Source: Longimicrobiales bacterium
GTDB lineage: Bacteria > Gemmatimonadota > Gemmatimonadetes > Longimicrobiales > Gaopeijiaceae
Direction of reading: 5' to 3'
Assembly (NCBI GenBank): GCA_965248195.1
Contig: CBDFIQ010000001.1
Span: 416,001 to 480,000, forward strand
DNA length: 64,000 nucleotides
Below, piece by piece: positions 1 through 64,000 of the stretch. The notes below the pieces were generated by a model, which searched no databases, was not told the origin of the DNA, and saw nothing but the letters and a program-made list of their open reading frames with translations. The position numbers and the translations under genes are program-made. Within the stretch, counting starts at the first letter, position 1, and each line of letters starts with the position of its first letter.

Positions 1-405
1 GGCGTCGGTTACCCAAACGTTGCCATCACGGTCGACATCGATGCCGTGTGGCCAGATGAACAACCCGCTGCCGAAGCTCTCCACGACCTTCCCGTCGAGG
101 TCGAACTTGACTATCGGATCAAGGTCGGAATCCACGCACTCGTTGCCGAACCGGCTCGGTGTCACATCGAATCCGCGGGCGTCGCAACGTATCACCGCCC
201 ACAGGTGATCTCCGTCCGGGTCCATCGTGACCTTGCCGACCGCGCCCATCCGTCTTCCGTCAGGCAGCTGGGCCCAGCCGTCCACCAGGCGGAAGGGGCT
301 GGGGCCCGAGGTCTGCGCTGTCGCCTCCGCGGGAACCATGAGTGCCAGCGCCGCGACGGCGCACATCCACGGGACGAGACTCGACTTCCGGCTCCGGGTC
401 GACAT
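1..405 (-). CDS. NHL-repeat (peptidylglycine amidating lyase-like) secreted protein, 5' part; runs off the window
   Basis: Manual translation MSTRSRKSSLVPWMCAVAALALMVPAEATAQ...GSGLFIWPHGIDVDRDGNVWVTDA; GGAGG RBS upstream of ATG 405; not in the ORF track. Confidence 0.8.
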   Translation of the reverse strand, partial: MSTRSRKSSLVPWMCAVAALALMVPAEATAQTSGPSPFRLVDGWAQLPDGRRMGAVGKVTMDPDGDHLWAVIRCDARGFDVTPSRFGNECVDSDLDPIVKFDLDGKVVESFGSGLFIWPHGIDVDRDGNVWVTDA

Positions 406-582
406 GATCGTACCTCCTCTGGACAGGCTCGAGTGTGGGACGGCAACCGTACGCGGGAGTCTCGAGGCGGTCAAGGCTCTGGATGGGGCTGTGGTCAGGG
501 TACTCAAGAGGTCGCGATGGCCTGCCGGAGTCTCGGCGGATATCCTAAAACAGAATCCCCTGGATCGCTCGGAGGAAGACGA

Positions 583-1800
583 ATGAGGCAAGGACCTGAA
601 AGGCACCGGAGCACCGGATTGAACCGTCGCGAGTTTCTCGGCGTTGGGGCGCTTCCACTGGCGGCTGGATTGGCGGCCAAGGATTTCGGTGCCAAGAGCA
701 TCGGCACGAAGCACGAGACGAAGAGGAAGCAGTCTGCACAGGCGATTGTTCGCGTCGGCCTCGTGGGCGCGGGCGGTATCGTGCAGAGGGCCCAGCTTCC
801 GAACTTTCGACAGATCCCGGGATGCGAGGTCGTTGCCGTGGCGAATCGCAGCTTGGCTTCCAGTCAGAGAGTTACTGAGGCGTTCAACATTCCGACGGCT
901 TATGCCAACTGGAAGGAATTGCTGGACGACGAGAGCATTGACGCCATCATGATCGGAACCCCGCCCTACATGCATCACATTCTGACCTTGGAGGGGCTCG
1001 AGAACGGGAAACACGTGCTGTGCCAGTCTCGCATGGCCATGAACGCACAAGAGGCCCGAGACATGCTGGAGGCGGCGCGGCGCCACCCGAATTTGGTCTG
1101 CCAGCTGGTCGTGGGCCGGCGCCAAGCCGCTTTGGCACGACTGATCGAAGATGGATTCCTCGGTGAGCTGCTCTCCGCCGATATCCGCAGGCTGGGATCC
1201 GACGCCTCGCTCGGTGCTTCTCCAGACAGACGACGCGGCTTCGTCGACTTCGGAGCGGACTTGCACTGGCGCGTAGACCCCGACCTCAACGGGTTCAATA
1301 TCCCGTTGGGCCTGGGTGCTGCCTATGAAAGCATGAGTCGGTTGTTGGGGCGGGCGACACGGGTCATGGCGATGACCAAGGTGCACGCGCCGCATCGACG
1401 CGCTGCGGACGGGCAGATGGTTGCCAAGGGCGGAGTGGACCACGTGGACATTCTCTACGAGGTCGTCAACGGGGCACAGGTTCACCTGAGGGTGAGCTCG
1501 ACAACGGCACTAGCGGGCGGAAATCAGACCTGGCTCTTCGGCAGCGAGGGAACCATCCACATTGGCGGCGGCCGAATCCTCGGTGGACGCCGCGGCGACT
1601 CCGAGCTCCGTGAGATTCCCGACTCCCCGCAGGAACCGAGCGTTCGGCGCGTGGGGGTGGAAGAGCGGTTCGTCAACACGATTCGGGGAACCGCCGAGAA
1701 CACCACGGAATCCCTTGAAATAGGTGTCGATTACATGGAGTTCTCGGAGGCCGTGCATCGCAGCGGGCAGACCGGTCGGGCTGTGAATCTACCGTTGTGA
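583..1800 (+). CDS. Gfo/Idh/MocA family oxidoreductase with Tat signal
   Basis: NRREFL twin-arginine motif, VGLVGAGGI, GKHVLCQSRMA; GGAGG RBS before ATG 583. Confidence 0.85.
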   Translation: MRQGPERHRSTGLNRREFLGVGALPLAAGLAAKDFGAKSIGTKHETKRKQSAQAIVRVGLVGAGGIVQRAQLPNFRQIPGCEVVAVANRSLASSQRVTEAFNIPTAYANWKELLDDESIDAIMIGTPPYMHHILTLEGLENGKHVLCQSRMAMNAQEARDMLEAARRHPNLVCQLVVGRRQAALARLIEDGFLGELLSADIRRLGSDASLGASPDRRRGFVDFGADLHWRVDPDLNGFNIPLGLGAAYESMSRLLGRATRVMAMTKVHAPHRRAADGQMVAKGGVDHVDILYEVVNGAQVHLRVSSTTALAGGNQTWLFGSEGTIHIGGGRILGGRRGDSELREIPDSPQEPSVRRVGVEERFVNTIRGTAENTTESLEIGVDYMEFSEAVHRSGQTGRAVNLPL

Positions 1801-1904
1801 GTTCCGGGGTCGTGCGCAGGTAACAAGAGCAGTTCTTTGACGCGCGGGTCGGCAGATGTCACGTTAAGCCGCTGAAGTTCCTCTTCGGCACAGGAGGATG
1901 TATC

Positions 1905-2936
1905 ATGCGTAGACCCGCCAGTGTCCTACTCATCCTTCCAGTTTTCTTGGTCCAGGCTTGTACTCGGTCACAGAGCAGCGAGCTTCCTATTATCGACGTT
2001 CACAACCACGCCCAAAGCCCCTCCGCTTGGGGCCCGCCACCCGTCATGGCCTGCGCAGCGGAGGTGACGTTCCCTGCGCCCGAGCCGGGGGCGCTACCGT
2101 CGCCAGATCGCACCGGACGTCCGCAAAACGGCTATAACCTGGAGTCGGCCGCGGAGTGTGATTCGGAATTCATGATCCAGGGGCAAATGACGGATGAGGA
2201 CGTGATGCAGCGGACGTTCGAGATGATGGAGCGCTACAACGTCGTCACCAGTGTCTTTACCGGCTCGATGGCCCGCCTTAATCAGTGGAAGGCGGCGGCG
2301 CCGGACCGTGTCATTCCGGCAATCGGTGTGGCGCCAACAGATTCGCTTCGGAAATGGGCCTCGGAAGGGACGATCGAAGTCCTCGGGGAGTTCTTTTTTC
2401 AGTATGGAGGCGTGTCACCCACGGATCCAATTGTGGAACCGTATTTCGCGCTCGCCGAGGAGTTGGATCTTCCTATCGCGTTCCATGTTGGCTTTGGTCC
2501 GCCCGCCACGCCGTACGTGCGCGGCCCTACGTACCGTATGAGCCTCAGTAACCCTCTGCTTCTTGAAGATTTGCTAATTCGTCATCCGAATGTGCGCATC
2601 TATCTGATGGAGGCCGCATGGCCCATGCTCGATCAGGTCATTGGGCTTCTCTACGCTCACCCCCAGGTTTACCTCGACATCGGCCGCCTCACCTGGGAAA
2701 TTCCGAGAAAGGAATTCCATACGTACCTCAAGCGGATCGTCGAAGCCGGCTTTGGGAAACGCGTCATGTTCGGCTCTGACGCGATGATCTGGCCGGACGT
2801 GATTCCGATTGCGATCGAAGCTGTCGAAACAGCCGAGTTCCTGGACCCGACCCAGAAGCGGGACATTTTCTATAACAATGCCGCTCGGTTCTTTCGTTTG
2901 AGTGAAGAAGAGATCGCCAAACATCACGGCCGGTAA
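1905..2936 (+). CDS. Amidohydrolase_2 family lipoprotein
   Basis: IIDVHNH, FHVG, RVMFGSD motifs; LVQAC lipobox-like signal; AGGAGG RBS. Confidence 0.85.
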   Translation: MRRPASVLLILPVFLVQACTRSQSSELPIIDVHNHAQSPSAWGPPPVMACAAEVTFPAPEPGALPSPDRTGRPQNGYNLESAAECDSEFMIQGQMTDEDVMQRTFEMMERYNVVTSVFTGSMARLNQWKAAAPDRVIPAIGVAPTDSLRKWASEGTIEVLGEFFFQYGGVSPTDPIVEPYFALAEELDLPIAFHVGFGPPATPYVRGPTYRMSLSNPLLLEDLLIRHPNVRIYLMEAAWPMLDQVIGLLYAHPQVYLDIGRLTWEIPRKEFHTYLKRIVEAGFGKRVMFGSDAMIWPDVIPIAIEAVETAEFLDPTQKRDIFYNNAARFFRLSEEEIAKHHGR

Positions 2937-3025
2937 CCCGCGGGCACGGCCTTTACTGGGGCAAATCGAGGCACTCACGCCCGATCCCATCACTCGCCTG
3001 AACGCAGCACATAAGGAGTCCCCTC

Positions 3026-4024
3026 ATGATAGTACCAGCTCCCTTCTTGACGGTTGCTCTTGTTCTCGCGCCGATACTTCAGGCCGATCCGCCGGGGGTC
3101 GTCGTGTGGAGTTCTTCGGAACTGGAACAGCGGAATGCGGCTCTCTCCACCGGGGTGGGCCCGGTCGGCAACCGCTCGTCCCGCGAGACCCTTGCCGACT
3201 ACGTGAACCCCACCGGAGCTCATCGCTTCCGATTTATTCGTCGAGAGTCGGACGGAATGGACGCTCACCCCGAGATACATGATGACATCGAGGATGTCGT
3301 GTTCATACAGAGCGGCGAAGCGACCTTGCTTGTCGGCGGTGAAATGATCAACCGCAGGGGTGATGGGGGCGATGGCATTGCGGGGGGGGTGCGGTATCCT
3401 GTGGCCGCAGGCGATATCATCCGCATTCCGGCCGCCACCCCTCACGGCTACTTGGTGCCCGAAGGGGGGCATGTTACGTACGTGCTTGTCAGGGTCCCGG
3501 CATTGGTAGGTGAGGCTGTTGTCAGTGCCGACACGCGGCCAATTCAGGACGACCCGCCGGGATTCGCCATGTGGGATTCTTCCGAGCTGGAACAGCGGAA
3601 TGCGGCTCTCTCCACCGGGGTGGGCCCGGTCGGCAACCGCTCGTCCCGCGAGACCCTTGCCGACTACGGCGACCCCACCGGAGCTCACCGCTTCCGATTT
3701 ATTCGTCGGGAGTGGGACGGCATGGATGCTCACCCCGAGATACATGGAGGTATTCCTGGATCTTATGGCATCATCGACGTCGTGTTCGTGAAGAGCGGGG
3801 GGGGTACCATGCTTGCGGGCGGTGAAATGATCAACCGCAGGGGTAGCGGGGGCGATGGCATCGCGGGGGGGGTGGCGTATCCTGTAGCCGCAGGCGATGT
3901 CATTCACATTCCGGCCGCCACCCCTCACGGCTACCTGGTGCCGGAAGGCGGGCACATTACCTACGTGCTCGTACGGGTCCCGGCGTTCGAAGGCCAGACC
4001 TCTACGTCTTCGCCCTCCCGGTAG
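3026..4024 (+). CDS. Secreted tandem cupin-domain protein (two near-identical halves)
   Basis: Signal peptide; duplicated HPEIH...GDIIxIPAATPHGY cupin motifs. Confidence 0.75.
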   Translation: MIVPAPFLTVALVLAPILQADPPGVVVWSSSELEQRNAALSTGVGPVGNRSSRETLADYVNPTGAHRFRFIRRESDGMDAHPEIHDDIEDVVFIQSGEATLLVGGEMINRRGDGGDGIAGGVRYPVAAGDIIRIPAATPHGYLVPEGGHVTYVLVRVPALVGEAVVSADTRPIQDDPPGFAMWDSSELEQRNAALSTGVGPVGNRSSRETLADYGDPTGAHRFRFIRREWDGMDAHPEIHGGIPGSYGIIDVVFVKSGGGTMLAGGEMINRRGSGGDGIAGGVAYPVAAGDVIHIPAATPHGYLVPEGGHITYVLVRVPAFEGQTSTSSPSR

Positions 4025-4235
4025 AGGCGGACGGACGCTAGCCTGACGGGCCGGAAGGCCCGCGTGGACTGCGTGTGTTCGATATGGGCAGCGGGGGGGT
4101 TGTCGGCGAACTGTGCGACGAGTTCGAGGAGGCGCTTCGGGGGCGGTACGGGTTGTCGGTTTGAAACGCGAGATCCACCGCCGTAAGGGCCCGTGAACAG
4201 ATGAGAGGGACGCCCGACCAACCCGTGAACCGGAG

Positions 4236-5834
4236 GTGGCCGTGAAATACGAGCGCATTGTGTCAGTTCTCCTTCTCCTTTTGGTGAGCCGCCCTGGCCC
4301 TGCGTTGGGCGCTGGCGGGGCGCTCGCGGCGCAGGAGCCGTGCGTGACTACCTCGACCGTGGTATGCACGGAGTCCGGCCCCGTGCGTGGCATGGTCGTC
4401 GGCAACGTGCGGGGGTTCGTCGGAATCCCATACGCCAAGCCACCGGTGGGAGAGCTTCGGTTTCGCCCACCCCAGCGGGCGGACACGTGGCAGGGCGTGC
4501 GCTCGGCAGAGCAGGTCGGACCGGTGTGCCCTCAGATCCGTAATGGCTCCGTGGTCGGAAGCGAGGACTGCCTCACTCTCAACATCTGGACCGCTGCGGG
4601 CTCGACGGAGGAGCGTTTGCCTGTGATGGTCTGGCTCACTGGCGGCGGGAATCACGGATCTTCGGGCGGCGCCTACGATGGAAGCCTCATGGCCCGGAGC
4701 GCGAACGTCGTGTTCGTCACGTACAACCCGCGCCTCGGCGCCCTGGGGTTTATGGCGCATCCGGCGCTTGACCGGGAACGCTCGGAAGGAGTCTCGGGGA
4801 ATTACGCCACGCTCGATAAGATCGCGATGCTCCAGTGGCTACAGCGAAACGTCCAGGAGTTCGGCGGCGATCCCGATCAGGTCTTCCTGTTCGGAACATC
4901 AGCTGGCGGCGCGAACATCTGCGCGCTTCTCACGTCTCCTCTCGCGCGAGGGCTTTTCCACGGGGCGTCGATGCAAAGCAGCGTGCCAACCGGATGTGAG
5001 CTGCCAACACTCAGCGACGTGCAGCAGCGGACCGGAGCTCGCGTCGCGACAACAACCGGCTGCGCGGACGCAGCGGACGTCGCCGATTGCCTGCGTGATT
5101 TGACCGTGGAGGAGCTCGTGTCTGCGCTTCCCGGCGTGACGAACGTCTTTCCCCGCTGGTATGGGCCCAACGTCGACGGTCACGTCCTCCGGGAGCAGCC
5201 GATCGCGGCCATCCGAGGTGGGCGACATTCCCCGATGCCCGTCATCATCGGAACGACCCTCAACGAAACTCGCGGGTGGCTCAACCGGGCTGATCCGGTG
5301 ACCGATGCCGCGACGTACGCCGACGCGTTAACCCGGGTGTTCGGCGCAAGGGCGGTTGGCCACATTCTCGACCGTTATCCGTCGGAGGCCTTCCCCACGC
5401 CACAGCTCGCATTAGAGGCCGCGACAACGGACGCGTATTTCAATTGTCAGACGCGACGTGTCGCGCGCGCCCTCACAGGCGCTCAGGACGCACCGGTGTA
5501 CAGGTATCTCTTCACGCACGCGATGGAGACGAGCGCGGCCACGAGGGCTCGGGGTGCGGGCCACACAGTCGAGCATCGGTTCTTCTTTCCCGATCTCGCC
5601 GCGGGTCAGCCGAGCGTCACTGAGGTCGTCCTTCAGGATTCGATGGTCCGCTATTGGTCGCGTATGGTGCACACCGGCAATCCCAATGGCGGCGGGAACA
5701 CCGCGTGGCCACGCTACGAGATCACGACCGATCCCTATCTCGAGCTGAGCACGGAGACGCGTCCTCTATCCAATCTAAACGGTAGCCTTTGCGACTTCTG
5801 GGATGGGGTGCAGCTTCCATGGCCGCACCTTTAG
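4236..5834 (+). CDS. Type-B carboxylesterase/lipase
   Basis: GIPYAKPPVGELRF, SEDCLTLNIW, FGGDPDQVFLFGTSAGG. Confidence 0.9.
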   Translation: MAVKYERIVSVLLLLLVSRPGPALGAGGALAAQEPCVTTSTVVCTESGPVRGMVVGNVRGFVGIPYAKPPVGELRFRPPQRADTWQGVRSAEQVGPVCPQIRNGSVVGSEDCLTLNIWTAAGSTEERLPVMVWLTGGGNHGSSGGAYDGSLMARSANVVFVTYNPRLGALGFMAHPALDRERSEGVSGNYATLDKIAMLQWLQRNVQEFGGDPDQVFLFGTSAGGANICALLTSPLARGLFHGASMQSSVPTGCELPTLSDVQQRTGARVATTTGCADAADVADCLRDLTVEELVSALPGVTNVFPRWYGPNVDGHVLREQPIAAIRGGRHSPMPVIIGTTLNETRGWLNRADPVTDAATYADALTRVFGARAVGHILDRYPSEAFPTPQLALEAATTDAYFNCQTRRVARALTGAQDAPVYRYLFTHAMETSAATRARGAGHTVEHRFFFPDLAAGQPSVTEVVLQDSMVRYWSRMVHTGNPNGGGNTAWPRYEITTDPYLELSTETRPLSNLNGSLCDFWDGVQLPWPHL

Positions 5835-5943
5835 CAGCGGGCTAGCAGATTATTCCTCAGGCCCTGGCCAGTGGAGCCCTCGGCACCCACTGTGCCACAG
5901 GCCGGATCTCCGGCGTTGACCCACAGAGGAAGAAACAGGAGGC

Positions 5944-7194
5944 ATGATGGGAGTTGAACGCATGGGCCTTGCCCTCGTCCTCGCTGCCGGGCTCGCCGGC
6001 TGCGGCGCCGAGAACCAGACACAAACAGCGGGCCAGATCGTGAAGGGTGGATCAGACGAGACCGGCGAGTACATCGCGGCCTCGAACTGGTGGAAGCCGG
6101 CCCCGGACCACACCGACCCGGCCGCTTGCCCGAGCGGCGGGGGCGGCGGGGGCGGGGGCGGTGGCCGTGGCGGCGGTGGCGGCCAGGCGAACACCGGCCC
6201 GTGCTGGGTGTGGGGAGAGGTCTCGGGCCTAGCGGCGGACAACCCGAATCGGATCATCGTCGCGGTGTGGGGCGACCGGGACCAAGTATCCGGTCAAGGG
6301 AGGCCCGGTGGCAGCAACTACGTCCTCGAAGTGGACGGAAACGGTGATCTCATCACCAGATGGACCCAGTGGGACACTCTCTTCAACACGCCCCACCAGG
6401 TCTACATCAGCCCCTACGACCCCGAGCGCGCCATCTACATCATCGAGCGCGGCGGTAGGCAGCCCGGCCCCAACGGCGTCGACGTGCACGAGTCCATCTA
6501 CAAGTTCAGCAACGATGCGAATACGCTGATCTGGAAGCTCGTCGACCCGGCGTCGAAAATGAGCCGCCAGGAACAGCGGGCGATGACCGATCTCGGGCAA
6601 ACCGACTTCGGCGACCCGTCGGTGCTGACCTTCCTGCCGGACGGTCAGCACTTCCTCCTCGCCGACGGCTACCAGAACGGCCGCGTTCAGAAATGGACCA
6701 CCGACGGCGAGTGGGTGAGCGAGTTCGGCATGATCGATCGCGACCCGGGCCCCGGCGGCGCTCCCGGCGCGTTCGATCTCATGCACGGTATCGCGGTGGA
6801 CCGCACGGGCCGGATCTACGTGGGTGACCGCGACAACGAGCGCATCCAGATCTTCACCCCCGAGGGCGAGTTCATCGAGGAGTGGCCTGGCGTGATGGAT
6901 CCGGTCGGCATCTTCATCGACGAGAGCGAATCGGTCTGGGTCGTCTCCGCAGCGCTCAACCGCCTGCTCAAGTACAACACGGAGGGCCAGCTCCTGTACT
7001 ACTGGGGTGCGTACGGGCGGACGCGGGGCGGCTTCCCCGGCGGCTTCGCTCGCCCGCACGAGGTCGATGTGGACCAGGAGGGCAACGTCTACATTACGAG
7101 CTGGGACTGGCCGGGTTATCTCAGCAAGTTCACGCCGAAGCCCGGCGCGGATCCGGCCAAGCTGATCGGTCAGAAGCTCGGCAGCGGGAGCTGA
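5944..7194 (+). CDS. NHL-repeat lipoprotein with poly-Gly insert
   Basis: LAGC lipobox; ADGYQNGRV, HGIAVDRTGRIYVGDRDNERIQIF repeats. Confidence 0.85.
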   Translation: MMGVERMGLALVLAAGLAGCGAENQTQTAGQIVKGGSDETGEYIAASNWWKPAPDHTDPAACPSGGGGGGGGGGRGGGGGQANTGPCWVWGEVSGLAADNPNRIIVAVWGDRDQVSGQGRPGGSNYVLEVDGNGDLITRWTQWDTLFNTPHQVYISPYDPERAIYIIERGGRQPGPNGVDVHESIYKFSNDANTLIWKLVDPASKMSRQEQRAMTDLGQTDFGDPSVLTFLPDGQHFLLADGYQNGRVQKWTTDGEWVSEFGMIDRDPGPGGAPGAFDLMHGIAVDRTGRIYVGDRDNERIQIFTPEGEFIEEWPGVMDPVGIFIDESESVWVVSAALNRLLKYNTEGQLLYYWGAYGRTRGGFPGGFARPHEVDVDQEGNVYITSWDWPGYLSKFTPKPGADPAKLIGQKLGSGS

Positions 7195-7259
7195 TCATCT
7201 GCCCTCATTCCGATATCGGCACGCCACCATCCGGGTTCTTCTTTAGCAGCGCATTTTCC

Positions 7260-8741
7260 CTACCACGTCCACGACGCATCCACGGCTTTGACCGCCAACC
7301 CGAGCGCCTCGCGCTCACGGTCCCGGCGGTCCGGCGCGTGGGCGGCCGGTGAGCGATGGCTCTGCACGACGATCACGAGTTCGCGAGAAGGGATGATGTA
7401 CGTGCTCTGGCCCCCCGCGCCCGAGGCGTTGTAAGTGTCCGGGGGGAGGCTGGGGATCCGGCCGCCGCGCCCGGACTCGTCCGCGGTGTTCAGCCAGAAG
7501 AGGCCGCCGTAGTACGGGCGATCCCACGCAGGAGCCGGTGAGCTCACGAAGTCCACGAACTCCTCACTCAGCAGTCGCCTTCCGTTCCACACGCCTCGCT
7601 GGAGGTAAAGGAGGCCGAACCGCGCCCAGTTCCTGGCCGTCCCGAAGTTGTAGCCGGTGAGGAGGAAGTTGCCGTACGGGTCGGTCTCCAGAGTGAAGCG
7701 GCGAATCCCGATTTCGTCGAAGAGAGCGCGCTGCGGCCACGTGAGGTACTCCTCGCCAAGCTCGTTCTCCACGGTGCGCCGGACGATGTATCCGAGCGTC
7801 CACGGATCCGAGTTCCGGTAGCGGCCCACCGTGTTGGGCGGAAACTCGGCGTCCCGGCTCACCGAGAACGCGAAGGCATCGATGGGCGCCACGTAGCCCA
7901 GGCGATGGTCCACCTGCCCCGGCACGAACGAGCGGGCCAGCTGCTCGGGAGTTGCGCCCGTGTTGCTGAAGCGGAGGCCGCTCGACATGCGCAGGAGGTC
8001 CGCGACCCTGATGGCCGCGCGCGGGTCCCCGTCCGTGTTCTGCCACGCGGGCACAGGAGCGGGTTGCCACAGCTCGAGGTGACCCATCTGGATCAGGCGC
8101 CCCACGAGGGTGGCGGTCATGCTCTTCGCCATCGACCAGCTCTCGAGTTGCATGTCCCGGTGCGCGCCAGTCCCGTACTCCTCGGCCACGATCCGTCCCC
8201 GATGCACCACGAGGAACGCCGCACGATTGTCGTCGGGGTTTCCGAAGAAGACGCCGACCGCCTCGGCGAGAAGCTCGGCATCGACATCGTCCGCCATCGG
8301 CTGGTCCGGGAGCGCGTCGCCCATCGGCCACGGAGTCGAGGCCGCGTCGGGAAGGGCGCTCGTGACCTTTCGAGGCGTGAAGAAGACGCCATTCGTGTGG
8401 TCCGGGAGGATCACGCATCCCTGGTCGCCGAAGTGACGTGCCCGGGCTTCGACGCCTCCGTACGAGGCGGTGACGATGCGGCGCTCGTCATCGACGGCGA
8501 ACGCGAGGCGACCACTCTCGTAGTCTCCGACCTGCTCGTCGGTCCACAGGACGCTGTTGTACAGCGCCTCCTCACGCACCCGCCCGGAAACCCAGATCCC
8601 CGAACAGAAACGCTTCGCAGGGCCAGTGAGGGTCAGGTAGATCGGAGTCCCGCCGTCGGATGCACCCGCACTCGCATCGTCACAAGCCAGGGTGGGGACA
8701 ACGACGAGCGCGACGAACGCGAAGGGGACGAGCGGTCTCAT
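7260..8741 (-). CDS. Serine hydrolase (beta-lactamase-like family) lipoprotein
   Basis: SWSMAKS (SxxK), YRN, ASGAGGQ motifs; ATG 8741 overlaps the upstream TGA. Confidence 0.85.
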   Translation of the reverse strand: MRPLVPFAFVALVVVPTLACDDASAGASDGGTPIYLTLTGPAKRFCSGIWVSGRVREEALYNSVLWTDEQVGDYESGRLAFAVDDERRIVTASYGGVEARARHFGDQGCVILPDHTNGVFFTPRKVTSALPDAASTPWPMGDALPDQPMADDVDAELLAEAVGVFFGNPDDNRAAFLVVHRGRIVAEEYGTGAHRDMQLESWSMAKSMTATLVGRLIQMGHLELWQPAPVPAWQNTDGDPRAAIRVADLLRMSSGLRFSNTGATPEQLARSFVPGQVDHRLGYVAPIDAFAFSVSRDAEFPPNTVGRYRNSDPWTLGYIVRRTVENELGEEYLTWPQRALFDEIGIRRFTLETDPYGNFLLTGYNFGTARNWARFGLLYLQRGVWNGRRLLSEEFVDFVSSPAPAWDRPYYGGLFWLNTADESGRGGRIPSLPPDTYNASGAGGQSTYIIPSRELVIVVQSHRSPAAHAPDRRDREREALGLAVKAVDASWTW

Positions 8742-9927
8742 AGGGGCAGGTGGACCGCCTCTCCTGTCTGAGCACTGCGATAGACGGCCTCGGTAAACTC
8801 CATGTAATGGACGCCCGTTTCGAAAGGCACCATCGTAATCTCCTCGATGCCGCGGATCGCGTTGATGAACTCCTCCTCGACGCGGGAATACGCCTGTTCC
8901 CCCTGCGGGTTGGGCACGGGAGAGAGCTCGGAGTCGCCCTGGCGCCCAGCGAAGACATTCATCCGCTCGTCGACGTGGAGCGTGCCTTCGGTTCCGTAGA
9001 TCCAGGTCTGATTCCGTTCGAGAGGCCCGTCGAGGCACTGAACCTCATGTGGACTTGAGCCCCGTTCATCAGTTCATACATGATATCCACGTGGTCGGGG
9101 ATGGTCACTGAGGTCAGTTGACGGCGATTGTCGTATCGGTAAGGAACGTGGACCTTGGACATCGCCATGACCCGGGTGCCCCGGCCCAACCAGCGCATCA
9201 TCGACTCCTTGGTTGAACCGATATTCAGGGAGTTCATTCCGCTGAACCGGCGCTCATGGCGCCAGCTCAAATCACCGTCGGTATCAGCGAATCCCCCAGG
9301 TCCCGTTCTACCGCCCGTCTGCAAGCGCTGGATCTCGACCGAGAGCACTTCGCCAAGATATCCTTCACCGATCAGCCGCTTGATCACATTGTCGATCCGG
9401 TAGCTCGTCGACGTCGGCACCAACTGGCTCACCAGCTCAGGATGGCGTAGCGAGGCCTCGAGCATGTCTCGAGCTTCCTGTCCCGTGTTCGCCATGCGTG
9501 CTTGGCACAGCACATGTTTGCCAGCCTCGAGGGTGGCAAGCGTAAGGGTGCGGTGCATATACGGCCACGTCCCGATAAGGACCGCATCTACGCCGTCATC
9601 GTTCAGCAACTCTTCCCAACCGCCGTACGGCCTCGGAATATCGAACTCGTCCGTGACTCGCCGGCTAGACTCGAGACTGCGATTCGCCACCGCAACGACC
9701 TCGCATCCCGCGATACGTCGAAGGGCCGGAAGCATCACGTTACGAACGTTCGCACCCGCCCCGATGATCCCGACACGGATCGTACTCTGTACGGACCGCC
9801 TCCTCGTTGCCCTCTCGGAGCCGAACTCGGTGGCTCCGGCGGCAGCCACAAGCGGGAGAGCTCCCACGGAAAGAAACTCTCGGCGATTCAGTCCCCCAGT
9901 AGCTTGGCTATCGAATCCGTCGCTCAT
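8738..9927 (-). pseudogene. Gfo/Idh/MocA oxidoreductase (Tat), frameshifted near 9012
   Basis: Paralogue of 583-1800; adding one base at GGAAT restores NGNQTWIYGTEGTLHV and joins it to ORF 8738-8962. Confidence 0.8.
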
Positions 9928-10169
9928 TTTCGTCTCTGCCCCGTCGCGTTGGTCGAGTCCCGAATGAATGCACAAAACCGGGAAGGTCGTCATCGCGATC
10001 AGCGTACCGGCGGGTCGAGTCGCACGCAAGACTCGCGATTACGATCAGTGACGGCACCGGACGGTGTGACCTCGGAACCCGATCTTGAGCCTCAATCCCG
10101 CGCCTCGTGACGCGGAAGGGCGTTTGAGCTAGGATGGCCCCCCACCCACGGTAGCAAAGGAGACGAGGA

Positions 10170-11147
10170 ATGGACGGTGCGATCGTCGTGAGCCAGGTCG
10201 GCGGACCCGAAGTTCTGCAGTGGTCCCGACAGGACCCGGGCGAGCCGGGCGCCGGGGAGGTGCTGGTTCGCCACACCGCGATCGGGCTCAACTTCATCGA
10301 CGTGTATCACCGTACTGGCCTCTATCCTCAGGAGCTTCCGTTCACGCCCGGAGTCGAAGGGGCGGGTGTCGTCGAGCAGGTCGGGTCCGGCGTAGACGAC
10401 CTCCAGGTGGGTGACCGCGTGGCCTACACCGGCAACGGCCCTGTGGGCTCGTACCGCGAAGGCCGGGTTCTGCCGCGCTCGCGACTCTACGCGGTGCCGG
10501 ACAGCATCGACGACGATACGGCAGCGGCGATCATGCTCAAGGGCTGCACCGTCGAGTATCTGGTGCGTCGCACGTACCCCGTGAAGTCGGGGGACTGGGT
10601 CCTGCTCCACGCCGCGGCCGGGGGCGTCGGTCTGCTGGCGAGCCAGTGGCTCAAGGCTCTCGGAGCCCACGTCATCGGCACGGTCGGCTCGGAGGAAAAG
10701 GCCCAACTCGCCGAGGGGAACGGGTGTGAGCACACGATCCTCTACCGAGACGAGGACGTGGCGGCGCACGTGAAGGAGATCACGCAGGGCCGCGGGGTCG
10801 ATGTCGCATACGACGGGGTGGGCGCGGCGACCTTTCATGGCTCGCTCGATTCGCTCCGGCCCCGAGGCATGATGGTGACCTTCGGCAATGCCTCCGGACC
10901 GGTGGAGCCGATCTCGCCGCTGTTACTCACCCAGAAAGGAGCGATCTTCCTCACCAGGCCGACGGTCGGGCATTACTACGCCACCCCGGAAGACGCGGCC
11001 GAGGGTGTGGCCGCCCTCTTCGACGTCGTGGGCTCTGGGAGGGTGCGCCCCCACATAGGCGCTCGCTACCCGCTCGCGGAGGCGGCGGAGGCGCATCGGG
11101 CTCTCGAGGCCCGCGGCACCGTTGGATCCACGGTTCTCGAGCTTTAG
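10170..11147 (+). CDS. qor: NADPH:quinone oxidoreductase (zeta-crystallin/MDR)
   Basis: GLNFIDVYHRTGLY, HAAAGGVG, FGNASG, LTRPT. Confidence 0.9.
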   Translation: MDGAIVVSQVGGPEVLQWSRQDPGEPGAGEVLVRHTAIGLNFIDVYHRTGLYPQELPFTPGVEGAGVVEQVGSGVDDLQVGDRVAYTGNGPVGSYREGRVLPRSRLYAVPDSIDDDTAAAIMLKGCTVEYLVRRTYPVKSGDWVLLHAAAGGVGLLASQWLKALGAHVIGTVGSEEKAQLAEGNGCEHTILYRDEDVAAHVKEITQGRGVDVAYDGVGAATFHGSLDSLRPRGMMVTFGNASGPVEPISPLLLTQKGAIFLTRPTVGHYYATPEDAAEGVAALFDVVGSGRVRPHIGARYPLAEAAEAHRALEARGTVGSTVLEL

Positions 11148-11364
11148 GCCGTCGCGCGGGGCGCTTTGAGATGCTTGCCGCCCCACTGAGTTGGCACACT
11201 GGTGGCACACAAAATCGGGTCTGACCCAGCGCACTCGACAACCACCGACCATTGCGCAACGAGGGGCGCTCCCCGCACCCTGTCCAACGAAGCAGGAGAG
11301 GAAGATCGCGGTCCCTCGCTGGGACCCGCGGAGTCTCTTGACCCACAGGACGGAGGTGTGCGCC

Positions 11365-11949
11365 ATGTTCGAGACCCCTACCCGTCGCCGCTTCTTCTGT
11401 GGCGCGGCCACGGCCACCCTTGGGCTCCTCATGCCCCGTAGCAGCTTCGGGTCCCCGGCCCGATCGGCGGCCCACCAGGAGGCGAGCCCCGAGGCCAGGC
11501 TGCGTCGGCTCGGAATCGAGCTGCCCCCGCCGCCGCAGCCCGTAGCGACCTACGTACCTGCGGTGATCGTTGGGAACATGTTGTATGTGGCAGGCCATAC
11601 GCCGCGGCGTCCGGACGGCTCGCCGGGCTACCAGGGCAAGGTCGGTGAAGACTTCACGATCGAAGAGGGCTACCAGGCAGCGCGGGTCGCGGGCGTCAAC
11701 ATCCTGTCCACGGTGCGCAACACCCTCGGAACCCTCGACCGTGTCGTGCGGCTCGTCCGTACCTTCGGCATGGTCAACGCCGTTCCGGACTTCGGGCAGC
11801 ACCCACAGGTCATCAACGGGTGCAGCGACTTGTTGGCCGAGGTCTTCGGACCAGACGCGGGCAAGGGTACACGCGCAGCGGTAGGCATGGGGTCGCTACC
11901 GTTCGGCATGGCCGTAGAGGTCGAGACGTTCTGGGAGATTCGGACGTAA
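11365..11949 (+). CDS. RidA/YjgF/UK114 family protein with Tat-like leader
   Basis: TRRRFF; LGIELP..PVATYVP, VINGCSDLLAEVFG, RAAVGMGSLP; GGAGG RBS. Confidence 0.85.
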   Translation: MFETPTRRRFFCGAATATLGLLMPRSSFGSPARSAAHQEASPEARLRRLGIELPPPPQPVATYVPAVIVGNMLYVAGHTPRRPDGSPGYQGKVGEDFTIEEGYQAARVAGVNILSTVRNTLGTLDRVVRLVRTFGMVNAVPDFGQHPQVINGCSDLLAEVFGPDAGKGTRAAVGMGSLPFGMAVEVETFWEIRT

Positions 11950-12074
11950 CGTACGGCCCGCTACCGCCCTGCGGCGGACGCAGCTCGTGGAGAGGATCGA
12001 TCTCACGCCGCCCCCTTGGTCGCGTAGGTGGACACTTTAGGGCAAAACGAGTCCCTATGGCGCTGGGAGCGCCG

Positions 12075-13109
12075 TCAGGCGCATACGTTGCCCAGCCTGC
12101 CCGCCCCTCCACAGTAGCTCGCATCCTGAAGCTGAATGACGATGCCGTCAGGGTCGGTGAAGAACAGCTCTGGCGTGCCACCTTCTGCACCGCCCAGCTC
12201 CTCACTGCGCATGCGCACCCACGAAACCATCGGCCCCGGTGCGCCGGTGGCGTTGCCTCTGGGCCTCACGCCGAACTGCGAAAGAGCTTGCTGGACCCTG
12301 TCCGGATCGAATCCATCCATCACGAGACAGACTTGCGTGATGCGAGGCGTCGCGCCGGCTGCCGCGCTGGCATCGATGAGAAGGCGCTGAGGTCCGGATC
12401 CGACGCCCAGCATCGGCACCGTTCCATGGCGTCCCTTCACCGTCATTCCAAAGAGCACCTGATAGAAGTCCAGGGAACGCTCCTGGTTCGGAACGCTAAG
12501 CGTGAAGCTCTGGAAGTCGCGCACGACGAGCACGCCGTCGAGCGGCGTTGCGCTTGGACACCCGTCGCCCAGGACTCCGGGTCCGCCGCAGTAACGCCGA
12601 TCCTGAAGCTGGAAGCGAAGCCCATCGGGATCGTTGACGTAAAATTCCGGTGTCCCCTCGTTCGCGCCGCCGTTCTCGGGACCGCGCGATCTGACCCACG
12701 CCCTCATCGGACCGGCTCCGGAGGTTCTCGTTCGCGACACGCCGTGTCGGGCCAGAACCTGCGTGATCCGATCGACATCGAAGCCCTCGACCGTCATGCA
12801 GAAATGGCCCCAGCCTGGTCTCGCCTGCTGGCTCATGGTGATGTACTGGGGTCCGGAGCCAACCCGGATCCCCGTGGCCCCGACGCTGTAGCCTGCGTTT
12901 AAACCCTGGGTCCCGCCCTGTGTGTGATTGATGGGCCAGCCGAAGAGCCCCTGATAGAACTCCATCGAGCGTCTCTTGTCTGAAACCGCGATCGCTATGT
13001 GGTTCAGCGTGCGCAGCGTGAGCGTGGCCTCCTGCGCCAGAAGCCGACGTGCCGCCGCGAGCATCGGGACTGACATGAGAAGCGACCTGCGAGTCATCTG
13101 AGAGGTCAT
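12075..13109 (-). CDS. Two-domain VOC/glyoxalase protein with Tat signal
   Basis: TRRSLL; LNHIAIAVSD..FYQGLFG; two DPDG..QL motifs. Confidence 0.8.
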   Translation of the reverse strand: MTSQMTRRSLLMSVPMLAAARRLLAQEATLTLRTLNHIAIAVSDKRRSMEFYQGLFGWPINHTQGGTQGLNAGYSVGATGIRVGSGPQYITMSQQARPGWGHFCMTVEGFDVDRITQVLARHGVSRTRTSGAGPMRAWVRSRGPENGGANEGTPEFYVNDPDGLRFQLQDRRYCGGPGVLGDGCPSATPLDGVLVVRDFQSFTLSVPNQERSLDFYQVLFGMTVKGRHGTVPMLGVGSGPQRLLIDASAAAGATPRITQVCLVMDGFDPDRVQQALSQFGVRPRGNATGAPGPMVSWVRMRSEELGGAEGGTPELFFTDPDGIVIQLQDASYCGGAGRLGNVCA

Positions 13110-13337
13110 CTGATCCTCCTCTGCTCCTGCGTTGGCTGGCCGATGGGTGGACGGATCGCGAGGAACAGTAGCACGGAGCCTCTCAACTCGATAGACACCG
13201 CAGCTGTCAATTGGGCGACGCCGCCAACCCGTCATCTTGTGCGCGAACGCCCGTCATGTCGTATCATGACGAGTCAGCCACCAGGGAGTGTAGATCGGTC
13301 CCGGTAAACGTCGGCCGGAGTGGGGAGAGGACTAGAC

Positions 13338-15422
13338 ATGGCAACGAAAGACGGCCATCCGGGGAACGACCCGAAGCTCGAGAACGAGAGGGGTCTGAAC
13401 CGGCGAGATTTCGTCAAGACGGGAGTTGCCGCCGGGCTGGGTTCGGGCGCTCTGTTGGGGTCAGACGAGGCGAAAGCGCAGGTCTCAGCGACCGGCGCCG
13501 AACAAACCGTCTGGGACTATGAAGTAGATGTTGTTATCGCGGGAGGCGGGTGCGCAGGCCTGACCGCGGCCATTCGCGCGAGGGATCTCGGGGCCAGCGT
13601 GCTGGTGGTCGATCAGAACTTCGACCTTGGCGGCAGGATGTTGCACAGCGCGGCCCGGATGTCGCTCGGCGGAGGCGACCCGGTACAGCAGAGAGACATG
13701 AAGGGCGAGAGCGACCGGGAGGGACTCATCACGGTAGCTCCGGCCGAGGACCCGGAAGAGCTCGATGACAACATCGACCTCCTGTTCACGGACCTCACCG
13801 ACTGGTCGGTCGTCGACCCCAAAGCTCAGAGCCCCTACCGGTACAACGAGCGGGAGCTGGCGCGTGCTTGGGCCGAGAACTGTCCGGCGACTCGGCAATT
13901 CCTGATCGACAACTACGTCCGGTTCTCGAGGGTCAGCGGCACGCATGGCGGTGGAGGGTTATCGCGCGCGCGGTTGGCAACCTGCTTCCTCATGCTGGGC
14001 GACAAGACGGACATCAAGGCGGGAACCATCACGGCGGAGGACGCGGGCGTCGCCGATCGCGAGCGTTCGAGCGCGTTCGCGCCTGTGCAGATGAACAACG
14101 CGAGCCGCTCCGTCGGACCCAACGCTGTGACGAACGGTGCGGCCCTCTCACGGTCGCTCGAGTTCGCGGCAAGGGAGAAGGGCGTCGAGTTCATGCTTCA
14201 TCGGCGTTTCGACGAGATCGTGCGTGAGGAACCCTTCGCGGGCAGGGTTCAGGGAATCACGGCGCACTATTCGCCGCGGCAGCACCCCGAGACCGGTGAG
14301 CTTCTGCAGAGCTATTGGCAGAACGGCAATATTGACGAGCAGCGGGAAACCGTGACGATCAGGGCCCGCCAGGCCGTCATCCTCGCGAGCGGCGGTCACG
14401 CCGGAAATCCCGAGGTCCGCAGCATGTTCTACCCGGCCTTGCGGGAGCCCGCCTTCTCGACCAGCGGTCAGGCTCTGTTAGGCCCCATAGGTCAGGACGC
14501 ATCAGCGCTCATTGCAGGCCTGAGGGTCGGCGCGAACCTGGCGGGGATGCAACAGAACGTCTCGTATTTCACCACGTTCCACATCTCGACGCGCCTCGGT
14601 ACGCGCGATGCGTACACCAGCATGATGCCCGGTCACCCGACGTTCGGTTTCCGCAGCTCCGCCGGGTTCAATGTGGGCAACTCGGGCTTCGAAGAGTTCA
14701 TCGCCGTGAACCAAGTCGGGAAGCGTTTCTTCAACGAGGTCCGGCTTCCAGCAAGGCCCGGTCCCAGCGCGTACCCGGGCGACGGTGGCGCGCCGGGGCG
14801 GGGGCTCGCTCACACGCCGCTCGACTGGCGCAACTGCCGCAAGGAGTGGGTCCGGGAGATGTACAACTACGACCACGGCCTCGATGCGGCACTGGCGCTG
14901 AACGAGGGGTCGGAGCCTCCCGACTACTACTCGGGGCCGCTTTGGGCGGTCTTCGATCAGGATGCGGTCGAGCGTAACGGGTGGGAGCTGCGCTACCCTT
15001 ACGTGTCCGACAACGGCTACTTCTTCCGAGCCGATACCATCGAGGATTTGGCCGAAAGGATTTACGCGGGCCATGAGTTCCAGCGGGTGCCGCTGAGTTA
15101 CCTGGCCGAGACGGTCGCCACCTGGAACGGCTATGTGGAGGCCGGTGCCGATCCGGAATTCGAGCGTGAGGCGGATGCCCCCATGAGTCGCATCGCGAGA
15201 CCCCCCTTCTATGCGCTCTCGATCATGGTGATCTGGCACGATTCCTATGGCGGCCTGCGGGTCAACGGCCGGCAGCAGGTCGTGGACATGCAGGGCCAGG
15301 TCATTCCTGGCCTCTATGCGGGAGGCGAGGCGGTGGGGGGGTTCAACAAGCATGGCCTGGGCAAGGCTCACGTCCATGGTTACATCGCCGGCACCCATGT
15401 CGTCGAGGAGCCGTCCCGCTAG
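13338..15422 (+). CDS. Tat-exported FAD-binding dehydrogenase (flavocytochrome c / fumarate reductase-like)
   Basis: NRRDFVK; DVVIAGGGCAG; GGLRVN..VIPGLYAGGE. Confidence 0.85.
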   Translation: MATKDGHPGNDPKLENERGLNRRDFVKTGVAAGLGSGALLGSDEAKAQVSATGAEQTVWDYEVDVVIAGGGCAGLTAAIRARDLGASVLVVDQNFDLGGRMLHSAARMSLGGGDPVQQRDMKGESDREGLITVAPAEDPEELDDNIDLLFTDLTDWSVVDPKAQSPYRYNERELARAWAENCPATRQFLIDNYVRFSRVSGTHGGGGLSRARLATCFLMLGDKTDIKAGTITAEDAGVADRERSSAFAPVQMNNASRSVGPNAVTNGAALSRSLEFAAREKGVEFMLHRRFDEIVREEPFAGRVQGITAHYSPRQHPETGELLQSYWQNGNIDEQRETVTIRARQAVILASGGHAGNPEVRSMFYPALREPAFSTSGQALLGPIGQDASALIAGLRVGANLAGMQQNVSYFTTFHISTRLGTRDAYTSMMPGHPTFGFRSSAGFNVGNSGFEEFIAVNQVGKRFFNEVRLPARPGPSAYPGDGGAPGRGLAHTPLDWRNCRKEWVREMYNYDHGLDAALALNEGSEPPDYYSGPLWAVFDQDAVERNGWELRYPYVSDNGYFFRADTIEDLAERIYAGHEFQRVPLSYLAETVATWNGYVEAGADPEFEREADAPMSRIARPPFYALSIMVIWHDSYGGLRVNGRQQVVDMQGQVIPGLYAGGEAVGGFNKHGLGKAHVHGYIAGTHVVEEPSR

Positions 15423-15466
15423 TCGCCACCTAGCAGTGGCTTGTAGCGTCGCGCTTGCCGCCTGCC

Positions 15467-16540
15467 CTAGGGACGTGTCGGCATGGCCCGCCTGCCGTTT
15501 ACGATAGGCGGAAAGTCCCTCACCTCGTCATACACGGCCCTGATAAAGCGATCCTTGCTTTGCTGCGTGTCGCCCTGGGTCGTCTGCTCATACGGCGCCG
15601 TCAGATTCGCGGCCAGAACTTCCTCCAGCGACTTGCCCTCGTCGCGTAGCGCCGTGACTTTCGCCACGATGTCAACCAGCATGGCGCGATACGGCAGGAG
15701 ATCCTCTCTATGGATGAGCGTGCCATGGCCGGGGATCAGCCACGTGTCGGGACCGGCGATCGTCTGAAAGAGATCAATCGCCTCGATCATGCCCTTGATC
15801 GAGCCGCCGCTGGTCTGAGCGGCGAAGGGAAAGCCGAAGTTACGGTAGAAATCCTCGATGTAGATCACGTTAGCATTGCGGAAGCGAACGACGGTGTCCC
15901 CGGCAGTGTGGGAGGGCATCACCGGGATGAAATCCACCGTTTCGCCGTTCATGTACAAGGTAACGGCGGGCTCGCCGGGCGCGGAGGGATCGTAACGATA
16001 GGTCACCACCGGAATGTGGGCCGGATCGCGTGCCGGGGCCGGCTGGCCGTTGGGGCGCCGCGGATTGATCATGTCGAGCCGCAGATTTTCCTGCGCGAAG
16101 ATCACCGCCCCCTGGTTCGCGAAGAAGGCGTTGGCGCCCGTATGGTCCCCATGAATATGTGAGTTGACCAAGACCTTGATGGGGCCGTCGGTAAACGACC
16201 GGATCGCCGCCAGTGTCTTTTCGGCCACCTGTCGGTTCTGGGTGTCCACCAGCAGGATGCCATCCGGTCCGAAGAGCACCATGGCCCTGCCGCCGGACGC
16301 GTCTGGGTGTCCCCGATCAAGGCCTTTCGAACCGTGCAGAACAAGAAGATTCGGCGACATCTTTTCCGTCACCATAATCTGAATCTGGTCCCACGGCGTC
16401 TGGTAGCCCTCCGGAAACGTGTACGGGCCCTCTCCCGTCGGAACCACGATGATGGGATATTCCGCATCCTGTGCCCACACCATCGATGGAATGGTTACCA
16501 TCACGGCCACACACAAGAACAACAGTGCTGATTTTCTCAT
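15467..16540 (-). CDS. Secreted MBL-fold metallo-hydrolase
   Basis: SHIHGDHTG, SHTAGD, IPGHG. Confidence 0.85.
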   Translation of the reverse strand: MRKSALLFLCVAVMVTIPSMVWAQDAEYPIIVVPTGEGPYTFPEGYQTPWDQIQIMVTEKMSPNLLVLHGSKGLDRGHPDASGGRAMVLFGPDGILLVDTQNRQVAEKTLAAIRSFTDGPIKVLVNSHIHGDHTGANAFFANQGAVIFAQENLRLDMINPRRPNGQPAPARDPAHIPVVTYRYDPSAPGEPAVTLYMNGETVDFIPVMPSHTAGDTVVRFRNANVIYIEDFYRNFGFPFAAQTSGGSIKGMIEAIDLFQTIAGPDTWLIPGHGTLIHREDLLPYRAMLVDIVAKVTALRDEGKSLEEVLAANLTAPYEQTTQGDTQQSKDRFIRAVYDEVRDFPPIVNGRRAMPTRP

Positions 16541-16564
16541 GAGCCCACTCCTTAGAGGCGGCGC

Positions 16565-17320
16565 CTAGCGGATATTCAGGGTCTCTCGGATCTCTCTCGC
16601 CGAGGCACCCGTTTGATATACGGGAGTCGCCCGGTCGAATTCGATGGCTCTGGCCAGTGGACCGACGATGACCGGGTCCAACCCCATGTCTCGGACCAGA
16701 TCGGCCACGATGGCCAACGCTTCCTCGTCGTCGCCAGCCAAAGGTACGCCGATCCTTTCGCCGTCAAGTATCGGGGTCGCGTACATGCGGGGGCCGACCG
16801 TATTGAACGCTTTCACGAGCCGAACGCCGGGCAGGTATTGGGCCATAGCCAGGCCCGTCCCCATCTCTAGCCACTCTTCCGTGAGGGGCCCGTCCCGGTC
16901 CGCACGAGGATTGCTGATGTCGATCACGACCTTGCCTTGCATCAAGTGGCCGAAATCCTCACCGAGCTGTGGAATCGCGATGGGGGGCACGGCCAGCAGG
17001 ATTACGTCGCCAAAAAAGGCAGCGGCATCCGCGTAACCGGCGCTGGCCCGCGGCGCCGCGCTCTGCACGAGCTCCATGAGTTCCTGGGGATTACGGGATG
17101 CGAACAGGATTTGATGGCCTGCTTCGGCCCACTGGAGTCCCATGGAGGCACCCATGTTGCCGGCTCCAATGACTCCAATCCTCAACGAGCGACCTTCCCG
17201 CTCGGCCAGGCCCGCTTGAGCGAGCAAAGGCGAGGAGCCAAGTGCGAAGGCCATCGCCGAAGCCATGAAGGCGATCAGCGGGAGTCGGAAACGCAAGATT
17301 CCGAACGTAGTCCTTGTCAT
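16565..17320 (-). CDS. F420-dependent NADP oxidoreductase-like dinucleotide-binding protein
   Basis: GVIGAGNMG, VIDISNP, LVKAFNT, AGDD. Confidence 0.85.
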   Translation of the reverse strand: MTRTTFGILRFRLPLIAFMASAMAFALGSSPLLAQAGLAEREGRSLRIGVIGAGNMGASMGLQWAEAGHQILFASRNPQELMELVQSAAPRASAGYADAAAFFGDVILLAVPPIAIPQLGEDFGHLMQGKVVIDISNPRADRDGPLTEEWLEMGTGLAMAQYLPGVRLVKAFNTVGPRMYATPILDGERIGVPLAGDDEEALAIVADLVRDMGLDPVIVGPLARAIEFDRATPVYQTGASAREIRETLNIR

Positions 17321-17580
17321 GTTTGAGATCAGCCGGGTCGGAGGATGGGAGTTTCAGGGCACATATATACCCGCACGGCGAACATACGCCGTCCATATCA
17401 ACGGGTCAAAGCCCGTCAAGGCTATAAAATGTTGGCGGGCTTTGTCTTACTGAGTGGAGCCAGCCTCGCTCAGGGAGGGTGCCGCACTTGGACGAGGGCC
17501 TTTGAAATCCCTATCCCTATCGCGGCTGGTAGATGCCCGGCCCCAAGAAACCCAACTGAAAGGGATGCGGTCGAACGCCC

Positions 17581-18033
17581 CTAACGGCGCGCGTAGCCAG
17601 CGATGAATCGGAAGTCCATCGTGTAGGACCACGTCAGGTCGGGACCTGGGAACTTGGGCCTGTTCTCGTTAATGGGCCGTGCCCGAATGGCGACAATGTA
17701 GCGCTCGCCGGCCCTGTACAGGGTGGCAGCCATCGACGCCTGGGCGCCCCGAAAATCAATCTCGGAGGGAAGGGCCGCTAGCAGGCGGGCGCACACCGGG
17801 GTATCCTCGTGCGCGCCGCCCAATTCCACGAGATCGTCAGCCGTGAGCCCAGTGAGTTGCATCCGCTCACGAGTATCGGCGTGTTCAGGCGCGGTCAGGA
17901 CCTCGATGAGCTCGGCCCGCACGTCGGCGTCCGGCGCCCCGCACGGGCCCCGGCCTTCGGGGGGGCCCTGTGCGGCGACAGGAACAGCCGCGATCATTCC
18001 GGCCACGATCAGAGTCCAGGAGCCTCTCGTCAT
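17581..18033 (-). CDS. Secreted hypothetical protein
   Basis: GAGGAG RBS, signal peptide ending VAAQ; abuts the JAB-like ORF. Confidence 0.6.
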   Translation of the reverse strand: MTRGSWTLIVAGMIAAVPVAAQGPPEGRGPCGAPDADVRAELIEVLTAPEHADTRERMQLTGLTADDLVELGGAHEDTPVCARLLAALPSEIDFRGAQASMAATLYRAGERYIVAIRARPINENRPKFPGPDLTWSYTMDFRFIAGYARR

Positions 18034-18047
18034 AACTGTGCTCCTCA

Positions 18048-18530
18048 TCATCGGTAGGTGCAGGCTGGGTACGGCGTGCCGGCGGGATCGGCCGTGCTGA
18101 ATTGGTATACCCTGTCAGTTTCGAGGATGATCCCGTCCAGTACTCGCCCCGACAAGCGCTCGAAGTAGGCGAGGATCGCGACGTCCCCCGTGCTCGGGCC
18201 ACTCTTCAGTTCCGACGGCAAGGGGTAGTTCTCGCACTCAATTGGCTGCACGATCGTCCCAGTGAGCGTCGGATGTGTGTGCACGTATCCGAGCGCGTCG
18301 GTCGGCACTGCCCTGGGGATCGAGGACACGGGAATATGGCAGGCATCGGACCGCAAGATGATGTGGTCCACTTCAAAACGCCCGTCTCGTTCGACGATCC
18401 ATCCGAATCGTTCACGCTGGTCCGCCACGGGTTTGTCGGGAAACGACAGGTCCCACAGCACGGCCAGTTCGTTTCGAAACTGGGGGTCGTCGAAATACGG
18501 TTCCGGGGGGCACTCGACGACCTGGGGCAC
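18048..18530 (-). CDS. JAB/MPN-like domain protein, probably 5'-degenerate
   Basis: ERFGWI...GYVHTHP...PSTGD matches the E..HxH..SxxD pattern; in-frame stop shortly upstream of GTG, no clear RBS. Confidence 0.5.
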   Translation of the reverse strand: MPQVVECPPEPYFDDPQFRNELAVLWDLSFPDKPVADQRERFGWIVERDGRFEVDHIILRSDACHIPVSSIPRAVPTDALGYVHTHPTLTGTIVQPIECENYPLPSELKSGPSTGDVAILAYFERLSGRVLDGIILETDRVYQFSTADPAGTPYPACTYR

Positions 18531-18825
18531 ACTTGCGCACCGGGCACCTCAGTTACTAACCCATCACCTTGTGCGCGAAGGCCCTGGGGCGAGGGGGGCC
18601 ACAGCCGGGAACACGGGGGCACAATCTTTCCAGAGACACTCCGTTGGCTGTGGCGTGACTACCCAGCAGACCGATAATGGTGTCGTCGACGCGTGGTCCA
18701 CCGGAGGCCTCGCGGTTGCCCCGGTGTCGTTCCCGATCTACGATTCGCGAATTCATCGCGTCGTGACGCCCATGAGGGTTACAGCGCCGTTCTATGACCG
18801 CGGGGAATCAGGAGCAACGAGCATC

Positions 18826-20997
18826 ATGAAAGTCGACCCTCGACCCTTCCGCACGTGGACTCTCCTGCTTTGCGTCGGCCTCGCCTCCGTGGCCTCGATG
18901 GCGACGGCGGCTCCGGCGTCCGCTCAGGTCCAGACGGGGACCGAGAACGGCGAGTGGCGCTATGTCGGCGGCAACGCCGGGCACACCCGCTACTCACCTC
19001 TGGAGCAGATCGACGCCGCCAACTTCGCGGATCTCGAGGTGGCGTGGATTTGGCGGGGGGACAACTTCGGCCCCAACGTCGACTACTTTTTCCGGTCCAC
19101 GCCGCTCTACGTCGATGGAGTGGTCTACACGATTGCCACGCCGCGCCGGCAGGTGGTCGCGATCGACCCCGCCACGGGCGAGACGCTCTGGGTGTTCCGC
19201 GAGCCCGAGACCGTCAGGCACCTGCGGTCCCCCAGGCAGGCCTACGGCAAGGGCCTCGCTTATGCCGAGGTGGACGGTCGCGGCGTGATTTTCGTCATTA
19301 CACCCGCGTTCTTCCTCTGGGCTCTAGACGCCAAAACAGGACTGCCCCTGGAGGATTGGGGCACCCCCATTCCGCTGGACGATTTCCCGCAGACTGGGGG
19401 CGTCGACCTAATCCCTGGCCTCGTCGGGGACTGGGGCCGCTGGCAGGACTATCTCGCCCAGGGCAACACCTACGACCCGGACCACGGGATCCCGAGAGAA
19501 CTCGGAATGGTCAGCAGCTCGGCGCCGCCGATCGTGGTCAACGGTGTGGTAGTCGTAGGCACCGGCCACGAGGCCAGCTACAACCAGACCCGGATCGAGA
19601 ATGTCCCGGGTGATATCCAGGGCTACGATGCCAGAACAGGAGAGTTTCTCTGGAAGTTCCACATCATCCCCCGGCCCGGCGAGTTCGGACACGAGACGTG
19701 GGAGAACGACGCCTGGCAGTGGTCCGGGGACATGTCGCAATGGGCTCTCGCGTCCGCCGACCCCGAGCTGGGACTCGTCTACATGGTGACGAACGCCTCG
19801 ACCGTGCAGACGTACACGGGCCAGCGCCCCGGAGACAACCTCTTCGGGGGCAGCGTCATCGCGTTGGACGTGAGGACCGGCGAGCGGAGATGGCACTTCC
19901 AGATTCACCACAGCGACCAGTGGAACTACGACCTGCCGACCCCGCCCATGCTGATGGACCTGACGGTGGACGGAGAGCAGATCCCGGCGTTGGTCCAGAA
20001 CACCAAGCAGGGCCTCGTCTTCGCGTTCAACCGGGAGACCGGTGAGCCCATTTGGCCGATCGAGGAGCGCCCGGTCATCCAGACAGAGGTCCCCGGCAAC
20101 TACACGGCGGCCACCCAGCCCTATCCGACCTTGCCGGAGCCGCTGGACGACATCGTGTTGAACGGGCTCACCGAGGAGTTCGTCATCGACTACACGCCGG
20201 ATCTGAACGCTCAGGCGCAGATCATGCTGAGTCAGTTCCGGATCGGGGGCCTCTACGTGCCGCCGCTTCCCTATAATCACGACAACGGCTTCCGCAACAA
20301 CGTCGGCTGCCAGGGGGCCGGGAACGTCATCCCGCACCCCCCGGTCGCGGATCCCACTACTGGCACGATATACGCATCGCACTACCGGAACTGCAGCGCC
20401 CCGGCGTTCATGGAGCCCACGGATGGGGAGGCCGCGGATATCCCGGACTATGCTTCGCCCGGTGCCGGCTACTCCACGCCCACCTTTACTCCGACGACGG
20501 GCACGACAGTGGCGGCGTGGTTGCCAGGCGGCGGGCCCGATCTGCGCCGCGAGCCGCTTCCGAGGATCGAGGGCCTGCGGCTATGGAAGCCGATGGACAA
20601 CCAGCTCACCGCCATGGATATGAACAGAGGCCGGCGGACCTGGTCGGTGACGGTCGGCGAGACTCCCGAGGAGATCCGGAACCACCCTCTTCTAGCGGGA
20701 GTGGACGTTCCCAATACGGGAGGCACCGGCTTTTCGATCCAGATGGTGACGGGGAGCGTCTTGGTCCAGACCAGTGCGTACAGCTCGGGGCCTGGGCAGT
20801 CGGTTCCCGACGAGCCGTTCGAGCTCCACGCGCGCGACAAGGGGACCGGCGAGATCCTGGCGAGCGTCGAGCTCCCGGCCCCCGGCCAGTACGGGATGAT
20901 GACCTACATGCACGAGGGCAAACAGTACATCGTGGTGCAGATCGGTAACGTCCACGTAGACTTTCCGGGCTCGCTGGTGGCGCTGACTCTGCCCTGA
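18826..20997 (+). CDS. PQQ-dependent dehydrogenase (glucose dehydrogenase-like beta-propeller)
   Basis: EWRYVGG..RYSPLEQI, WHFQIHHSDQWNYDLPTPP, MTYMHEGKQYIVV. Confidence 0.9.
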   Translation: MKVDPRPFRTWTLLLCVGLASVASMATAAPASAQVQTGTENGEWRYVGGNAGHTRYSPLEQIDAANFADLEVAWIWRGDNFGPNVDYFFRSTPLYVDGVVYTIATPRRQVVAIDPATGETLWVFREPETVRHLRSPRQAYGKGLAYAEVDGRGVIFVITPAFFLWALDAKTGLPLEDWGTPIPLDDFPQTGGVDLIPGLVGDWGRWQDYLAQGNTYDPDHGIPRELGMVSSSAPPIVVNGVVVVGTGHEASYNQTRIENVPGDIQGYDARTGEFLWKFHIIPRPGEFGHETWENDAWQWSGDMSQWALASADPELGLVYMVTNASTVQTYTGQRPGDNLFGGSVIALDVRTGERRWHFQIHHSDQWNYDLPTPPMLMDLTVDGEQIPALVQNTKQGLVFAFNRETGEPIWPIEERPVIQTEVPGNYTAATQPYPTLPEPLDDIVLNGLTEEFVIDYTPDLNAQAQIMLSQFRIGGLYVPPLPYNHDNGFRNNVGCQGAGNVIPHPPVADPTTGTIYASHYRNCSAPAFMEPTDGEAADIPDYASPGAGYSTPTFTPTTGTTVAAWLPGGGPDLRREPLPRIEGLRLWKPMDNQLTAMDMNRGRRTWSVTVGETPEEIRNHPLLAGVDVPNTGGTGFSIQMVTGSVLVQTSAYSSGPGQSVPDEPFELHARDKGTGEILASVELPAPGQYGMMTYMHEGKQYIVVQIGNVHVDFPGSLVALTLP

Positions 20998-21017
20998 TTC
21001 GTGCCCAGCATCCCCCG

Positions 21018-21051
21018 GGCCCACATCCATGCGGGTGAGCCCGTGAGCTGC
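21018..21051 (+). repeat. Dispersed 34-bp repeat E, copy 1
   Basis: GGCCCACATCCATGCGGGTGAGCCCGTGAGCTGC identical to 37978-38011. Confidence 0.85.
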
Positions 21052-21105
21052 GAGGTTGTTCTTCCACTCAGCTTGCCCACCGCCCTGTCGTACAGGCACC
21101 GCCGT

Positions 21106-21963
21106 TCAAACCGAAGCAAGACGATGCGCCCGGAGGAAGGACCGTATCTGGCGCACCGCCAGAGGAATCCGCTCCTGGGGCTCTTTCCACGGGAAAATGC
21201 TCACTTCGGCCTTCGGCGCGAGCATCGCGGCCTCCATGGCGACGGCGTATGGATGCGCGGGGATATCATCCGGCAGGATCAGTAAGGGCGTCTGGCAATT
21301 GCGCACGAATTCGCGTGTCACGGTGAAGACGAAGTCGGCGTTGGTGCGGTACATCCTCGTCAGAAATCGGTCGACCATTTCCATCGTGACGTCGGGCCGA
21401 CGGGCGGCCAGCGCAGGACCCCAGCCCCTCATATTGTTTTCGTAGAAGTAGTCGGGCGTCTCCGGACTCCAGCCGCTGGGCTGCGCCAGCACGGCAGCGA
21501 CGACTCGGTCGGGCGCGCGTTCGAGCAGGTTCCAGATGAAGGGGCCGCCGATGCAGAAGCCCAGTACCATGAACTTGTCGATGCCCAAGTGATCCATCAG
21601 ACCGAGATGGTCATCGGTATGGGCATCCCACGGTCGGTCGACCTCGAGCGGGCCGGAGGACTGGCCGTCATTGGCGTTTCGCAGGTCCGACCCGATGCAG
21701 CGGTACTCTCCCTCGAACTCCTCGATCGGGTTGAAAGGTCCGCGGGCCAAGCCGGAAAACGTCGAGTTCAATCCCCCGCCGGGGATGAGCAACAACGGGA
21801 AGCCGGAACCGGCCTCCTCATAGTAGATACGAACGGGGCCTCTTTCGTAGAAGGAAATGTCCGTCCCACTCTGCCCAGTCTGCCGACCAAACACGCGCTG
21901 CGCTGCGGCCAGCGCCGTCGCCGCGGCGCCCGCTGCCAGGATGCTGCGTCTACTCGGATCCAT
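21106..21963 (-). CDS. Alpha/beta hydrolase with Tat signal
   Basis: SRRSIL; GFCIGG nucleophile elbow (Cys in place of Ser). Confidence 0.85.
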   Translation of the reverse strand: MDPSRRSILAAGAAATALAAAQRVFGRQTGQSGTDISFYERGPVRIYYEEAGSGFPLLLIPGGGLNSTFSGLARGPFNPIEEFEGEYRCIGSDLRNANDGQSSGPLEVDRPWDAHTDDHLGLMDHLGIDKFMVLGFCIGGPFIWNLLERAPDRVVAAVLAQPSGWSPETPDYFYENNMRGWGPALAARRPDVTMEMVDRFLTRMYRTNADFVFTVTREFVRNCQTPLLILPDDIPAHPYAVAMEAAMLAPKAEVSIFPWKEPQERIPLAVRQIRSFLRAHRLASV

Positions 21964-22109
21964 GATCGGCGTTCTCCTTACTCATTGTCGAGTCAGTGTC
22001 AAACGCTGAAAAACGGGCTGAAGTTAGCTACCGGTAGGATTTATTATCAAGGACGGTGTCAACAAAGACCGAATACACTTAGACGACGATTCTGGACGTC
22101 TGAGACGAT

Positions 22110-22246
22110 TCTGCTTGCGCCTACCGCCCCACTCTCGGATGTTGAGCGCAGCCTGAACTCGGAGTGCGCCAATGTCCGAACCCGTCACCCGCCTGAACGC
22201 AGCCCTAGAGGGCCGCTACGCCATCGAGCGTGAGTTGGGCGAAGGG
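22110..22246 (+). pseudogene. Promoter-like repeat D plus Ser/Thr kinase N-terminal fragment A
   Basis: CTGCTTGCGCCTACC...GGATGTTGA, then ATG 22172 MSEPVTRLNAALEGRYAIERELGEG. Confidence 0.85.
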
Positions 22247-22317
22247 GTCATCGGCGAGGGAAGACACCCGATCAGATTGCGAACTGGAGTGCGTCCAACA
22301 GACAGGGAGCCAAAACT

Positions 22318-23289
22318 ATGAAAACTAGCACCGGGCAACCGCTCTCACGACGGGCTGCTCTACGTAGCATGGGGGTCGGGATCGCCCTCATTACGAGCGT
22401 CGCAGCTGGCGGATGTGCATCGCAAATAGACGATCCGGCGCCACGGATCATTGTCTCAGGAGCCTCCGGTCAGATCGGTGGCCGGGTAGTGGAGGAGCTG
22501 CTCGCTCGCGGAGTTCGACCCGCAGACCTCATCCTGGTGAGCCGAACGCCCGAGCGACTCGAACGATACGCAGAACTCGGGGCCAGCACCCGGTTTGGCG
22601 ACTTCCTCCAACCCGAATCCCTGGAGACGGCCTACGAGGGCGGTGACCGGATGCTCCTGATCAGCCTCAACAGCAGCAACCCCGATCCACGAGTACCGGC
22701 GCAGCGTGTCGAGCTTCAGCAGACCGCCATCGACGCGGCCATCGAGGCCGGGGTAGAGCACATCGTCTATACCTCAATCGTGGACGCTGACAACAGCGTG
22801 TCCCCGATTGCGGTATGGCACCGAGCGACGGAGGCAGACCTGCGGGAGAGCGGGGTCACTTGGACGGCGCTCAGGAATCAGTGGTATGCAGACGGACTCG
22901 TGACCCAGGCCGCTCGCATGGTTGAGGACCGTCGCGTGGTGGTGCTCCCGGACGATCCTGGGACCGCGTTCGTGACCCGCGAGGACTGTGCTGTTGCGGC
23001 AGCCGTTGCGCTCATGACGCCTGGCCACGAAAACCGAGTTTATGAGATCACTGGTCCGGCACTGGTCCGAATGCGCGACATCGCCTCGATCGCCAGCGAG
23101 ATCAGTGGCATCGAAATCGAGGTGATCGAGGCGGGGCCAGAGGACGAGGTTCGGGCACCTCGGCCTTCTGGAACCACCCTGACAACTCACTTCAGGGACA
23201 TCACTGGAGAGCCTGGCACCACAGCCCGAGACTTGTTGGAGGCGAACCGAGATGTGCTTCTGGAGGCCCGTGGGGGTGAGAGCCGGTGA
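22318..23289 (+). CDS. NmrA-like/SDR NAD(P)-binding protein (QOR2-like), Tat lipoprotein
   Basis: SRRAAL..AGGC; VSGASGQIG; HIVYTSI; LRNQWY. Confidence 0.85.
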   Translation: MKTSTGQPLSRRAALRSMGVGIALITSVAAGGCASQIDDPAPRIIVSGASGQIGGRVVEELLARGVRPADLILVSRTPERLERYAELGASTRFGDFLQPESLETAYEGGDRMLLISLNSSNPDPRVPAQRVELQQTAIDAAIEAGVEHIVYTSIVDADNSVSPIAVWHRATEADLRESGVTWTALRNQWYADGLVTQAARMVEDRRVVVLPDDPGTAFVTREDCAVAAAVALMTPGHENRVYEITGPALVRMRDIASIASEISGIEIEVIEAGPEDEVRAPRPSGTTLTTHFRDITGEPGTTARDLLEANRDVLLEARGGESR

Positions 23290-23424
23290 AGTTGGAGCAC
23301 CGCTTGAGTTCACCTCGGGTTCGAGCTGGGCGGGGAAAGGACGCCGAGGGACTGCCGCCGCAGTTCAGCGAGATCCAATGGCTGGAAGTCGCCGATGCTC
23401 CCGATCGAATTGTGGAGGGGTTCA

Positions 23425-23488
23425 CGTCTTCGTGGAAGGCGTGGTGATCGTGCGAGCTGACCCTGGCTGACGACCTCAAGCACGAGCG
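23425..23488 (+). repeat. Composite spacer: partial repeat B plus kinase fragment LADDLKHER
   Basis: CGTCTTCGTGGAAGGCGTGGTGATCGT (23425-23451) and CCTGGCTGACGACCTCAAGCACGAGCG (23462-23488). Confidence 0.75.
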
Positions 23489-23546
23489 CAGTTCAGGGAG
23501 CCACTTTTTCTCTAAACTACGACAAGAAAATGACGGAGGTGGTGTC

Positions 23547-24539
23547 ATGTCACGATTGATCTTGTCCCTGGCTTTGTCGCTGGCGCCTCTCAGCATGAAC
23601 GCTCTCAGCGCCCAGACCTGTGACCCAGATGGTACCGTGAAGTTCGTGTGCGGTACCACCAACCCGGAAGACCTTTTCCTCGTTCCGGGTACCCCCTGGG
23701 TGATCGCTTCTGGACGATACTCCGATTCGGAAGGCCCGATCTACGCGGTCGACGCTCGTGATCACAGCGCCCGGGAAATCTTTCCCGCGGGCAGATTGCC
23801 ACCGCAGCACGAGAGGGACACCTATCGAGCCTGCCCTGGGCCGAACACCGTGTTTCAACCACACGGACTGACCCTGCGGGAAGGCAGCGGCAGCGTGCAT
23901 ACGCTATACGTGGTTGGCCATGGCGCGCGCGAAGCCATCGAGGTCTTTGAACTGGATGCCAGTGGCGCCCTTCCCACTATGAAATGGATCGGTTGTATCC
24001 CTGCGCCGGAAGGCACCCGGCGCATCAACTCCATTACGGCCTTGCCCGGCGGCTATCTCGGAGCCACCAATTTCGACACCACCGGCGGAGAACTCTGGGA
24101 ATGGCACCCCACGACTGGCTGGATCGAAGTGCCGGGCAGCCAGATGCGCGGTCCTAATGGCCTGGTTTCCTCTGATGACGGGCGATGGTTTTACATCGGC
24201 GGCTGGAGTGACCAGGCACTGGTGCGACTGTCGCGTGGCCAAACCCCGGTGCGAGTCGATCCGATCCTTGTTGGCTTCAACGTCGACAACGTGCGCTGGG
24301 GACCCGATGGCAAGGTGATCGTCGCCGGTCACGTGACTCGTTGTGAAGGGTCCGACCCCTGTGAACTGGCTGCCGCCCGCGTCGCCGAGGTCGATCCGAA
24401 CACGTTTGCTGTCCGGCAGTTGGTCGACTACAAGGGCAATGATTTTTTCAAGCTTGGAACCGTGGCGATCGACGTAAGTGACGAGATCTGGATTGGTGGC
24501 ATCAACGGCAGCTATGGAATCGCCCGCTTTCCACGGTAA
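23547..24539 (+). CDS. Secreted SMP-30/paraoxonase-like beta-propeller hydrolase
   Basis: NPEDL, FQPHGL, GPNGL, VDNVRW. Confidence 0.8.
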   Translation: MSRLILSLALSLAPLSMNALSAQTCDPDGTVKFVCGTTNPEDLFLVPGTPWVIASGRYSDSEGPIYAVDARDHSAREIFPAGRLPPQHERDTYRACPGPNTVFQPHGLTLREGSGSVHTLYVVGHGAREAIEVFELDASGALPTMKWIGCIPAPEGTRRINSITALPGGYLGATNFDTTGGELWEWHPTTGWIEVPGSQMRGPNGLVSSDDGRWFYIGGWSDQALVRLSRGQTPVRVDPILVGFNVDNVRWGPDGKVIVAGHVTRCEGSDPCELAAARVAEVDPNTFAVRQLVDYKGNDFFKLGTVAIDVSDEIWIGGINGSYGIARFPR

Positions 24540-24552
24540 GCGGGTCGAGTCC

Positions 24553-24625
24553 GATCCCCTGGCTTCGCGTCTTCGTGGAAGGCGTGGTGATCGTTGGTTC
24601 GATTCTGATGGCGTTCGGGATCTGA
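24553..24625 (+). repeat. Repeat B (IPWLRVFVEGVVIVGSILMAFGI*)
   Basis: 42-bp core GATCCCCTGGCTTCGCGTCTTCGTGGAAGGCGTGGTGATCGT identical in four places. Confidence 0.9.
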
Positions 24626-24719
24626 TCGTCACGCTGGGGCTACCGGGGGTGTTGCTGAAGTGGATCCGATGTCGTCTGGGGTGGTGCCGTCCCCGTGATT
24701 TTCCGCGTATGTTGCGGGC

Positions 24720-25238
24720 ATGACCAATAACAGGGTCTACATACTGCTTACGCTGCTCCTCGCCGCGTGCTCGACGAGCACCCCCGTGGAGGTTGGGTCA
24801 ACCGCGCTCCTCACGACCAACCCCGCAGCCGGAACTGCGGGCGTTGATGTCAAGGCTCAGATCGAGGTGCGGTTCGATTCCCCGATCGCGTCTGGAGCCG
24901 GACACCCCATAGCCCTCCAGGTCGGAGACTGCCCCGGACCGGTCGTAGCGGGTACGTGGTCGAGGACCGCTGACGGCATGGGGCTGAGGTTCACGTCGAC
25001 GCAACCCCTCGATCAGTCCACTCGGTACACCATCCACGTGGGTGGTGGCCTGACAGATGCCGACGGGGCCATCATCAACCTCGACCTCAACGGCCTCGCA
25101 CTCGGTGGAACGTGGGTGACGCTCGACATGGTTATGGGCATGACCGGCATGGGCATGGGCCAGTCACACAGTGGGCCGGAGTGGCTCTACCTGAACGGGA
25201 TGTACGGGCTCGCTTTCGCTTTCAACACGGGACCGTAG
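24720..25238 (+). CDS. Lipoprotein with bacterial Ig-like (Big_5) domain
   Basis: LLAAC; PAAGTAGVDV..IEVRFD; PLDQSTRYTIHV. Confidence 0.7.
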   Translation: MTNNRVYILLTLLLAACSTSTPVEVGSTALLTTNPAAGTAGVDVKAQIEVRFDSPIASGAGHPIALQVGDCPGPVVAGTWSRTADGMGLRFTSTQPLDQSTRYTIHVGGGLTDADGAIINLDLNGLALGGTWVTLDMVMGMTGMGMGQSHSGPEWLYLNGMYGLAFAFNTGP

Positions 25239-25318
25239 CGGAAACCGACGGCGCTCCTTTCTCGCTCGACGCGCCGACTGGTTAGGGAACCGTCTCATCT
25301 GAGAAAAGAGGGATTGAA

Positions 25319-25813
25319 ATGAGCGTTACTGATGAGCTGTTGAGGAACAACGACACCTACGCCGAAGCGTTCGACAAGGGCGAGCTGCCTATGCCGCCGT
25401 CCCGTCAGGTTGCGGTGGTGGCCTGCATGGACGCCCGGCTCGATGTCTATCGGATCCTTGGACTCGAGCTCGGGGAGGCCCATGTGATTCGGAACGCTGG
25501 CGGGGTGATCACTGATGACGCGATCCGGTCGCTCGTCATCTCTCAACGCCTGCTCGCGACCCGGGAGATCATCCTGATCCATCACACGGACTGCGGCATG
25601 CTCACCTTCCGGGATGACGAAGTCAAAGCCGCGATCACCGAGGATGTGGGCGTGAGACCTCCGTTCGCTTTAGAGGCATTCCCCGACGCGCGGGAGGACG
25701 TGCGGCAGTCGCTCAGACGTGTGAGATCGAACCCCTTTCTCCCCCACAGCGAGGCGGTACGCGGCTTCGTCTTCGACGTGAAGACCGGTAAGCTGCGAGA
25801 GGTGACTGACTGA
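25319..25813 (+). CDS. Beta-class carbonic anhydrase
   Basis: CMDARL, IRNAGG, HHTDCG. Confidence 0.92.
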   Translation: MSVTDELLRNNDTYAEAFDKGELPMPPSRQVAVVACMDARLDVYRILGLELGEAHVIRNAGGVITDDAIRSLVISQRLLATREIILIHHTDCGMLTFRDDEVKAAITEDVGVRPPFALEAFPDAREDVRQSLRRVRSNPFLPHSEAVRGFVFDVKTGKLREVTD

Positions 25814-25895
25814 AGGAGCGGGTGGGCAATTGACTCGCCAGATCCCCTGGCTTCGCGTCTTCGTGGAAGGCGTGGTGATCGTCGGCTCTATCCTG
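25811..25895 (+). repeat. Kinase C-terminal fragment (KERVGN*) plus repeat B
   Basis: GAAGGAGCGGGTGGGCAATTGA then TRQIPWLRVFVEGVVIVGSIL. Confidence 0.85.
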
Positions 25896-26052
25896 CCGAA
25901 GAGCATGTAGTATGCCATTGACCTCTCGGACGTCGGGGACACTGACCGGGTGAGCTTAAGTCATGCATAAAGAGCAAGATCCGAAGCGATTGACTGGGGG
26001 AAAGAAGGAGCTGTTGTCGATTTTGGATCGATTCGAGTCAGCCATCGTTAGC

Positions 26053-27543
26053 ATGAAAGGCCGTTCGATCACCACGTTTGCCCTGCTGAAGCGCCTGCGG
26101 CCCCTCCGCGCCCTCGTAGTATTCGCGGTGGCCTGTAGCGACACTGCGCAGATTACGCAACCCGAAGCCAGAGGGTCCTCACTGTTCAGCACTAGTCCAG
26201 CATCGAAAGCCAGCGGGGCTAGCTTCCGGTCGGTGAGCGCCAGCTCCTTGCACAGCTGCGCTGTGACGAAAGCGGGGGGCGCATACTGCTGGGGCCAGAA
26301 CGGCGATGGCCGTCTCGGGGACGGCACGAACACGGCCAGTAGCGTGCCGGTACCGGTCTCGGGCGGGCACAAATTCCTGTCGGTGAGTGCGGGCTCCTTG
26401 CACAGCTGCGCTGTGACGACAGCGGGGGACGCATACTGCTGGGGCTCTAACGCCGATGGCCGTCTCGGGGACGGCACGAACATGGACAGCAACGAGCCGG
26501 TGCAAGTCTTGGGGGGAAACACCTTCCGGTCGGTGAGCGTTGGCGGCTGGCATAGCTGCGGGGTGACCGCTGCCAGGGACGCCTACTGCTGGGGCTCTAA
26601 CAGCACCGGCGCGCTCGGGGACGGCACGTTCACGACCAGCAACAAGCCGGTAGCGGTATCGGGCGGGCGCAGCTTCCGATCCGTGAACACCGGCGTGCGC
26701 CACAGCTGCGGTGTGACGACCGCGCGGGTCGCCTACTGCTGGGGCTTAAACGGCAGTGGTCGGCTCGGGGACGGGACGGACACGTTCCCGGCCGAGAACG
26801 AGCCGGTGGCGGTCTCAGGCGAGTATACCTTCCAAACGGTGACCGCCGGCGGCGACCACAGCTGCGGGGTGACGACGGAGGAAGCCGCCTTTTGCTGGGG
26901 TGAGAACGAGGATTTCGGCCAGCTCGGGGACAACACGGAAACGAACAGCAGCGTGCCGGTACCGGTCTCGGGCGGGCACAAATTCCTGTCGGTGAGTGCG
27001 GGCTCCTTGCACAGCTGCGCTGTGACGACAGCGGGGGACGCATACTGCTGGGGCTCGGGCGGGGCTGGCCAACTCGGGGACGGCACGAACAATAGCAACG
27101 GCGAGCCGACGGCGGTCTTAGGCGAACTCACCTTCGAGTCGGTGAGCCCCGCTCTCGCCCACACGTGCGGGCTCACCACCGGCGGAGCGGCCTACTGTTG
27201 GGGCTGGAACGGCGATGGCCGTCTCGGGGACGGCACGAACACGAACAGCAATGTGCCGATCCTTGTCGAGCTCACACTCCCTACGCCCCAGCACGAGCTC
27301 GACCTCTTGATCGACGACGTACAGGCCCTGGTCGATGCTGGCGTCTTGCTGCCGTCAGCGCAGGCGAACGGGTTGTTCGCCAAACTCAATGCCGCTATCG
27401 ACGCTCTGGAAAAGGGTAACACTAGGGCTGCTATCCAGCTCCTTGGGGCGTTCATCCAAGAAGTTCACCAAATCCTCTCGCCACAGTACGGCCAGCCACT
27501 AATCGACACCGCGCAGAGCATCATTGACCAGTTGAGGCCGTGA
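26053..27543 (+). CDS. RCC1-repeat lipoprotein with C-terminal helical domain
   Basis: Seven HSC..AYCWG.N..GRLGDGT repeats; AVAC lipobox; start uncertain (25963 or 26053). Confidence 0.85.
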   Translation: MKGRSITTFALLKRLRPLRALVVFAVACSDTAQITQPEARGSSLFSTSPASKASGASFRSVSASSLHSCAVTKAGGAYCWGQNGDGRLGDGTNTASSVPVPVSGGHKFLSVSAGSLHSCAVTTAGDAYCWGSNADGRLGDGTNMDSNEPVQVLGGNTFRSVSVGGWHSCGVTAARDAYCWGSNSTGALGDGTFTTSNKPVAVSGGRSFRSVNTGVRHSCGVTTARVAYCWGLNGSGRLGDGTDTFPAENEPVAVSGEYTFQTVTAGGDHSCGVTTEEAAFCWGENEDFGQLGDNTETNSSVPVPVSGGHKFLSVSAGSLHSCAVTTAGDAYCWGSGGAGQLGDGTNNSNGEPTAVLGELTFESVSPALAHTCGLTTGGAAYCWGWNGDGRLGDGTNTNSNVPILVELTLPTPQHELDLLIDDVQALVDAGVLLPSAQANGLFAKLNAAIDALEKGNTRAAIQLLGAFIQEVHQILSPQYGQPLIDTAQSIIDQLRP

Positions 27544-27570
27544 GGGTTGCTGAGTCGACCTTCGACTCCT

Positions 27571-27603
27571 AGCCCCGAGCGTCCCAGCGGCGTTCGGGGC
27601 TTT
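27571..27603 (+). terminator. Probable intrinsic terminator
   Basis: AGCCCCGAGCG...CGTTCGGGGCT followed by TTT after the RCC1 gene. Confidence 0.55.
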
Positions 27604-27611
27604 CGCTTCGC

Positions 27612-27934
27612 TGGGCTCCGTGAGCGTGATCATCACATCCATGATCTTCGCGCTGGGGCTGCCGTCACTGTTGATCTAGACTCGAACATAAGCACCCCAT
27701 AGCGCCCCTCTAAGCCACGAAACCACTCCAGCCTAACCAGAAGAGCGTCACCGCCACTAGCGCGGATGCCCGAGTCACGTTCACCGATGGGCTCTTCATC
27801 GAGCCAAGCTAGGGCTCCTCGAATCGAGCGGATAGATCGGCTCTGCCGGCCCGAAGCACTCGGCCCGACAGGCCTCTGCTTGCGCCTACCGGCCCGCTCT
27901 CGGATGTTGACCTCGGTCTGATCCCGGAGTGCGC
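27612..27934 (+). repeat. Repeat C (membrane-protein C-terminus, 27612-27683) and repeat D (27873-27934)
   Basis: GSVSVIITSMIFALGLPSLLI* matches 31810-31881; D matches 22110 and 31881. Confidence 0.8.
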
Positions 27935-28039
27935 GAGTGACGGCCCACCCTAAACTCGCGCGTGCTTCGATCCGAGACCCCCAGCTGGTGAGGGGTGCAG
28001 GCACTATAAACAGTTATGAACAGCCACGGTTAGGAGTAA

Positions 28040-30247
28040 GTGATGAAACGAGAGAACCGACGACCGGGCTTGGTATGCATCACCTCGGCCGCTCTGGTCG
28101 TGTTCGCCGGTGTGTTCGTTCCGCGGTCCGCGGCTTTTGCTCAACAGGCCTCCTATACGGATCAGCAGGCGAATAGTGGGGCTTCAATTTATCAGGCGGC
28201 GTGCGGCGCCTGCCATCTCACTGATCTGCTGGGCGGCACCGCGCCCCAGCTCGCGGGAACCAACTTCCGTAACACTTGGGGGGGTCGGCGCGTCTCACAG
28301 GTGCTGCTGTACATACGCTCTTCCATGCCGCCCGGCGGTGAAGGGTCGCTGAGCGACGAGGAGTACTCCGCCATAACCGCGTACATCATGAGCCAGAACG
28401 GAGTCGACCCGGGCACGACTCCTTTGAGCTTCGCGTCGGAGGGGGGATTGGCGATGGCCGAGGGGGCCGTGCTGGCCGCCGGCGGCAACACACCCATTCC
28501 CGGTGTTGCGGGTTCGATCCCCTCGCCAGGGGGCAGAAACGCCGTTCCCCCATATGGCGGGCTGTCCGAGACTCCCACCGGAGTTACCCGGACGTTTAGA
28601 AGATTGGAAGGGTTCACGCCGGTTACCGACGCAGAGCTCAGAAACCCACCAGACGGCGAATGGCTCAGCCCGCGGGGAAACCTGGGCTCGTGGGGCTATA
28701 GCCCGCTGAGTCAGATCACCACCGAGAATGTCCATCGCCTCGAGCTCGCCTGGGTCTGGGGGATGGAGGATGGCACCCGGAGTCAGCCGGCGCCGTTGAT
28801 TCGAGACGGAGTCATGTTCCTGCCGAACTGGGGCAACACGATTCAGGCACTCGACGCTGCCACGGGAGATCTTCTCTGGGAGTACCGCCGAAATTTCCCC
28901 GAGGGCATGAGTCGCGGCCGCGGCCGGGTTCGGACCCTGGCGATTTGGGAGGACATGATCTACGTGTCCACCAACGATGCCCAAGTGATCGCTCTGGATG
29001 CCCGGACCGGTGTGCTTCGGTGGGAAGCCAAGCTCGCCGAGCCGAACCTGGGCTACGAGAACTCGAGCGGCCCGGTCATCGCCAACGGCAAGATCATCAA
29101 TGGCATCAACGGCTGTACCCGTTTGATCCCGGAGAGCTGCTTCATCACCGCGCACGATGCCCGGTTCGGGGATGAGCTCTGGCGCACTTTCACGATCGCG
29201 CGCCCAGGCGAGCCCGGCGGAGACACGTGGGGTGGACTTCCTTTTGAGCTGCGTGGCGGGGGCGACGTCTGGAATATCGGGAGCTACGACCCGGAGTTGG
29301 GGCTCGTGTACTTCGGCGCGTCCCAAATGAAGCCGCGGGCGCCGGTGAGTCGGGGGACCGTCCGGACCGAGGCGGATTCGATCCTATACAGCAGCTCGAC
29401 GCTGGCGTTAGATGAGAACACCGGACGTATCGTATGGTACCGGCAGTACGTTCCGGACGAGTCACTCGATATGGACGAGGCCATGGAGCAGGTGCTGATC
29501 GACATCGATGGCCAGCCAACGCTCTTTCAGATCGGAAAGCACGGCATCCTCTGGAAGCTGGACCGCCGCGACGGCCGGTTTCTTGGCCTGAAGGAGACGG
29601 TCTTTCAAAACATTCTGGAGCTGAACTATGAGACCGGTACGAGCACGTATCGGCCGGACATCCGCGATGCACAGGTCGGCGAGTGGGTTTCGGTCTGCCC
29701 CTCCACGGCCGGGGGAAAAAATTGGCATGCGACCAGCTACCACCCGGAATCCGGCCTGATGGTTATCCCGCTCAGCCAGACCTGCATGGAGAGCGTTGCC
29801 AGCGAGATCGAAATGGTGTTGGGGGGCGGAGGCACCGGGCAAAGTCGGATGTGGTCGGAAATGCCCGGAACGAATGGGAACCTCGGAAAGCTCGCCGCCT
29901 ACGATGTCAGGACACTGGAGGAGGTCTGGAGCGTGGAGCAGCGGGCTCCATTCCTGACCTCGATTCTCACTACCGCTGGGGGGCTCGCCTTCGCTGGCGA
30001 TTATGACCGACGGGTTCGGGCGTATGACGTCACGACCGGTGAAACGTTGTGGGAGAGCCGCTTGGGCACCGCGGTTCAGGGCTTTCCAACCACTTACGAG
30101 GTCGACGGGGTGCAGTACCTCGCCGTACCCACTGGCGTGATTGGAGGGAGCCCATGGCGGGTTTCGACCTTCCTCGCGCCCGAGATCCTGATTCCGCCTG
30201 GTAACAGGCACAACGCGATGTACGTGTTCCGGCTGGGAGAGCTATGA
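28040..30247 (+). CDS. PQQ-dependent dehydrogenase with N-terminal cytochrome c
   Basis: CGACH heme motif; [33 protein letters not shown]. Confidence 0.9.
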
Positions 30248-30300
30248 CGTAGGGTTCCACGTGCTCGATCCCAACAACAAGTCTCGGCCTGGTACGGACC

Positions 30301-30482
30301 TGGGACATTCATCCCGACGGCTCGCGCTTCATCATGGTGGCTTCAGCCGGAGCCGGCGGAGGCGCCCTAACCGAGGTCTACCTGGTCACCAACTGGTTCG
30401 AGGAGCTTCGCGAGCGGATGGGAAATTGAAGGCTCAGATCCCCTGGCTTCGCGTCTTCGTGGAAGGCGTGGTGATCGTCGGC
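30301..30482 (+). pseudogene. Kinase/TolB-like C-terminal fragment followed by repeat B
   Basis: WDIHPDGSRFIMV...VYLVTNWFEELRERMGN* (TGA 30427) overlapping TTG of MKAQIPWLRVFVEGVVIVG. Confidence 0.85.
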
Positions 30483-30561
30483 AAACTGAAGAACTAGCGG
30501 CCTCGCATTAGTCCCATCCAGCCACCGCACCGCCCAAGCATCACCCATAGCTTCACCGCGG

Positions 30562-31575
30562 CTAGTTCCCTCTCACCCAGTAGAGGCAGCCGGGCCCGGC
30601 GCCGTCGCCCATCGGGATCTCGTGGGTAACCTCGAGCGTATTCAGATCCACGACGGCCACCCGGTCCGCGGCCCGCAGCCCCAGATAGGCGTGTCTGCCG
30701 TCTGGGGCCACCAACAAAGCGCCGTCCCCCAGGTCGCCGGAGCCGAGGGACACTCGGGTGATCTCCGTGCGAGACGCCGCGTCCATGACGACGAGGGTTG
30801 CCGCCTCGCCGTCGATGATCAGTGCCCGACCGTCCGGCGTGAACTTAAGGCGATTCGCGTCTTCGAGGCCCAGGTCGAGCGTCTCGACGACGGCTCGGCT
30901 GGCGACATCGATGATTGACACTCCACCGTCGTTCCGGGTTGCGGTCCAGATTTCTCGGCCATCCGGTGACAGATCGATGCCTTCAGGCCGTTCACCCGGC
31001 ACCGGAATCACGGTTAGCCTCGACGCGGCGGGGCCTGCCGAGATGCGCTCGACCATGGTTACGGAATTCGAGCCAATGTTCGACATGAACATGGTGTCGG
31101 TGTCGCGGTCGAGGACGAGCAGGTGGGTGCCGTCCTGGCCAATCTCAAGCGTCCACTCGATCGCGTCGGTCGATGGATTGTAGCGCCCGATCGACTTGTA
31201 GCCTTCGATGGTGAAGTACACCTTGCCGTCGGCAAAGAGCACATCATGCGTCCGGCTGCCGGGGCCAGGGTCGACTCGCCGGACTTCCGTTTGCGCGGTC
31301 AGGTCAATGACTGAAATCCCGTCCACCATGCTGGCCACGAACGCCCACCGGCCGTCGGCGGATGCGGTGACCTCGTGCGGATCTCGGCCCGTCGGCACGC
31401 GTCCCAGCTCCGTCCCGCTGGCCGGATCGACAATCGCCAGCGCGCTGGCGTCTCGGAGCAACACGAGAAGTCGTCCGGATGTCGGTGACTGGGCGCTGAC
31501 CGCGGCATGCCCAAGGACCAGCGCGCCGAGCGCTACCAACGCGACCCGTCGGAGCACCGTGCTCACTGAGTGCAT
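30562..31575 (-). CDS. Secreted YncE/YVTN beta-propeller protein
   Basis: VPTGRDPHEV, PEGIDLSPDG repeats; GGAGG RBS before ATG 31575. Confidence 0.8.
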   Translation of the reverse strand: MHSVSTVLRRVALVALGALVLGHAAVSAQSPTSGRLLVLLRDASALAIVDPASGTELGRVPTGRDPHEVTASADGRWAFVASMVDGISVIDLTAQTEVRRVDPGPGSRTHDVLFADGKVYFTIEGYKSIGRYNPSTDAIEWTLEIGQDGTHLLVLDRDTDTMFMSNIGSNSVTMVERISAGPAASRLTVIPVPGERPEGIDLSPDGREIWTATRNDGGVSIIDVASRAVVETLDLGLEDANRLKFTPDGRALIIDGEAATLVVMDAASRTEITRVSLGSGDLGDGALLVAPDGRHAYLGLRAADRVAVVDLNTLEVTHEIPMGDGAGPGCLYWVRGN

Positions 31576-31809
31576 CTGATACCTCCGTGTGTGCTGAGGT
31601 GGCTCTGTGGTGACGCCGACCACACGACTGCTGACAATACAGCCTACCACCGCATCCGGCCCGCGGGTCCAATGCAGTATGTGCGGGCCGCGCACTCTTC
31701 TGCGAAGAGGGTCCAGCGGATCCTCCTCTCCGCCTCCTCCTGCGCATGAACAACGGCATCGGCTTCCTGCTCCGCATCACCGACGTTGAGAAGCAGCCCT
31801 TCCGCTCGA

Positions 31810-32070
31810 TGGGCTTCGTGAGCGTGATCATCACATCCGTGATCTTCGCGCTGGGACTCCCACTCGTGCTGCTCTAGACTCCTCTGCTTGCGCCTACCGG
31901 CCCGCTCTCGGATGTTGAACGCGGTCTGATCCTCTGATACCGAGGACCGCACAATGTCCGATCCCGTCACCCGTCTCAACGCAGCCCTCGAAGGCCGCTA
32001 CACGATTGTGCGTGAACTGGGCGAGGGCGGCATGGCGACGGTGTATCTGGCGGACGACCTCCGGCAATAA
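31810..32070 (+). pseudogene. Repeat C + repeat D + kinase N-terminal mini-ORF (31954-32070)
   Basis: MSDPVTRLNAALEGRYTIVRELGEGGMATVYLADDLRQ*; Hanks kinase Gly-loop GEGGMATVY. Confidence 0.88.
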
Positions 32071-32111
32071 GAACTCATCCATACTACAAGCCCCACTCAG
32101 GACTCAACGTC

Positions 32112-33239
32112 ATGAAGGCACTTGCACGGTTTTTGACCCTAGTCCTCCTTCTGGGTAGTGGTCTTCCCTCAAGGACAAGCGCCCAGAGTCGTACCTTCGT
32201 TGCCACGGACCGGAACACACTGGGTACCGCGATCGAACGCTCCGCCTCCCTTTCTTTCGGAGACGTGGATATGGACGGAGATCTAGACGTTGTCGTGGCG
32301 AACGGACGCCATTGGCCCGAACAGAATGAGGTCTTCTTCAATACTGGTACCGGGGTCTTCCTGCTTTCCCGGCCAATAGGAACCGACTTCGCCAGTTCCT
32401 ATTCGACACCGCTTGCCGACCTCGACGGAGACGGTGACCTGGACGTGGCCGTCGGGAATGATCGGGTTAGGAAGATGATTCTCCTCAACGATGGAGCCGG
32501 GTATTTCTCTCCCGCAGGGTCCTTTGGCCGTGAAGCGAGCACACGGAGCCTTACACTGGCCGACCTCGACGGCGATGGCCATACCGACATCCTCGTCACG
32601 AACCGGGGACAGCAGAACGCAATCTATTTCAACGATGGGAGGGCGGGTTTCGAGCGATCTGAGCCCTTTGGCTCCGACGACGATTCGACTATCGACGTCG
32701 TGGCTATCGATATGGATAGGGATGGGGATCTCGACTTGGTACTGGCCAACCGCGACGGCCAGCCGAACTTCGTTTACCTGAACGACGGAGACGCAACGTT
32801 CCCCGAACGGGTCCCTTTCGGAACTGGGAGCGACGAAACTCGTGGTGTCGCGGTGGCGGATCTCAACGCTGACGGCCTTCTCGACATTGTGACTGCCAAT
32901 ATTGGGGAAGCCAACGGCGTCTACCTGAATGACGGAACCGGGGGATTTGGAGAGCCCATCTTCTTTGGTCGTCCCGAGGGAGAAAGCTATACGGTAGCGG
33001 TCGCGGACATGGACCTCGATGGAGATATCGACATCGTGATCGGAAATGTGGGAATGGAAAACGCTGTCTTCTTCAAAGACGACTCGGGCCACGATTTCCA
33101 CGAGGTCCGTTTCGGGGACCCCAACCACATCACATATGGAGTAGCGGTCGGGGATCTTAATGGGGATGGCTTCCCTGACATTGGTGTGGCCAACTCCGAC
33201 GGACCCAATCTCGTTTACCTGAATCGGCCTGGGCGCTAG
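32112..33239 (+). CDS. Secreted FG-GAP/VCBS repeat protein
   Basis: Seven DxDGDGxxDxxxxN repeats. Confidence 0.88.
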   Translation: MKALARFLTLVLLLGSGLPSRTSAQSRTFVATDRNTLGTAIERSASLSFGDVDMDGDLDVVVANGRHWPEQNEVFFNTGTGVFLLSRPIGTDFASSYSTPLADLDGDGDLDVAVGNDRVRKMILLNDGAGYFSPAGSFGREASTRSLTLADLDGDGHTDILVTNRGQQNAIYFNDGRAGFERSEPFGSDDDSTIDVVAIDMDRDGDLDLVLANRDGQPNFVYLNDGDATFPERVPFGTGSDETRGVAVADLNADGLLDIVTANIGEANGVYLNDGTGGFGEPIFFGRPEGESYTVAVADMDLDGDIDIVIGNVGMENAVFFKDDSGHDFHEVRFGDPNHITYGVAVGDLNGDGFPDIGVANSDGPNLVYLNRPGR

Positions 33240-33280
33240 GCCCTTGGCGCCCCATACGCCTTAGACGCATCTTGTCCGCC

Positions 33281-33349
33281 ATGACTGATCCCGTCGCCCG
33301 TCTCAACGCAGCCCTCGAAGGCCGCTACACGATCGAGCGTGAGGTATGA
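33281..33349 (+). pseudogene. Kinase N-terminal mini-ORF overlapping the next gene (ATGA)
   Basis: MTDPVARLNAALEGRYTIEREV*; TGA 33347-33349 overlaps ATG 33346. Confidence 0.85.
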
Positions 33350-35482
33350 CCGATCGGCAAGTGCTTTTTGGGGTGGCATCGCTCGGGATCGTTCTTTCAT
33401 GCAGCTCCGCCGTATCTGCCGAGCCGGGAGAGGCGCGTATGCTGGTCTTCTCTAAGACCGCAGGGTTTCGGCATGCATCCATCGAGCCTGGGATCGCGGC
33501 TCTCGGGCAACTCGCCGCCGCCGCTGGCTTCCAGCTAGATACCACGGAGGACGGAGACGCGTTCACCCCTGCGAACTTGAGGCGCTACCAAGCGGTCGTC
33601 TTTCTATCGACGACGGGAGACATCTTGGACGAACCGCAGCAGCTCGCCTTGTGGTCAAGTCCCGATTTGTGTGTAAAAGCGGAGGAAGCTCCTCGCCTTC
33701 GGCTAGGCTGCTTGGGCGACCTCCTGTTTCTGGAGGAGTGAGAGGTCGAGGTAACGCCGGTCGCCCCAGACGTGTGTGGTCCTGAGTGCGACGGCCGTGA
33801 TGAGCCTGAGGGCGCTGGCCCGGTCCGGGAAGGCGCCGGCGGCCTTGATCCTGCGTTTGATCTCGCCGTGCAGCCGCTCGAGGCTGTTGGTGGTACGCAG
33901 CCGGGGCCAGTGCGCCTCGGGGAACGCGTAGAACTGCGTCGCTGCCCCGAAGCCCCGCTCCAGGACCTCCACGGCCTCGGGCAGCTCCTTCTTCCAGCGT
34001 GCGCCGAACTCGCCCAGGAGCTTCTTCGCCTCGGCGAGTCCGGATGTCTGGAAGATCACCGAGACCTCACGCGCCACGCGCTTGCGTAAGCGGTGGGGGA
34101 CCCTCGCCCCCACATTACGCTGCAGATGGACCGTACACCTCTGACGGCGTGCCTCGGGCAGGAAGCGGCGGACCGCAGCTGCCAGGCCTGCGTGCTCATC
34201 GGCGATCACGAGCTCGACACCGCCGAGGCCGCGGTCCTGGAGTTGCTCGAGGAGCTCCGACCAGCTCTGCTGCGACTCCTCAGCGCCCAGCGTGACGGCC
34301 AGGAGCCGTCGGTGACCCTCAGGGCCCACTGCATACGCCACGAGCGCACTCACGTTCTCGACTTTGCGGGCCCAGCGGGCGTCCAAGAACGTGGCGTCCA
34401 GGTACAGATAGGGGTGAGGCCCCTCGATCGGCGCACGGCGCAGCCCTTCCACGGCCTCGTCGAGCCGTTTTGCCACACGACTCACCGTCGAGCGCCCAAC
34501 ACGCTCGCCCATCAGCGCCTCGGTGACGTCGCCCATCTTGCGCTGTGACACGCCGCTCACATACGCCTCGACCATCATCTCGTCGAGCTCGGGGCTCCTG
34601 CGCTGGTAGCGGCCGATCACGTCGGCCGGCGAACCGTTGTCCCGGCTCCGGGGCATGGCGACCTCGATCTGCCCCAGGCTCGTCAGCAGCCGCCTCAGGT
34701 ATGTGCCGTTCCTATGGTCCTTCCGGCTTCCCACCCGCTCGAAGCGGCGTGCACCTACCATGGCCTTCAGCTCCTCTTCCAGCACCATCTCGAGCGTCAG
34801 CCGGATCGCGCCTTGAAACAGCTCGCGCAAATCATCGCGTAGCTCGTCTTGCGTGGCCCGACCGATCTCCACAATCTCTTGCATCGGAAGCTCCTCTCCG
34901 GTTCCGAGCCTGCTCTGCAGACCCGGACTCCCGGGTTCATGTGACAGTGAACAACAACAGAGGAGCTTCCGTTTTTCTTTCCCTCCTGTCCAGCTTATCC
35001 GCTTTTACACAAATCTAGGGACACTACCCGCCTTGTCGGAGTTCGTTCGGGCAGGCGGTGGATTCGTCGGCGTACACTCCGCCAGTGACACTGAGTACGA
35101 CTGGCCGTGGTACGGGCAGCTCGTGGGCGCGTACTTCGACGGGCATCCGAGCAATCCGAACGTGCGGACCGGGAGGCTGCTGGTTGTGATGCCGGATCAC
35201 CCCGCGACGGCGTCGCTTCCCGGCACGTGGATTCGATCGGACGAGTGGTACGATTTACGAGACCTCCAAGCCGGATTGTCGATTCTCCTGGAGGTCGATG
35301 AGCTCAGCTACAAAACGCCCGAGGAGAACCCTCTACCGGATCCGCGTCCGATCGCTTGGTTCAGGGAGTTCGACGGGGGTCGTACGTTCTATACAGCACT
35401 CGGGCATACGGTGGAGAGCTATGCCGATCCGCTCTTCCTAGAGCACGTTTGGGGCGGACTCACATGGGTGCTGGGCCAATGA
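33346..35482 (+). pseudogene. ThuA-like domain protein interrupted by IS256
   Basis: LVFSKTAGFRHASI...QQLAL | SEFVRAGGGFVGVHSASDTEYDWPWY...YTALGH; removing the IS and one TSD restores the frame. Confidence 0.88.
33653..35028 (-). mobile_element. IS256 family element, copy 1 (transposase 33703-34884)
   Basis: YLDAT, RCTVH, RTTNSLERL motifs; imperfect terminal IRs; 8-bp TSD CGCCTTGT. Confidence 0.95.
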
Positions 35483-35524
35483 GCAGACGGTCAACTCCTC
35501 TTGTGGTGTCCACGTAGGGCCGCC

Positions 35525-35659
35525 ATGACCGACCCCATCACCCGCCTGAACACAGCCCTCGAAGGCCGCTACGCCATCGAGCGTGAGCTAGGTGAAGGCG
35601 GCATGGCGACGGTCTACCTGGCTGATGACCTCAAGCATGAGCGTAAGGTCGCGCTGAAG
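35525..35659 (+). pseudogene. Longest kinase N-terminal fragment, in frame with the downstream cargo
   Basis: MTDPITRLNTALEGRYAIERELGEGGMATVYLADDLKHERKVALK, reaching the VAxK lysine. Confidence 0.9.
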
Positions 35660-35716
35660 GGGGTCCACCAGCGATCCGGATGTCCAGAGCGTGGGTATGC
35701 CCGAACAGGAGGGCTC

Positions 35717-36306
35717 ATGACCAGGGCCACACCCTTCCTTGTGGCACTCCTGCTCACTCTCCCCTCGGGGGGTTCATCGCAGGCTGCCCCGAGTCCCGGC
35801 GACCGCGTCCGCGTCCGGCAGTTAGACGGAGCCGTTCTCACGGGCACGCTCGCCACTTTCTCGAGCGAAGGTATACAACTATCCATCGATTCCGTCAGCC
35901 CGCCGGTGGAGGTCCCCGTATCAGCGATCGAGGCCCTGGAGGCCAGCCTATCCGAGTCCGGGCTGCGGATGCATTGAGGATGGAGGGTGTGTTCGTAGCC
36001 TTCGAAGGGCAGGATTTGCTCGTGAGCACCAGCCAGGTGGAGCCGGACCAGCGCGTTCCCGTCGATCGACTGCAAGCCCTGTGGGTACAAGAGCGAGCTA
36101 CCCGGAAGGGTGCTGTGATCGGCGGAATGATGGGGGCCGTTCTCGGATTAGGGGTAGGCTACTACGGTCGGGAGTACGTCCTAGACCCCGGGGAATTCGA
36201 TGGCGGCGATCTGGTAGCCATCACGGTGGTGGGAGCGGGTTTGGGGGCGGTCCCCGGAGCGTTGATAGGTTATCTGGTGCGGGGGTGGTCCCCCGTTTGG
36301 CCGTAA
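35717..36306 (+). pseudogene. Secreted/membrane hypothetical with Gly-zipper C-terminus; frame changes near 35945
   Basis: AGGAGG RBS; SPGDRVRV domain then, in another frame, IRVRA...KGAVIGGMMGAVLG. Confidence 0.5.
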
Positions 36307-36356
36307 GCACAGGGTCCTCCGAAGGCTCGGGACGCCGTTCGTGATCGTCACCAACT

Positions 36357-37732
36357 GGTCAAGTCCCGATTTGTGTGTAAAAGCGGAGGAAGCTCCTCGC
36401 CTTCGGCTAGGCTGCTTGGGCGACCTCCTGTTTCTGGAGGAGTGAGAGGTCGAGGTAACGCCGGTCGCCCCAGACGTGTGTGGTCCTGAGTGCGACGGCC
36501 GTGATGAGCCTGAGGGCGCTGGCCCGGTCCGGGAAGGCGCCGGCGGCCTTGATCCTGCGTTTGATCTCGCCGTGCAGCCGCTCGAGGCTGTTGGTGGTAC
36601 GCAGCCGGGGCCAGTGCGCCTCGGGGAACGCGTAGAACTGCGTCGCTGCCCCGAAGCCCCGCTCCAGGACCTCCACGGCCTCGGGCAGCTCCTTCTTCCA
36701 GCGTGCGCCGAACTCGCCCAGGAGCTTCTTCGCCTCGGCGAGTCCGGATGTCTGGAAGATCACCGAGACCTCACGCGCCACGCGCTTGCGTAGGCGGTGG
36801 GGGACCCTCGCCCCCACATTACGCTGCAGATGGACCGTACACCTCTGACGGCGTGCCTCGGGCAGGAAGCGGCGGACCGCAGCTGCCAGGCCTGCGTGCT
36901 CATCGGCGATCACGAGCTCGACACCGCCGAGGCCGCGGTCCTGGAGTTGCTCGAGGAGCTCCGACCAGCTCTGCTGCGACTCCTCAGCGCCCAGCGTGAC
37001 GGCCAGGAGCCGTCGGTGACCCTCAGGGCCCACTGCATACGCCACGAGCGCACTCACGTTCTCGACTTTGCGGGCCCAGCGGGCGTCCAAGAACGTGGCG
37101 TCCAGGTACAGATAGGGGTGAGGCCCCTCGATCGGCGCACGGCGCAGCCCTTCCACGGCCTCGTCGAGCCGTTTTGCCACACGACTCACCGTCGAGCGCC
37201 CAACACGCTCGCCCATCAGCGCCTCGGTGACGTCGCCCATCTTGCGCTGTGACACGCCGCTCACATACGCCTCGACCATCATCTCGTCGAGCTCGGGGCT
37301 CCTGCGCTGGTAGCGGCCGATCACGTCGGCCGGCGAACCGTTGTCCCGGCTCCGGGGCATGGCGACCTCGATCTGCCCCAGGCTCGTCAGCAGCCGCCTC
37401 AGGTATGTGCCGTTCCTATGGTCCTTCCGGCTTCCCACCCGCTCGAAGCGGCGTGCACCTACCATGGCCTTCAGCTCCTCTTCCAGCACCATCTCGAGCG
37501 TCAGCCGGATCGCGCCTTGAAACAGCTCGCGCAAATCATCGCGTAGCTCGTCTTGCGTGGCCCGACCGATCTCCACAATCTCTTGCATCGGAAGCTCCTC
37601 TCCGGTTCCGAGCCTGCTCTGCAGACCCGGACTCCCGGGTTCATGTGACAGTGAACAACAACAGAGGAGCTTCCGTTTTTCTTTCCCTCCTGTCCAGCTT
37701 ATCCGCTTTTACACAAATCTAGGGACACTACC
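36357..37732 (-). mobile_element. IS256 family element, copy 2 (transposase 36407-37588)
   Basis: Same element with at least one silent SNP near 36793; TSD CACCAACT; splits the VTNWFEEL kinase fragment. Confidence 0.95.
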
Positions 37733-37771
37733 CACCAACTGGTTCGAGGAGCTTCGCCAGCGGATGGGAAA

Positions 37772-38746
37772 TTGAAGGCTCAGATCCCCTGGCTTCGCGT
37801 CTTCGTGGAAGGCGTGGTGATCGTGGGCTCTATCCTGTTGGCGTTCGGGATTGTGGCGTGTTGGGACGACGTAGAGCTGGACCGAGAGCTGAACCAAGAA
37901 CTCCAGAATGTGGCGCGGGAGCTTGAGGAGAACCGGAGCAAGGCCCCAAGCTCAGCACTCTCGCAGACACCAGACCAGGCCCACATCCATGCGGGTGAGC
38001 CCGTGAGCTGCACGACGCTTGCGTCGCCGCCGTGGAGCGGATTGTCCGATACGGATCGCCTGCAAGTCGCTGCACTGCGACAGGCGATGTCCGAGCTCGA
38101 TACACCGGAAGCCGCCCGTGCCGCCGGGTTCAATCCTACATTGGGCGATATCCCCGGCATGGGCGTGCATTACGTGCACATGGGACGCAGCCTGGACGGT
38201 GTAAGGATCGATGCGCCGGACCACTTGATGTTCGCCAGCATCGATGACCGGGAGCAACTCGTCGGCGCGGCTTACGTGTTCATCGACGTGCCGGAAACCG
38301 AAGTGCCCATACCGTTCCAAAGCGACCTTGCCCGATGGCATGACCATCCCCAGTTCGCCGACCAGGGTCGGACCCTACACATGCTGCACGTCTGGTTCGT
38401 TCCGTCTTCGAACGGCCCGTTTGCCGGCCTCAACTTCTGGCTGCCCTACCGTACCGCGGGCATCGAGCCGCCTAGCTCGTGCTGGATGGCCGATGAGGCG
38501 GACGCCGATCGGATTCGGAACGTCTCGTTCGCGCTCGTGCCGCCGCGGTGGGGGGCAGCTGCCAGGGAACTGTTCGCGGAGCGGCAGGCGGTCCGAGGCG
38601 AGATGCTCGCCACATTGGACGCAGCCGCACGTGCCGTCGACCGCGATGCCTGGGTCGCGGCCGCAGACCGCTTCCTCGCCGATCTGACCGCATCCGAGCG
38701 CAGCACCCTCGAGGCTAGGCTCCGCGCTTCGACCATGGCCAGATGA
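37772..38746 (+). CDS. Chimeric ORF: repeat-B N-terminus + repeat E + hypothetical GMGVHY-motif domain
   Basis: MKAQIPWLRVFVEGVVIVGSILLAFGI...; PGMGVHYVH, WHDH, MLHVW. Confidence 0.6.
   Translation: MKAQIPWLRVFVEGVVIVGSILLAFGIVACWDDVELDRELNQELQNVARELEENRSKAPSSALSQTPDQAHIHAGEPVSCTTLASPPWSGLSDTDRLQVAALRQAMSELDTPEAARAAGFNPTLGDIPGMGVHYVHMGRSLDGVRIDAPDHLMFASIDDREQLVGAAYVFIDVPETEVPIPFQSDLARWHDHPQFADQGRTLHMLHVWFVPSSNGPFAGLNFWLPYRTAGIEPPSSCWMADEADADRIRNVSFALVPPRWGAAARELFAERQAVRGEMLATLDAAARAVDRDAWVAAADRFLADLTASERSTLEARLRASTMAR
37978..38011 (+). repeat. Dispersed 34-bp repeat E, copy 2
   Basis: Identical to 21018-21051. Confidence 0.85.
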
Positions 38747-38793
38747 CGTCGGCTGAGCGTGAGGCCGTCCAGAACTAGCTGCGTGCGAACGGC

Positions 38794-40611
38794 TCACCGC
38801 CCCAACACGTAGTTACTCTTCGCTGGACTCACGCCTCCGAACATCACCCCGCTTTCCGGATCGATCATCACCATCTTCACGGCACCAGCGCCCGACAATG
38901 ACATCCGATACGGTTGTTGTAGCGGTACCAATTCCACTCTGTGGCCTCGCCGGCCCAGGTCCTGGGCGATCACTTCTCGCATCGCTGCCGGCATGGTGAG
39001 CATGCCGCGCACCCGGTGGGGATAATTCGACCCGGCGAAGGCGCTGCTGGTGACCGTCGCGGCCTCGACCGCCTGCTGCACGTTCATGCCGAAGTGCACG
39101 ACCGCGAGAAACGCTTGCAGCATCGCTTGCGACTGGTTGTCTCCGCCTGGTGTGTTCCACGCCAGATACGGCTTCCCGTCCTTCAGTGCGAGCGCCGGGT
39201 TGACGGTATGTCGGGTGCGTTTTCCGGGAACGAGCTCGTTCACGTCTCCCTCGTCCAACGAGAAGTACGGCATGCGGTTGTTCAGAACGATGCCCGTCCC
39301 ATCCACGAACATGCCGCTGCCGAACGTGCCGTTCACGCTGTGAGTGACGGAGACGAGGTTGCCGAACTGGTCTGCGATGGAGAACGACGAGGTCTCGCCA
39401 ATTTCCGCGGGAGCCGATTCCGGCCGCGCCACGGGTTGTGATTGGGCTTGGTACTGTGCCGTTACGCCGTCCGCCACCGTGCGTGCCCTTCGTGGGTCGC
39501 CCGCAGGTGCCACCGTCATCGCGCGATCCATCCGGATCAGCTCGCGGCGCTCGGCCGCATAGTCCTTGGAGAGCAGCTCGTCCGTCGGCACGTCGGCGAA
39601 CTTGGGATCGGTCACGTACCGGTTTCGGTCGGCGAAGGCCAACTTCATCGCCTCGGTGACAACGTGCAGGTAGTCCGCCGAGTTGTGTCCCATTTCGACC
39701 AGATCGAACCCCTCGAGGATGTTGAGCGCGATGAGCATGACGATGCCCTGGGAGTTGGGCGCGCTCTGGTACACGTCCAGTCCGGCGTAAGCCGTCGATA
39801 TGGGAGAGGTCTCTTCGGCGTGGTAGCCCGCGAGGTCGGCGTACCGCAAGAGACCCCCCTCCCGCTCGTAGACGCTCCCGATGCGCCTGGCCAGGTAGCC
39901 GCGATAGAACACGTCTATCCCGCCGCGGGAAATGGCCTCCAGCGACCGGGCGAGGTCGCTCTGTACGAACACGTCACCGGCGCCAAGCGGCTGCCCCTGC
40001 GGCATGAGTACCGAGAGCGACGAGGGGTAGGGAGAGATCTTTTCTACTGCCCGCGTGTGGTACCCTGACGCCCAAAAGTCCACGGGGTGTCCATCGCGCG
40101 CAGCCCGAATGGCGGGTGCGAGCACCTCTGCATACTCCATCGTTCCGTATTCGCGAAGCGCCAGGTCGAACCCGCCCGCTGCGCCGGGAACGTCGGTCGC
40201 CAGGGGACCGGCGTCCGGGATCTCGCCCAACTCCGTGTAGTACTCGCGCGTTGCCAAAGCGGGTGCCGGCCCGGTGCCATTGATGAACACCACACGGTTC
40301 TCGGCGGCGAGATAGGCCAGGATGAACCCGTCCCCGCCGATGCCGGCCTGGTGCTGCTCCACCACCGTGGTCATGTAGAAAACCGCGGCGGCGGCATCGA
40401 ACGCGTTGCCGCCCGCCCGAAGGATCTCCATTCCGGCGATCGTCTCGAGGGGATGTTCCGCTGCCACCATCCCGAACGTGCCCATGACCACGGGGCGCCA
40501 GAACGGCCTCTCGTCTGGTTGTTGTGCCGTCAACCCGCCGACGTGGAGGGTGGTGGTCGACAGCAACATGGCTGACATCACACCAATCGTTGATATGCGT
40601 GACATGGTCAT
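38794..40611 (-). CDS. ggt: Gamma-glutamyltransferase family protein
   Basis: GGNAFDAA, GIGGDGF, ETSSFSIAD..NLVSVTHS, LNNRM, TPGGD. Confidence 0.9.
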   Translation of the reverse strand: MTMSRISTIGVMSAMLLSTTTLHVGGLTAQQPDERPFWRPVVMGTFGMVAAEHPLETIAGMEILRAGGNAFDAAAAVFYMTTVVEQHQAGIGGDGFILAYLAAENRVVFINGTGPAPALATREYYTELGEIPDAGPLATDVPGAAGGFDLALREYGTMEYAEVLAPAIRAARDGHPVDFWASGYHTRAVEKISPYPSSLSVLMPQGQPLGAGDVFVQSDLARSLEAISRGGIDVFYRGYLARRIGSVYEREGGLLRYADLAGYHAEETSPISTAYAGLDVYQSAPNSQGIVMLIALNILEGFDLVEMGHNSADYLHVVTEAMKLAFADRNRYVTDPKFADVPTDELLSKDYAAERRELIRMDRAMTVAPAGDPRRARTVADGVTAQYQAQSQPVARPESAPAEIGETSSFSIADQFGNLVSVTHSVNGTFGSGMFVDGTGIVLNNRMPYFSLDEGDVNELVPGKRTRHTVNPALALKDGKPYLAWNTPGGDNQSQAMLQAFLAVVHFGMNVQQAVEAATVTSSAFAGSNYPHRVRGMLTMPAAMREVIAQDLGRRGHRVELVPLQQPYRMSLSGAGAVKMVMIDPESGVMFGGVSPAKSNYVLGR

Positions 40612-40887
40612 CCGTCCTTGGATAGTGACTCCGTCATTGGCGAGACCCTCCCCTTGCGAGGCACGACTCCAGGGCAACGTGCTGCTAGCCGTTCGCCCAT
40701 GCAAGGATGCGACGAGGGGATGCGTGGATGGGCAACGGGTGAGACCATCGACCGGCTTACCCAGCTATTGACTCCACCTCTCTGGGCCCCTAACTGCTCA
40801 ATGCAGCTTGCGCAGCCCGTAAGACTGCCTACGTGACCATCGGTCGGCGCCTAGGCTTTCCGTGACCCCGACACTCGAGGCAATCCC

Positions 40888-42252
40888 TTGATCCGACGCA
40901 CGACGCTCGTCATCACGGCGCTTCTGGGGGCGGCGTTCAGCGCGATGGACGCCGTAGGCCAGAGTACGTATGTCCTCACGGCGGGACGGCGCCTTCCGTA
41001 CCTGTACGCCATTTCGCTCGATGCCGCGCTCGATCCGGCGAACGACAACACGTCGAACGCGATCGTCAGTCGTAGCAAAGTCGCGATGGACCGATTGGAT
41101 GGTCAGCTACTCGGCGATCCGGCCAATCTGATCGTGAGTGAGGACGGCCGCACGGTCTACGTGGTGAATCACCATGGCGCCATCGATAACTCGGAGTTCA
41201 GACAACACGGTGGCCGCGGACAGATCGCGGTGCTCGACGTGGACGAGGTCCTCGATCCGCAGAACGACGGGACGGCCAACGCACTGGTGCGCCACATGGA
41301 CTCCGGCGGCTTCGGAGCGCTCGGCGTGGTGCTCCTGCCGGACATGCTCATCATCGGCAACGCCGAGAACAACCTGACGGAGGACGGCGGCAATCGTATC
41401 AACTTCGTCGACCGGCGAACCGGTAGCCTCCGCGGCACCGTGGAGTTGGCGCTGGGCTCGCCGGGATTCGACTGTCCGGACTACCCGGTGCCTTACGTCT
41501 CACCTTACGGGCCGCCCAGGAATCTGGCGGTGCTCTCCCCGGATCCGAGCTGGGGATGCTTCCCCGACCCGAACGGATTGGCGCTGGGACGCGCCAGCGA
41601 TGGACGCGCGTACGTGTTCTCCGCGAACGGCGGTACGGGCGACGTGTCGGTGATCGACCTCGCCCGCGCTCTCGATGGGGACCCCTTCGCGGAGATCGGC
41701 CGTATCCCGACCCAGGTCGGTCCATGGGGCATCACGGCGACCCCCGACGGGCGCCACATCATCGTGGCGAACGGAGGGAGCCAACGCGAACGCCGGGCGG
41801 GCAACATGCTTTCGATCATCGACGTCGACCGGGCAAGCGCGGGCGCCGGTGACGCCGAGGTCGCGCGCATCTTGGTCGGCACGGATGATCCGCAAGAGCA
41901 GACACATCCGCTGATACCGTCCGTCACCCCGGACGGCCGCGAGGTGATCGTCCCCAATATCCGCACGGACAACGTGTCGATCGTGGACCTCGAGTTGGCG
42001 CTCTCCGGCGATCCCGACGCCGAGGTCGCGCGCATCCCGCTCGTTCGGACCGACGGACGGCCCGCCCGCCCGAAGGGTTCGGCGATCACCTCCGATGGCA
42101 GGTATGCCGTGATCAGCGCGGGACCCTCATCGCGACCGTTCTCACAAGAGCTCGGTCACGTGTACGTGATCGATCTTCGATCACGCAGCGTAGTGGCCAC
42201 GGTGACCAGCGTGGGCAACGATCCTTACGGCCTGGCCCTGGTGTACAGGTAG
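40888..42252 (+). CDS. Secreted YncE-like beta-propeller protein
   Basis: Signal peptide; TPDGR/VSVIDL repeats; VGNDPYGL. Confidence 0.75.
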   Translation: MIRRTTLVITALLGAAFSAMDAVGQSTYVLTAGRRLPYLYAISLDAALDPANDNTSNAIVSRSKVAMDRLDGQLLGDPANLIVSEDGRTVYVVNHHGAIDNSEFRQHGGRGQIAVLDVDEVLDPQNDGTANALVRHMDSGGFGALGVVLLPDMLIIGNAENNLTEDGGNRINFVDRRTGSLRGTVELALGSPGFDCPDYPVPYVSPYGPPRNLAVLSPDPSWGCFPDPNGLALGRASDGRAYVFSANGGTGDVSVIDLARALDGDPFAEIGRIPTQVGPWGITATPDGRHIIVANGGSQRERRAGNMLSIIDVDRASAGAGDAEVARILVGTDDPQEQTHPLIPSVTPDGREVIVPNIRTDNVSIVDLELALSGDPDAEVARIPLVRTDGRPARPKGSAITSDGRYAVISAGPSSRPFSQELGHVYVIDLRSRSVVATVTSVGNDPYGLALVYR

Positions 42253-42268
42253 CGAAGAGAGGGCAGAG

Positions 42269-42642
42269 CGGCTCGCCGGGTTACCAAGGCAAGGTCGGAA
42301 CGCTCGACCGTGTCGTGCGGCTCGTCCGTACCTTCGGCATGGTCAACGCCGTTCCGGACTTCGGGCAGCACCCACAGGTCATCAACGGGTGCAGCGACTT
42401 GTTGGCCGAGGTCTTCGGACCAGACGCGGGCAAGGGTACACGCGCAGCGGTAGGCATGGGGTCGCTACCGTTCGGCATGGCCGTAGAGGTCGAGACGTTC
42501 TGGGAGATTCGGACGTAACGTCGGGCCCGCTACCGCCCTGCGGCGGACGCAGCTCGTGGAGAGGATCGATCTCACGCCGCCCCCGTGGTCACGTAGGTGG
42601 ACACTCGAGGGCAAGACGAGTCCCTATGGCGCTGGAAGCGCC
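42269..42642 (+). repeat. Direct repeat of the ridA 3' end and downstream flank (matches 11616-12073, 84-bp internal deletion)
   Basis: About 218 bp appear identical to 11733-11950; flanks slightly diverged. Confidence 0.92.
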
Positions 42643-43178
42643 TCCGGCCCTCACTCTCCGGCGCCCGACGCGTCCTCGCTTCGCGAGCCCGCTGAATCCG
42701 GTCGGCCCGTCATGGTCAAGCCCTTCCTACCGGTCGGTCGAAAGAAGGAAGGCGATCCCAACGACACCAAGCATGGACGCAACAACGTCTCACACCTGCC
42801 TTCCGACCAGCGCTCGACCCGACGGGTCGACCACGCTAACGTTGGAATACGTTCCGAACGTAAATCCTAGACCCTGTTTCGGTTACGCCAGTAGCGCACT
42901 TGGTGGAGCACTGCCCCAACCAACAGAGCCGACAGCCCCACCCTGGAGTTGACCCCGTTCGGTGGACACCTGACCTCTTTGAGAGAGCGAGTTCCTCGGT
43001 CGACGTCTTCCTCAGCGTCTTAGCTTCTCGCTGGTTCCGCTCTTTTGGTCTTCGGAACCGATTCTTTGAGCGACAGACGAACCGGAGGTGGGTCGACATC
43101 GGGGGGACTCCGTAGTGGCGAGCCGTGACCTAACAAAGTTTATCTTGCGTACAATAAGCGTTTATCTTATGTACTGGC

Positions 43179-43772
43179 ATGGATAATCTTACACCTAATT
43201 GGCTTGAAGAGCTGCTGAATGCCGTAGGTTCACACCTTGAGGCACAGGAATCTGAGGCGGCGATTGTCGTGGTTGGAGGGGCCACATTAAGCGTGCTAGG
43301 CATCGTCGATCGGACTACGAAGGACGTGGACGTGATCGCCCAGGCCAGGCGAGACGACGGAGACAACTGGACGCTGACTCCGCCGATGCCTCTTCCGGAG
43401 GCCCTGCAGAAGGCCGTGGCATTGGTAGGTCGGGACTACGGCCTTGGGGCCGATTGGCTCAACACCGAGGTGGGGGCTCAATGGCAGCATGGGCTCCCCG
43501 ATTCAATCCTTCAGGATACGGAGTGGAGGCGATACGCCGCTCTTTGGGTCGGCTTCGCGGGTCGCCAGACCTTGATCACACTCAAGCTCTTCGCGGCGGT
43601 GGATCGAAGTCCCGAAAGCGTTCACTACCAGGACCTCTTGGCGCTCCAACCCACACCGGGCGAGTTGGCCACTGCCGAGGGGTGGGTGATGGGGCAGGAC
43701 ACGAGCGAACACTTCCCGAAGCTGATTCAGGACGTCATAACCCATGTCCGACGAGATCTTCAAAGAGATTAG
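43179..43772 (+). CDS. DUF6036-like nucleotidyltransferase
   Basis: VVGGATL..DRTTKDVDV; LGADWLN; LKLFAAVDR. Confidence 0.7.
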   Translation: MDNLTPNWLEELLNAVGSHLEAQESEAAIVVVGGATLSVLGIVDRTTKDVDVIAQARRDDGDNWTLTPPMPLPEALQKAVALVGRDYGLGADWLNTEVGAQWQHGLPDSILQDTEWRRYAALWVGFAGRQTLITLKLFAAVDRSPESVHYQDLLALQPTPGELATAEGWVMGQDTSEHFPKLIQDVITHVRRDLQRD

Positions 43773-44709
43773 GAGTGCCGTCGTCCAAGCGGGCCTGAAG
43801 GTCTGCTGGGCGCAGTGGTCGGCCCTTGGATCCTACGCGGTGCCGGTGCGAACGAGGCGCCCTATTTCGATCGTGGATCCCGAGGCTCTTATTCTCCTCA
43901 GTCTCGGCCTCGAAAAGCAAGAGCACCGCCTGGGCGACATGCTTTTCTGGTGGTCCTCCATCGGATCCCGGTTCACCAGCGTTCAGCGTATGCGAACCCT
44001 TGCCAAGGACTTCCCCAAGGAGGTGCAACAGTCCGTCGGGCGGTATGCCTCGCTCGCTGTAGCGGCCGGCGATCGTCGTTGGAGGCGGTTGGCCGCCGAA
44101 GAGGTGCCTCGGCCACGCGATCGTGGGCTGAAAGGGCCGGACGTCCTGAATCTCGCAGAAGCTTCCACGCTCATGTTACGGCTACGAGCAGCCTTTGGCG
44201 TCGGCTCAAAGGCCGATGCGCTCGCGTACCTCCTAGGCATTGGCGGATCCTGGGTCTCGGTATCGGTCATCTCCGAGGCCACCAGCTACAGCGGGACCGC
44301 AATTCGAGCGGCGGCTCGTGATATGGCTCTGGGCCGACTCATTCGCGAAACGGAGGACCGTCCCGCTCTGTATTTTGTGCCTGCGAAGCCATGGGCGGAG
44401 CTTCTCGAGATACGACCCTACAGTTCAGGTCATCGAGACGACCTGGCCATGCCTTCCTGGCGGTTCTGGTCCGATACGTTCGGGTTTCTGCTCAGCGTCG
44501 CTGACTGGGCCGAGCGGGCGATTGAGTCCGAAGGGGCGTTGGAGGTCGTTGCCTCCAGAGCTCGCGACATCGTATTGGATTGCGCCCACACCTTTGATTT
44601 GAATGGTATACAGGTGCCCGACCCAAGACGGTATCGTGGGCCGGAATTCTTGTTCGGGCTCCTGGACACCGTCCGGGTGCTGAGTGCTTGGCTTGAGGAA
44701 GAGGTGTAG
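43744..44709 (+). CDS. Hypothetical protein with probable winged-HTH region; overlaps the NTase gene
   Basis: LRLRAAFGVGSKADALAYLL..SVSVISEATSYSGTAIRAAARDM. Confidence 0.6.
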   Translation: MSDEIFKEIRSAVVQAGLKVCWAQWSALGSYAVPVRTRRPISIVDPEALILLSLGLEKQEHRLGDMLFWWSSIGSRFTSVQRMRTLAKDFPKEVQQSVGRYASLAVAAGDRRWRRLAAEEVPRPRDRGLKGPDVLNLAEASTLMLRLRAAFGVGSKADALAYLLGIGGSWVSVSVISEATSYSGTAIRAAARDMALGRLIRETEDRPALYFVPAKPWAELLEIRPYSSGHRDDLAMPSWRFWSDTFGFLLSVADWAERAIESEGALEVVASRARDIVLDCAHTFDLNGIQVPDPRRYRGPEFLFGLLDTVRVLSAWLEEEV

Positions 44710-44784
44710 GCCGGGCCTAGCTTAGTTGCCCTTCTTGGAGCGTCGACAGAACGGAGTAGGCTCGAGTGCGAGGGTGATGCGCCG

Positions 44785-45370
44785 CTACGCTTGGTCAGTA
44801 AGCTGCCGCGCATCCAGAAAGGCCTTGTAGATGCCGAAGTGTGTCAAATCAGCGGGGACCCCCAAGGCAGCGTGCGTGAGGCGGATCGCCCCTTTCCACT
44901 CCTCCTCAGTAGACGGGCCGTCCATGTCTACGGCGTTCGTGAAGTAGAAAAAAACCAGCCTGCTCTCGATGTCATTCAGCTTTCGGAGGAAGAACTGGAA
45001 CGCCAGCCGATTGGCGTACTGGTAGAATATGCCGTTCCACTGTGCCCGGCTTCGCGGGGCGAGGTATTTCCGCGTCCGCTTGAGCGATCGCTCGATCAAC
45101 TTGAGCGACGCTTCAGAGGCACCAGAGCCGCCGGAAACCGTCTCGGGGATGTGGGCCTTGGCCTCGACCAGGATAGGGCGGTCCTCCCCGGCAACTGCGA
45201 GCCCGTCCCAGACCTGACCGCGACGGGGCCAGAAGTCCCGGAGGGGGACGGTGAGGGACGAAGCGATCCCGAGACGTTTGAGCGCTGACGTGTCTCGGTA
45301 TTCCTTGAACCCGTCCTGGGCGAGCGGTGACGTCCACCGGAGTTTCTCTCGACGACCCACCGCGCCACTT
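44785..45370 (-). pseudogene. PD-(D/E)XK-like nuclease-fold hypothetical, N-terminus lost
   Basis: FWPRRGQVWDGL..ILVEAKAH, YQYANRL; no credible start. Confidence 0.5.
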
Positions 45371-45399
45371 CGGCGAAGCGCGCGTAGCAGCTGCCTCAC

Positions 45400-45639
45400 C
45401 GATTCCACGCGAGCATTCAGCTTGATCCCGTGAAGGCCTCGCTGCAATTCCGGGACGTGATGAACGAAGTTGTGCAGAGCTTCTCGGATGATGTCCACAC
45501 GAAGGTACGAATTACGATTGACCTCAGCGCCGAGAAGTCGGACGGTTTCGACGTGACGATTCAGCGAACGGTCAGTGAAAACTGCCAAACGCTGAAGGTC
45601 AAGGACTGGGGGTTCGAGGGGGAGCGAATGGATGCCTAA
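45400..45639 (+). pseudogene. C-terminal remnant resembling a DUF499 ATPase
   Basis: RFHASIQLDPVK...RTVSENCQTLKVKDWGFE. Confidence 0.55.
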
Positions 45640-45833
45640 GGGACGGGCGTAGCGACCGTGCGGGATCTCGTCCGCATGCCCAGTCGAGCATCGAAGAGCT
45701 GGAGGGGCTCGTTGCGGACGGACTGGAGGCGCTGGAGCAGATCCGCGCGAAGCTTCGGCGTCGGAGAGGCCGGAGAGCGCGGCGGCTCCTACGGGAGCTA
45801 GAGCTTGCCCTTGTCGAAGACCACTCCGTCTAT

Positions 45834-46136
45834 GTGATCGAACTCAGCCCCGCCGTCTGGAAGGAGTCCGAGTTCGCGGAGAGGAACAAGGGGCATCTGG
45901 TGCACCCGGATTACCCATGTCTCTATGTAGAGAAGACAAGCTGCCTGCCGGAGGAAAGGTTTGAGCAGCATATGAGCGGAGTTCATGCTTCGCGAAAGGT
46001 GACCAAATGCGGGGTGCGGCTCCGGCCGGAGTTTTGCGAGTGTCTAAATCCGATGACCAGTGAGGATACGGAGGACGAAGAGCGGGAGCTTGCGGAGGTG
46101 CTCATGCGAGCCGGATATGCAGTCTGGTGGAACTAA
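45834..46136 (+). CDS. GIY-YIG-like small protein, possibly degenerate
   Basis: VYVIEL...CLYVEKT..PEERFEQH; GYAVWWN. Confidence 0.5.
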   Translation: MIELSPAVWKESEFAERNKGHLVHPDYPCLYVEKTSCLPEERFEQHMSGVHASRKVTKCGVRLRPEFCECLNPMTSEDTEDEERELAEVLMRAGYAVWWN

Positions 46137-46192
46137 GTAGCGAGAGGGCAAGCCGCTCCGAGCGCCTCAAGAATCAGTGCAAATGGAGTTTC

Positions 46193-46612
46193 CGCGGCCA
46201 ACGTCGTGAAGCTAGGTCGTGGACCCCCCTAGACAAGAAAAACTCCCACAGGGCGAAAAGCCTTGTGGGAGTTGATCCTTCTCACAGTCGGCACGCCCGG
46301 ATTGAGCTCCGGGCGCCTTCGGCGCCCTCCGCTCGTCTCGCGGAGGACGGGTGGATCTATCGAAGGCTTTGCCGACGCTCGGCTCGAACCTACGGTTCTG
46401 TCGTGCGCCTACGACGGCCGGATTCGAACCGGCGACCCCCTGAACCCCATTACTAACAGCTTATACGCCATATCACGGGGGATCCCTGGTTTTTTGCGGG
46501 TTTCGGAGAAAATTTCCTGGAATCGGAAGCCTGGATTCCAGGGATCCAGGGGGGTTACGTATTGGAGAAGGTATTGGAGGGAGCCGCTTTTTCAGCAGAC
46601 TCGATCAGCTAG
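46193..46612 (-). repeat. attP-like junction 1 containing the tRNA-Pro(GGG) 3' half (46413-46451)
   Basis: Reverse complement ATGGGGTTCAGGGGGTCGCCGGTTCGAATCCGGCCGTC; flanks homologous to 61710-62005. Confidence 0.85.
46234..46273 (-). terminator. Intrinsic terminator downstream of the tRNA fragment
   Basis: AACTCCCACAGGG/CCTTGTGGGAGTT stem with T-run on the minus strand. Confidence 0.7.
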
Positions 46613-46657
46613 TCCATGTTGCACTTCAAAGTTGATATCGGGTAGTGCACCGCGCGG

Positions 46658-47377
46658 TTATCCGGCCCCTGGAAGATGAAAGCCTCGATGGAAGCGGCGC
46701 ACATTTGAGGGGATCGTGAGTCGGTAGACCCAACGGAGCATCCATCCGGGGACACCTCGAGCCCTCTCCTCTCGAGCCACCCGGGCTCTCGGATGATCCA
46801 TGAAGTGGCCGAGTCCGGCCTTTCGATACTTTTGGGGGTCGCTCCAGAATTCGATCGCCTTCAGGTGCTTAGCGTTCTTGTACCCGTAGTGGGCGGGGGC
46901 CACCAAACGCAGAGGGGCTCCATGCGTCACACACAATGGCGATTCAGCGAGGCGACCCGCTAGCAGAACATCCTGGGCTAGCAGGTCGTCCAGAGGCAGC
47001 GCAGTCCGGTACCCGTCGAGACAACGGAAGACAACCGTCCCGATCACAGCACCAGGGCGCAATCGCAATGCGACGAGTTGTTCATAAACATCGGAGAACC
47101 GGAACCCGCTCCACCGGGCGCCAGAGAACGTCCAGGTGGTGACGCAATGGAAGTCGCTCACCTGGTCAGTCCTCGGGAGTGATTGAAGGGCCACGTGATC
47201 CAGCGGCACGGGGACGACCGCATCTCCACCAAGATCCAGAGTCCAAGCCCCCACCACATTTGGCACTCGATTGGCGTACCTTGGGAGCCCAAAGCGAGGG
47301 AAATCCGACCGATGGTGTTGACCCGGAGGAAGCGACGCACCCCCTCCCTTCCGTGCTAGAAGCGTTCCTTCACCCAC
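46658..47377 (-). CDS. Molybdopterin-dependent oxidoreductase (sulfite oxidase/MsrP-like), cassette gene
   Basis: LPPGQ, DFHCVTTW, HGAPLRLVAP..YGYKNAK; preceded by GTTAGAT + RBS. Confidence 0.85.
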   Translation of the reverse strand: MGEGTLLARKGGGASLPPGQHHRSDFPRFGLPRYANRVPNVVGAWTLDLGGDAVVPVPLDHVALQSLPRTDQVSDFHCVTTWTFSGARWSGFRFSDVYEQLVALRLRPGAVIGTVVFRCLDGYRTALPLDDLLAQDVLLAGRLAESPLCVTHGAPLRLVAPAHYGYKNAKHLKAIEFWSDPQKYRKAGLGHFMDHPRARVAREERARGVPGWMLRWVYRLTIPSNVRRFHRGFHLPGAG

Positions 47378-47392
47378 CTCGGTCTCCTCACT

Positions 47393-47515
47393 ATCTAACT
47401 TAGTCTACTGCAAAAACTCATGTCTGATAAAATTTCACCATTTACGACCCTGCGTATGCGGGGTGCCGAAGGCCAAGGCCCGAATGGGCCTCAGCGTAAA
47501 TGGATGTGTTATGAG
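47393..47515 (-). other. attC-like site, disrupted by a short insert
   Basis: CTCATAAC ... CCATTTACG/CGTAAATGG arms ... GTTAGAT directly before the next RBS. Confidence 0.55.
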
Positions 47516-47552
47516 CAGTAGCGGACTGACGCCTGCGCAGTAATACCTAGTC

Positions 47553-48020
47553 CTAGGCTGCAACCGGAAGGGCAATTCGAGCCTCCAAGTAAGCCAAGCC
47601 ACCAACCCACAATCCTTCGAGGAGGAGATGAGAGAGCCCGAAAAAGGAGGCACTTCCGCTCAGCAACCCAACTTGAGTGAAACACTGAACGGCCCAAATG
47701 CTGTTTGCTGCAATCAAGACAATGATGGTCCATCGCGATAACCGAGTCTTCCAGCGGAGGTGCAAAGCTAAGACGCCTGAATAGCAGCCGTAACCGATAT
47801 TGACCAATCCTACAAATAGAGTAAAGCCTCCGGACCAACCATACCAAGCACTGAGAATAGGTGCCGCCAAGATGGTAGTACATCCAGCCACCAAGGCGCC
47901 GAGAGAGTCAACGGAGAGTACTATTTGTGCACGTTTCAAACTGCGAGTCACCTTCTGTAGAGAAGTCGTGGTGCCGCGCAGGGCTCTGCGTCGGGCCTTC
48001 TCGCTATCGGTGATGGGCAT
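47553..48020 (-). CDS. Small membrane hypothetical protein
   Basis: AGGAGG RBS; about four hydrophobic segments. Confidence 0.7.
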   Translation of the reverse strand: MPITDSEKARRRALRGTTTSLQKVTRSLKRAQIVLSVDSLGALVAGCTTILAAPILSAWYGWSGGFTLFVGLVNIGYGCYSGVLALHLRWKTRLSRWTIIVLIAANSIWAVQCFTQVGLLSGSASFFGLSHLLLEGLWVGGLAYLEARIALPVAA

Positions 48021-48145
48021 GGTTCATCCTCCTGGTTGTCGATCTCAGCCGTTCTACGGGCCGGACTCTGTTGAAATTATGGGTTGAACAGCCAGCTGGA
48101 CGGCGGCGACCGCGCCGTCCGCTTCTGTGTTCGCGGTCCACAGCC

Positions 48146-49219
48146 TCATTGAGACGAGTGGCTGTGCCGTTTCGCAAGCCGGGTTCCGAAGGTGCCGATG
48201 CCTAGAAAGATCGCGCCGAGATACGTGACGACCATCAAAGCGTCGGTCGTCCAGAGCGCTTCCGTTTCGAATCCGATCCACCAGAGAATACCACCCACGA
48301 CGGCCCCACCGGCCATGAGCCAATGGAGATGGCGAGAAAGCGCCGACTTTGTGGGTGCGGCGGACGGCATCGCGACGGGCTCGCGCACACGCGTGGCCAG
48401 GATCCAGGCCAGGCCGCGCTTCGTCCCCTCATCGTCGATCGTGAAGCCCGCTTCATCGAGCATCCCGCGCCAGTCGGCCACATCGGCGTTTGTGCCGTGT
48501 AGCGCGAAGAGGGGTCCGAAGGCAATGAAGGTCCAGAGATTTGGAACGGCCAGCCACAAGAGGATTTGCCCATGCTCTTTGAGCACCCGGTTTGCTTCGG
48601 CCAGGGCGACCGGGATATCGGCACGGTCGAGGTGGTCGATCGCCGTGCTGCTGACGACGCCATCGAAGTCGGCGTCCGCACACGGGAGCTGCCGCATATC
48701 GCCCGACTTGATTTCGATGCGGTCGCTCACCCCCGCGGCGATGAAGTTGGCGCGGGTATTCGCCTCACCGTGGGTGGAGGGCGTTTCTGGGTCGTCGGCG
48801 TCCCGACTGCCAGCGATGTAGCCGGCGCTGAAATTGTCCAGGGCGACGACGTTTGAGCGAGGGCATTCTCGCGCGACGATGATCGAGGTGCGCCCGGCGC
48901 CGCAGCCGAGATCGAGGACGCGGGTTTCGCCCTGTGCAAAGAGTTGGGTCGGAAGACTCCCGAGCTGATTCATGTTGACGACGAAGCGCATCACCCAGAA
49001 GCCGGCGGCCGACCACAGCGCGATCCCCACGGCGCTGGCCGTCAGCCAGAGCGGCCCATTCAAAAGTACGGATGCGATTGTGGCGAGGGAGAACGTCGCA
49101 AGCGGGATCAGATGGCCATAGGTCCAGATCCAGTGATAGCCAAAGTCCATTTGTCCGATTGCTGAATCACTCGCTGGAACCGGTGAAGGTCGAAGAGATG
49201 CCTGTTGCATCATCATCAT
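48146..49219 (-). CDS. Membrane-anchored class I SAM-dependent methyltransferase
   Basis: VLDLGCGAG, GDMRQLP..FDGVVS. Confidence 0.85.
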   Translation of the reverse strand: MMMMQQASLRPSPVPASDSAIGQMDFGYHWIWTYGHLIPLATFSLATIASVLLNGPLWLTASAVGIALWSAAGFWVMRFVVNMNQLGSLPTQLFAQGETRVLDLGCGAGRTSIIVARECPRSNVVALDNFSAGYIAGSRDADDPETPSTHGEANTRANFIAAGVSDRIEIKSGDMRQLPCADADFDGVVSSTAIDHLDRADIPVALAEANRVLKEHGQILLWLAVPNLWTFIAFGPLFALHGTNADVADWRGMLDEAGFTIDDEGTKRGLAWILATRVREPVAMPSAAPTKSALSRHLHWLMAGGAVVGGILWWIGFETEALWTTDALMVVTYLGAIFLGIGTFGTRLAKRHSHSSQ

Positions 49220-49314
49220 GATGTCCTCATTTAATTGGTGAGTGGGCGCTTATAAACAAAGTATGGTTGCAACTCCCTTATCAGAATGACTGTTCTGTTC
49301 ATGTCAAAAAAAAA

Positions 49315-49899
49315 TTAGTCGGTCAGTGATGCCATCGTGTTATTGACAAAATTGTCGAGCGTCGTCCGCGGGAACCCTGCCCGTGCCAGGACTGCGAGGC
49401 CGAATAGGGCCCCGGTCAGAAATTCGCCGGCTGACCGGAGGTCGAGATCTTCTTTGACCTCGCCTTTTTCTTTCGCTGACTCGAGCCCAACCGCGAAGGC
49501 TTTGGACATGCGTTTCATAAACCTTTGCAGAACACCCTCGATTTCATGGTCATGAGGGGCCAGCTCCATTGCCGTGTGGCATAGCATACAGCCGCGATTC
49601 TCGCCGGCACTGCACATTGCATCGCTGCGTTCATCGAAAATTGCCCGGATCTGGGCTAGCGAAGCGTCCGGCTCCAGAAGACGCAGGAACGATTGCCTGC
49701 CCATACCGTCGGCATATCGTTCAAGGGCTTGTTCGAAAAGCTCCCGTTTATTACCGAATGTTCCATAGATCCCGTAGCGGCTGACCCCCGTCGCGCGCAC
49801 GATGTCATCCATCGAGGTTTCCGAATACCCTTTGGACGAAAACAAATCAACGGCCCTCGACAGGGCGATTGATGGATCGAATGCTCGGGTCTTAACCAT
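49315..49899 (-). CDS. TetR/AcrR family regulator (NemR/ComR-like)
   Basis: LFSSKGYSETSMDDIVRATGVSRYGIYGTFGNKRELF; RGC. Confidence 0.92.
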   Translation of the reverse strand: MVKTRAFDPSIALSRAVDLFSSKGYSETSMDDIVRATGVSRYGIYGTFGNKRELFEQALERYADGMGRQSFLRLLEPDASLAQIRAIFDERSDAMCSAGENRGCMLCHTAMELAPHDHEIEGVLQRFMKRMSKAFAVGLESAKEKGEVKEDLDLRSAGEFLTGALFGLAVLARAGFPRTTLDNFVNNTMASLTD

Positions 49900-49903
49900 G
49901 CGG

Positions 49904-49934
49904 AACAGAATAGTCGTTCTGTTATGATTGTCAA
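49904..49934 (-). promoter_or_regulatory. tetR promoter with palindromic operator; second copy at about 49280-49299
   Basis: TTGACA-N16-TATTCT then ATG 7 bp later; AACAGAA-N6-TTCTGTT. Confidence 0.7.
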
Positions 49935-50116
49935 GTAGAGGGCATTTCGAGCACCCGAAATATGTTCGGCTCGTGCGTAGCGTCTACATCGTCCTCAAGG
50001 AGCAGGTCGACTTCGATCACACATGCAAGGGCCAACCGCTCTCGAAGCGCAAAGCCTCGAAGTGGCCACGTCAGGCAAGCCCGGACGCCTAACTGACCCG
50101 GACTGTAGCCCGGATC

Positions 50117-51492
50117 GGTCAAGTCCCGATTTGTGTGTAAAAGCGGAGGAAGCTCCTCGCCTTCGGCTAGGCTGCTTGGGCGACCTCCTGTTTCTGGAGG
50201 AGTGAGAGGTCGAGGTAACGCCGGTCGCCCCAGACGTGTGTGGTCCTGAGTGCGACGGCCGTGATGAGCCTGAGGGCGCTGGCCCGGTCCGGGAAGGCGC
50301 CGGCGGCCTTGATCCTGCGTTTGATCTCGCCGTGCAGCCGCTCGAGGCTGTTGGTGGTACGCAGCCGGGGCCAGTGCGCCTCGGGGAACGCGTAGAACTG
50401 CGTCGCTGCCCCGAAGCCCCGCTCCAGGACCTCCACGGCCTCGGGCAGCTCCTTCTTCCAGCGTGCGCCGAACTCGCCCAGGAGCTTCTTCGCCTCGGCG
50501 AGTCCGGATGTCTGGAAGATCACCGAGACCTCACGCGCCACGCGCTTGCGTAAGCGGTGGGGGACCCTCGCCCCCACATTACGCTGCAGATGGACCGTAC
50601 ACCTCTGACGGCGTGCCTCGGGCAGGAAGCGGCGGACCGCAGCTGCCAGGCCTGCGTGCTCATCGGCGATCACGAGCTCGACACCGCCGAGGCCGCGGTC
50701 CTGGAGTTGCTCGAGGAGCTCCGACCAGCTCTGCTGCGACTCCTCAGCGCCCAGCGTGACGGCCAGGAGCCGTCGGTGACCCTCAGGGCCCACTGCATAC
50801 GCCACGAGCGCACTCACGTTCTCGACTTTGCGGGCCCAGCGGGCGTCCAAGAACGTGGCGTCCAGGTACAGATAGGGGTGAGGCCCCTCGATCGGCGCAC
50901 GGCGCAGCCCTTCCACGGCCTCGTCGAGCCGTTTTGCCACACGACTCACCGTCGAGCGCCCAACACGCTCGCCCATCAGCGCCTCGGTGACGTCGCCCAT
51001 CTTGCGCTGTGACACGCCGCTCACATACGCCTCGACCATCATCTCGTCGAGCTCGGGGCTCCTGCGCTGGTAGCGGCCGATCACGTCGGCCGGCGAACCG
51101 TTGTCCCGGCTCCGGGGCATGGCGACCTCGATCTGCCCCAGGCTCGTCAGCAGCCGCCTCAGGTATGTGCCGTTCCTATGGTCCTTCCGGCTTCCCACCC
51201 GCTCGAAGCGGCGTGCACCTACCATGGCCTTCAGCTCCTCTTCCAGCACCATCTCGAGCGTCAGCCGGATCGCGCCTTGAAACAGCTCGCGCAAATCATC
51301 GCGTAGCTCGTCTTGCGTGGCCCGACCGATCTCCACAATCTCTTGCATCGGAAGCTCCTCTCCGGTTCCGAGCCTGCTCTGCAGACCCGGACTCCCGGGT
51401 TCATGTGACAGTGAACAACAACAGAGGAGCTTCCGTTTTTCTTTCCCTCCTGTCCAGCTTATCCGCTTTTACACAAATCTAGGGACACTACC
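50117..51492 (-). mobile_element. IS256 family element, copy 3 (transposase 50167-51348)
   Basis: Identical transposase; TSD CCCGGATC. Confidence 0.95.
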
Positions 51493-51746
51493 CCCGGATC
51501 CTTCGCTTGATTGGGATGCCTGACGTCGGATCTATCTCGTATCTGGGACGGCCCTGAGCCTACTCCTTCCCAGGAGTCAACCCGAAATGGTGTTTGATCG
51601 CCGCTTCAATCGCGGAATCACCTTGATACCTCGGATCCGCCTCGAACGCTCAACAACAAAAGCGACGGGCTCCGCCCGCCGCTCCAGGATTTCTGCGTCC
51701 TCTTGACCCGGTCCTTCTTAATGGTGTTAGACGTCGGACCACCGTG

Positions 51747-52143
51747 TCACTCATCGTCCCCGAGAGCATACGTCGTGATCTCGATCTCGTGGCCGTCGGG
51801 ATCGTAGAAGTAGATGGAGTGCGCAATCCCATGGTCCTGGAACTCGAGCTCCAAGCCTCTCGTGGTCAGCTCACGTTGCACCGGCGCGAAAGTTCTCAGC
51901 GTCCGCGCGGAACGCCAGATGACGCATCGCAAGAACGTCCCCGGCCGGTCGCGGCTTCGGAGCGGAGCCTTGGACTGGGAATAGAGCGATCGCCGTACCA
52001 CCGACCCCGACTATCGCCGGGTAGTCGCCCCATGCCCCCTCATAGAGCCGCTCTAGGCCCAGGACCTCCTGGTACCATTGTGCAGAACTTCGCACGTTCC
52101 GCACGGCCAGCGCGACATGGTCAATTCCTTCCAGCGCTGGCAT
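51747..52143 (-). pseudogene. VOC/glyoxalase protein, frameshifted near 51880
   Basis: IDHVALAV..HLAF in one frame, SIYFYDPDGHEIE in another. Confidence 0.75.
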
Positions 52144-52162
52144 ACGTCAGCTTTCTCCAAGT

Positions 52163-52537
52163 TCAGTCGAGGCGCCACGGGGGATTGAGTCGATTCTCGC
52201 CGGCCCGGTAGATGCAGATCCGATACCCGTCGGGGTCCCTGAGGTACGCCTCTCGCCACAGCCAAGATTGGTCAACGGGCTCGACCTCCAGCTTGATTCC
52301 CGCGGAACGCAACCGCTCTACCTCTTCGTCAACGTCTTCACACTCGAAGTAGATCACCACTCCGTCATTCGATGCCGGAGCACTAACGAGGTGAACGGAG
52401 AAGCTCGGCCCGTCCGGGCGGCACTCGAACCGTGCGTAGTGCGGGGCGTCTACAATCTGCTTGAAACCGAGAAGCTTGTAGAAGGCGACAGCTCTCGGAA
52501 TGTCGGTTACCGAGAGAGTGACCTGGTTGAGCTCCAT
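52163..52537 (-). CDS. VOC/glyoxalase protein, cassette gene
   Basis: MELNQVTL..WREAYLRDPDG; preceded by GTTAGAC + GAGGAG. Confidence 0.88.
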   Translation of the reverse strand: MELNQVTLSVTDIPRAVAFYKLLGFKQIVDAPHYARFECRPDGPSFSVHLVSAPASNDGVVIYFECEDVDEEVERLRSAGIKLEVEPVDQSWLWREAYLRDPDGYRICIYRAGENRLNPPWRLD

Positions 52538-52550
52538 CCCTCTCCTCACT

Positions 52551-52615
52551 CCGCCGTCTAACGTCTCGTGTTTCTGCTGCGCGCCAAAGATGTGGACCGC
52601 AAGCGAAGCACGCGA
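52551..52615 (-). other. Half attC site (R' side)
   Basis: Homologous to the 53816/55297 attC; GCAGAAACACGAGACGTTAGAC. Confidence 0.7.
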
Positions 52616-52787
52616 CCACGACGACTCCGCTTCTCGTAACCCAAAACTGGAACCCATCAAGGTTCAGTTTTTGTTACCCATCAGGGTTCGGGCTCACACA
52701 CCGCACTGCTGGCGCCCTCACTCGCCGTTGCCCCAAACCATGACCGGAATCCCTTGGAAGTAGATTCTGCCTCACTCCACGTGCTTT

Positions 52788-53372
52788 TCACATCTTGTAA
52801 CCGCGCTTTAGCATCATCGGCGCATGCTTCGCAAAGAGATCGGCGGGCGGCACCTCGAAGGAGAAGGAATCTGCGAGACGATCGATCAGGTTGAAAGCAA
52901 ACGCCACGCCGATAGCGTCTTTGATGGCAGCATCGGACAGTCCCACTTCCCGCAGCGATTGCGCATCTTCAGTCGACAGCTCCTCGGGCCGCAGGGTCAT
53001 CGTCTCCAGAAACCGGAGCATCTCCTTCATTCTCTTGTCGATGGGGGCTGATTCGAAGTCCTCCAGAATCGCCTCCACTACCTCTTTTCCGAGGGCATGC
53101 GACGCGACCGCGCCGTGAGACCCAGTTCAGAATGGGCATTGATTCTTACGAGATACGAAGGCGGCGAAGAGTTCGCACTCGCCGGCACTCCATTCGCGAC
53201 TCAGGCGCATTACTGAGTGGGTAACCGCGGAGAACGACTTCCCGAAAAACTCAGGACGGTACAGCAAAGTCCGCACTACGTCGGGGATACGCACACGCAT
53301 GATCAGCTGCATCATACGCAGCTGGAGCTTCTGCCGTAGACGATGACCGTTCTCTAGCCGTTTGAGCCTCAC
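52788..53372 (-). CDS. AhpD/CMD-like peroxidase-related protein, probable selenoprotein (UGA at 53127-53129)
   Basis: Two track ORFs in the same frame joined by TGA in NQCPF*TGSH (CxxUxxxH); hairpin right after the UGA. Confidence 0.8.
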
Positions 53373-53713
53373 GGTGTATCTCCTTCCCTCCCGCCGAGTG
53401 TTCCGAGAGCACGTTCCAGCCGCGCCCGAGACGCACCCAGTGCAGCTGCTACGGTCAACTCGAAGATCTGATCCTCCGAATAGCCCGCCGTCTTGAGTAA
53501 CTCGATGTCCTCGTCGGTTGTGCGGTAGGCATGCCGCGCAACCTTTTCTACCCAGTCGGACAGCTCGTCTGGCACCATCTCATCCGTGCCTTGCCGTCCG
53601 CTCAGTGCACCGGCCCGTGCTTCGACCGCACGACACAGCTCCGAAGTAGTCTTCCCCGGTCCAGACAGGACCGTATCGACGAGCCTGGTCAGGTCCTCAC
53701 GATAGCGGACCAT
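53369..53713 (-). CDS. AhpD/CMD-like partner protein
   Basis: VEKVARHAY..DEDIELLKTAGYSEDQIFEL; AGGAGG RBS; GTGA overlap. Confidence 0.75.
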   Translation of the reverse strand: MVRYREDLTRLVDTVLSGPGKTTSELCRAVEARAGALSGRQGTDEMVPDELSDWVEKVARHAYRTTDEDIELLKTAGYSEDQIFELTVAAALGASRARLERALGTLGGREGDTP

Positions 53714-53837
53714 GGTTTACCTCCTGTCACGACGACGGCCGGGGCGTTCCCAACATCTCTTCGATTGACCTCCGCCCGCTTTGCGGTGCTCGGTCGTCTA
53801 CGGCACGGACGGGCCGCATAACGTCTCTGCGATTCTG

Positions 53838-55296
53838 ATCTTATAAGGCGAAAGGCTGACCTCACTCGAGCGTGGCGTTACGCTGATCTTGCTCAAAGGC
53901 CTGCGGCACCCAACCCAAGGAGGCCAGCCATGTTTGTCGCAGGAATCGATGCTCACGCAACGTATTCGGTGATCGCCATCGTGAGCAACACAGGTCAGCT
54001 CGTTGCCGGACCCATCCGGATCAAGAACACGCAAGAGGATCGGCTCAATGATCTACTGGAGCAGTATCAGCCCCTGGAGGTGGTCGTCGAGACGAGTCCG
54101 GCCTGGCCGTGGCTCTTCGATCGACTCCAAGAGCGGGGGATCGACTTCGTGCTCGCTCACGCCAAGCGGCTCCGAGTCATCGCCGAGTCCAACTACAAGA
54201 GTGACGACATCGACGCCGAGTTGTTGGCGCGTATGCGACTCGCGGGCCTCATCCCCGAGGTCCATCCGAAGTGCGTCGAGCAGCGGGAGCAGGCGGTACT
54301 GCTACGCAACCGGGCACGACTCGTACGCGAACGCACACGCATGGTGAACCGCATCCATGCCCAGATCCACAACGTCGGGCTTCATCTGGAGCGTGGGCGT
54401 CTGCTCACCCAGGATGGACGCCAGTGGGTGCATGACGTGGCGTGGCCGCTGCTCGGAGCCGAGCGGCGTCTGTTCATCGACATGCAGTGGGAACTCATCG
54501 ACCAGATCGTGCCGATGATCAAAACGCTTGATCGCAGGGTTGAGCACGTAGGCCGCAAGGTCCCCGCTGTAGCTCTGCTCGAGACCATCCCGGGCGTCGG
54601 TTCCTATCGGGCATTGCTCATCGCCACCGAGACGTTGCCCATCAAACGATTTCGTACACCGGGGCACCTGGTCAGCTACGCCGGTCTAGCCCCTCGCTCC
54701 TCACAGTCAGGGCTCCGGCCCATCCGCCACGGATCGATCCCCGCCGGGGCCAACCGTTGGCTGAGGGGCACCTTCGTCCGGACCGTCGTGAGCCACGTCA
54801 CTCACGCGCCCGACAGCTGGCTATCACAGTCGTACGAACTGATCAGGCAACGGCTCGGGTGGCAGGTCGCTCGGGTCGCTACCGCTCGGCGCCTCGCTCG
54901 TGCTGTGCACGCGATGCTCCGTACGGGTGAGGTCTGGCACGATGAACCCGTGGCTCGATCAAACTGAGATGACACACGATGATGGACCGTACCACGACAG
55001 GGGTGAGCTCCGCGCGCAGCATGTCGCACGACGACCCTCAGATTCTGATTGAGCCCCCCGCTCGCATAGCAGATCTTCGGACATCCCCGCGCTGGGATGA
55101 AACCTGAATAGATGCCTGAGTTCCTCGTGAGAGGAGACTCACCCAAGATCGGACGCGACGTTGGTACTGAAGGATGAAAAACGGAAGATGATCACGCAGG
55201 CCTTGAGCTACAGACCAGTGGACCGAGCCACCCCTCCGGGACCCCGGACGGGTAAGGGAGGGCTACGCCCTGTTGACTCCCTTCACCTTATAGATG
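53838..55296 (+). mobile_element. IS110 family (IS1111 type) element; transposase 53930-54967
   Basis: AGIDAH, VVET, KSDDIDA, TIPGVG, SYAGLAP..SG; subterminal IRs TATAAGGCGAAAGG / CCCTTCACCTTATA; shared TG core, no long TSD. Confidence 0.92.
54968..55296 (+). ncRNA. Predicted bridge/seek RNA region
   Basis: About 330-bp non-coding 3' end with hairpins and segments matching the target; exact ends unknown. Confidence 0.65.
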
Positions 55297-55586
55297 CTGC
55301 GCGGCTAATGTGGTGACCGCAAGCGAAGCGCGCGAGCCTCATGCTTACCGCGACTGCAGCAATCGCTTGTTAGAACGCCGTGCGGGGGCACTCCTGCCTT
55401 ACCCAGATCGGCGGCTAGTCGCAGCGTCTAGAACGCGTTCTGGGTCCACGCGAACGTCGTGGCCCAAACCAAGACTGCCGCGAACATCGCTACGGCCCCG
55501 GCTCCCACCGCAGTCTTCCTGGCCCTGAAGCCGACGACCAGAAAGTGCGATGAGGGCGAAGTTGGCAGATTCCCGGGAAGCGGCGG

Positions 55587-56555
55587 CTAGCCCCCGAGCT
55601 CGTCGAAGATCTGCTCGATCCGGCGGCGCAGGTCAGCGTCGGGAAGATCGCCCCGACCGGCGCCCATGTTGTCGACCATGTGTTCAGGGTCGTCCGTGCC
55701 CGGAATCACGACGGTCACCGCCGGATTCGAGAGGCCGTACTTCAGGCAGAGCTGCGCCCAGCTCGTGGCGCCGATCTCGCTCGCGAAGTCGGGGAGCGGC
55801 CGGTCGCCCGCAAGCGAGAAGACGCCGCCGCGGCGGCCCGCGAAGGGTCTCGCCACCACCACCGCGACGCCGTAATCTGCTGCCAGCGGGAGAATCCTCT
55901 CGGCGGCGGCTCGATCCAGCACCGAGTAGTCGATCTCGATCATGTCGAGGTTCTCCTCCTGAATCAGCCGCTCGAGCTCCGGATACTGCTCGGCGCTCAT
56001 CGTGGTGACGCCGAGGTATCGGATCCGCCCGGCTTCCTTCCACTCTCGCAGGATCGGCAGCAGGATCTCCACGCCGTCGAGAAAGTGGACGCGCATGGCC
56101 GATACGCGCTCGACTCTCAGCGCGGTCATACAAGCCTCGAGCGACGCGACTGCCTCTCCGCGGTTGTCCGGCGTCGGGACCTTCGTCGCGATGAATACGT
56201 CGTCGCGGGCGTCCAGCTCACGGAGAATCTGGCCAATGACCTCCTCGGCCCGCCCGCGGCCGTAGATCCGCGCCGTGTCGATGAAGCGGGCGCCGCTCTC
56301 CTTCATCAACCGAACGATCTCCCGAAGCGGCGCGATCTCCTCCTCGCTCTGCGCCCCCCACTGATTCGTGCCGACTCCAACGACGGGAAGCCGCTCGCCG
56401 GTTCCGGGGATCGGCCGAGTCATGAACTCCTGGATGAGGGTCGGCACCTCGCCGAACAGTGGCGCCCCGCGACCGACAGCCACCCCAGCCCCTGCCAAGA
56501 GTCCCAGCTTGATTGCATCGCGACGCGTCGTGCTCTGTGGGTCGGCGTGATTCAT
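55587..56555 (-). CDS. Aldo/keto reductase with Tat signal
   Basis: TRRDAIK; IDTARIYG; WKEAGRIRYLGV; VIPGT. Confidence 0.9.
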   Translation of the reverse strand: MNHADPQSTTRRDAIKLGLLAGAGVAVGRGAPLFGEVPTLIQEFMTRPIPGTGERLPVVGVGTNQWGAQSEEEIAPLREIVRLMKESGARFIDTARIYGRGRAEEVIGQILRELDARDDVFIATKVPTPDNRGEAVASLEACMTALRVERVSAMRVHFLDGVEILLPILREWKEAGRIRYLGVTTMSAEQYPELERLIQEENLDMIEIDYSVLDRAAAERILPLAADYGVAVVVARPFAGRRGGVFSLAGDRPLPDFASEIGATSWAQLCLKYGLSNPAVTVVIPGTDDPEHMVDNMGAGRGDLPDADLRRRIEQIFDELGG

Positions 56556-57210
56556 ATCATTCCTTCTCGTGTCGGTATCGTCGGCGGCCTCGTAGTCTCG
56601 CTCCTATCGAGACACCCGAGCAGAGGGTGTCGCTGAAGGGCGGCAATCGCTCTCGACTCGTCGATACTCGGATACTCGCCTGCCTTACACTATGCCGCGA
56701 AGCCACCTAACTCCTTTTGTTCAACGCTTCCGACTAACCTAGTGCCCAAGGCGTCGGACGCGTTCCGACTGAACAGAATGCGTTGACACGTCGGCTCCGC
56801 GCCAGACCTTGGGTTCGATCCCCGCGGGCAGGACCCAGCCATTGCAGGACCGATCTCGTGGCGGGCGCTGCGGTCCGTACTATTTCTTGGGCTGGATCGT
56901 TGCGGACCGGATGCTGTGATCGGCTCTCTTGAATGGGACGGTCCGCTCCCAGGGACGATATCTGCTCGAAAGATCGGGTTCTTCTGGGTTTCTGAAAGGT
57001 TGGGGAGCCTTTCTCCCGTAGTGGTGGGTCCTCGGTACGGGAGAGATCTCGAAGGCGCCCTTACGCGATTCCTCGGAGAGCGAAAGAGTCGGCCCGAAGA
57101 GAGGCGTGGGCGCGAGGAGAAGCTCCTCTCCAAGGTGCGTCGGGCAAAGTTGTCTTCCAGCCGGCTTCGCAGTACCATGAGCTACTGAGCCTCAGCAGGG
57201 AGCGGTGCCC

Positions 57211-57933
57211 ATGTCCGAGAGGAACCCCTTCGACGTCGGTCTCGCAGGATCGAGCGCGAGCCCGTCCCCCCTCCACCCCACGAAGTCGGAGATCCCGACG
57301 TGCGCTGACCCCTCCCTCGGCGGTTCGCCGTTCGAGTGGCTAGAGGGCCGCACGCGTTGGTCCCGGAGAGACTTCATCAAGGGCGTCATCGCCTCGGGGG
57401 TGGCAGTATCGGGAGTGCCATACCTGGCCTCCGCCGCTTCCAGGCCGACTCTTCAGGCCGGTGCGGTAGAGCGCCTGATCTCGTTGAACGTCAACGGGCA
57501 GACTCGCCGCGTCGATGTTCTCCCCAACGAGACCCTCGCGATGACCCTGCGCTACAAGCTCGGGCTCACGGGTACCAAGCTCGGCTGCGACCGTGCGGAG
57601 TGCGGGGCCTGCACCGTCTTGATCGACGACGTGACGCACTACTCGTGCTCCACGCTGACTCAGCGCGTTCGCGGGAAAGAGATCACGACGGTCGAGGGGC
57701 TGGAGAGTTCGACCGGCGAGCTCCACCCGGTGCAACAGGCTTTCATGGACGAATTGGGCCCGCAGTGCGGCTTTTGCACGCCGGGCCAGGTGATGGCGGC
57801 CGTGGGTCTCCTGACGGCGAACCCGAATCCGACCCGGGAGGAGGCGCGCCAGGCGATGTCGGGTAATGTGTGCCGGTGCGGGGCCTACGACCATTATCTG
57901 AACGGAATCATGCGCGCAGCGGGGGAGGTCTGA
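57211..57933 (+). CDS. Xanthine dehydrogenase family 2Fe-2S subunit with Tat motif (PaoA-like)
   Basis: SRRDFIK; GCDRAECGACT; QCGFCTPG; CRCG. Confidence 0.9.
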   Translation: MSERNPFDVGLAGSSASPSPLHPTKSEIPTCADPSLGGSPFEWLEGRTRWSRRDFIKGVIASGVAVSGVPYLASAASRPTLQAGAVERLISLNVNGQTRRVDVLPNETLAMTLRYKLGLTGTKLGCDRAECGACTVLIDDVTHYSCSTLTQRVRGKEITTVEGLESSTGELHPVQQAFMDELGPQCGFCTPGQVMAAVGLLTANPNPTREEARQAMSGNVCRCGAYDHYLNGIMRAAGEV

Positions 57934-57934
57934 C

Positions 57935-60361
57935 ATGGACCACTTGATTGGTCGAGATTTCACGCCACCGGATCTTCACGCCAAGGTGACCGGGCGAGCG
58001 AAATATGCCGAGGACTTTCGCGCGGACGGCATGTTGTTCTGCCGCCTGCTGACCAGCCCCATGCCGCACGCTCGTGTTGTGAGCATCGACGCGTCAAGGG
58101 CTCTCGCCATGGAAGGCGTCGTCGCGATTCTGACCGCCGACGAGCTGCCCGAAGTGACGGCGCCGGGCAATACGAGCCTCACGAACGAGCCGCTGTACGT
58201 GGGCGCGCCGATCCTCGCGGTGGCTGCGACGGACGAGACGACGGCCCAGAACGCCATCGCGGCCATCAATCTGGATCTGGAACCGCTTCCGTTCTGCGTG
58301 GACCCGCTCGAGAGCCTGCGTCCGGACGGCCCGAACGCCAGGACCACGGGAAATATGCCGCAGGCGCGCGAGACCGTGGCGGAGGTCAACACGAGCGAGG
58401 GTGTGGGGGAGATCAAGTGGACCGCAGAAGACTTCGCGGCCGCAGGTGAGGGCCAGATGCCCATGGGCCGGCCCATGACGGATTGGTCATACGGCGACGT
58501 CGAGGCGGGTTTCGCGAACGCCGCTCTCGTGCTCGACGAGTCCTTCATCACCGCGGGCACGTCGCATAACTCGATGGAGCCACGTACCGCCATGGCGTAC
58601 TGGCAGAACGGGAAGTGTTACCTGTACGGCTCGACCCAGAGCCAGAGCAACGTGGTTCCGCGTCTGGCCGCCCTCCTCGAGATCGAGCCGGAGGACCTCG
58701 TCTATGTCTCGGAGTTCTGTGGTGGTGGGTTCGGGTCGAAGGCGCCCGCCTACCCCGTTATAGCCATTCCGGCCTACATGGCGAAGAAGACCGGCCGGCC
58801 CGTGCTGATGCGTATCAGCCGAGCCGAGGAGAACTTCATCGGTGTATGCCGACCCGCTTTCCAGGGTCGCCTCAAGATCGGGTTCCAGCCCGACGGGCGT
58901 ATCACGGCAGCCGATCTGTACATCGTCCAGAACAACGGACCCAACTCCGGTGGGGGTGACTATAACTCCGCCGGAGGCGCGATGTCCATCGTCTACACGC
59001 CGCTCGCCATGCGCTTCCGAGGGGTTCCCGTCCTGACCAACACACCACCCACGGGGGCCCAGAGGGGGCCGGGGCAGAACCAACTGGCCTGCGCTGTCGA
59101 ACCGATTCTCGACAAGGCGGCCCGCCAGCTGGGTCTCGACCTTGTAGCGATTCGCCGGATCAATGCCCCGGACAACAGTGCCAGGTACGGTGCTGACCAG
59201 GGTCCGGTCACAAGCGCATTTCAACGTGAGGCGCTCGACCTTGGGGCGGAGCAGTTCGACTGGGAAGCCAGGCGTGCGCGCAGTGGACAGCGGCGTGGCT
59301 CGAAGGTCACCGGCGTCGCGGTCGGCCAGGCGTACCACGCGGCCGGGAATAACGGATTCGACGGGCTCTTGCGCATCGCACCGGACGGAAAGTTGTACAT
59401 CCACACCGGCGTGGGGAACCTGGGTACGTATTCGTACGCCAACACGTCCCGGGTCGCGGCGGAGGTGCTCGGTTACGACTGGGAGAACGTTGAGATCGTC
59501 CGCGGTAACTCCAGCCGAAATCTTCCCTGGAGTCCGAATCAGGGCGGGAGCAACACATCCTTCACGGAGTCCCGCGCCAATTACGCCTCAGGCATGGACG
59601 CTGTCCAAAAGCTCAAAGAGCTCGCGGCGCGCGACCTCGGGGGCTCGCCCGGAGACTACGATATCGCAAACGAAGCGGTCTTCGCGAGAGCCAATCCGTC
59701 GCGGCGCCTTACCTACGCAGCCGCAGCTCAGAGGGCCATCCAACTCGGGGGACGGTTCAGCGGCGAAGAGGTGCCCGACGACATCAACGAGATGACGGCG
59801 CGCGCCGTGGAGGGGATCGCCGGTACAGGCTTGATCGGAGTGGCAAGGGACAACCTTCCGCGCAACGGGACCGTTCCCGCCCTGGCAACCGGATTCATCG
59901 AGATCGAGTTGGACGTGGAGACCGGCCAATTCGAGATCATCGACTACCTGGGCGTCGCAGACTGCGGAACGGTTATGCATCCCATGGGACTGTCGGGGCA
60001 GATCAAGGGTGGGGCCGTGATGGGCTTCGGGATGGCGGCCCTCGAGCGCCATATCTACGACACTCACTACGGTCTGCCGGGGACCGTCGGATTTCACCAG
60101 ATCAAGCCCCCGACGTATCTGGACGTTCCTGTCGAAATGGGGTGGGCCGCCGTCAACATAGCCGATCCCCAGAACCCGGTGGGGTCGAAGGGAATCGGTG
60201 AGCCGACCATGGGATGTGCGGCAGCCGCGCTGTTGTGCGCGATCTCCGACGCCCTGGACGGCCACTACTTCAATCGAACACCGATCGTGCCGGACATGAT
60301 CGTAAATGCCGCCTCGGGGCAGGCACAATCTCACAGTCCGCTTCAGGTTAACACAGCATGA
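57935..60361 (+). CDS. Xanthine dehydrogenase family molybdopterin-binding subunit
   Basis: KVTGRAKY, GGGFGSK, KGIGEP. Confidence 0.92.
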   Translation: MDHLIGRDFTPPDLHAKVTGRAKYAEDFRADGMLFCRLLTSPMPHARVVSIDASRALAMEGVVAILTADELPEVTAPGNTSLTNEPLYVGAPILAVAATDETTAQNAIAAINLDLEPLPFCVDPLESLRPDGPNARTTGNMPQARETVAEVNTSEGVGEIKWTAEDFAAAGEGQMPMGRPMTDWSYGDVEAGFANAALVLDESFITAGTSHNSMEPRTAMAYWQNGKCYLYGSTQSQSNVVPRLAALLEIEPEDLVYVSEFCGGGFGSKAPAYPVIAIPAYMAKKTGRPVLMRISRAEENFIGVCRPAFQGRLKIGFQPDGRITAADLYIVQNNGPNSGGGDYNSAGGAMSIVYTPLAMRFRGVPVLTNTPPTGAQRGPGQNQLACAVEPILDKAARQLGLDLVAIRRINAPDNSARYGADQGPVTSAFQREALDLGAEQFDWEARRARSGQRRGSKVTGVAVGQAYHAAGNNGFDGLLRIAPDGKLYIHTGVGNLGTYSYANTSRVAAEVLGYDWENVEIVRGNSSRNLPWSPNQGGSNTSFTESRANYASGMDAVQKLKELAARDLGGSPGDYDIANEAVFARANPSRRLTYAAAAQRAIQLGGRFSGEEVPDDINEMTARAVEGIAGTGLIGVARDNLPRNGTVPALATGFIEIELDVETGQFEIIDYLGVADCGTVMHPMGLSGQIKGGAVMGFGMAALERHIYDTHYGLPGTVGFHQIKPPTYLDVPVEMGWAAVNIADPQNPVGSKGIGEPTMGCAAAALLCAISDALDGHYFNRTPIVPDMIVNAASGQAQSHSPLQVNTA

Positions 60362-60389
60362 GGGAGCAGCCCCATGAGTGAGAACCCGC

Positions 60390-60457
60390 TGACAGGCACC
60401 CAATGACAGGCACCCAATGACAGGCACCCAATGACAGGCACCCAATGACAGGCACCC
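60390..60457. repeat. 14-bp tandem repeat (TGACAGGCACCCAA) x4 plus 12 bp
   Basis: Direct count. Confidence 0.95.
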
Positions 60458-60479
60458 GCATGTTGAAGGAGAGCCACGC

Positions 60480-61469
60480 ATGCTGAACGACATGATGTCG
60501 CATTTCGAGCTTTTTCAACCCGTAGATGTGGACAATGCGTTCGATCTCCTGGATCGTTATGGGGAGGAGTGCTGGACCATCGCCGGGGGGCACGACAGCC
60601 TAGGCTGGTTCAAGGATCGGGGGAAACAGCCTACGGCCGTGATCGACCTCGCTGGGATCTCCGAGCTTCATGGGATCCGTGAGACCGCTGAAGGACTCGA
60701 GCTCGGAGCGATGACTACCCTCACCGAAATTGAGCGCCATCCGGTCATCCAGGAGAGGTTCGGGTTGCTCGCGGAGGCGGCTCTCATGGTCGCGAGCCCC
60801 CAGATCCGTAACTCGGGCACCCTGGGCGGCAACGTGCTACAGGACACCCGATGCTGGTATTACCGCTTCGGGCTCGCATGTTACAGGGCCGGTGGAAACA
60901 CGTGCTACGCGAGCGCCCCGGAGGCCATGAATCGGGAGCATGCCATCTTCGGAGCCAACCGGTGCGTGGCCGTAACTCCGTCCGATCCCGGACCCGCGCT
61001 GGTGGCGCTCGAAGCGGAGATGGTGATTCGCAACTCCCGTGGCGAGCGGGTGGTGTCTGCGGAGGACTTCTTCATGACGCCCGCCGTCGACATCCAACGC
61101 ATGACGGTCCTCGAGCCCGAGGATCTGCTGACGACCATCCGTATTCCCAACACCTGGGCTGGAGCCAACTTCTACTTCGAGAAGGTGGCGGACCGGGGTG
61201 CCTGGGACTTCCCGCTCGTGAACGTAGCCGCTGCGCTCCGGCTCGAGGGGGGCCGAATCGCCGACGCCCGCATCGTCGTGGGTGCCGTCGAGTGCATCCC
61301 TCGGCGCCTGACGGACGTCGAAGACCTCGTGAGAGGCCGCGTCCAGAACGAGGAAACCGCTGCCATGGCGGGCGCAGAAGCCGTAGCCGGAGCGGAGCCC
61401 TTGCGGTACAACCACTTCAAGGTGCCGCTCATGGAGAACCTCGTGAAGAGGGCCGTGCGCGACGCCTGA
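60480..61469 (+). CDS. Xanthine dehydrogenase family FAD subunit (PaoB-like with Cys insert)
   Basis: IAGG, ASPQIRNSGTLGGN, RCWYYR..C..C..C. Confidence 0.92.
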   Translation: MLNDMMSHFELFQPVDVDNAFDLLDRYGEECWTIAGGHDSLGWFKDRGKQPTAVIDLAGISELHGIRETAEGLELGAMTTLTEIERHPVIQERFGLLAEAALMVASPQIRNSGTLGGNVLQDTRCWYYRFGLACYRAGGNTCYASAPEAMNREHAIFGANRCVAVTPSDPGPALVALEAEMVIRNSRGERVVSAEDFFMTPAVDIQRMTVLEPEDLLTTIRIPNTWAGANFYFEKVADRGAWDFPLVNVAAALRLEGGRIADARIVVGAVECIPRRLTDVEDLVRGRVQNEETAAMAGAEAVAGAEPLRYNHFKVPLMENLVKRAVRDA

Positions 61470-61709
61470 GGCCTAGGCCGAGGACTCCAGCCAGCTCGTC
61501 TCAGCCCCTGTGTTGATCGCGAGGTGTTCGCCCGCCCTCCCCGGGGGCGGCGCCGTGCCAGTGCTCCTCGTCGGGGTCGATCACAACCACTCGAACTGAC
61601 CCACTACCGGAGCCTAGCTCAAGATTCTAGCAGCGGGAGGGCCGCCATGCCGAGTTTCTTGGAGATCGGGAGGAAACCCGTCCTTCTTCCTAGATCGTTC
61701 TGGGCGCCT

Positions 61710-62005
61710 CGCGGCCAACGTCGTGGAGCCACGTCGTGGACCCCCCCAAACAAGGAAACTCCCCCACAGCATCCAAAGCCCTGGGGGAGTAGACCTTATC
61801 CCTAGTCGGGACGGCCGGATTCGAACCGGCGACCCCCTGAACCCCATTACCAACACCTTATACGCTATATCACGGGAGATGCCCGGTTTCATTCGGGTTT
61901 CGGGGAAAGTTTCCCGGAGTCGGAATCCTGAATTCCATGGATCCAGGGGGGTTACGTCGTGGAGAACGTATTGGAGGGGGGCTCTTCAGCGGACTCGATC
62001 ACCTA
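61710..62005 (-). repeat. attP-like junction 2 containing the tRNA-Pro(GGG) 3' half (61805-61848)
   Basis: Anticodon loop to acceptor stem ...GGTTCGAATCCGGCCGTCCCGAC; hairpin 61758-61790; paired ACGTCGTGGAG motifs on both sides. Confidence 0.88.
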
Positions 62006-62429
62006 TGCCCGTAGTGCGCTCCGCTCGCATAGCGTGCGAGCCTGATGGTCTCCGCGAGAGCAGCAGATACGCGGGTTAGCTGGCGTCGGCCGCTGTCCTA
62101 TCTTGTACTCCGCCACGGAACGGCATCCAAGGCGTTGTCACTTGCTGGCGCCGGGGAATCGCAGCGGTGATGGCCCAGAACTTGATACGGGCTACATGGT
62201 TCTCATCCTCGTAGACGCCTCGAACCGTTCGTCCCCCCGTGATCTCGTTCTGCTGTTTGTCGCTGACAAACCCTAATTCCTTATGCTCTCCAGGGTTGAG
62301 CATCAGTCCCACAGGCTCGTTTCGGGTAGACGTAATTTCACCGGATTCGTCCAGCCCCTCCAGCACCATCGTTGCGGGCATTTTCTGGACGAGCCTCAAT
62401 CCTCTCTTTCGTCTGATCTCGACGGAACC

Positions 62430-63982
62430 TGTCAACGACAATGGGACACTCTACGGGATTAATTAGAGAGCAATATCCTGTGTGGTGAGGGAAGGGATGG
62501 GAGGATTGATGTAGACGGCCTCCGGGAGCGGTTTGGGCTTCGGCACACCTGTGACGAAGCGTTCGGGATGAGCGGCCCATGCTTCGCGGAGCACGGATTT
62601 CCTGCCGGCAATGACCTGATCGGCGTTCCCGAAGTGGACCTGCTCGGGGGTTAGCATCGAGATACCGCCATGGCGGTGCTCGGCATTGTACCAGCGGAAG
62701 AACGATCGACACAACGTCTTGGCCTGGCCCTGATCCCCGAACCGCCCGGGAAACGAGGGATGGTACTTCAAGGTTTTGAACTGAGCCTCGGAAAACGGGT
62801 TGTCATCCGACACCTGAGGCCGGCTCAACGAGCGAGTCACGCCGAGGTCAGCGAGAAGTTGAGCGGTGCATTGGCTCGTCATTGGAGCTCCCCGATCCGA
62901 GTGCAGGGTCAGGACCCGGGGCTGGACGCCATGCTTCAGGCAGCTCTGCTGGATCAACCGGCCGGCCAGGGCCGAGTTCTCCCGGTCCGCCACCATCCAG
63001 CCCACGACGTAGCGGCTGTAGATGTCCATGATGACGTAGAGGTAGTAATAGCTCCACTTCTTCGGCCCGAGTAGCCGCGTGATATCCCAGGACCACACCT
63101 GGTTCGGCGCCGTGGCCATCAACTCGGGCTTCTTGTACTCGGGATGGGTGCGCTGCGCCCGGCGTTCCTGAACCGGCACCTCGGAGGCCAGAACACGATA
63201 CATCGTGCGTTCGCTGCACAGGTAGACCTCTTCGTCGAGCAGCGTGGCCACCACCTCGGCGGGTGAGCGGTCCACGAACCGCTCCGAACACAGCGTGTCG
63301 AAGACCTCGCCTCGTTCCGTCTCGCTCAATGCCCGGGCGGGCGTCGGGCGGGGCTGCCGTTGCCCGGTCGATGGGCCTCGACGACGGTAGAACGTCGATC
63401 GGGAGACCTCGAGAGCCGCGCACGCCGGTTTTACACCGACGTGCTTAGCCAGCTCATCGGCCGCCTTCAAGAGTTCGTCCCGTCGTCGAGGCTTATCCCC
63501 AGCAGCCCCGCAACTTTTCCCTGCACGTCGATGATCAGGTGTGCCTTCCTGAGCTCATTCTCGAGCCGTGCGTTTTGCCGCTCCAGCTTGCGTACCTTCT
63601 CATCCAGCGGATTCCGCTCCGGCTTGCGGCCGCGTTTCTTCGACAGGGCCTTCAGCGACCCGCTATGCGCCGCCTTGCGCCACGTCGTCAGGTGCGACGA
63701 GTACAGGCCCTCGCGCCGCAGGAGCTGACCCACCTCGCCGGGCTCGGTGCACCGGTCCGCTTCTTCGACGATCCGCAGCTTGTACGATGGACTGAACCGC
63801 CGGCGTAGCGGCCTATCTACTACCTCCGGGTCCGCAGGAGCTGCCGCGCTTCGCTTGGCCTCCCCGATTCCAGGGGCACTACCATTCTCTTCCATTCTCT
63901 CTCGCAGTCCCAACATGTTCGTTTTCTCTGCCTTCGCCCTACTCTAATTCTTTGCGTGCTCCGTGTCTCACGTACGTTGGCA
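62430..63982 (-). mobile_element. IS3 family element (orfA 63467-63916, orfB 62463-63470)
   Basis: WSWDIT, HSDRG, DNPFSEAQFKTLK; IRs TGTCAACG..GGACAC / TGCCAACG..AGACAC; no TSD seen. Confidence 0.9.
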
Positions 63983-64000
63983 GAGAGGGCGATAACGGCC

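Follow-up and report, generated by a model that had tools for sequence, protein, structure and literature searches.

Start and end pieces of a multicopy kinase gene adjoin unrelated, interspecies-traded genes in one marine bacterial genus

The window analysed here is a 64,000-nt stretch of the Longimicrobiales genome G000, a two-contig assembly (C1 and C2) that is 92% complete; other G numbers (e.g. G001, G004-G007 and G011) denote relatives. One part of the window contains a row of mutually unrelated genes, here called cargo, which adjoin start and end pieces (stubs) of a multicopy Ser/Thr kinase–PD40 gene. Stubs are of two types, either a promoter with the first 1-67 kinase codons or the last kinase codons with a stub of the next gene. 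Promoter types are labelled D and P, the kinase 5' end A, the kinase C-terminus K, and neighbour-gene stubs B and C. The features are as follows.

21106..21963, - strand: alpha/beta hydrolase cargo (Pfam PF00561); 93-98% copies in other settings in G006 and G011
22101..22171, + strand: D, a putative promoter with a short leader and SD; lies upstream of intact kinases in relatives
22172..22247, + strand: A stub, kinase codons 1-25; identical stub-cargo junction in G006, G007 and G011
22318..23289, + strand: NAD(P)H-binding/NmrA-like cargo (Pfam PF13460, PF05368), framed by D-A and B
23418..23452, + strand: B stub (BLAST)
23462..23490, + strand: internal kinase piece, nt 93-121 (BLAST)
23547..24539, + strand: exported beta-propeller cargo; weak SGL/SMP-30 match (Pfam PF08450, E 0.003, below cut-off)
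24550..24660, + strand: B stub fused to a C 3' piece; identical fusion at another G006 locus
24720..25238, + strand: Ig-like (Big_5) lipoprotein-like cargo (Pfam PF13205)
25319..25813, + strand: beta-carbonic anhydrase cargo (Pfam PF00484); D-A-gene-K-B framing in G001
25809..25897, + strand: K stub (last 8 codons) and B stub (BLAST)
25963..27543, + strand: RCC1-repeat cargo (Pfam PF25390, PF00415)
27600..27730, + strand: C stub, derived from the 3' end of a gene for a membrane protein of ~370 aa that has no Pfam match, followed by the C-D spacer
27873..27939, + strand: D (BLAST)
28043..30247, + strand: cytochrome c/PQQ dehydrogenase cargo (Pfam PF01011, PF13442), framed by D and K-B; a 97% copy in G011 is without these frames
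30298..30483, + strand: K stub (about 43 codons) and B stub; a tail common to other B stubs continues to about 30530
30562..31575, - strand: YNCE-like beta-propeller cargo (Pfam PF21783, PF02239); 97-98% copies in G006 (two) and G011
31701..31877, + strand: C stub
31879..32066, + strand: D and A stub, codons 1-37 (BLAST)
32112..33239, + strand: FG-GAP repeat cargo (Pfam PF13517)
33243..33346, + strand: P, the second promoter type, which stops 7 nt short of the ATG, then an A stub of codons 1-21; the stub's stop codon overlaps the start of the ThuA-like cargo
33346..35482, + strand: ThuA-like cargo split by an IS (Pfam PF06283 on both halves); unbroken in G005
33653..35028, - strand: IS256-family element (Pfam PF00872) with 8-bp target duplication
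35525..36306, + strand: A stub (codons 1-45) and, in the same frame, a cargo ORF broken near 35977; weak glycine-zipper match in the second piece
36341..37771, + strand: K stub interrupted at 36357-37732 by an IS256-family element with 8-bp target duplication
37772..38746, + strand: in-frame fusion of a B stub with a cargo ORF that has no Pfam match; the same fusion in locus L128

A sequence-only reading of this DNA had placed D at 22110, 27873 and 31881, A at 22172, 31954, 33281 and 35525, C at 27612 and 31810, the kinase C-terminus at 25811, 30301 and 36343/37733, and five copies of B, all on the + strand. These pieces were found at those coordinates, the B copies lying at 23418, 24550, 25832, 30426 and 37772 and the K piece at 25811 amounting to no more than the last 8 codons, but a further supposed kinase N-terminus at 23462 proved to be the internal piece listed above. 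That reading missed the P piece (33243-33280), the fusion of a C piece (24622-24660) to B, and the spacer between C and D (27681-27730). It also missed both IS256-family elements (PF00872), one of which divides the ThuA gene and the other a K stub. It correctly saw pieces in nearly every gap: of the 12 gaps that separate non-IS genes in 21963-38746, 11 carry a piece and one, 25238-25319, does not. It also correctly saw neither an intact kinase nor an integrase, none being detected by Pfam among the 18 ORFs scanned. The single ancestral C-D-kinase-B locus that it proposed is a composite drawn from adjacency and was never seen intact. B is already a stub downstream of intact kinases, and the full-length B and C genes that were found do not lie beside a kinase in that arrangement.

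BLAST searches with the pieces returned 139 matches in G000 versus none in the reversed genome, a result that chance does not approach. Stub clusters numbered 105 genome-wide, and stubs occurred in 11/11 congeners searched. The densest 50-kb bin of G000 is the one holding this stretch, with 9 clusters against a mean of 1.07 over 98 bins. Runs of P-A-cargo-K-B units were found on G004 contigs. Fragments confined to this stretch, with the same cargo order in relatives, had been named beforehand as evidence against gene capture; the pieces lie elsewhere as well, and the order is not kept.

The orphan pieces derive from the two ends of the kinase gene. Orphan matches in G000, counted per 20-codon window, fell from 28 (codons 1-20) through 16, 11, 7 and 2 to 2 over codons 1-70, with 0-1 in each window starting at codons 61-281 (catalytic core) and 6 in the last 20 codons. 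The windows through codons 211-230 were detected in 4/4 family genes, and those beyond in 0-4 of 4. N-termini without a core outnumbered cores without an N-terminus in G005 (12/48 versus 1/37), G006 (19/28 versus 3/12) and G011 (25/43 versus 2/19). The breakpoints of 27 A stubs were scattered from nt 29 to nt 202. In this scatter the stubs differ from the tRNA-Ile fragments and the IS ends that the same comparison returned. Ends of other genes leave stubs too, with 62 start-type and 84 end-type versus 14 middle-type intergenic loci in G000 outside the kinase set. The 5' 40 codons of the kinases correlated with the kinase interior at a Spearman coefficient of 0.22-0.31, compared with 0.57 between two interior windows of that size, and excess synonymous identity was 0.28 at the 5' ends (bootstrap 0.11-0.37) versus 0.07-0.16 inside, with overlapping intervals. 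These values are no more than suggestive of homogenisation of kinase 5' ends.

A same-strand gene was faced by 56/64 of the 5' stubs (p 6e-10), and 3' stubs were not significantly oriented (15/22, p 0.13). By a crude rule, export-like products were encoded by 31/55 same-strand genes behind 5' stubs versus 617/1929 comparable genes. Framing on both sides was seen for 7 genes, where 0.93 would be expected from the genes that lie no more than 10 kb from a stub, and for 4 versus 0.6 expected when this region was left out. D and P stubs probably lend a promoter to the cargo genes.

Cargo was shared between species at a median identity of 96% (18 blocks), compared with 85% in 12 long collinear blocks. 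It took the form of gene-sized blocks with different neighbours, in other orders and at non-orthologous sites. The window itself was without synteny to G004-G007 or G011 (one comparison took G001 in place of G007). One gene with its C stub was followed by three different cargos in G000, G006 and G011, and six island genes were permuted between G000 and G006 with orientation kept. The same cargo occurred with different promoter types and stub lengths across species (D-A of 81 nt versus P-A of 106 nt); the cargo at C1:1406614 stood behind P-A or D-A depending on the species, and the beta-propeller cargo at 23547..24539 had four different upstream remnants in G000, G004, G005 and G006. The carbonic anhydrase kept one gene-K junction, yet two different K-B variants lay beyond it. 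Orthologous loci differed in occupancy, with cargo varying between genomes at the same site; one site between two core genes was found in three states, namely empty, with an intact kinase and B stub, or with a B/C stub and cargo.

Outside the window, a stub lay at 14/206 ends of blocks that G000 shares, five times commoner than the background of 106/7954. Since stubs mark so few shared-gene ends, this is not an obligatory cassette system. At 37 shared-block ends that had a stub in the relative, 7 also had one in G000, and the other genome was without a detectable 5' stub in 28/43 cross-genome comparisons, whose rows include reciprocal duplicates. Apart from the partial carbonic-anhydrase case, no cargo was found that keeps its two stubs intact at different loci of two genomes and shows clear crossovers in each of them. 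Junction overlaps of 1-25 nt were present at 8/36 ends, a count that has no null model and may include eroded stubs.

Turning to machinery, ComEC and Ku are present in G000; among relatives without stubs, ComEC occurred in 32/41 and Ku in 25/41, and Ku was not found in the stub-bearing G006 (93% complete). Many stubs are shorter than the homology that RecA needs. Cassettes made by reverse transcriptase were considered and rejected, as PF00078 was found in G006 and G011 but not in G000 (92% complete) or G005 (95%). The idea of gene capture or shuffling on kinase ends is supported in part. It holds in its genome- and genus-wide extent, gene-end origin, same-strand and often exported cargo, framing above chance and mobile cargo; a dedicated system finds no support, there being no enzyme, no fixed site and no stub at most shared-gene ends, and the ends of other genes leaving stubs as well.

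We slightly favour, at little better than even, an enzyme-free process of two steps, capture and exchange, around the kinase-PD40 family of this one Longimicrobiales genus. In the capture step, illegitimate joins, often at few shared bases, would replace or delete the kinase body, so that a promoterless foreign gene lands behind D or P and a kinase start stub, sometimes in frame, with the kinase 3' end and B stub sometimes remaining behind the cargo; selection would retain joins that supply the cargo with a promoter. That illegitimate joins placed foreign genes behind the kinase promoter is very likely; the pattern is visible in the genomes, and the joining chemistry we infer from it. In the exchange step, host recombination of the RecA type, either one-sided (homology-facilitated illegitimate recombination) or two-sided, may reuse the stubs, because the same 40-200-nt ends sit in dozens of copies per genome of the genus, and so move stub-linked genes between loci and species, while later deletions would erode the stubs. 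We consider such reuse of stubs as anchors somewhat more probable than not. A stronger version, in which the expanded kinase family seeds tens of matching promoter-and-end frames per chromosome across the genus and captured genes, now expressed cassettes, swap into any other frame within and between species through host recombination alone, spreading the frames as a self-reinforcing, integrase-free cassette system, appears rather unlikely.

The most serious competitor, unlikely in our judgement but deserving weight, is birth-and-death decay with promoter retention, in which kinase copies are gained or duplicated in variable islands and then deleted, leaving stubs that are fossils and not handles. 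The promoter and first codons would be kept because the next gene needs them, 3' ends would persist passively, and cargo would move by homologous recombination at other flanks, by IS elements, or by tandem duplication and random loss. Decay accounts for the 5' bias with its falling stub-length curve, the same-strand bias, a direct A-to-B fusion with nothing between at C2:2362864, tandem kinase arrays, which are present in relatives, the general gene-end bias, the unchanged orientation of genes in permuted islands and the absence of stubs from many cargo ends. Framing on both sides at 7-8 times the local expectation is not predicted by decay, nor is the occurrence of one cargo behind more than one promoter type, nor are switches of paralog type right past a shared junction, and decay needs two independent deletions around each framed gene. 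The tests made here do not cleanly separate recombination at stubs from promoter-keeping decay.

A dedicated, undescribed recombinase or mobile element that inserts cargo by recognising DNA in D/P, A or the B core would fit that core, which is nearly invariant, including third codon positions (0.88 versus 0.91/0.88), although the B gene is dead, which recurs as 34 exact 36-nt matches and which holds a 9-10-bp hairpin; G000 also has 17 tyrosine-recombinase-like matches. We regard it as improbable, given that the hairpin is no more stable than shuffles (z +0.5 to -1.7), that no exact B-core match was found in viral contigs, that breakpoints are fixed on neither side, that no enzyme gene was tied to stubs in the window or at 18 mapped loci of relatives (the latter judged by eye, from N-termini), and that neither G000 nor G005 yielded a reverse transcriptase. 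Descent from an integron cassette array, eroded and with its attC sites lost, is already largely refuted and very improbable. In its favour, the cargo here is gene-sized and mostly co-oriented, integron integrases over the cut-off occur in 6/11 congeners, and G000 has 24 attC-like copies, two of them in the window, where a model built from 11 attC sites of this genus gave hits at 55285 (69 bits) and 52561 (24.5 bits). Against it, 22 of the 24 copies lie >3 kb from any stub, and the model found no site in any gap of 22110-38011, as the sequence-only reading had stated, giving there just a 16-bit match inside a gene and 10-bit matches inside IS elements; the ends of the cargo shift by tens of bases from one genome to another, unlike cassettes, and the best integron-integrase match in G000 (TIGR02249) is broken and about 660 kb away, at C1:1112697. 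Repeat-driven misassembly or a chimeric bin is hardly credible. In four runs the full stretch is covered by no single contig, which leaves the complete gene order dependent on the assembly, and run X1 is possibly the source sample. Nevertheless, the assembly has two contigs, its repeats are shorter than 140 nt with 60-98% similarity to one another, and several stub-cargo junctions are bridged by contigs of three other studies (X9 record 26 over 22211-23391, X4 record 19 over 24596-25207, and X11 records 11 and 12); the same junctions recur in assemblies of other species, and the pattern is in all congeners. Junctions left unspanned by single long reads had been the second refuting sign named beforehand, and the bridging contigs speak against it.

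Genomes usually leave no visible trace of how promoterless foreign genes enter and become expressed with neither integrase nor transposase. In this genus the footprints can be counted, at about 100 sites per genome, and the same cargo stands behind different stubs from species to species. If the stubs serve again as anchors, paralog expansion would act as a distributed integron and would explain how single genes are exchanged despite a 15% sequence gap; if decay is the right reading, the genus still holds a clear natural record of promoter capture that happened repeatedly. For annotation, this is a warning that many short "kinases" and unusual N-termini in these genomes are remnants.

A search of the literature found no account of such kinase-stub framing of exchanged genes, and several known systems share part of it. 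Integrons are defined by IntI, attI and attC. The cargo here resembles theirs in being gene-sized, co-oriented, often exported, supplied with a promoter and shuffled in order between genomes; membership was nevertheless rejected, there being no attC per cargo, no adjacent integrase and no fixed crossover, and each cargo having its own promoter stub. Integron-like elements in rulB, as far as the cited account describes them, also target a protein gene and leave it in pieces, but insert at one fixed base with their own recombinases (PMC4542609); here the breakpoints cover a range of about 170 nt and the cargo brings no recombinase with it, and a site-specific integrative element was set aside on these two grounds.

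Further parallels involve recombination at conserved DNA. Minimal mobile elements of Neisseria swap variable gene content between conserved flanks by host recombination (PMC3787668), and at some loci here, such as the three-state site but not this window, variable content likewise lies between the same flanking genes. In the Neisseria case, as outlined there, the flanks are intact single-copy genes at a fixed locus, whereas here they are multicopy 40-200-nt remnants at about 100 loci; a minimal mobile element with cargo fixed at its locus was rejected, the same cargo being found at non-orthologous sites. Paralogs of Helicobacter pylori bab (PMC4552749) and of the Staphylococcus aureus lpl cluster (PMC2568036) swap locus occupancy or promoters by recombining at conserved 5' and 3' (or central) DNA; in these cases paralog replaces paralog, whereas here unrelated genes occupy the place of the gene body. 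Homology-facilitated illegitimate recombination has been proposed to produce the Vibrio T6SS orphan-immunity arrays and Rhs/CDI orphan modules (PMC5361080, PMC6382021, PMC2884548), which resemble the present loci in pairing a conserved anchor with an illegitimate join at the opposite side, in leaving arrays of residual gene pieces and in having no integrase, and a one-sided homologous anchor is found here at a minority of shared-block ends. In those systems, on the cited descriptions, the anchor sits at few orthologous loci and the cargo belongs to one functional class, whereas in this genus the anchor is a dispersed multicopy gene end with a promoter, and the cargo is unrelated.

Every repeat named in the sequence-only reading was found in the window, which spans positions 416001-480000 of contig C1 in the source genome. 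The kinase N-terminal stub (A) and C-terminal stub (K) are the opposite ends of one Ser/Thr kinase of ~900 aa that carries PD40 repeats (Pfam PF00069 and PF07676). The source genome (G000; 4.86 Mb, two contigs, C1 and C2) has four long members of this family, one of them frameshifted, and copies with an N-terminus and core numbered 36, 18 and 9 in the congeners G005, G011 and G006, respectively. Either of two promoter-like elements, D or P, lies upstream of intact kinases. B corresponds to the first part of a membrane-anchored protein of 228-257 aa, and C to the last part of a membrane protein of ~370 aa; neither protein has a Pfam match. The exact 36-base B piece occurred 34 times in the genome collection, after a kinase body (13), after a K stub (9) or after neither (12); in 32 of these copies the reading frame closes after at most 78 codons, the remaining two are fusions, and the B gene is dead nearly everywhere. 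The proposed ancestral order C-spacer-D-A...K-B held as an adjacency, but it was never found with intact B and C. After some intact kinases (L031, L050, L057 and L060, loci in the relatives G007 and G011) a repeated element replaces B, and a short remnant of it lies at an empty site of G000 (C2:1451400). Two G000 kinases (C2:3056923-3060219 and C2:3105779-3109042) have an extra N-terminal domain with an adenylate-cyclase-like fold by eye, and one of them has its own P-A stub upstream.

D and P each contain a TTG box followed 17-18 bases on by a -10-like hexamer, which in P lies 7 nt before the ATG; neither was called by an E. coli-type general promoter scan. In G000 genes without a Shine-Dalgarno ribosome-binding site, -10-like hexamers peaked 5-6 nt before the ATG (13 and 22, versus ~2-9 elsewhere), and 10 of 51 had TTG at the 17-18 spacing. 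Because the genome's own genes of this kind share the layout just before the ATG, D and P probably act as promoters, a reading that this genomic pattern supports moderately.

The kinase remnants were end-biased. When orphan matches were counted in 20-codon protein windows along the kinase, those from its start gave 28, 16, 11, 7, 2 and 2, those starting at codons 61-281 gave 0-1 each, and the very end gave 6. In a detection control, all four family genes tried were found through codons 211-230 (amino-acid identity up to 0.93); detection was poor in the propeller, so the scarcity of propeller pieces means little. The same bias was seen in three near-complete congeners (G005, G006 and G011). The positions of stub ends varied between nt 29 and nt 202, ruling out a fixed site. 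An apparent clustering of B 3' ends at 58 nt was rejected as an artefact of query length, and a hairpin in the B core was not significant as a terminator or single-stranded DNA site and was missing from the terminator scan list. Other G000 genes, used as a control, gave 62 start, 84 end and 14 middle loci, starts and ends thus outnumbering middles, with some of these loci being IS ends or mis-called starts; the kinase set alone contributed 47 of the 109 start-type loci. The 5' ends of intact kinases were more alike and less tree-like than their interiors, without reaching significance; this fits exchange at ends, and selection on translation starts could also produce it. A nearest-neighbour test (20 and 30 genes) linked neither promoter class nor B status clearly to any part of the intact kinases.

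Searched by BLAST with 69 reference pieces, G000 yielded 139 remnants grouped into 105 clusters, a few of which are promoters or B stubs of long kinases; the reversed genome yielded none. D/A matches were present in all 11 congeners and in 21 of 41 genomes; for K-B matches the figures were 10 of 11 congeners and 13 of 41 genomes. G025 enters these tallies as one row that supports no claim. Since 33 of the 34 exact B matches carried a Longimicrobiales or Gemmatimonadota label, the last being a short contig labelled Gammaproteobacteria, the pieces were placed at the order level; the exact B piece was absent from viral contigs. Stub density did not track IS density in G000 (rho 0.11, p 0.27). Greedy clustering also yielded other dispersed intergenic repeat families, including at window 40645-40735: a 37-nt hairpin (n = 18), a 70-nt element (n = 14) and four more of 8-11 copies each, several of which likewise occur at cargo junctions.

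Stubs were oriented toward genes. Among 64 clusters with D, P or A as their last piece, 56 faced a same-strand non-IS gene, seven further clusters facing an IS having been set aside; 31 of 55 stub-facing genes looked exported by a crude rule (background 32%). A same-strand gene preceded the K/B stub in 15 of 22 cases, which was not significant. Seven genes were framed by stubs on both sides versus 0.93 expected locally, and with this region left out there were four versus 0.6. Several cargos begin with in-frame kinase codons, the gene calls coming from an in-house dicodon model whose start positions may be off. Kinase codons are fused in frame before a signal-peptide-like stretch at G000 C1:179655, 234974 and 243174 and at L047:9788-11012. 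An in-frame B-cargo fusion (window 37772-38746) recurs without the K stub in another genome (L128), and this chimera may be a retained gene. The RCC1-repeat gene contains an exact internal duplication of ~100 bases (window 26340-26440 and 26950-27050). Cargo G+C equalled the rest (0.63), and similar arrays with other cargo were present in contigs of the relatives G004 and G001. One stub-rich stretch is 99-100% identical in L081 (G004) and L082 (G001), which are filed as different species.

Cargo genes have moved between species as gene-sized units. Congener copies of 84-98% identity were found for eight genes: the hydrolase, NAD(P)-binding, 23547 propeller, carbonic anhydrase, PQQ dehydrogenase, YNCE propeller and ThuA genes between 21106 and 36306, and the 37940 ORF; these copies stop a few to tens of bases past the gene and adjoin unrelated DNA. 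The Ig-like, RCC1 and FG-GAP genes had no such copy among the matches listed in the five genomes searched. Median cargo identity was 96%, versus 85% in long collinear blocks. Six genes of this island lie in one G006 island in changed order, all keeping their relative orientation. Since no synteny of the window with relatives was found, occupancy was compared at other loci; these were selected in the relatives for stubs or window cargo, which biases counts on that side, and tests were made on the G000 side where possible. Occupancy differed: the cargo behind one upstream gene plus C stub is a different one in each of three species, and a site between two core genes (presumably thrS and infC, recognised by eye) is empty in G000, holds an intact kinase and B stub in G011, and a B/C stub and cargo in G006. 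One and the same cargo has promoters and stub lengths that differ between species, and the carbonic anhydrase keeps a single junction with two differing K-B variants beyond it.

Misassembly is the least credible explanation of the array, since individual junctions were bridged with few differences by contigs from three studies distinct from the probable source, none of which spans the whole stretch. One contig of sequencing run X11 matches the array through the carbonic anhydrase and K-B as far as 25852, after which its sequence differs; this hints that other neighbours exist in natural populations. An eroded integron is also very improbable. True integrons exist in the genus, and G000 has a true attC family (24 copies, fixed ends), cassette arrays at C1:468-506 kb (beginning in the window) and 1081-1113 kb, and an integrase match interrupted by stops (C1:1112697); this attC family is, however, absent from the cargo-array gaps. 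The mobile-element features of the window were:

33653-35028, IS256-family copy
36357-37732, IS256-family copy
near 50167-51348, IS256-family copy
52561-52655, attC copy
53930-55295, transposase, IS110-like by eye, ending inside an attC
55285-55375, attC copy

The three IS256-family copies are near-identical; one interrupts ThuA and another a K stub, so the stubs are older than these insertions. The end sequence of the IS110-like element interrupts ~8 of the 24 attC copies, which suggests that this IS targets attC. A tRNA-Ile-like gene is represented by several 3' fragments that share their left boundary (C2:419-465 kb, also C2:1718-1725 kb) and resemble leftover attachment sites of integrative elements.

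A dedicated enzyme behind the stub pattern is unlikely: no machinery was found with the stubs, and reverse transcriptase was not found in G000 or G005. The rarity of stubs at the ends of shared blocks counts against an obligatory system: of 206 such ends in G000, 14 have a stub, and of the 37 ends with a stub in the relative, just 7 carry one in G000 as well. ComEC, Ku and an adjoining 909-aa gene that we take by eye to be LigD-like (L106:5865-9577, G000 C2) are present but were rejected as correlates, since they do not track the trait. Decay of kinase copies with retention of their promoters is a lesser but serious possibility. A large kinase family alone is insufficient for stubs, because, judged by the listed frame lengths, stubs are rare in G038, G022 and G018, genomes with many long kinases; G014 also has frequent stubs. 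We lean slightly toward gene capture followed by stub reuse through host recombination: microhomology joining would place foreign genes at stubs behind the kinase promoter, and the stubs would then be reused as anchors.

No description of the kinase-stub pattern was found in the searched literature, whose coverage leaves out most subscription journals, and a word search of the main text of Gemmatimonadota surveys (PMC11316326, PMC10581226, PMC11651109), whose supplementary gene tables might list the family, gave neither a protein-kinase expansion nor integrons. The comparison with known systems also took in the minimal mobile elements of Neisseria (PMC3787668), the Staphylococcus aureus lpl cluster (PMC2568036) and integron-like elements in rulB (PMC4542609). 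The pattern works like HFIR arrays (PMC5361080, PMC2884548, PMC6382021) and like bab-type end exchange (PMC4552749), but belongs to neither as defined.
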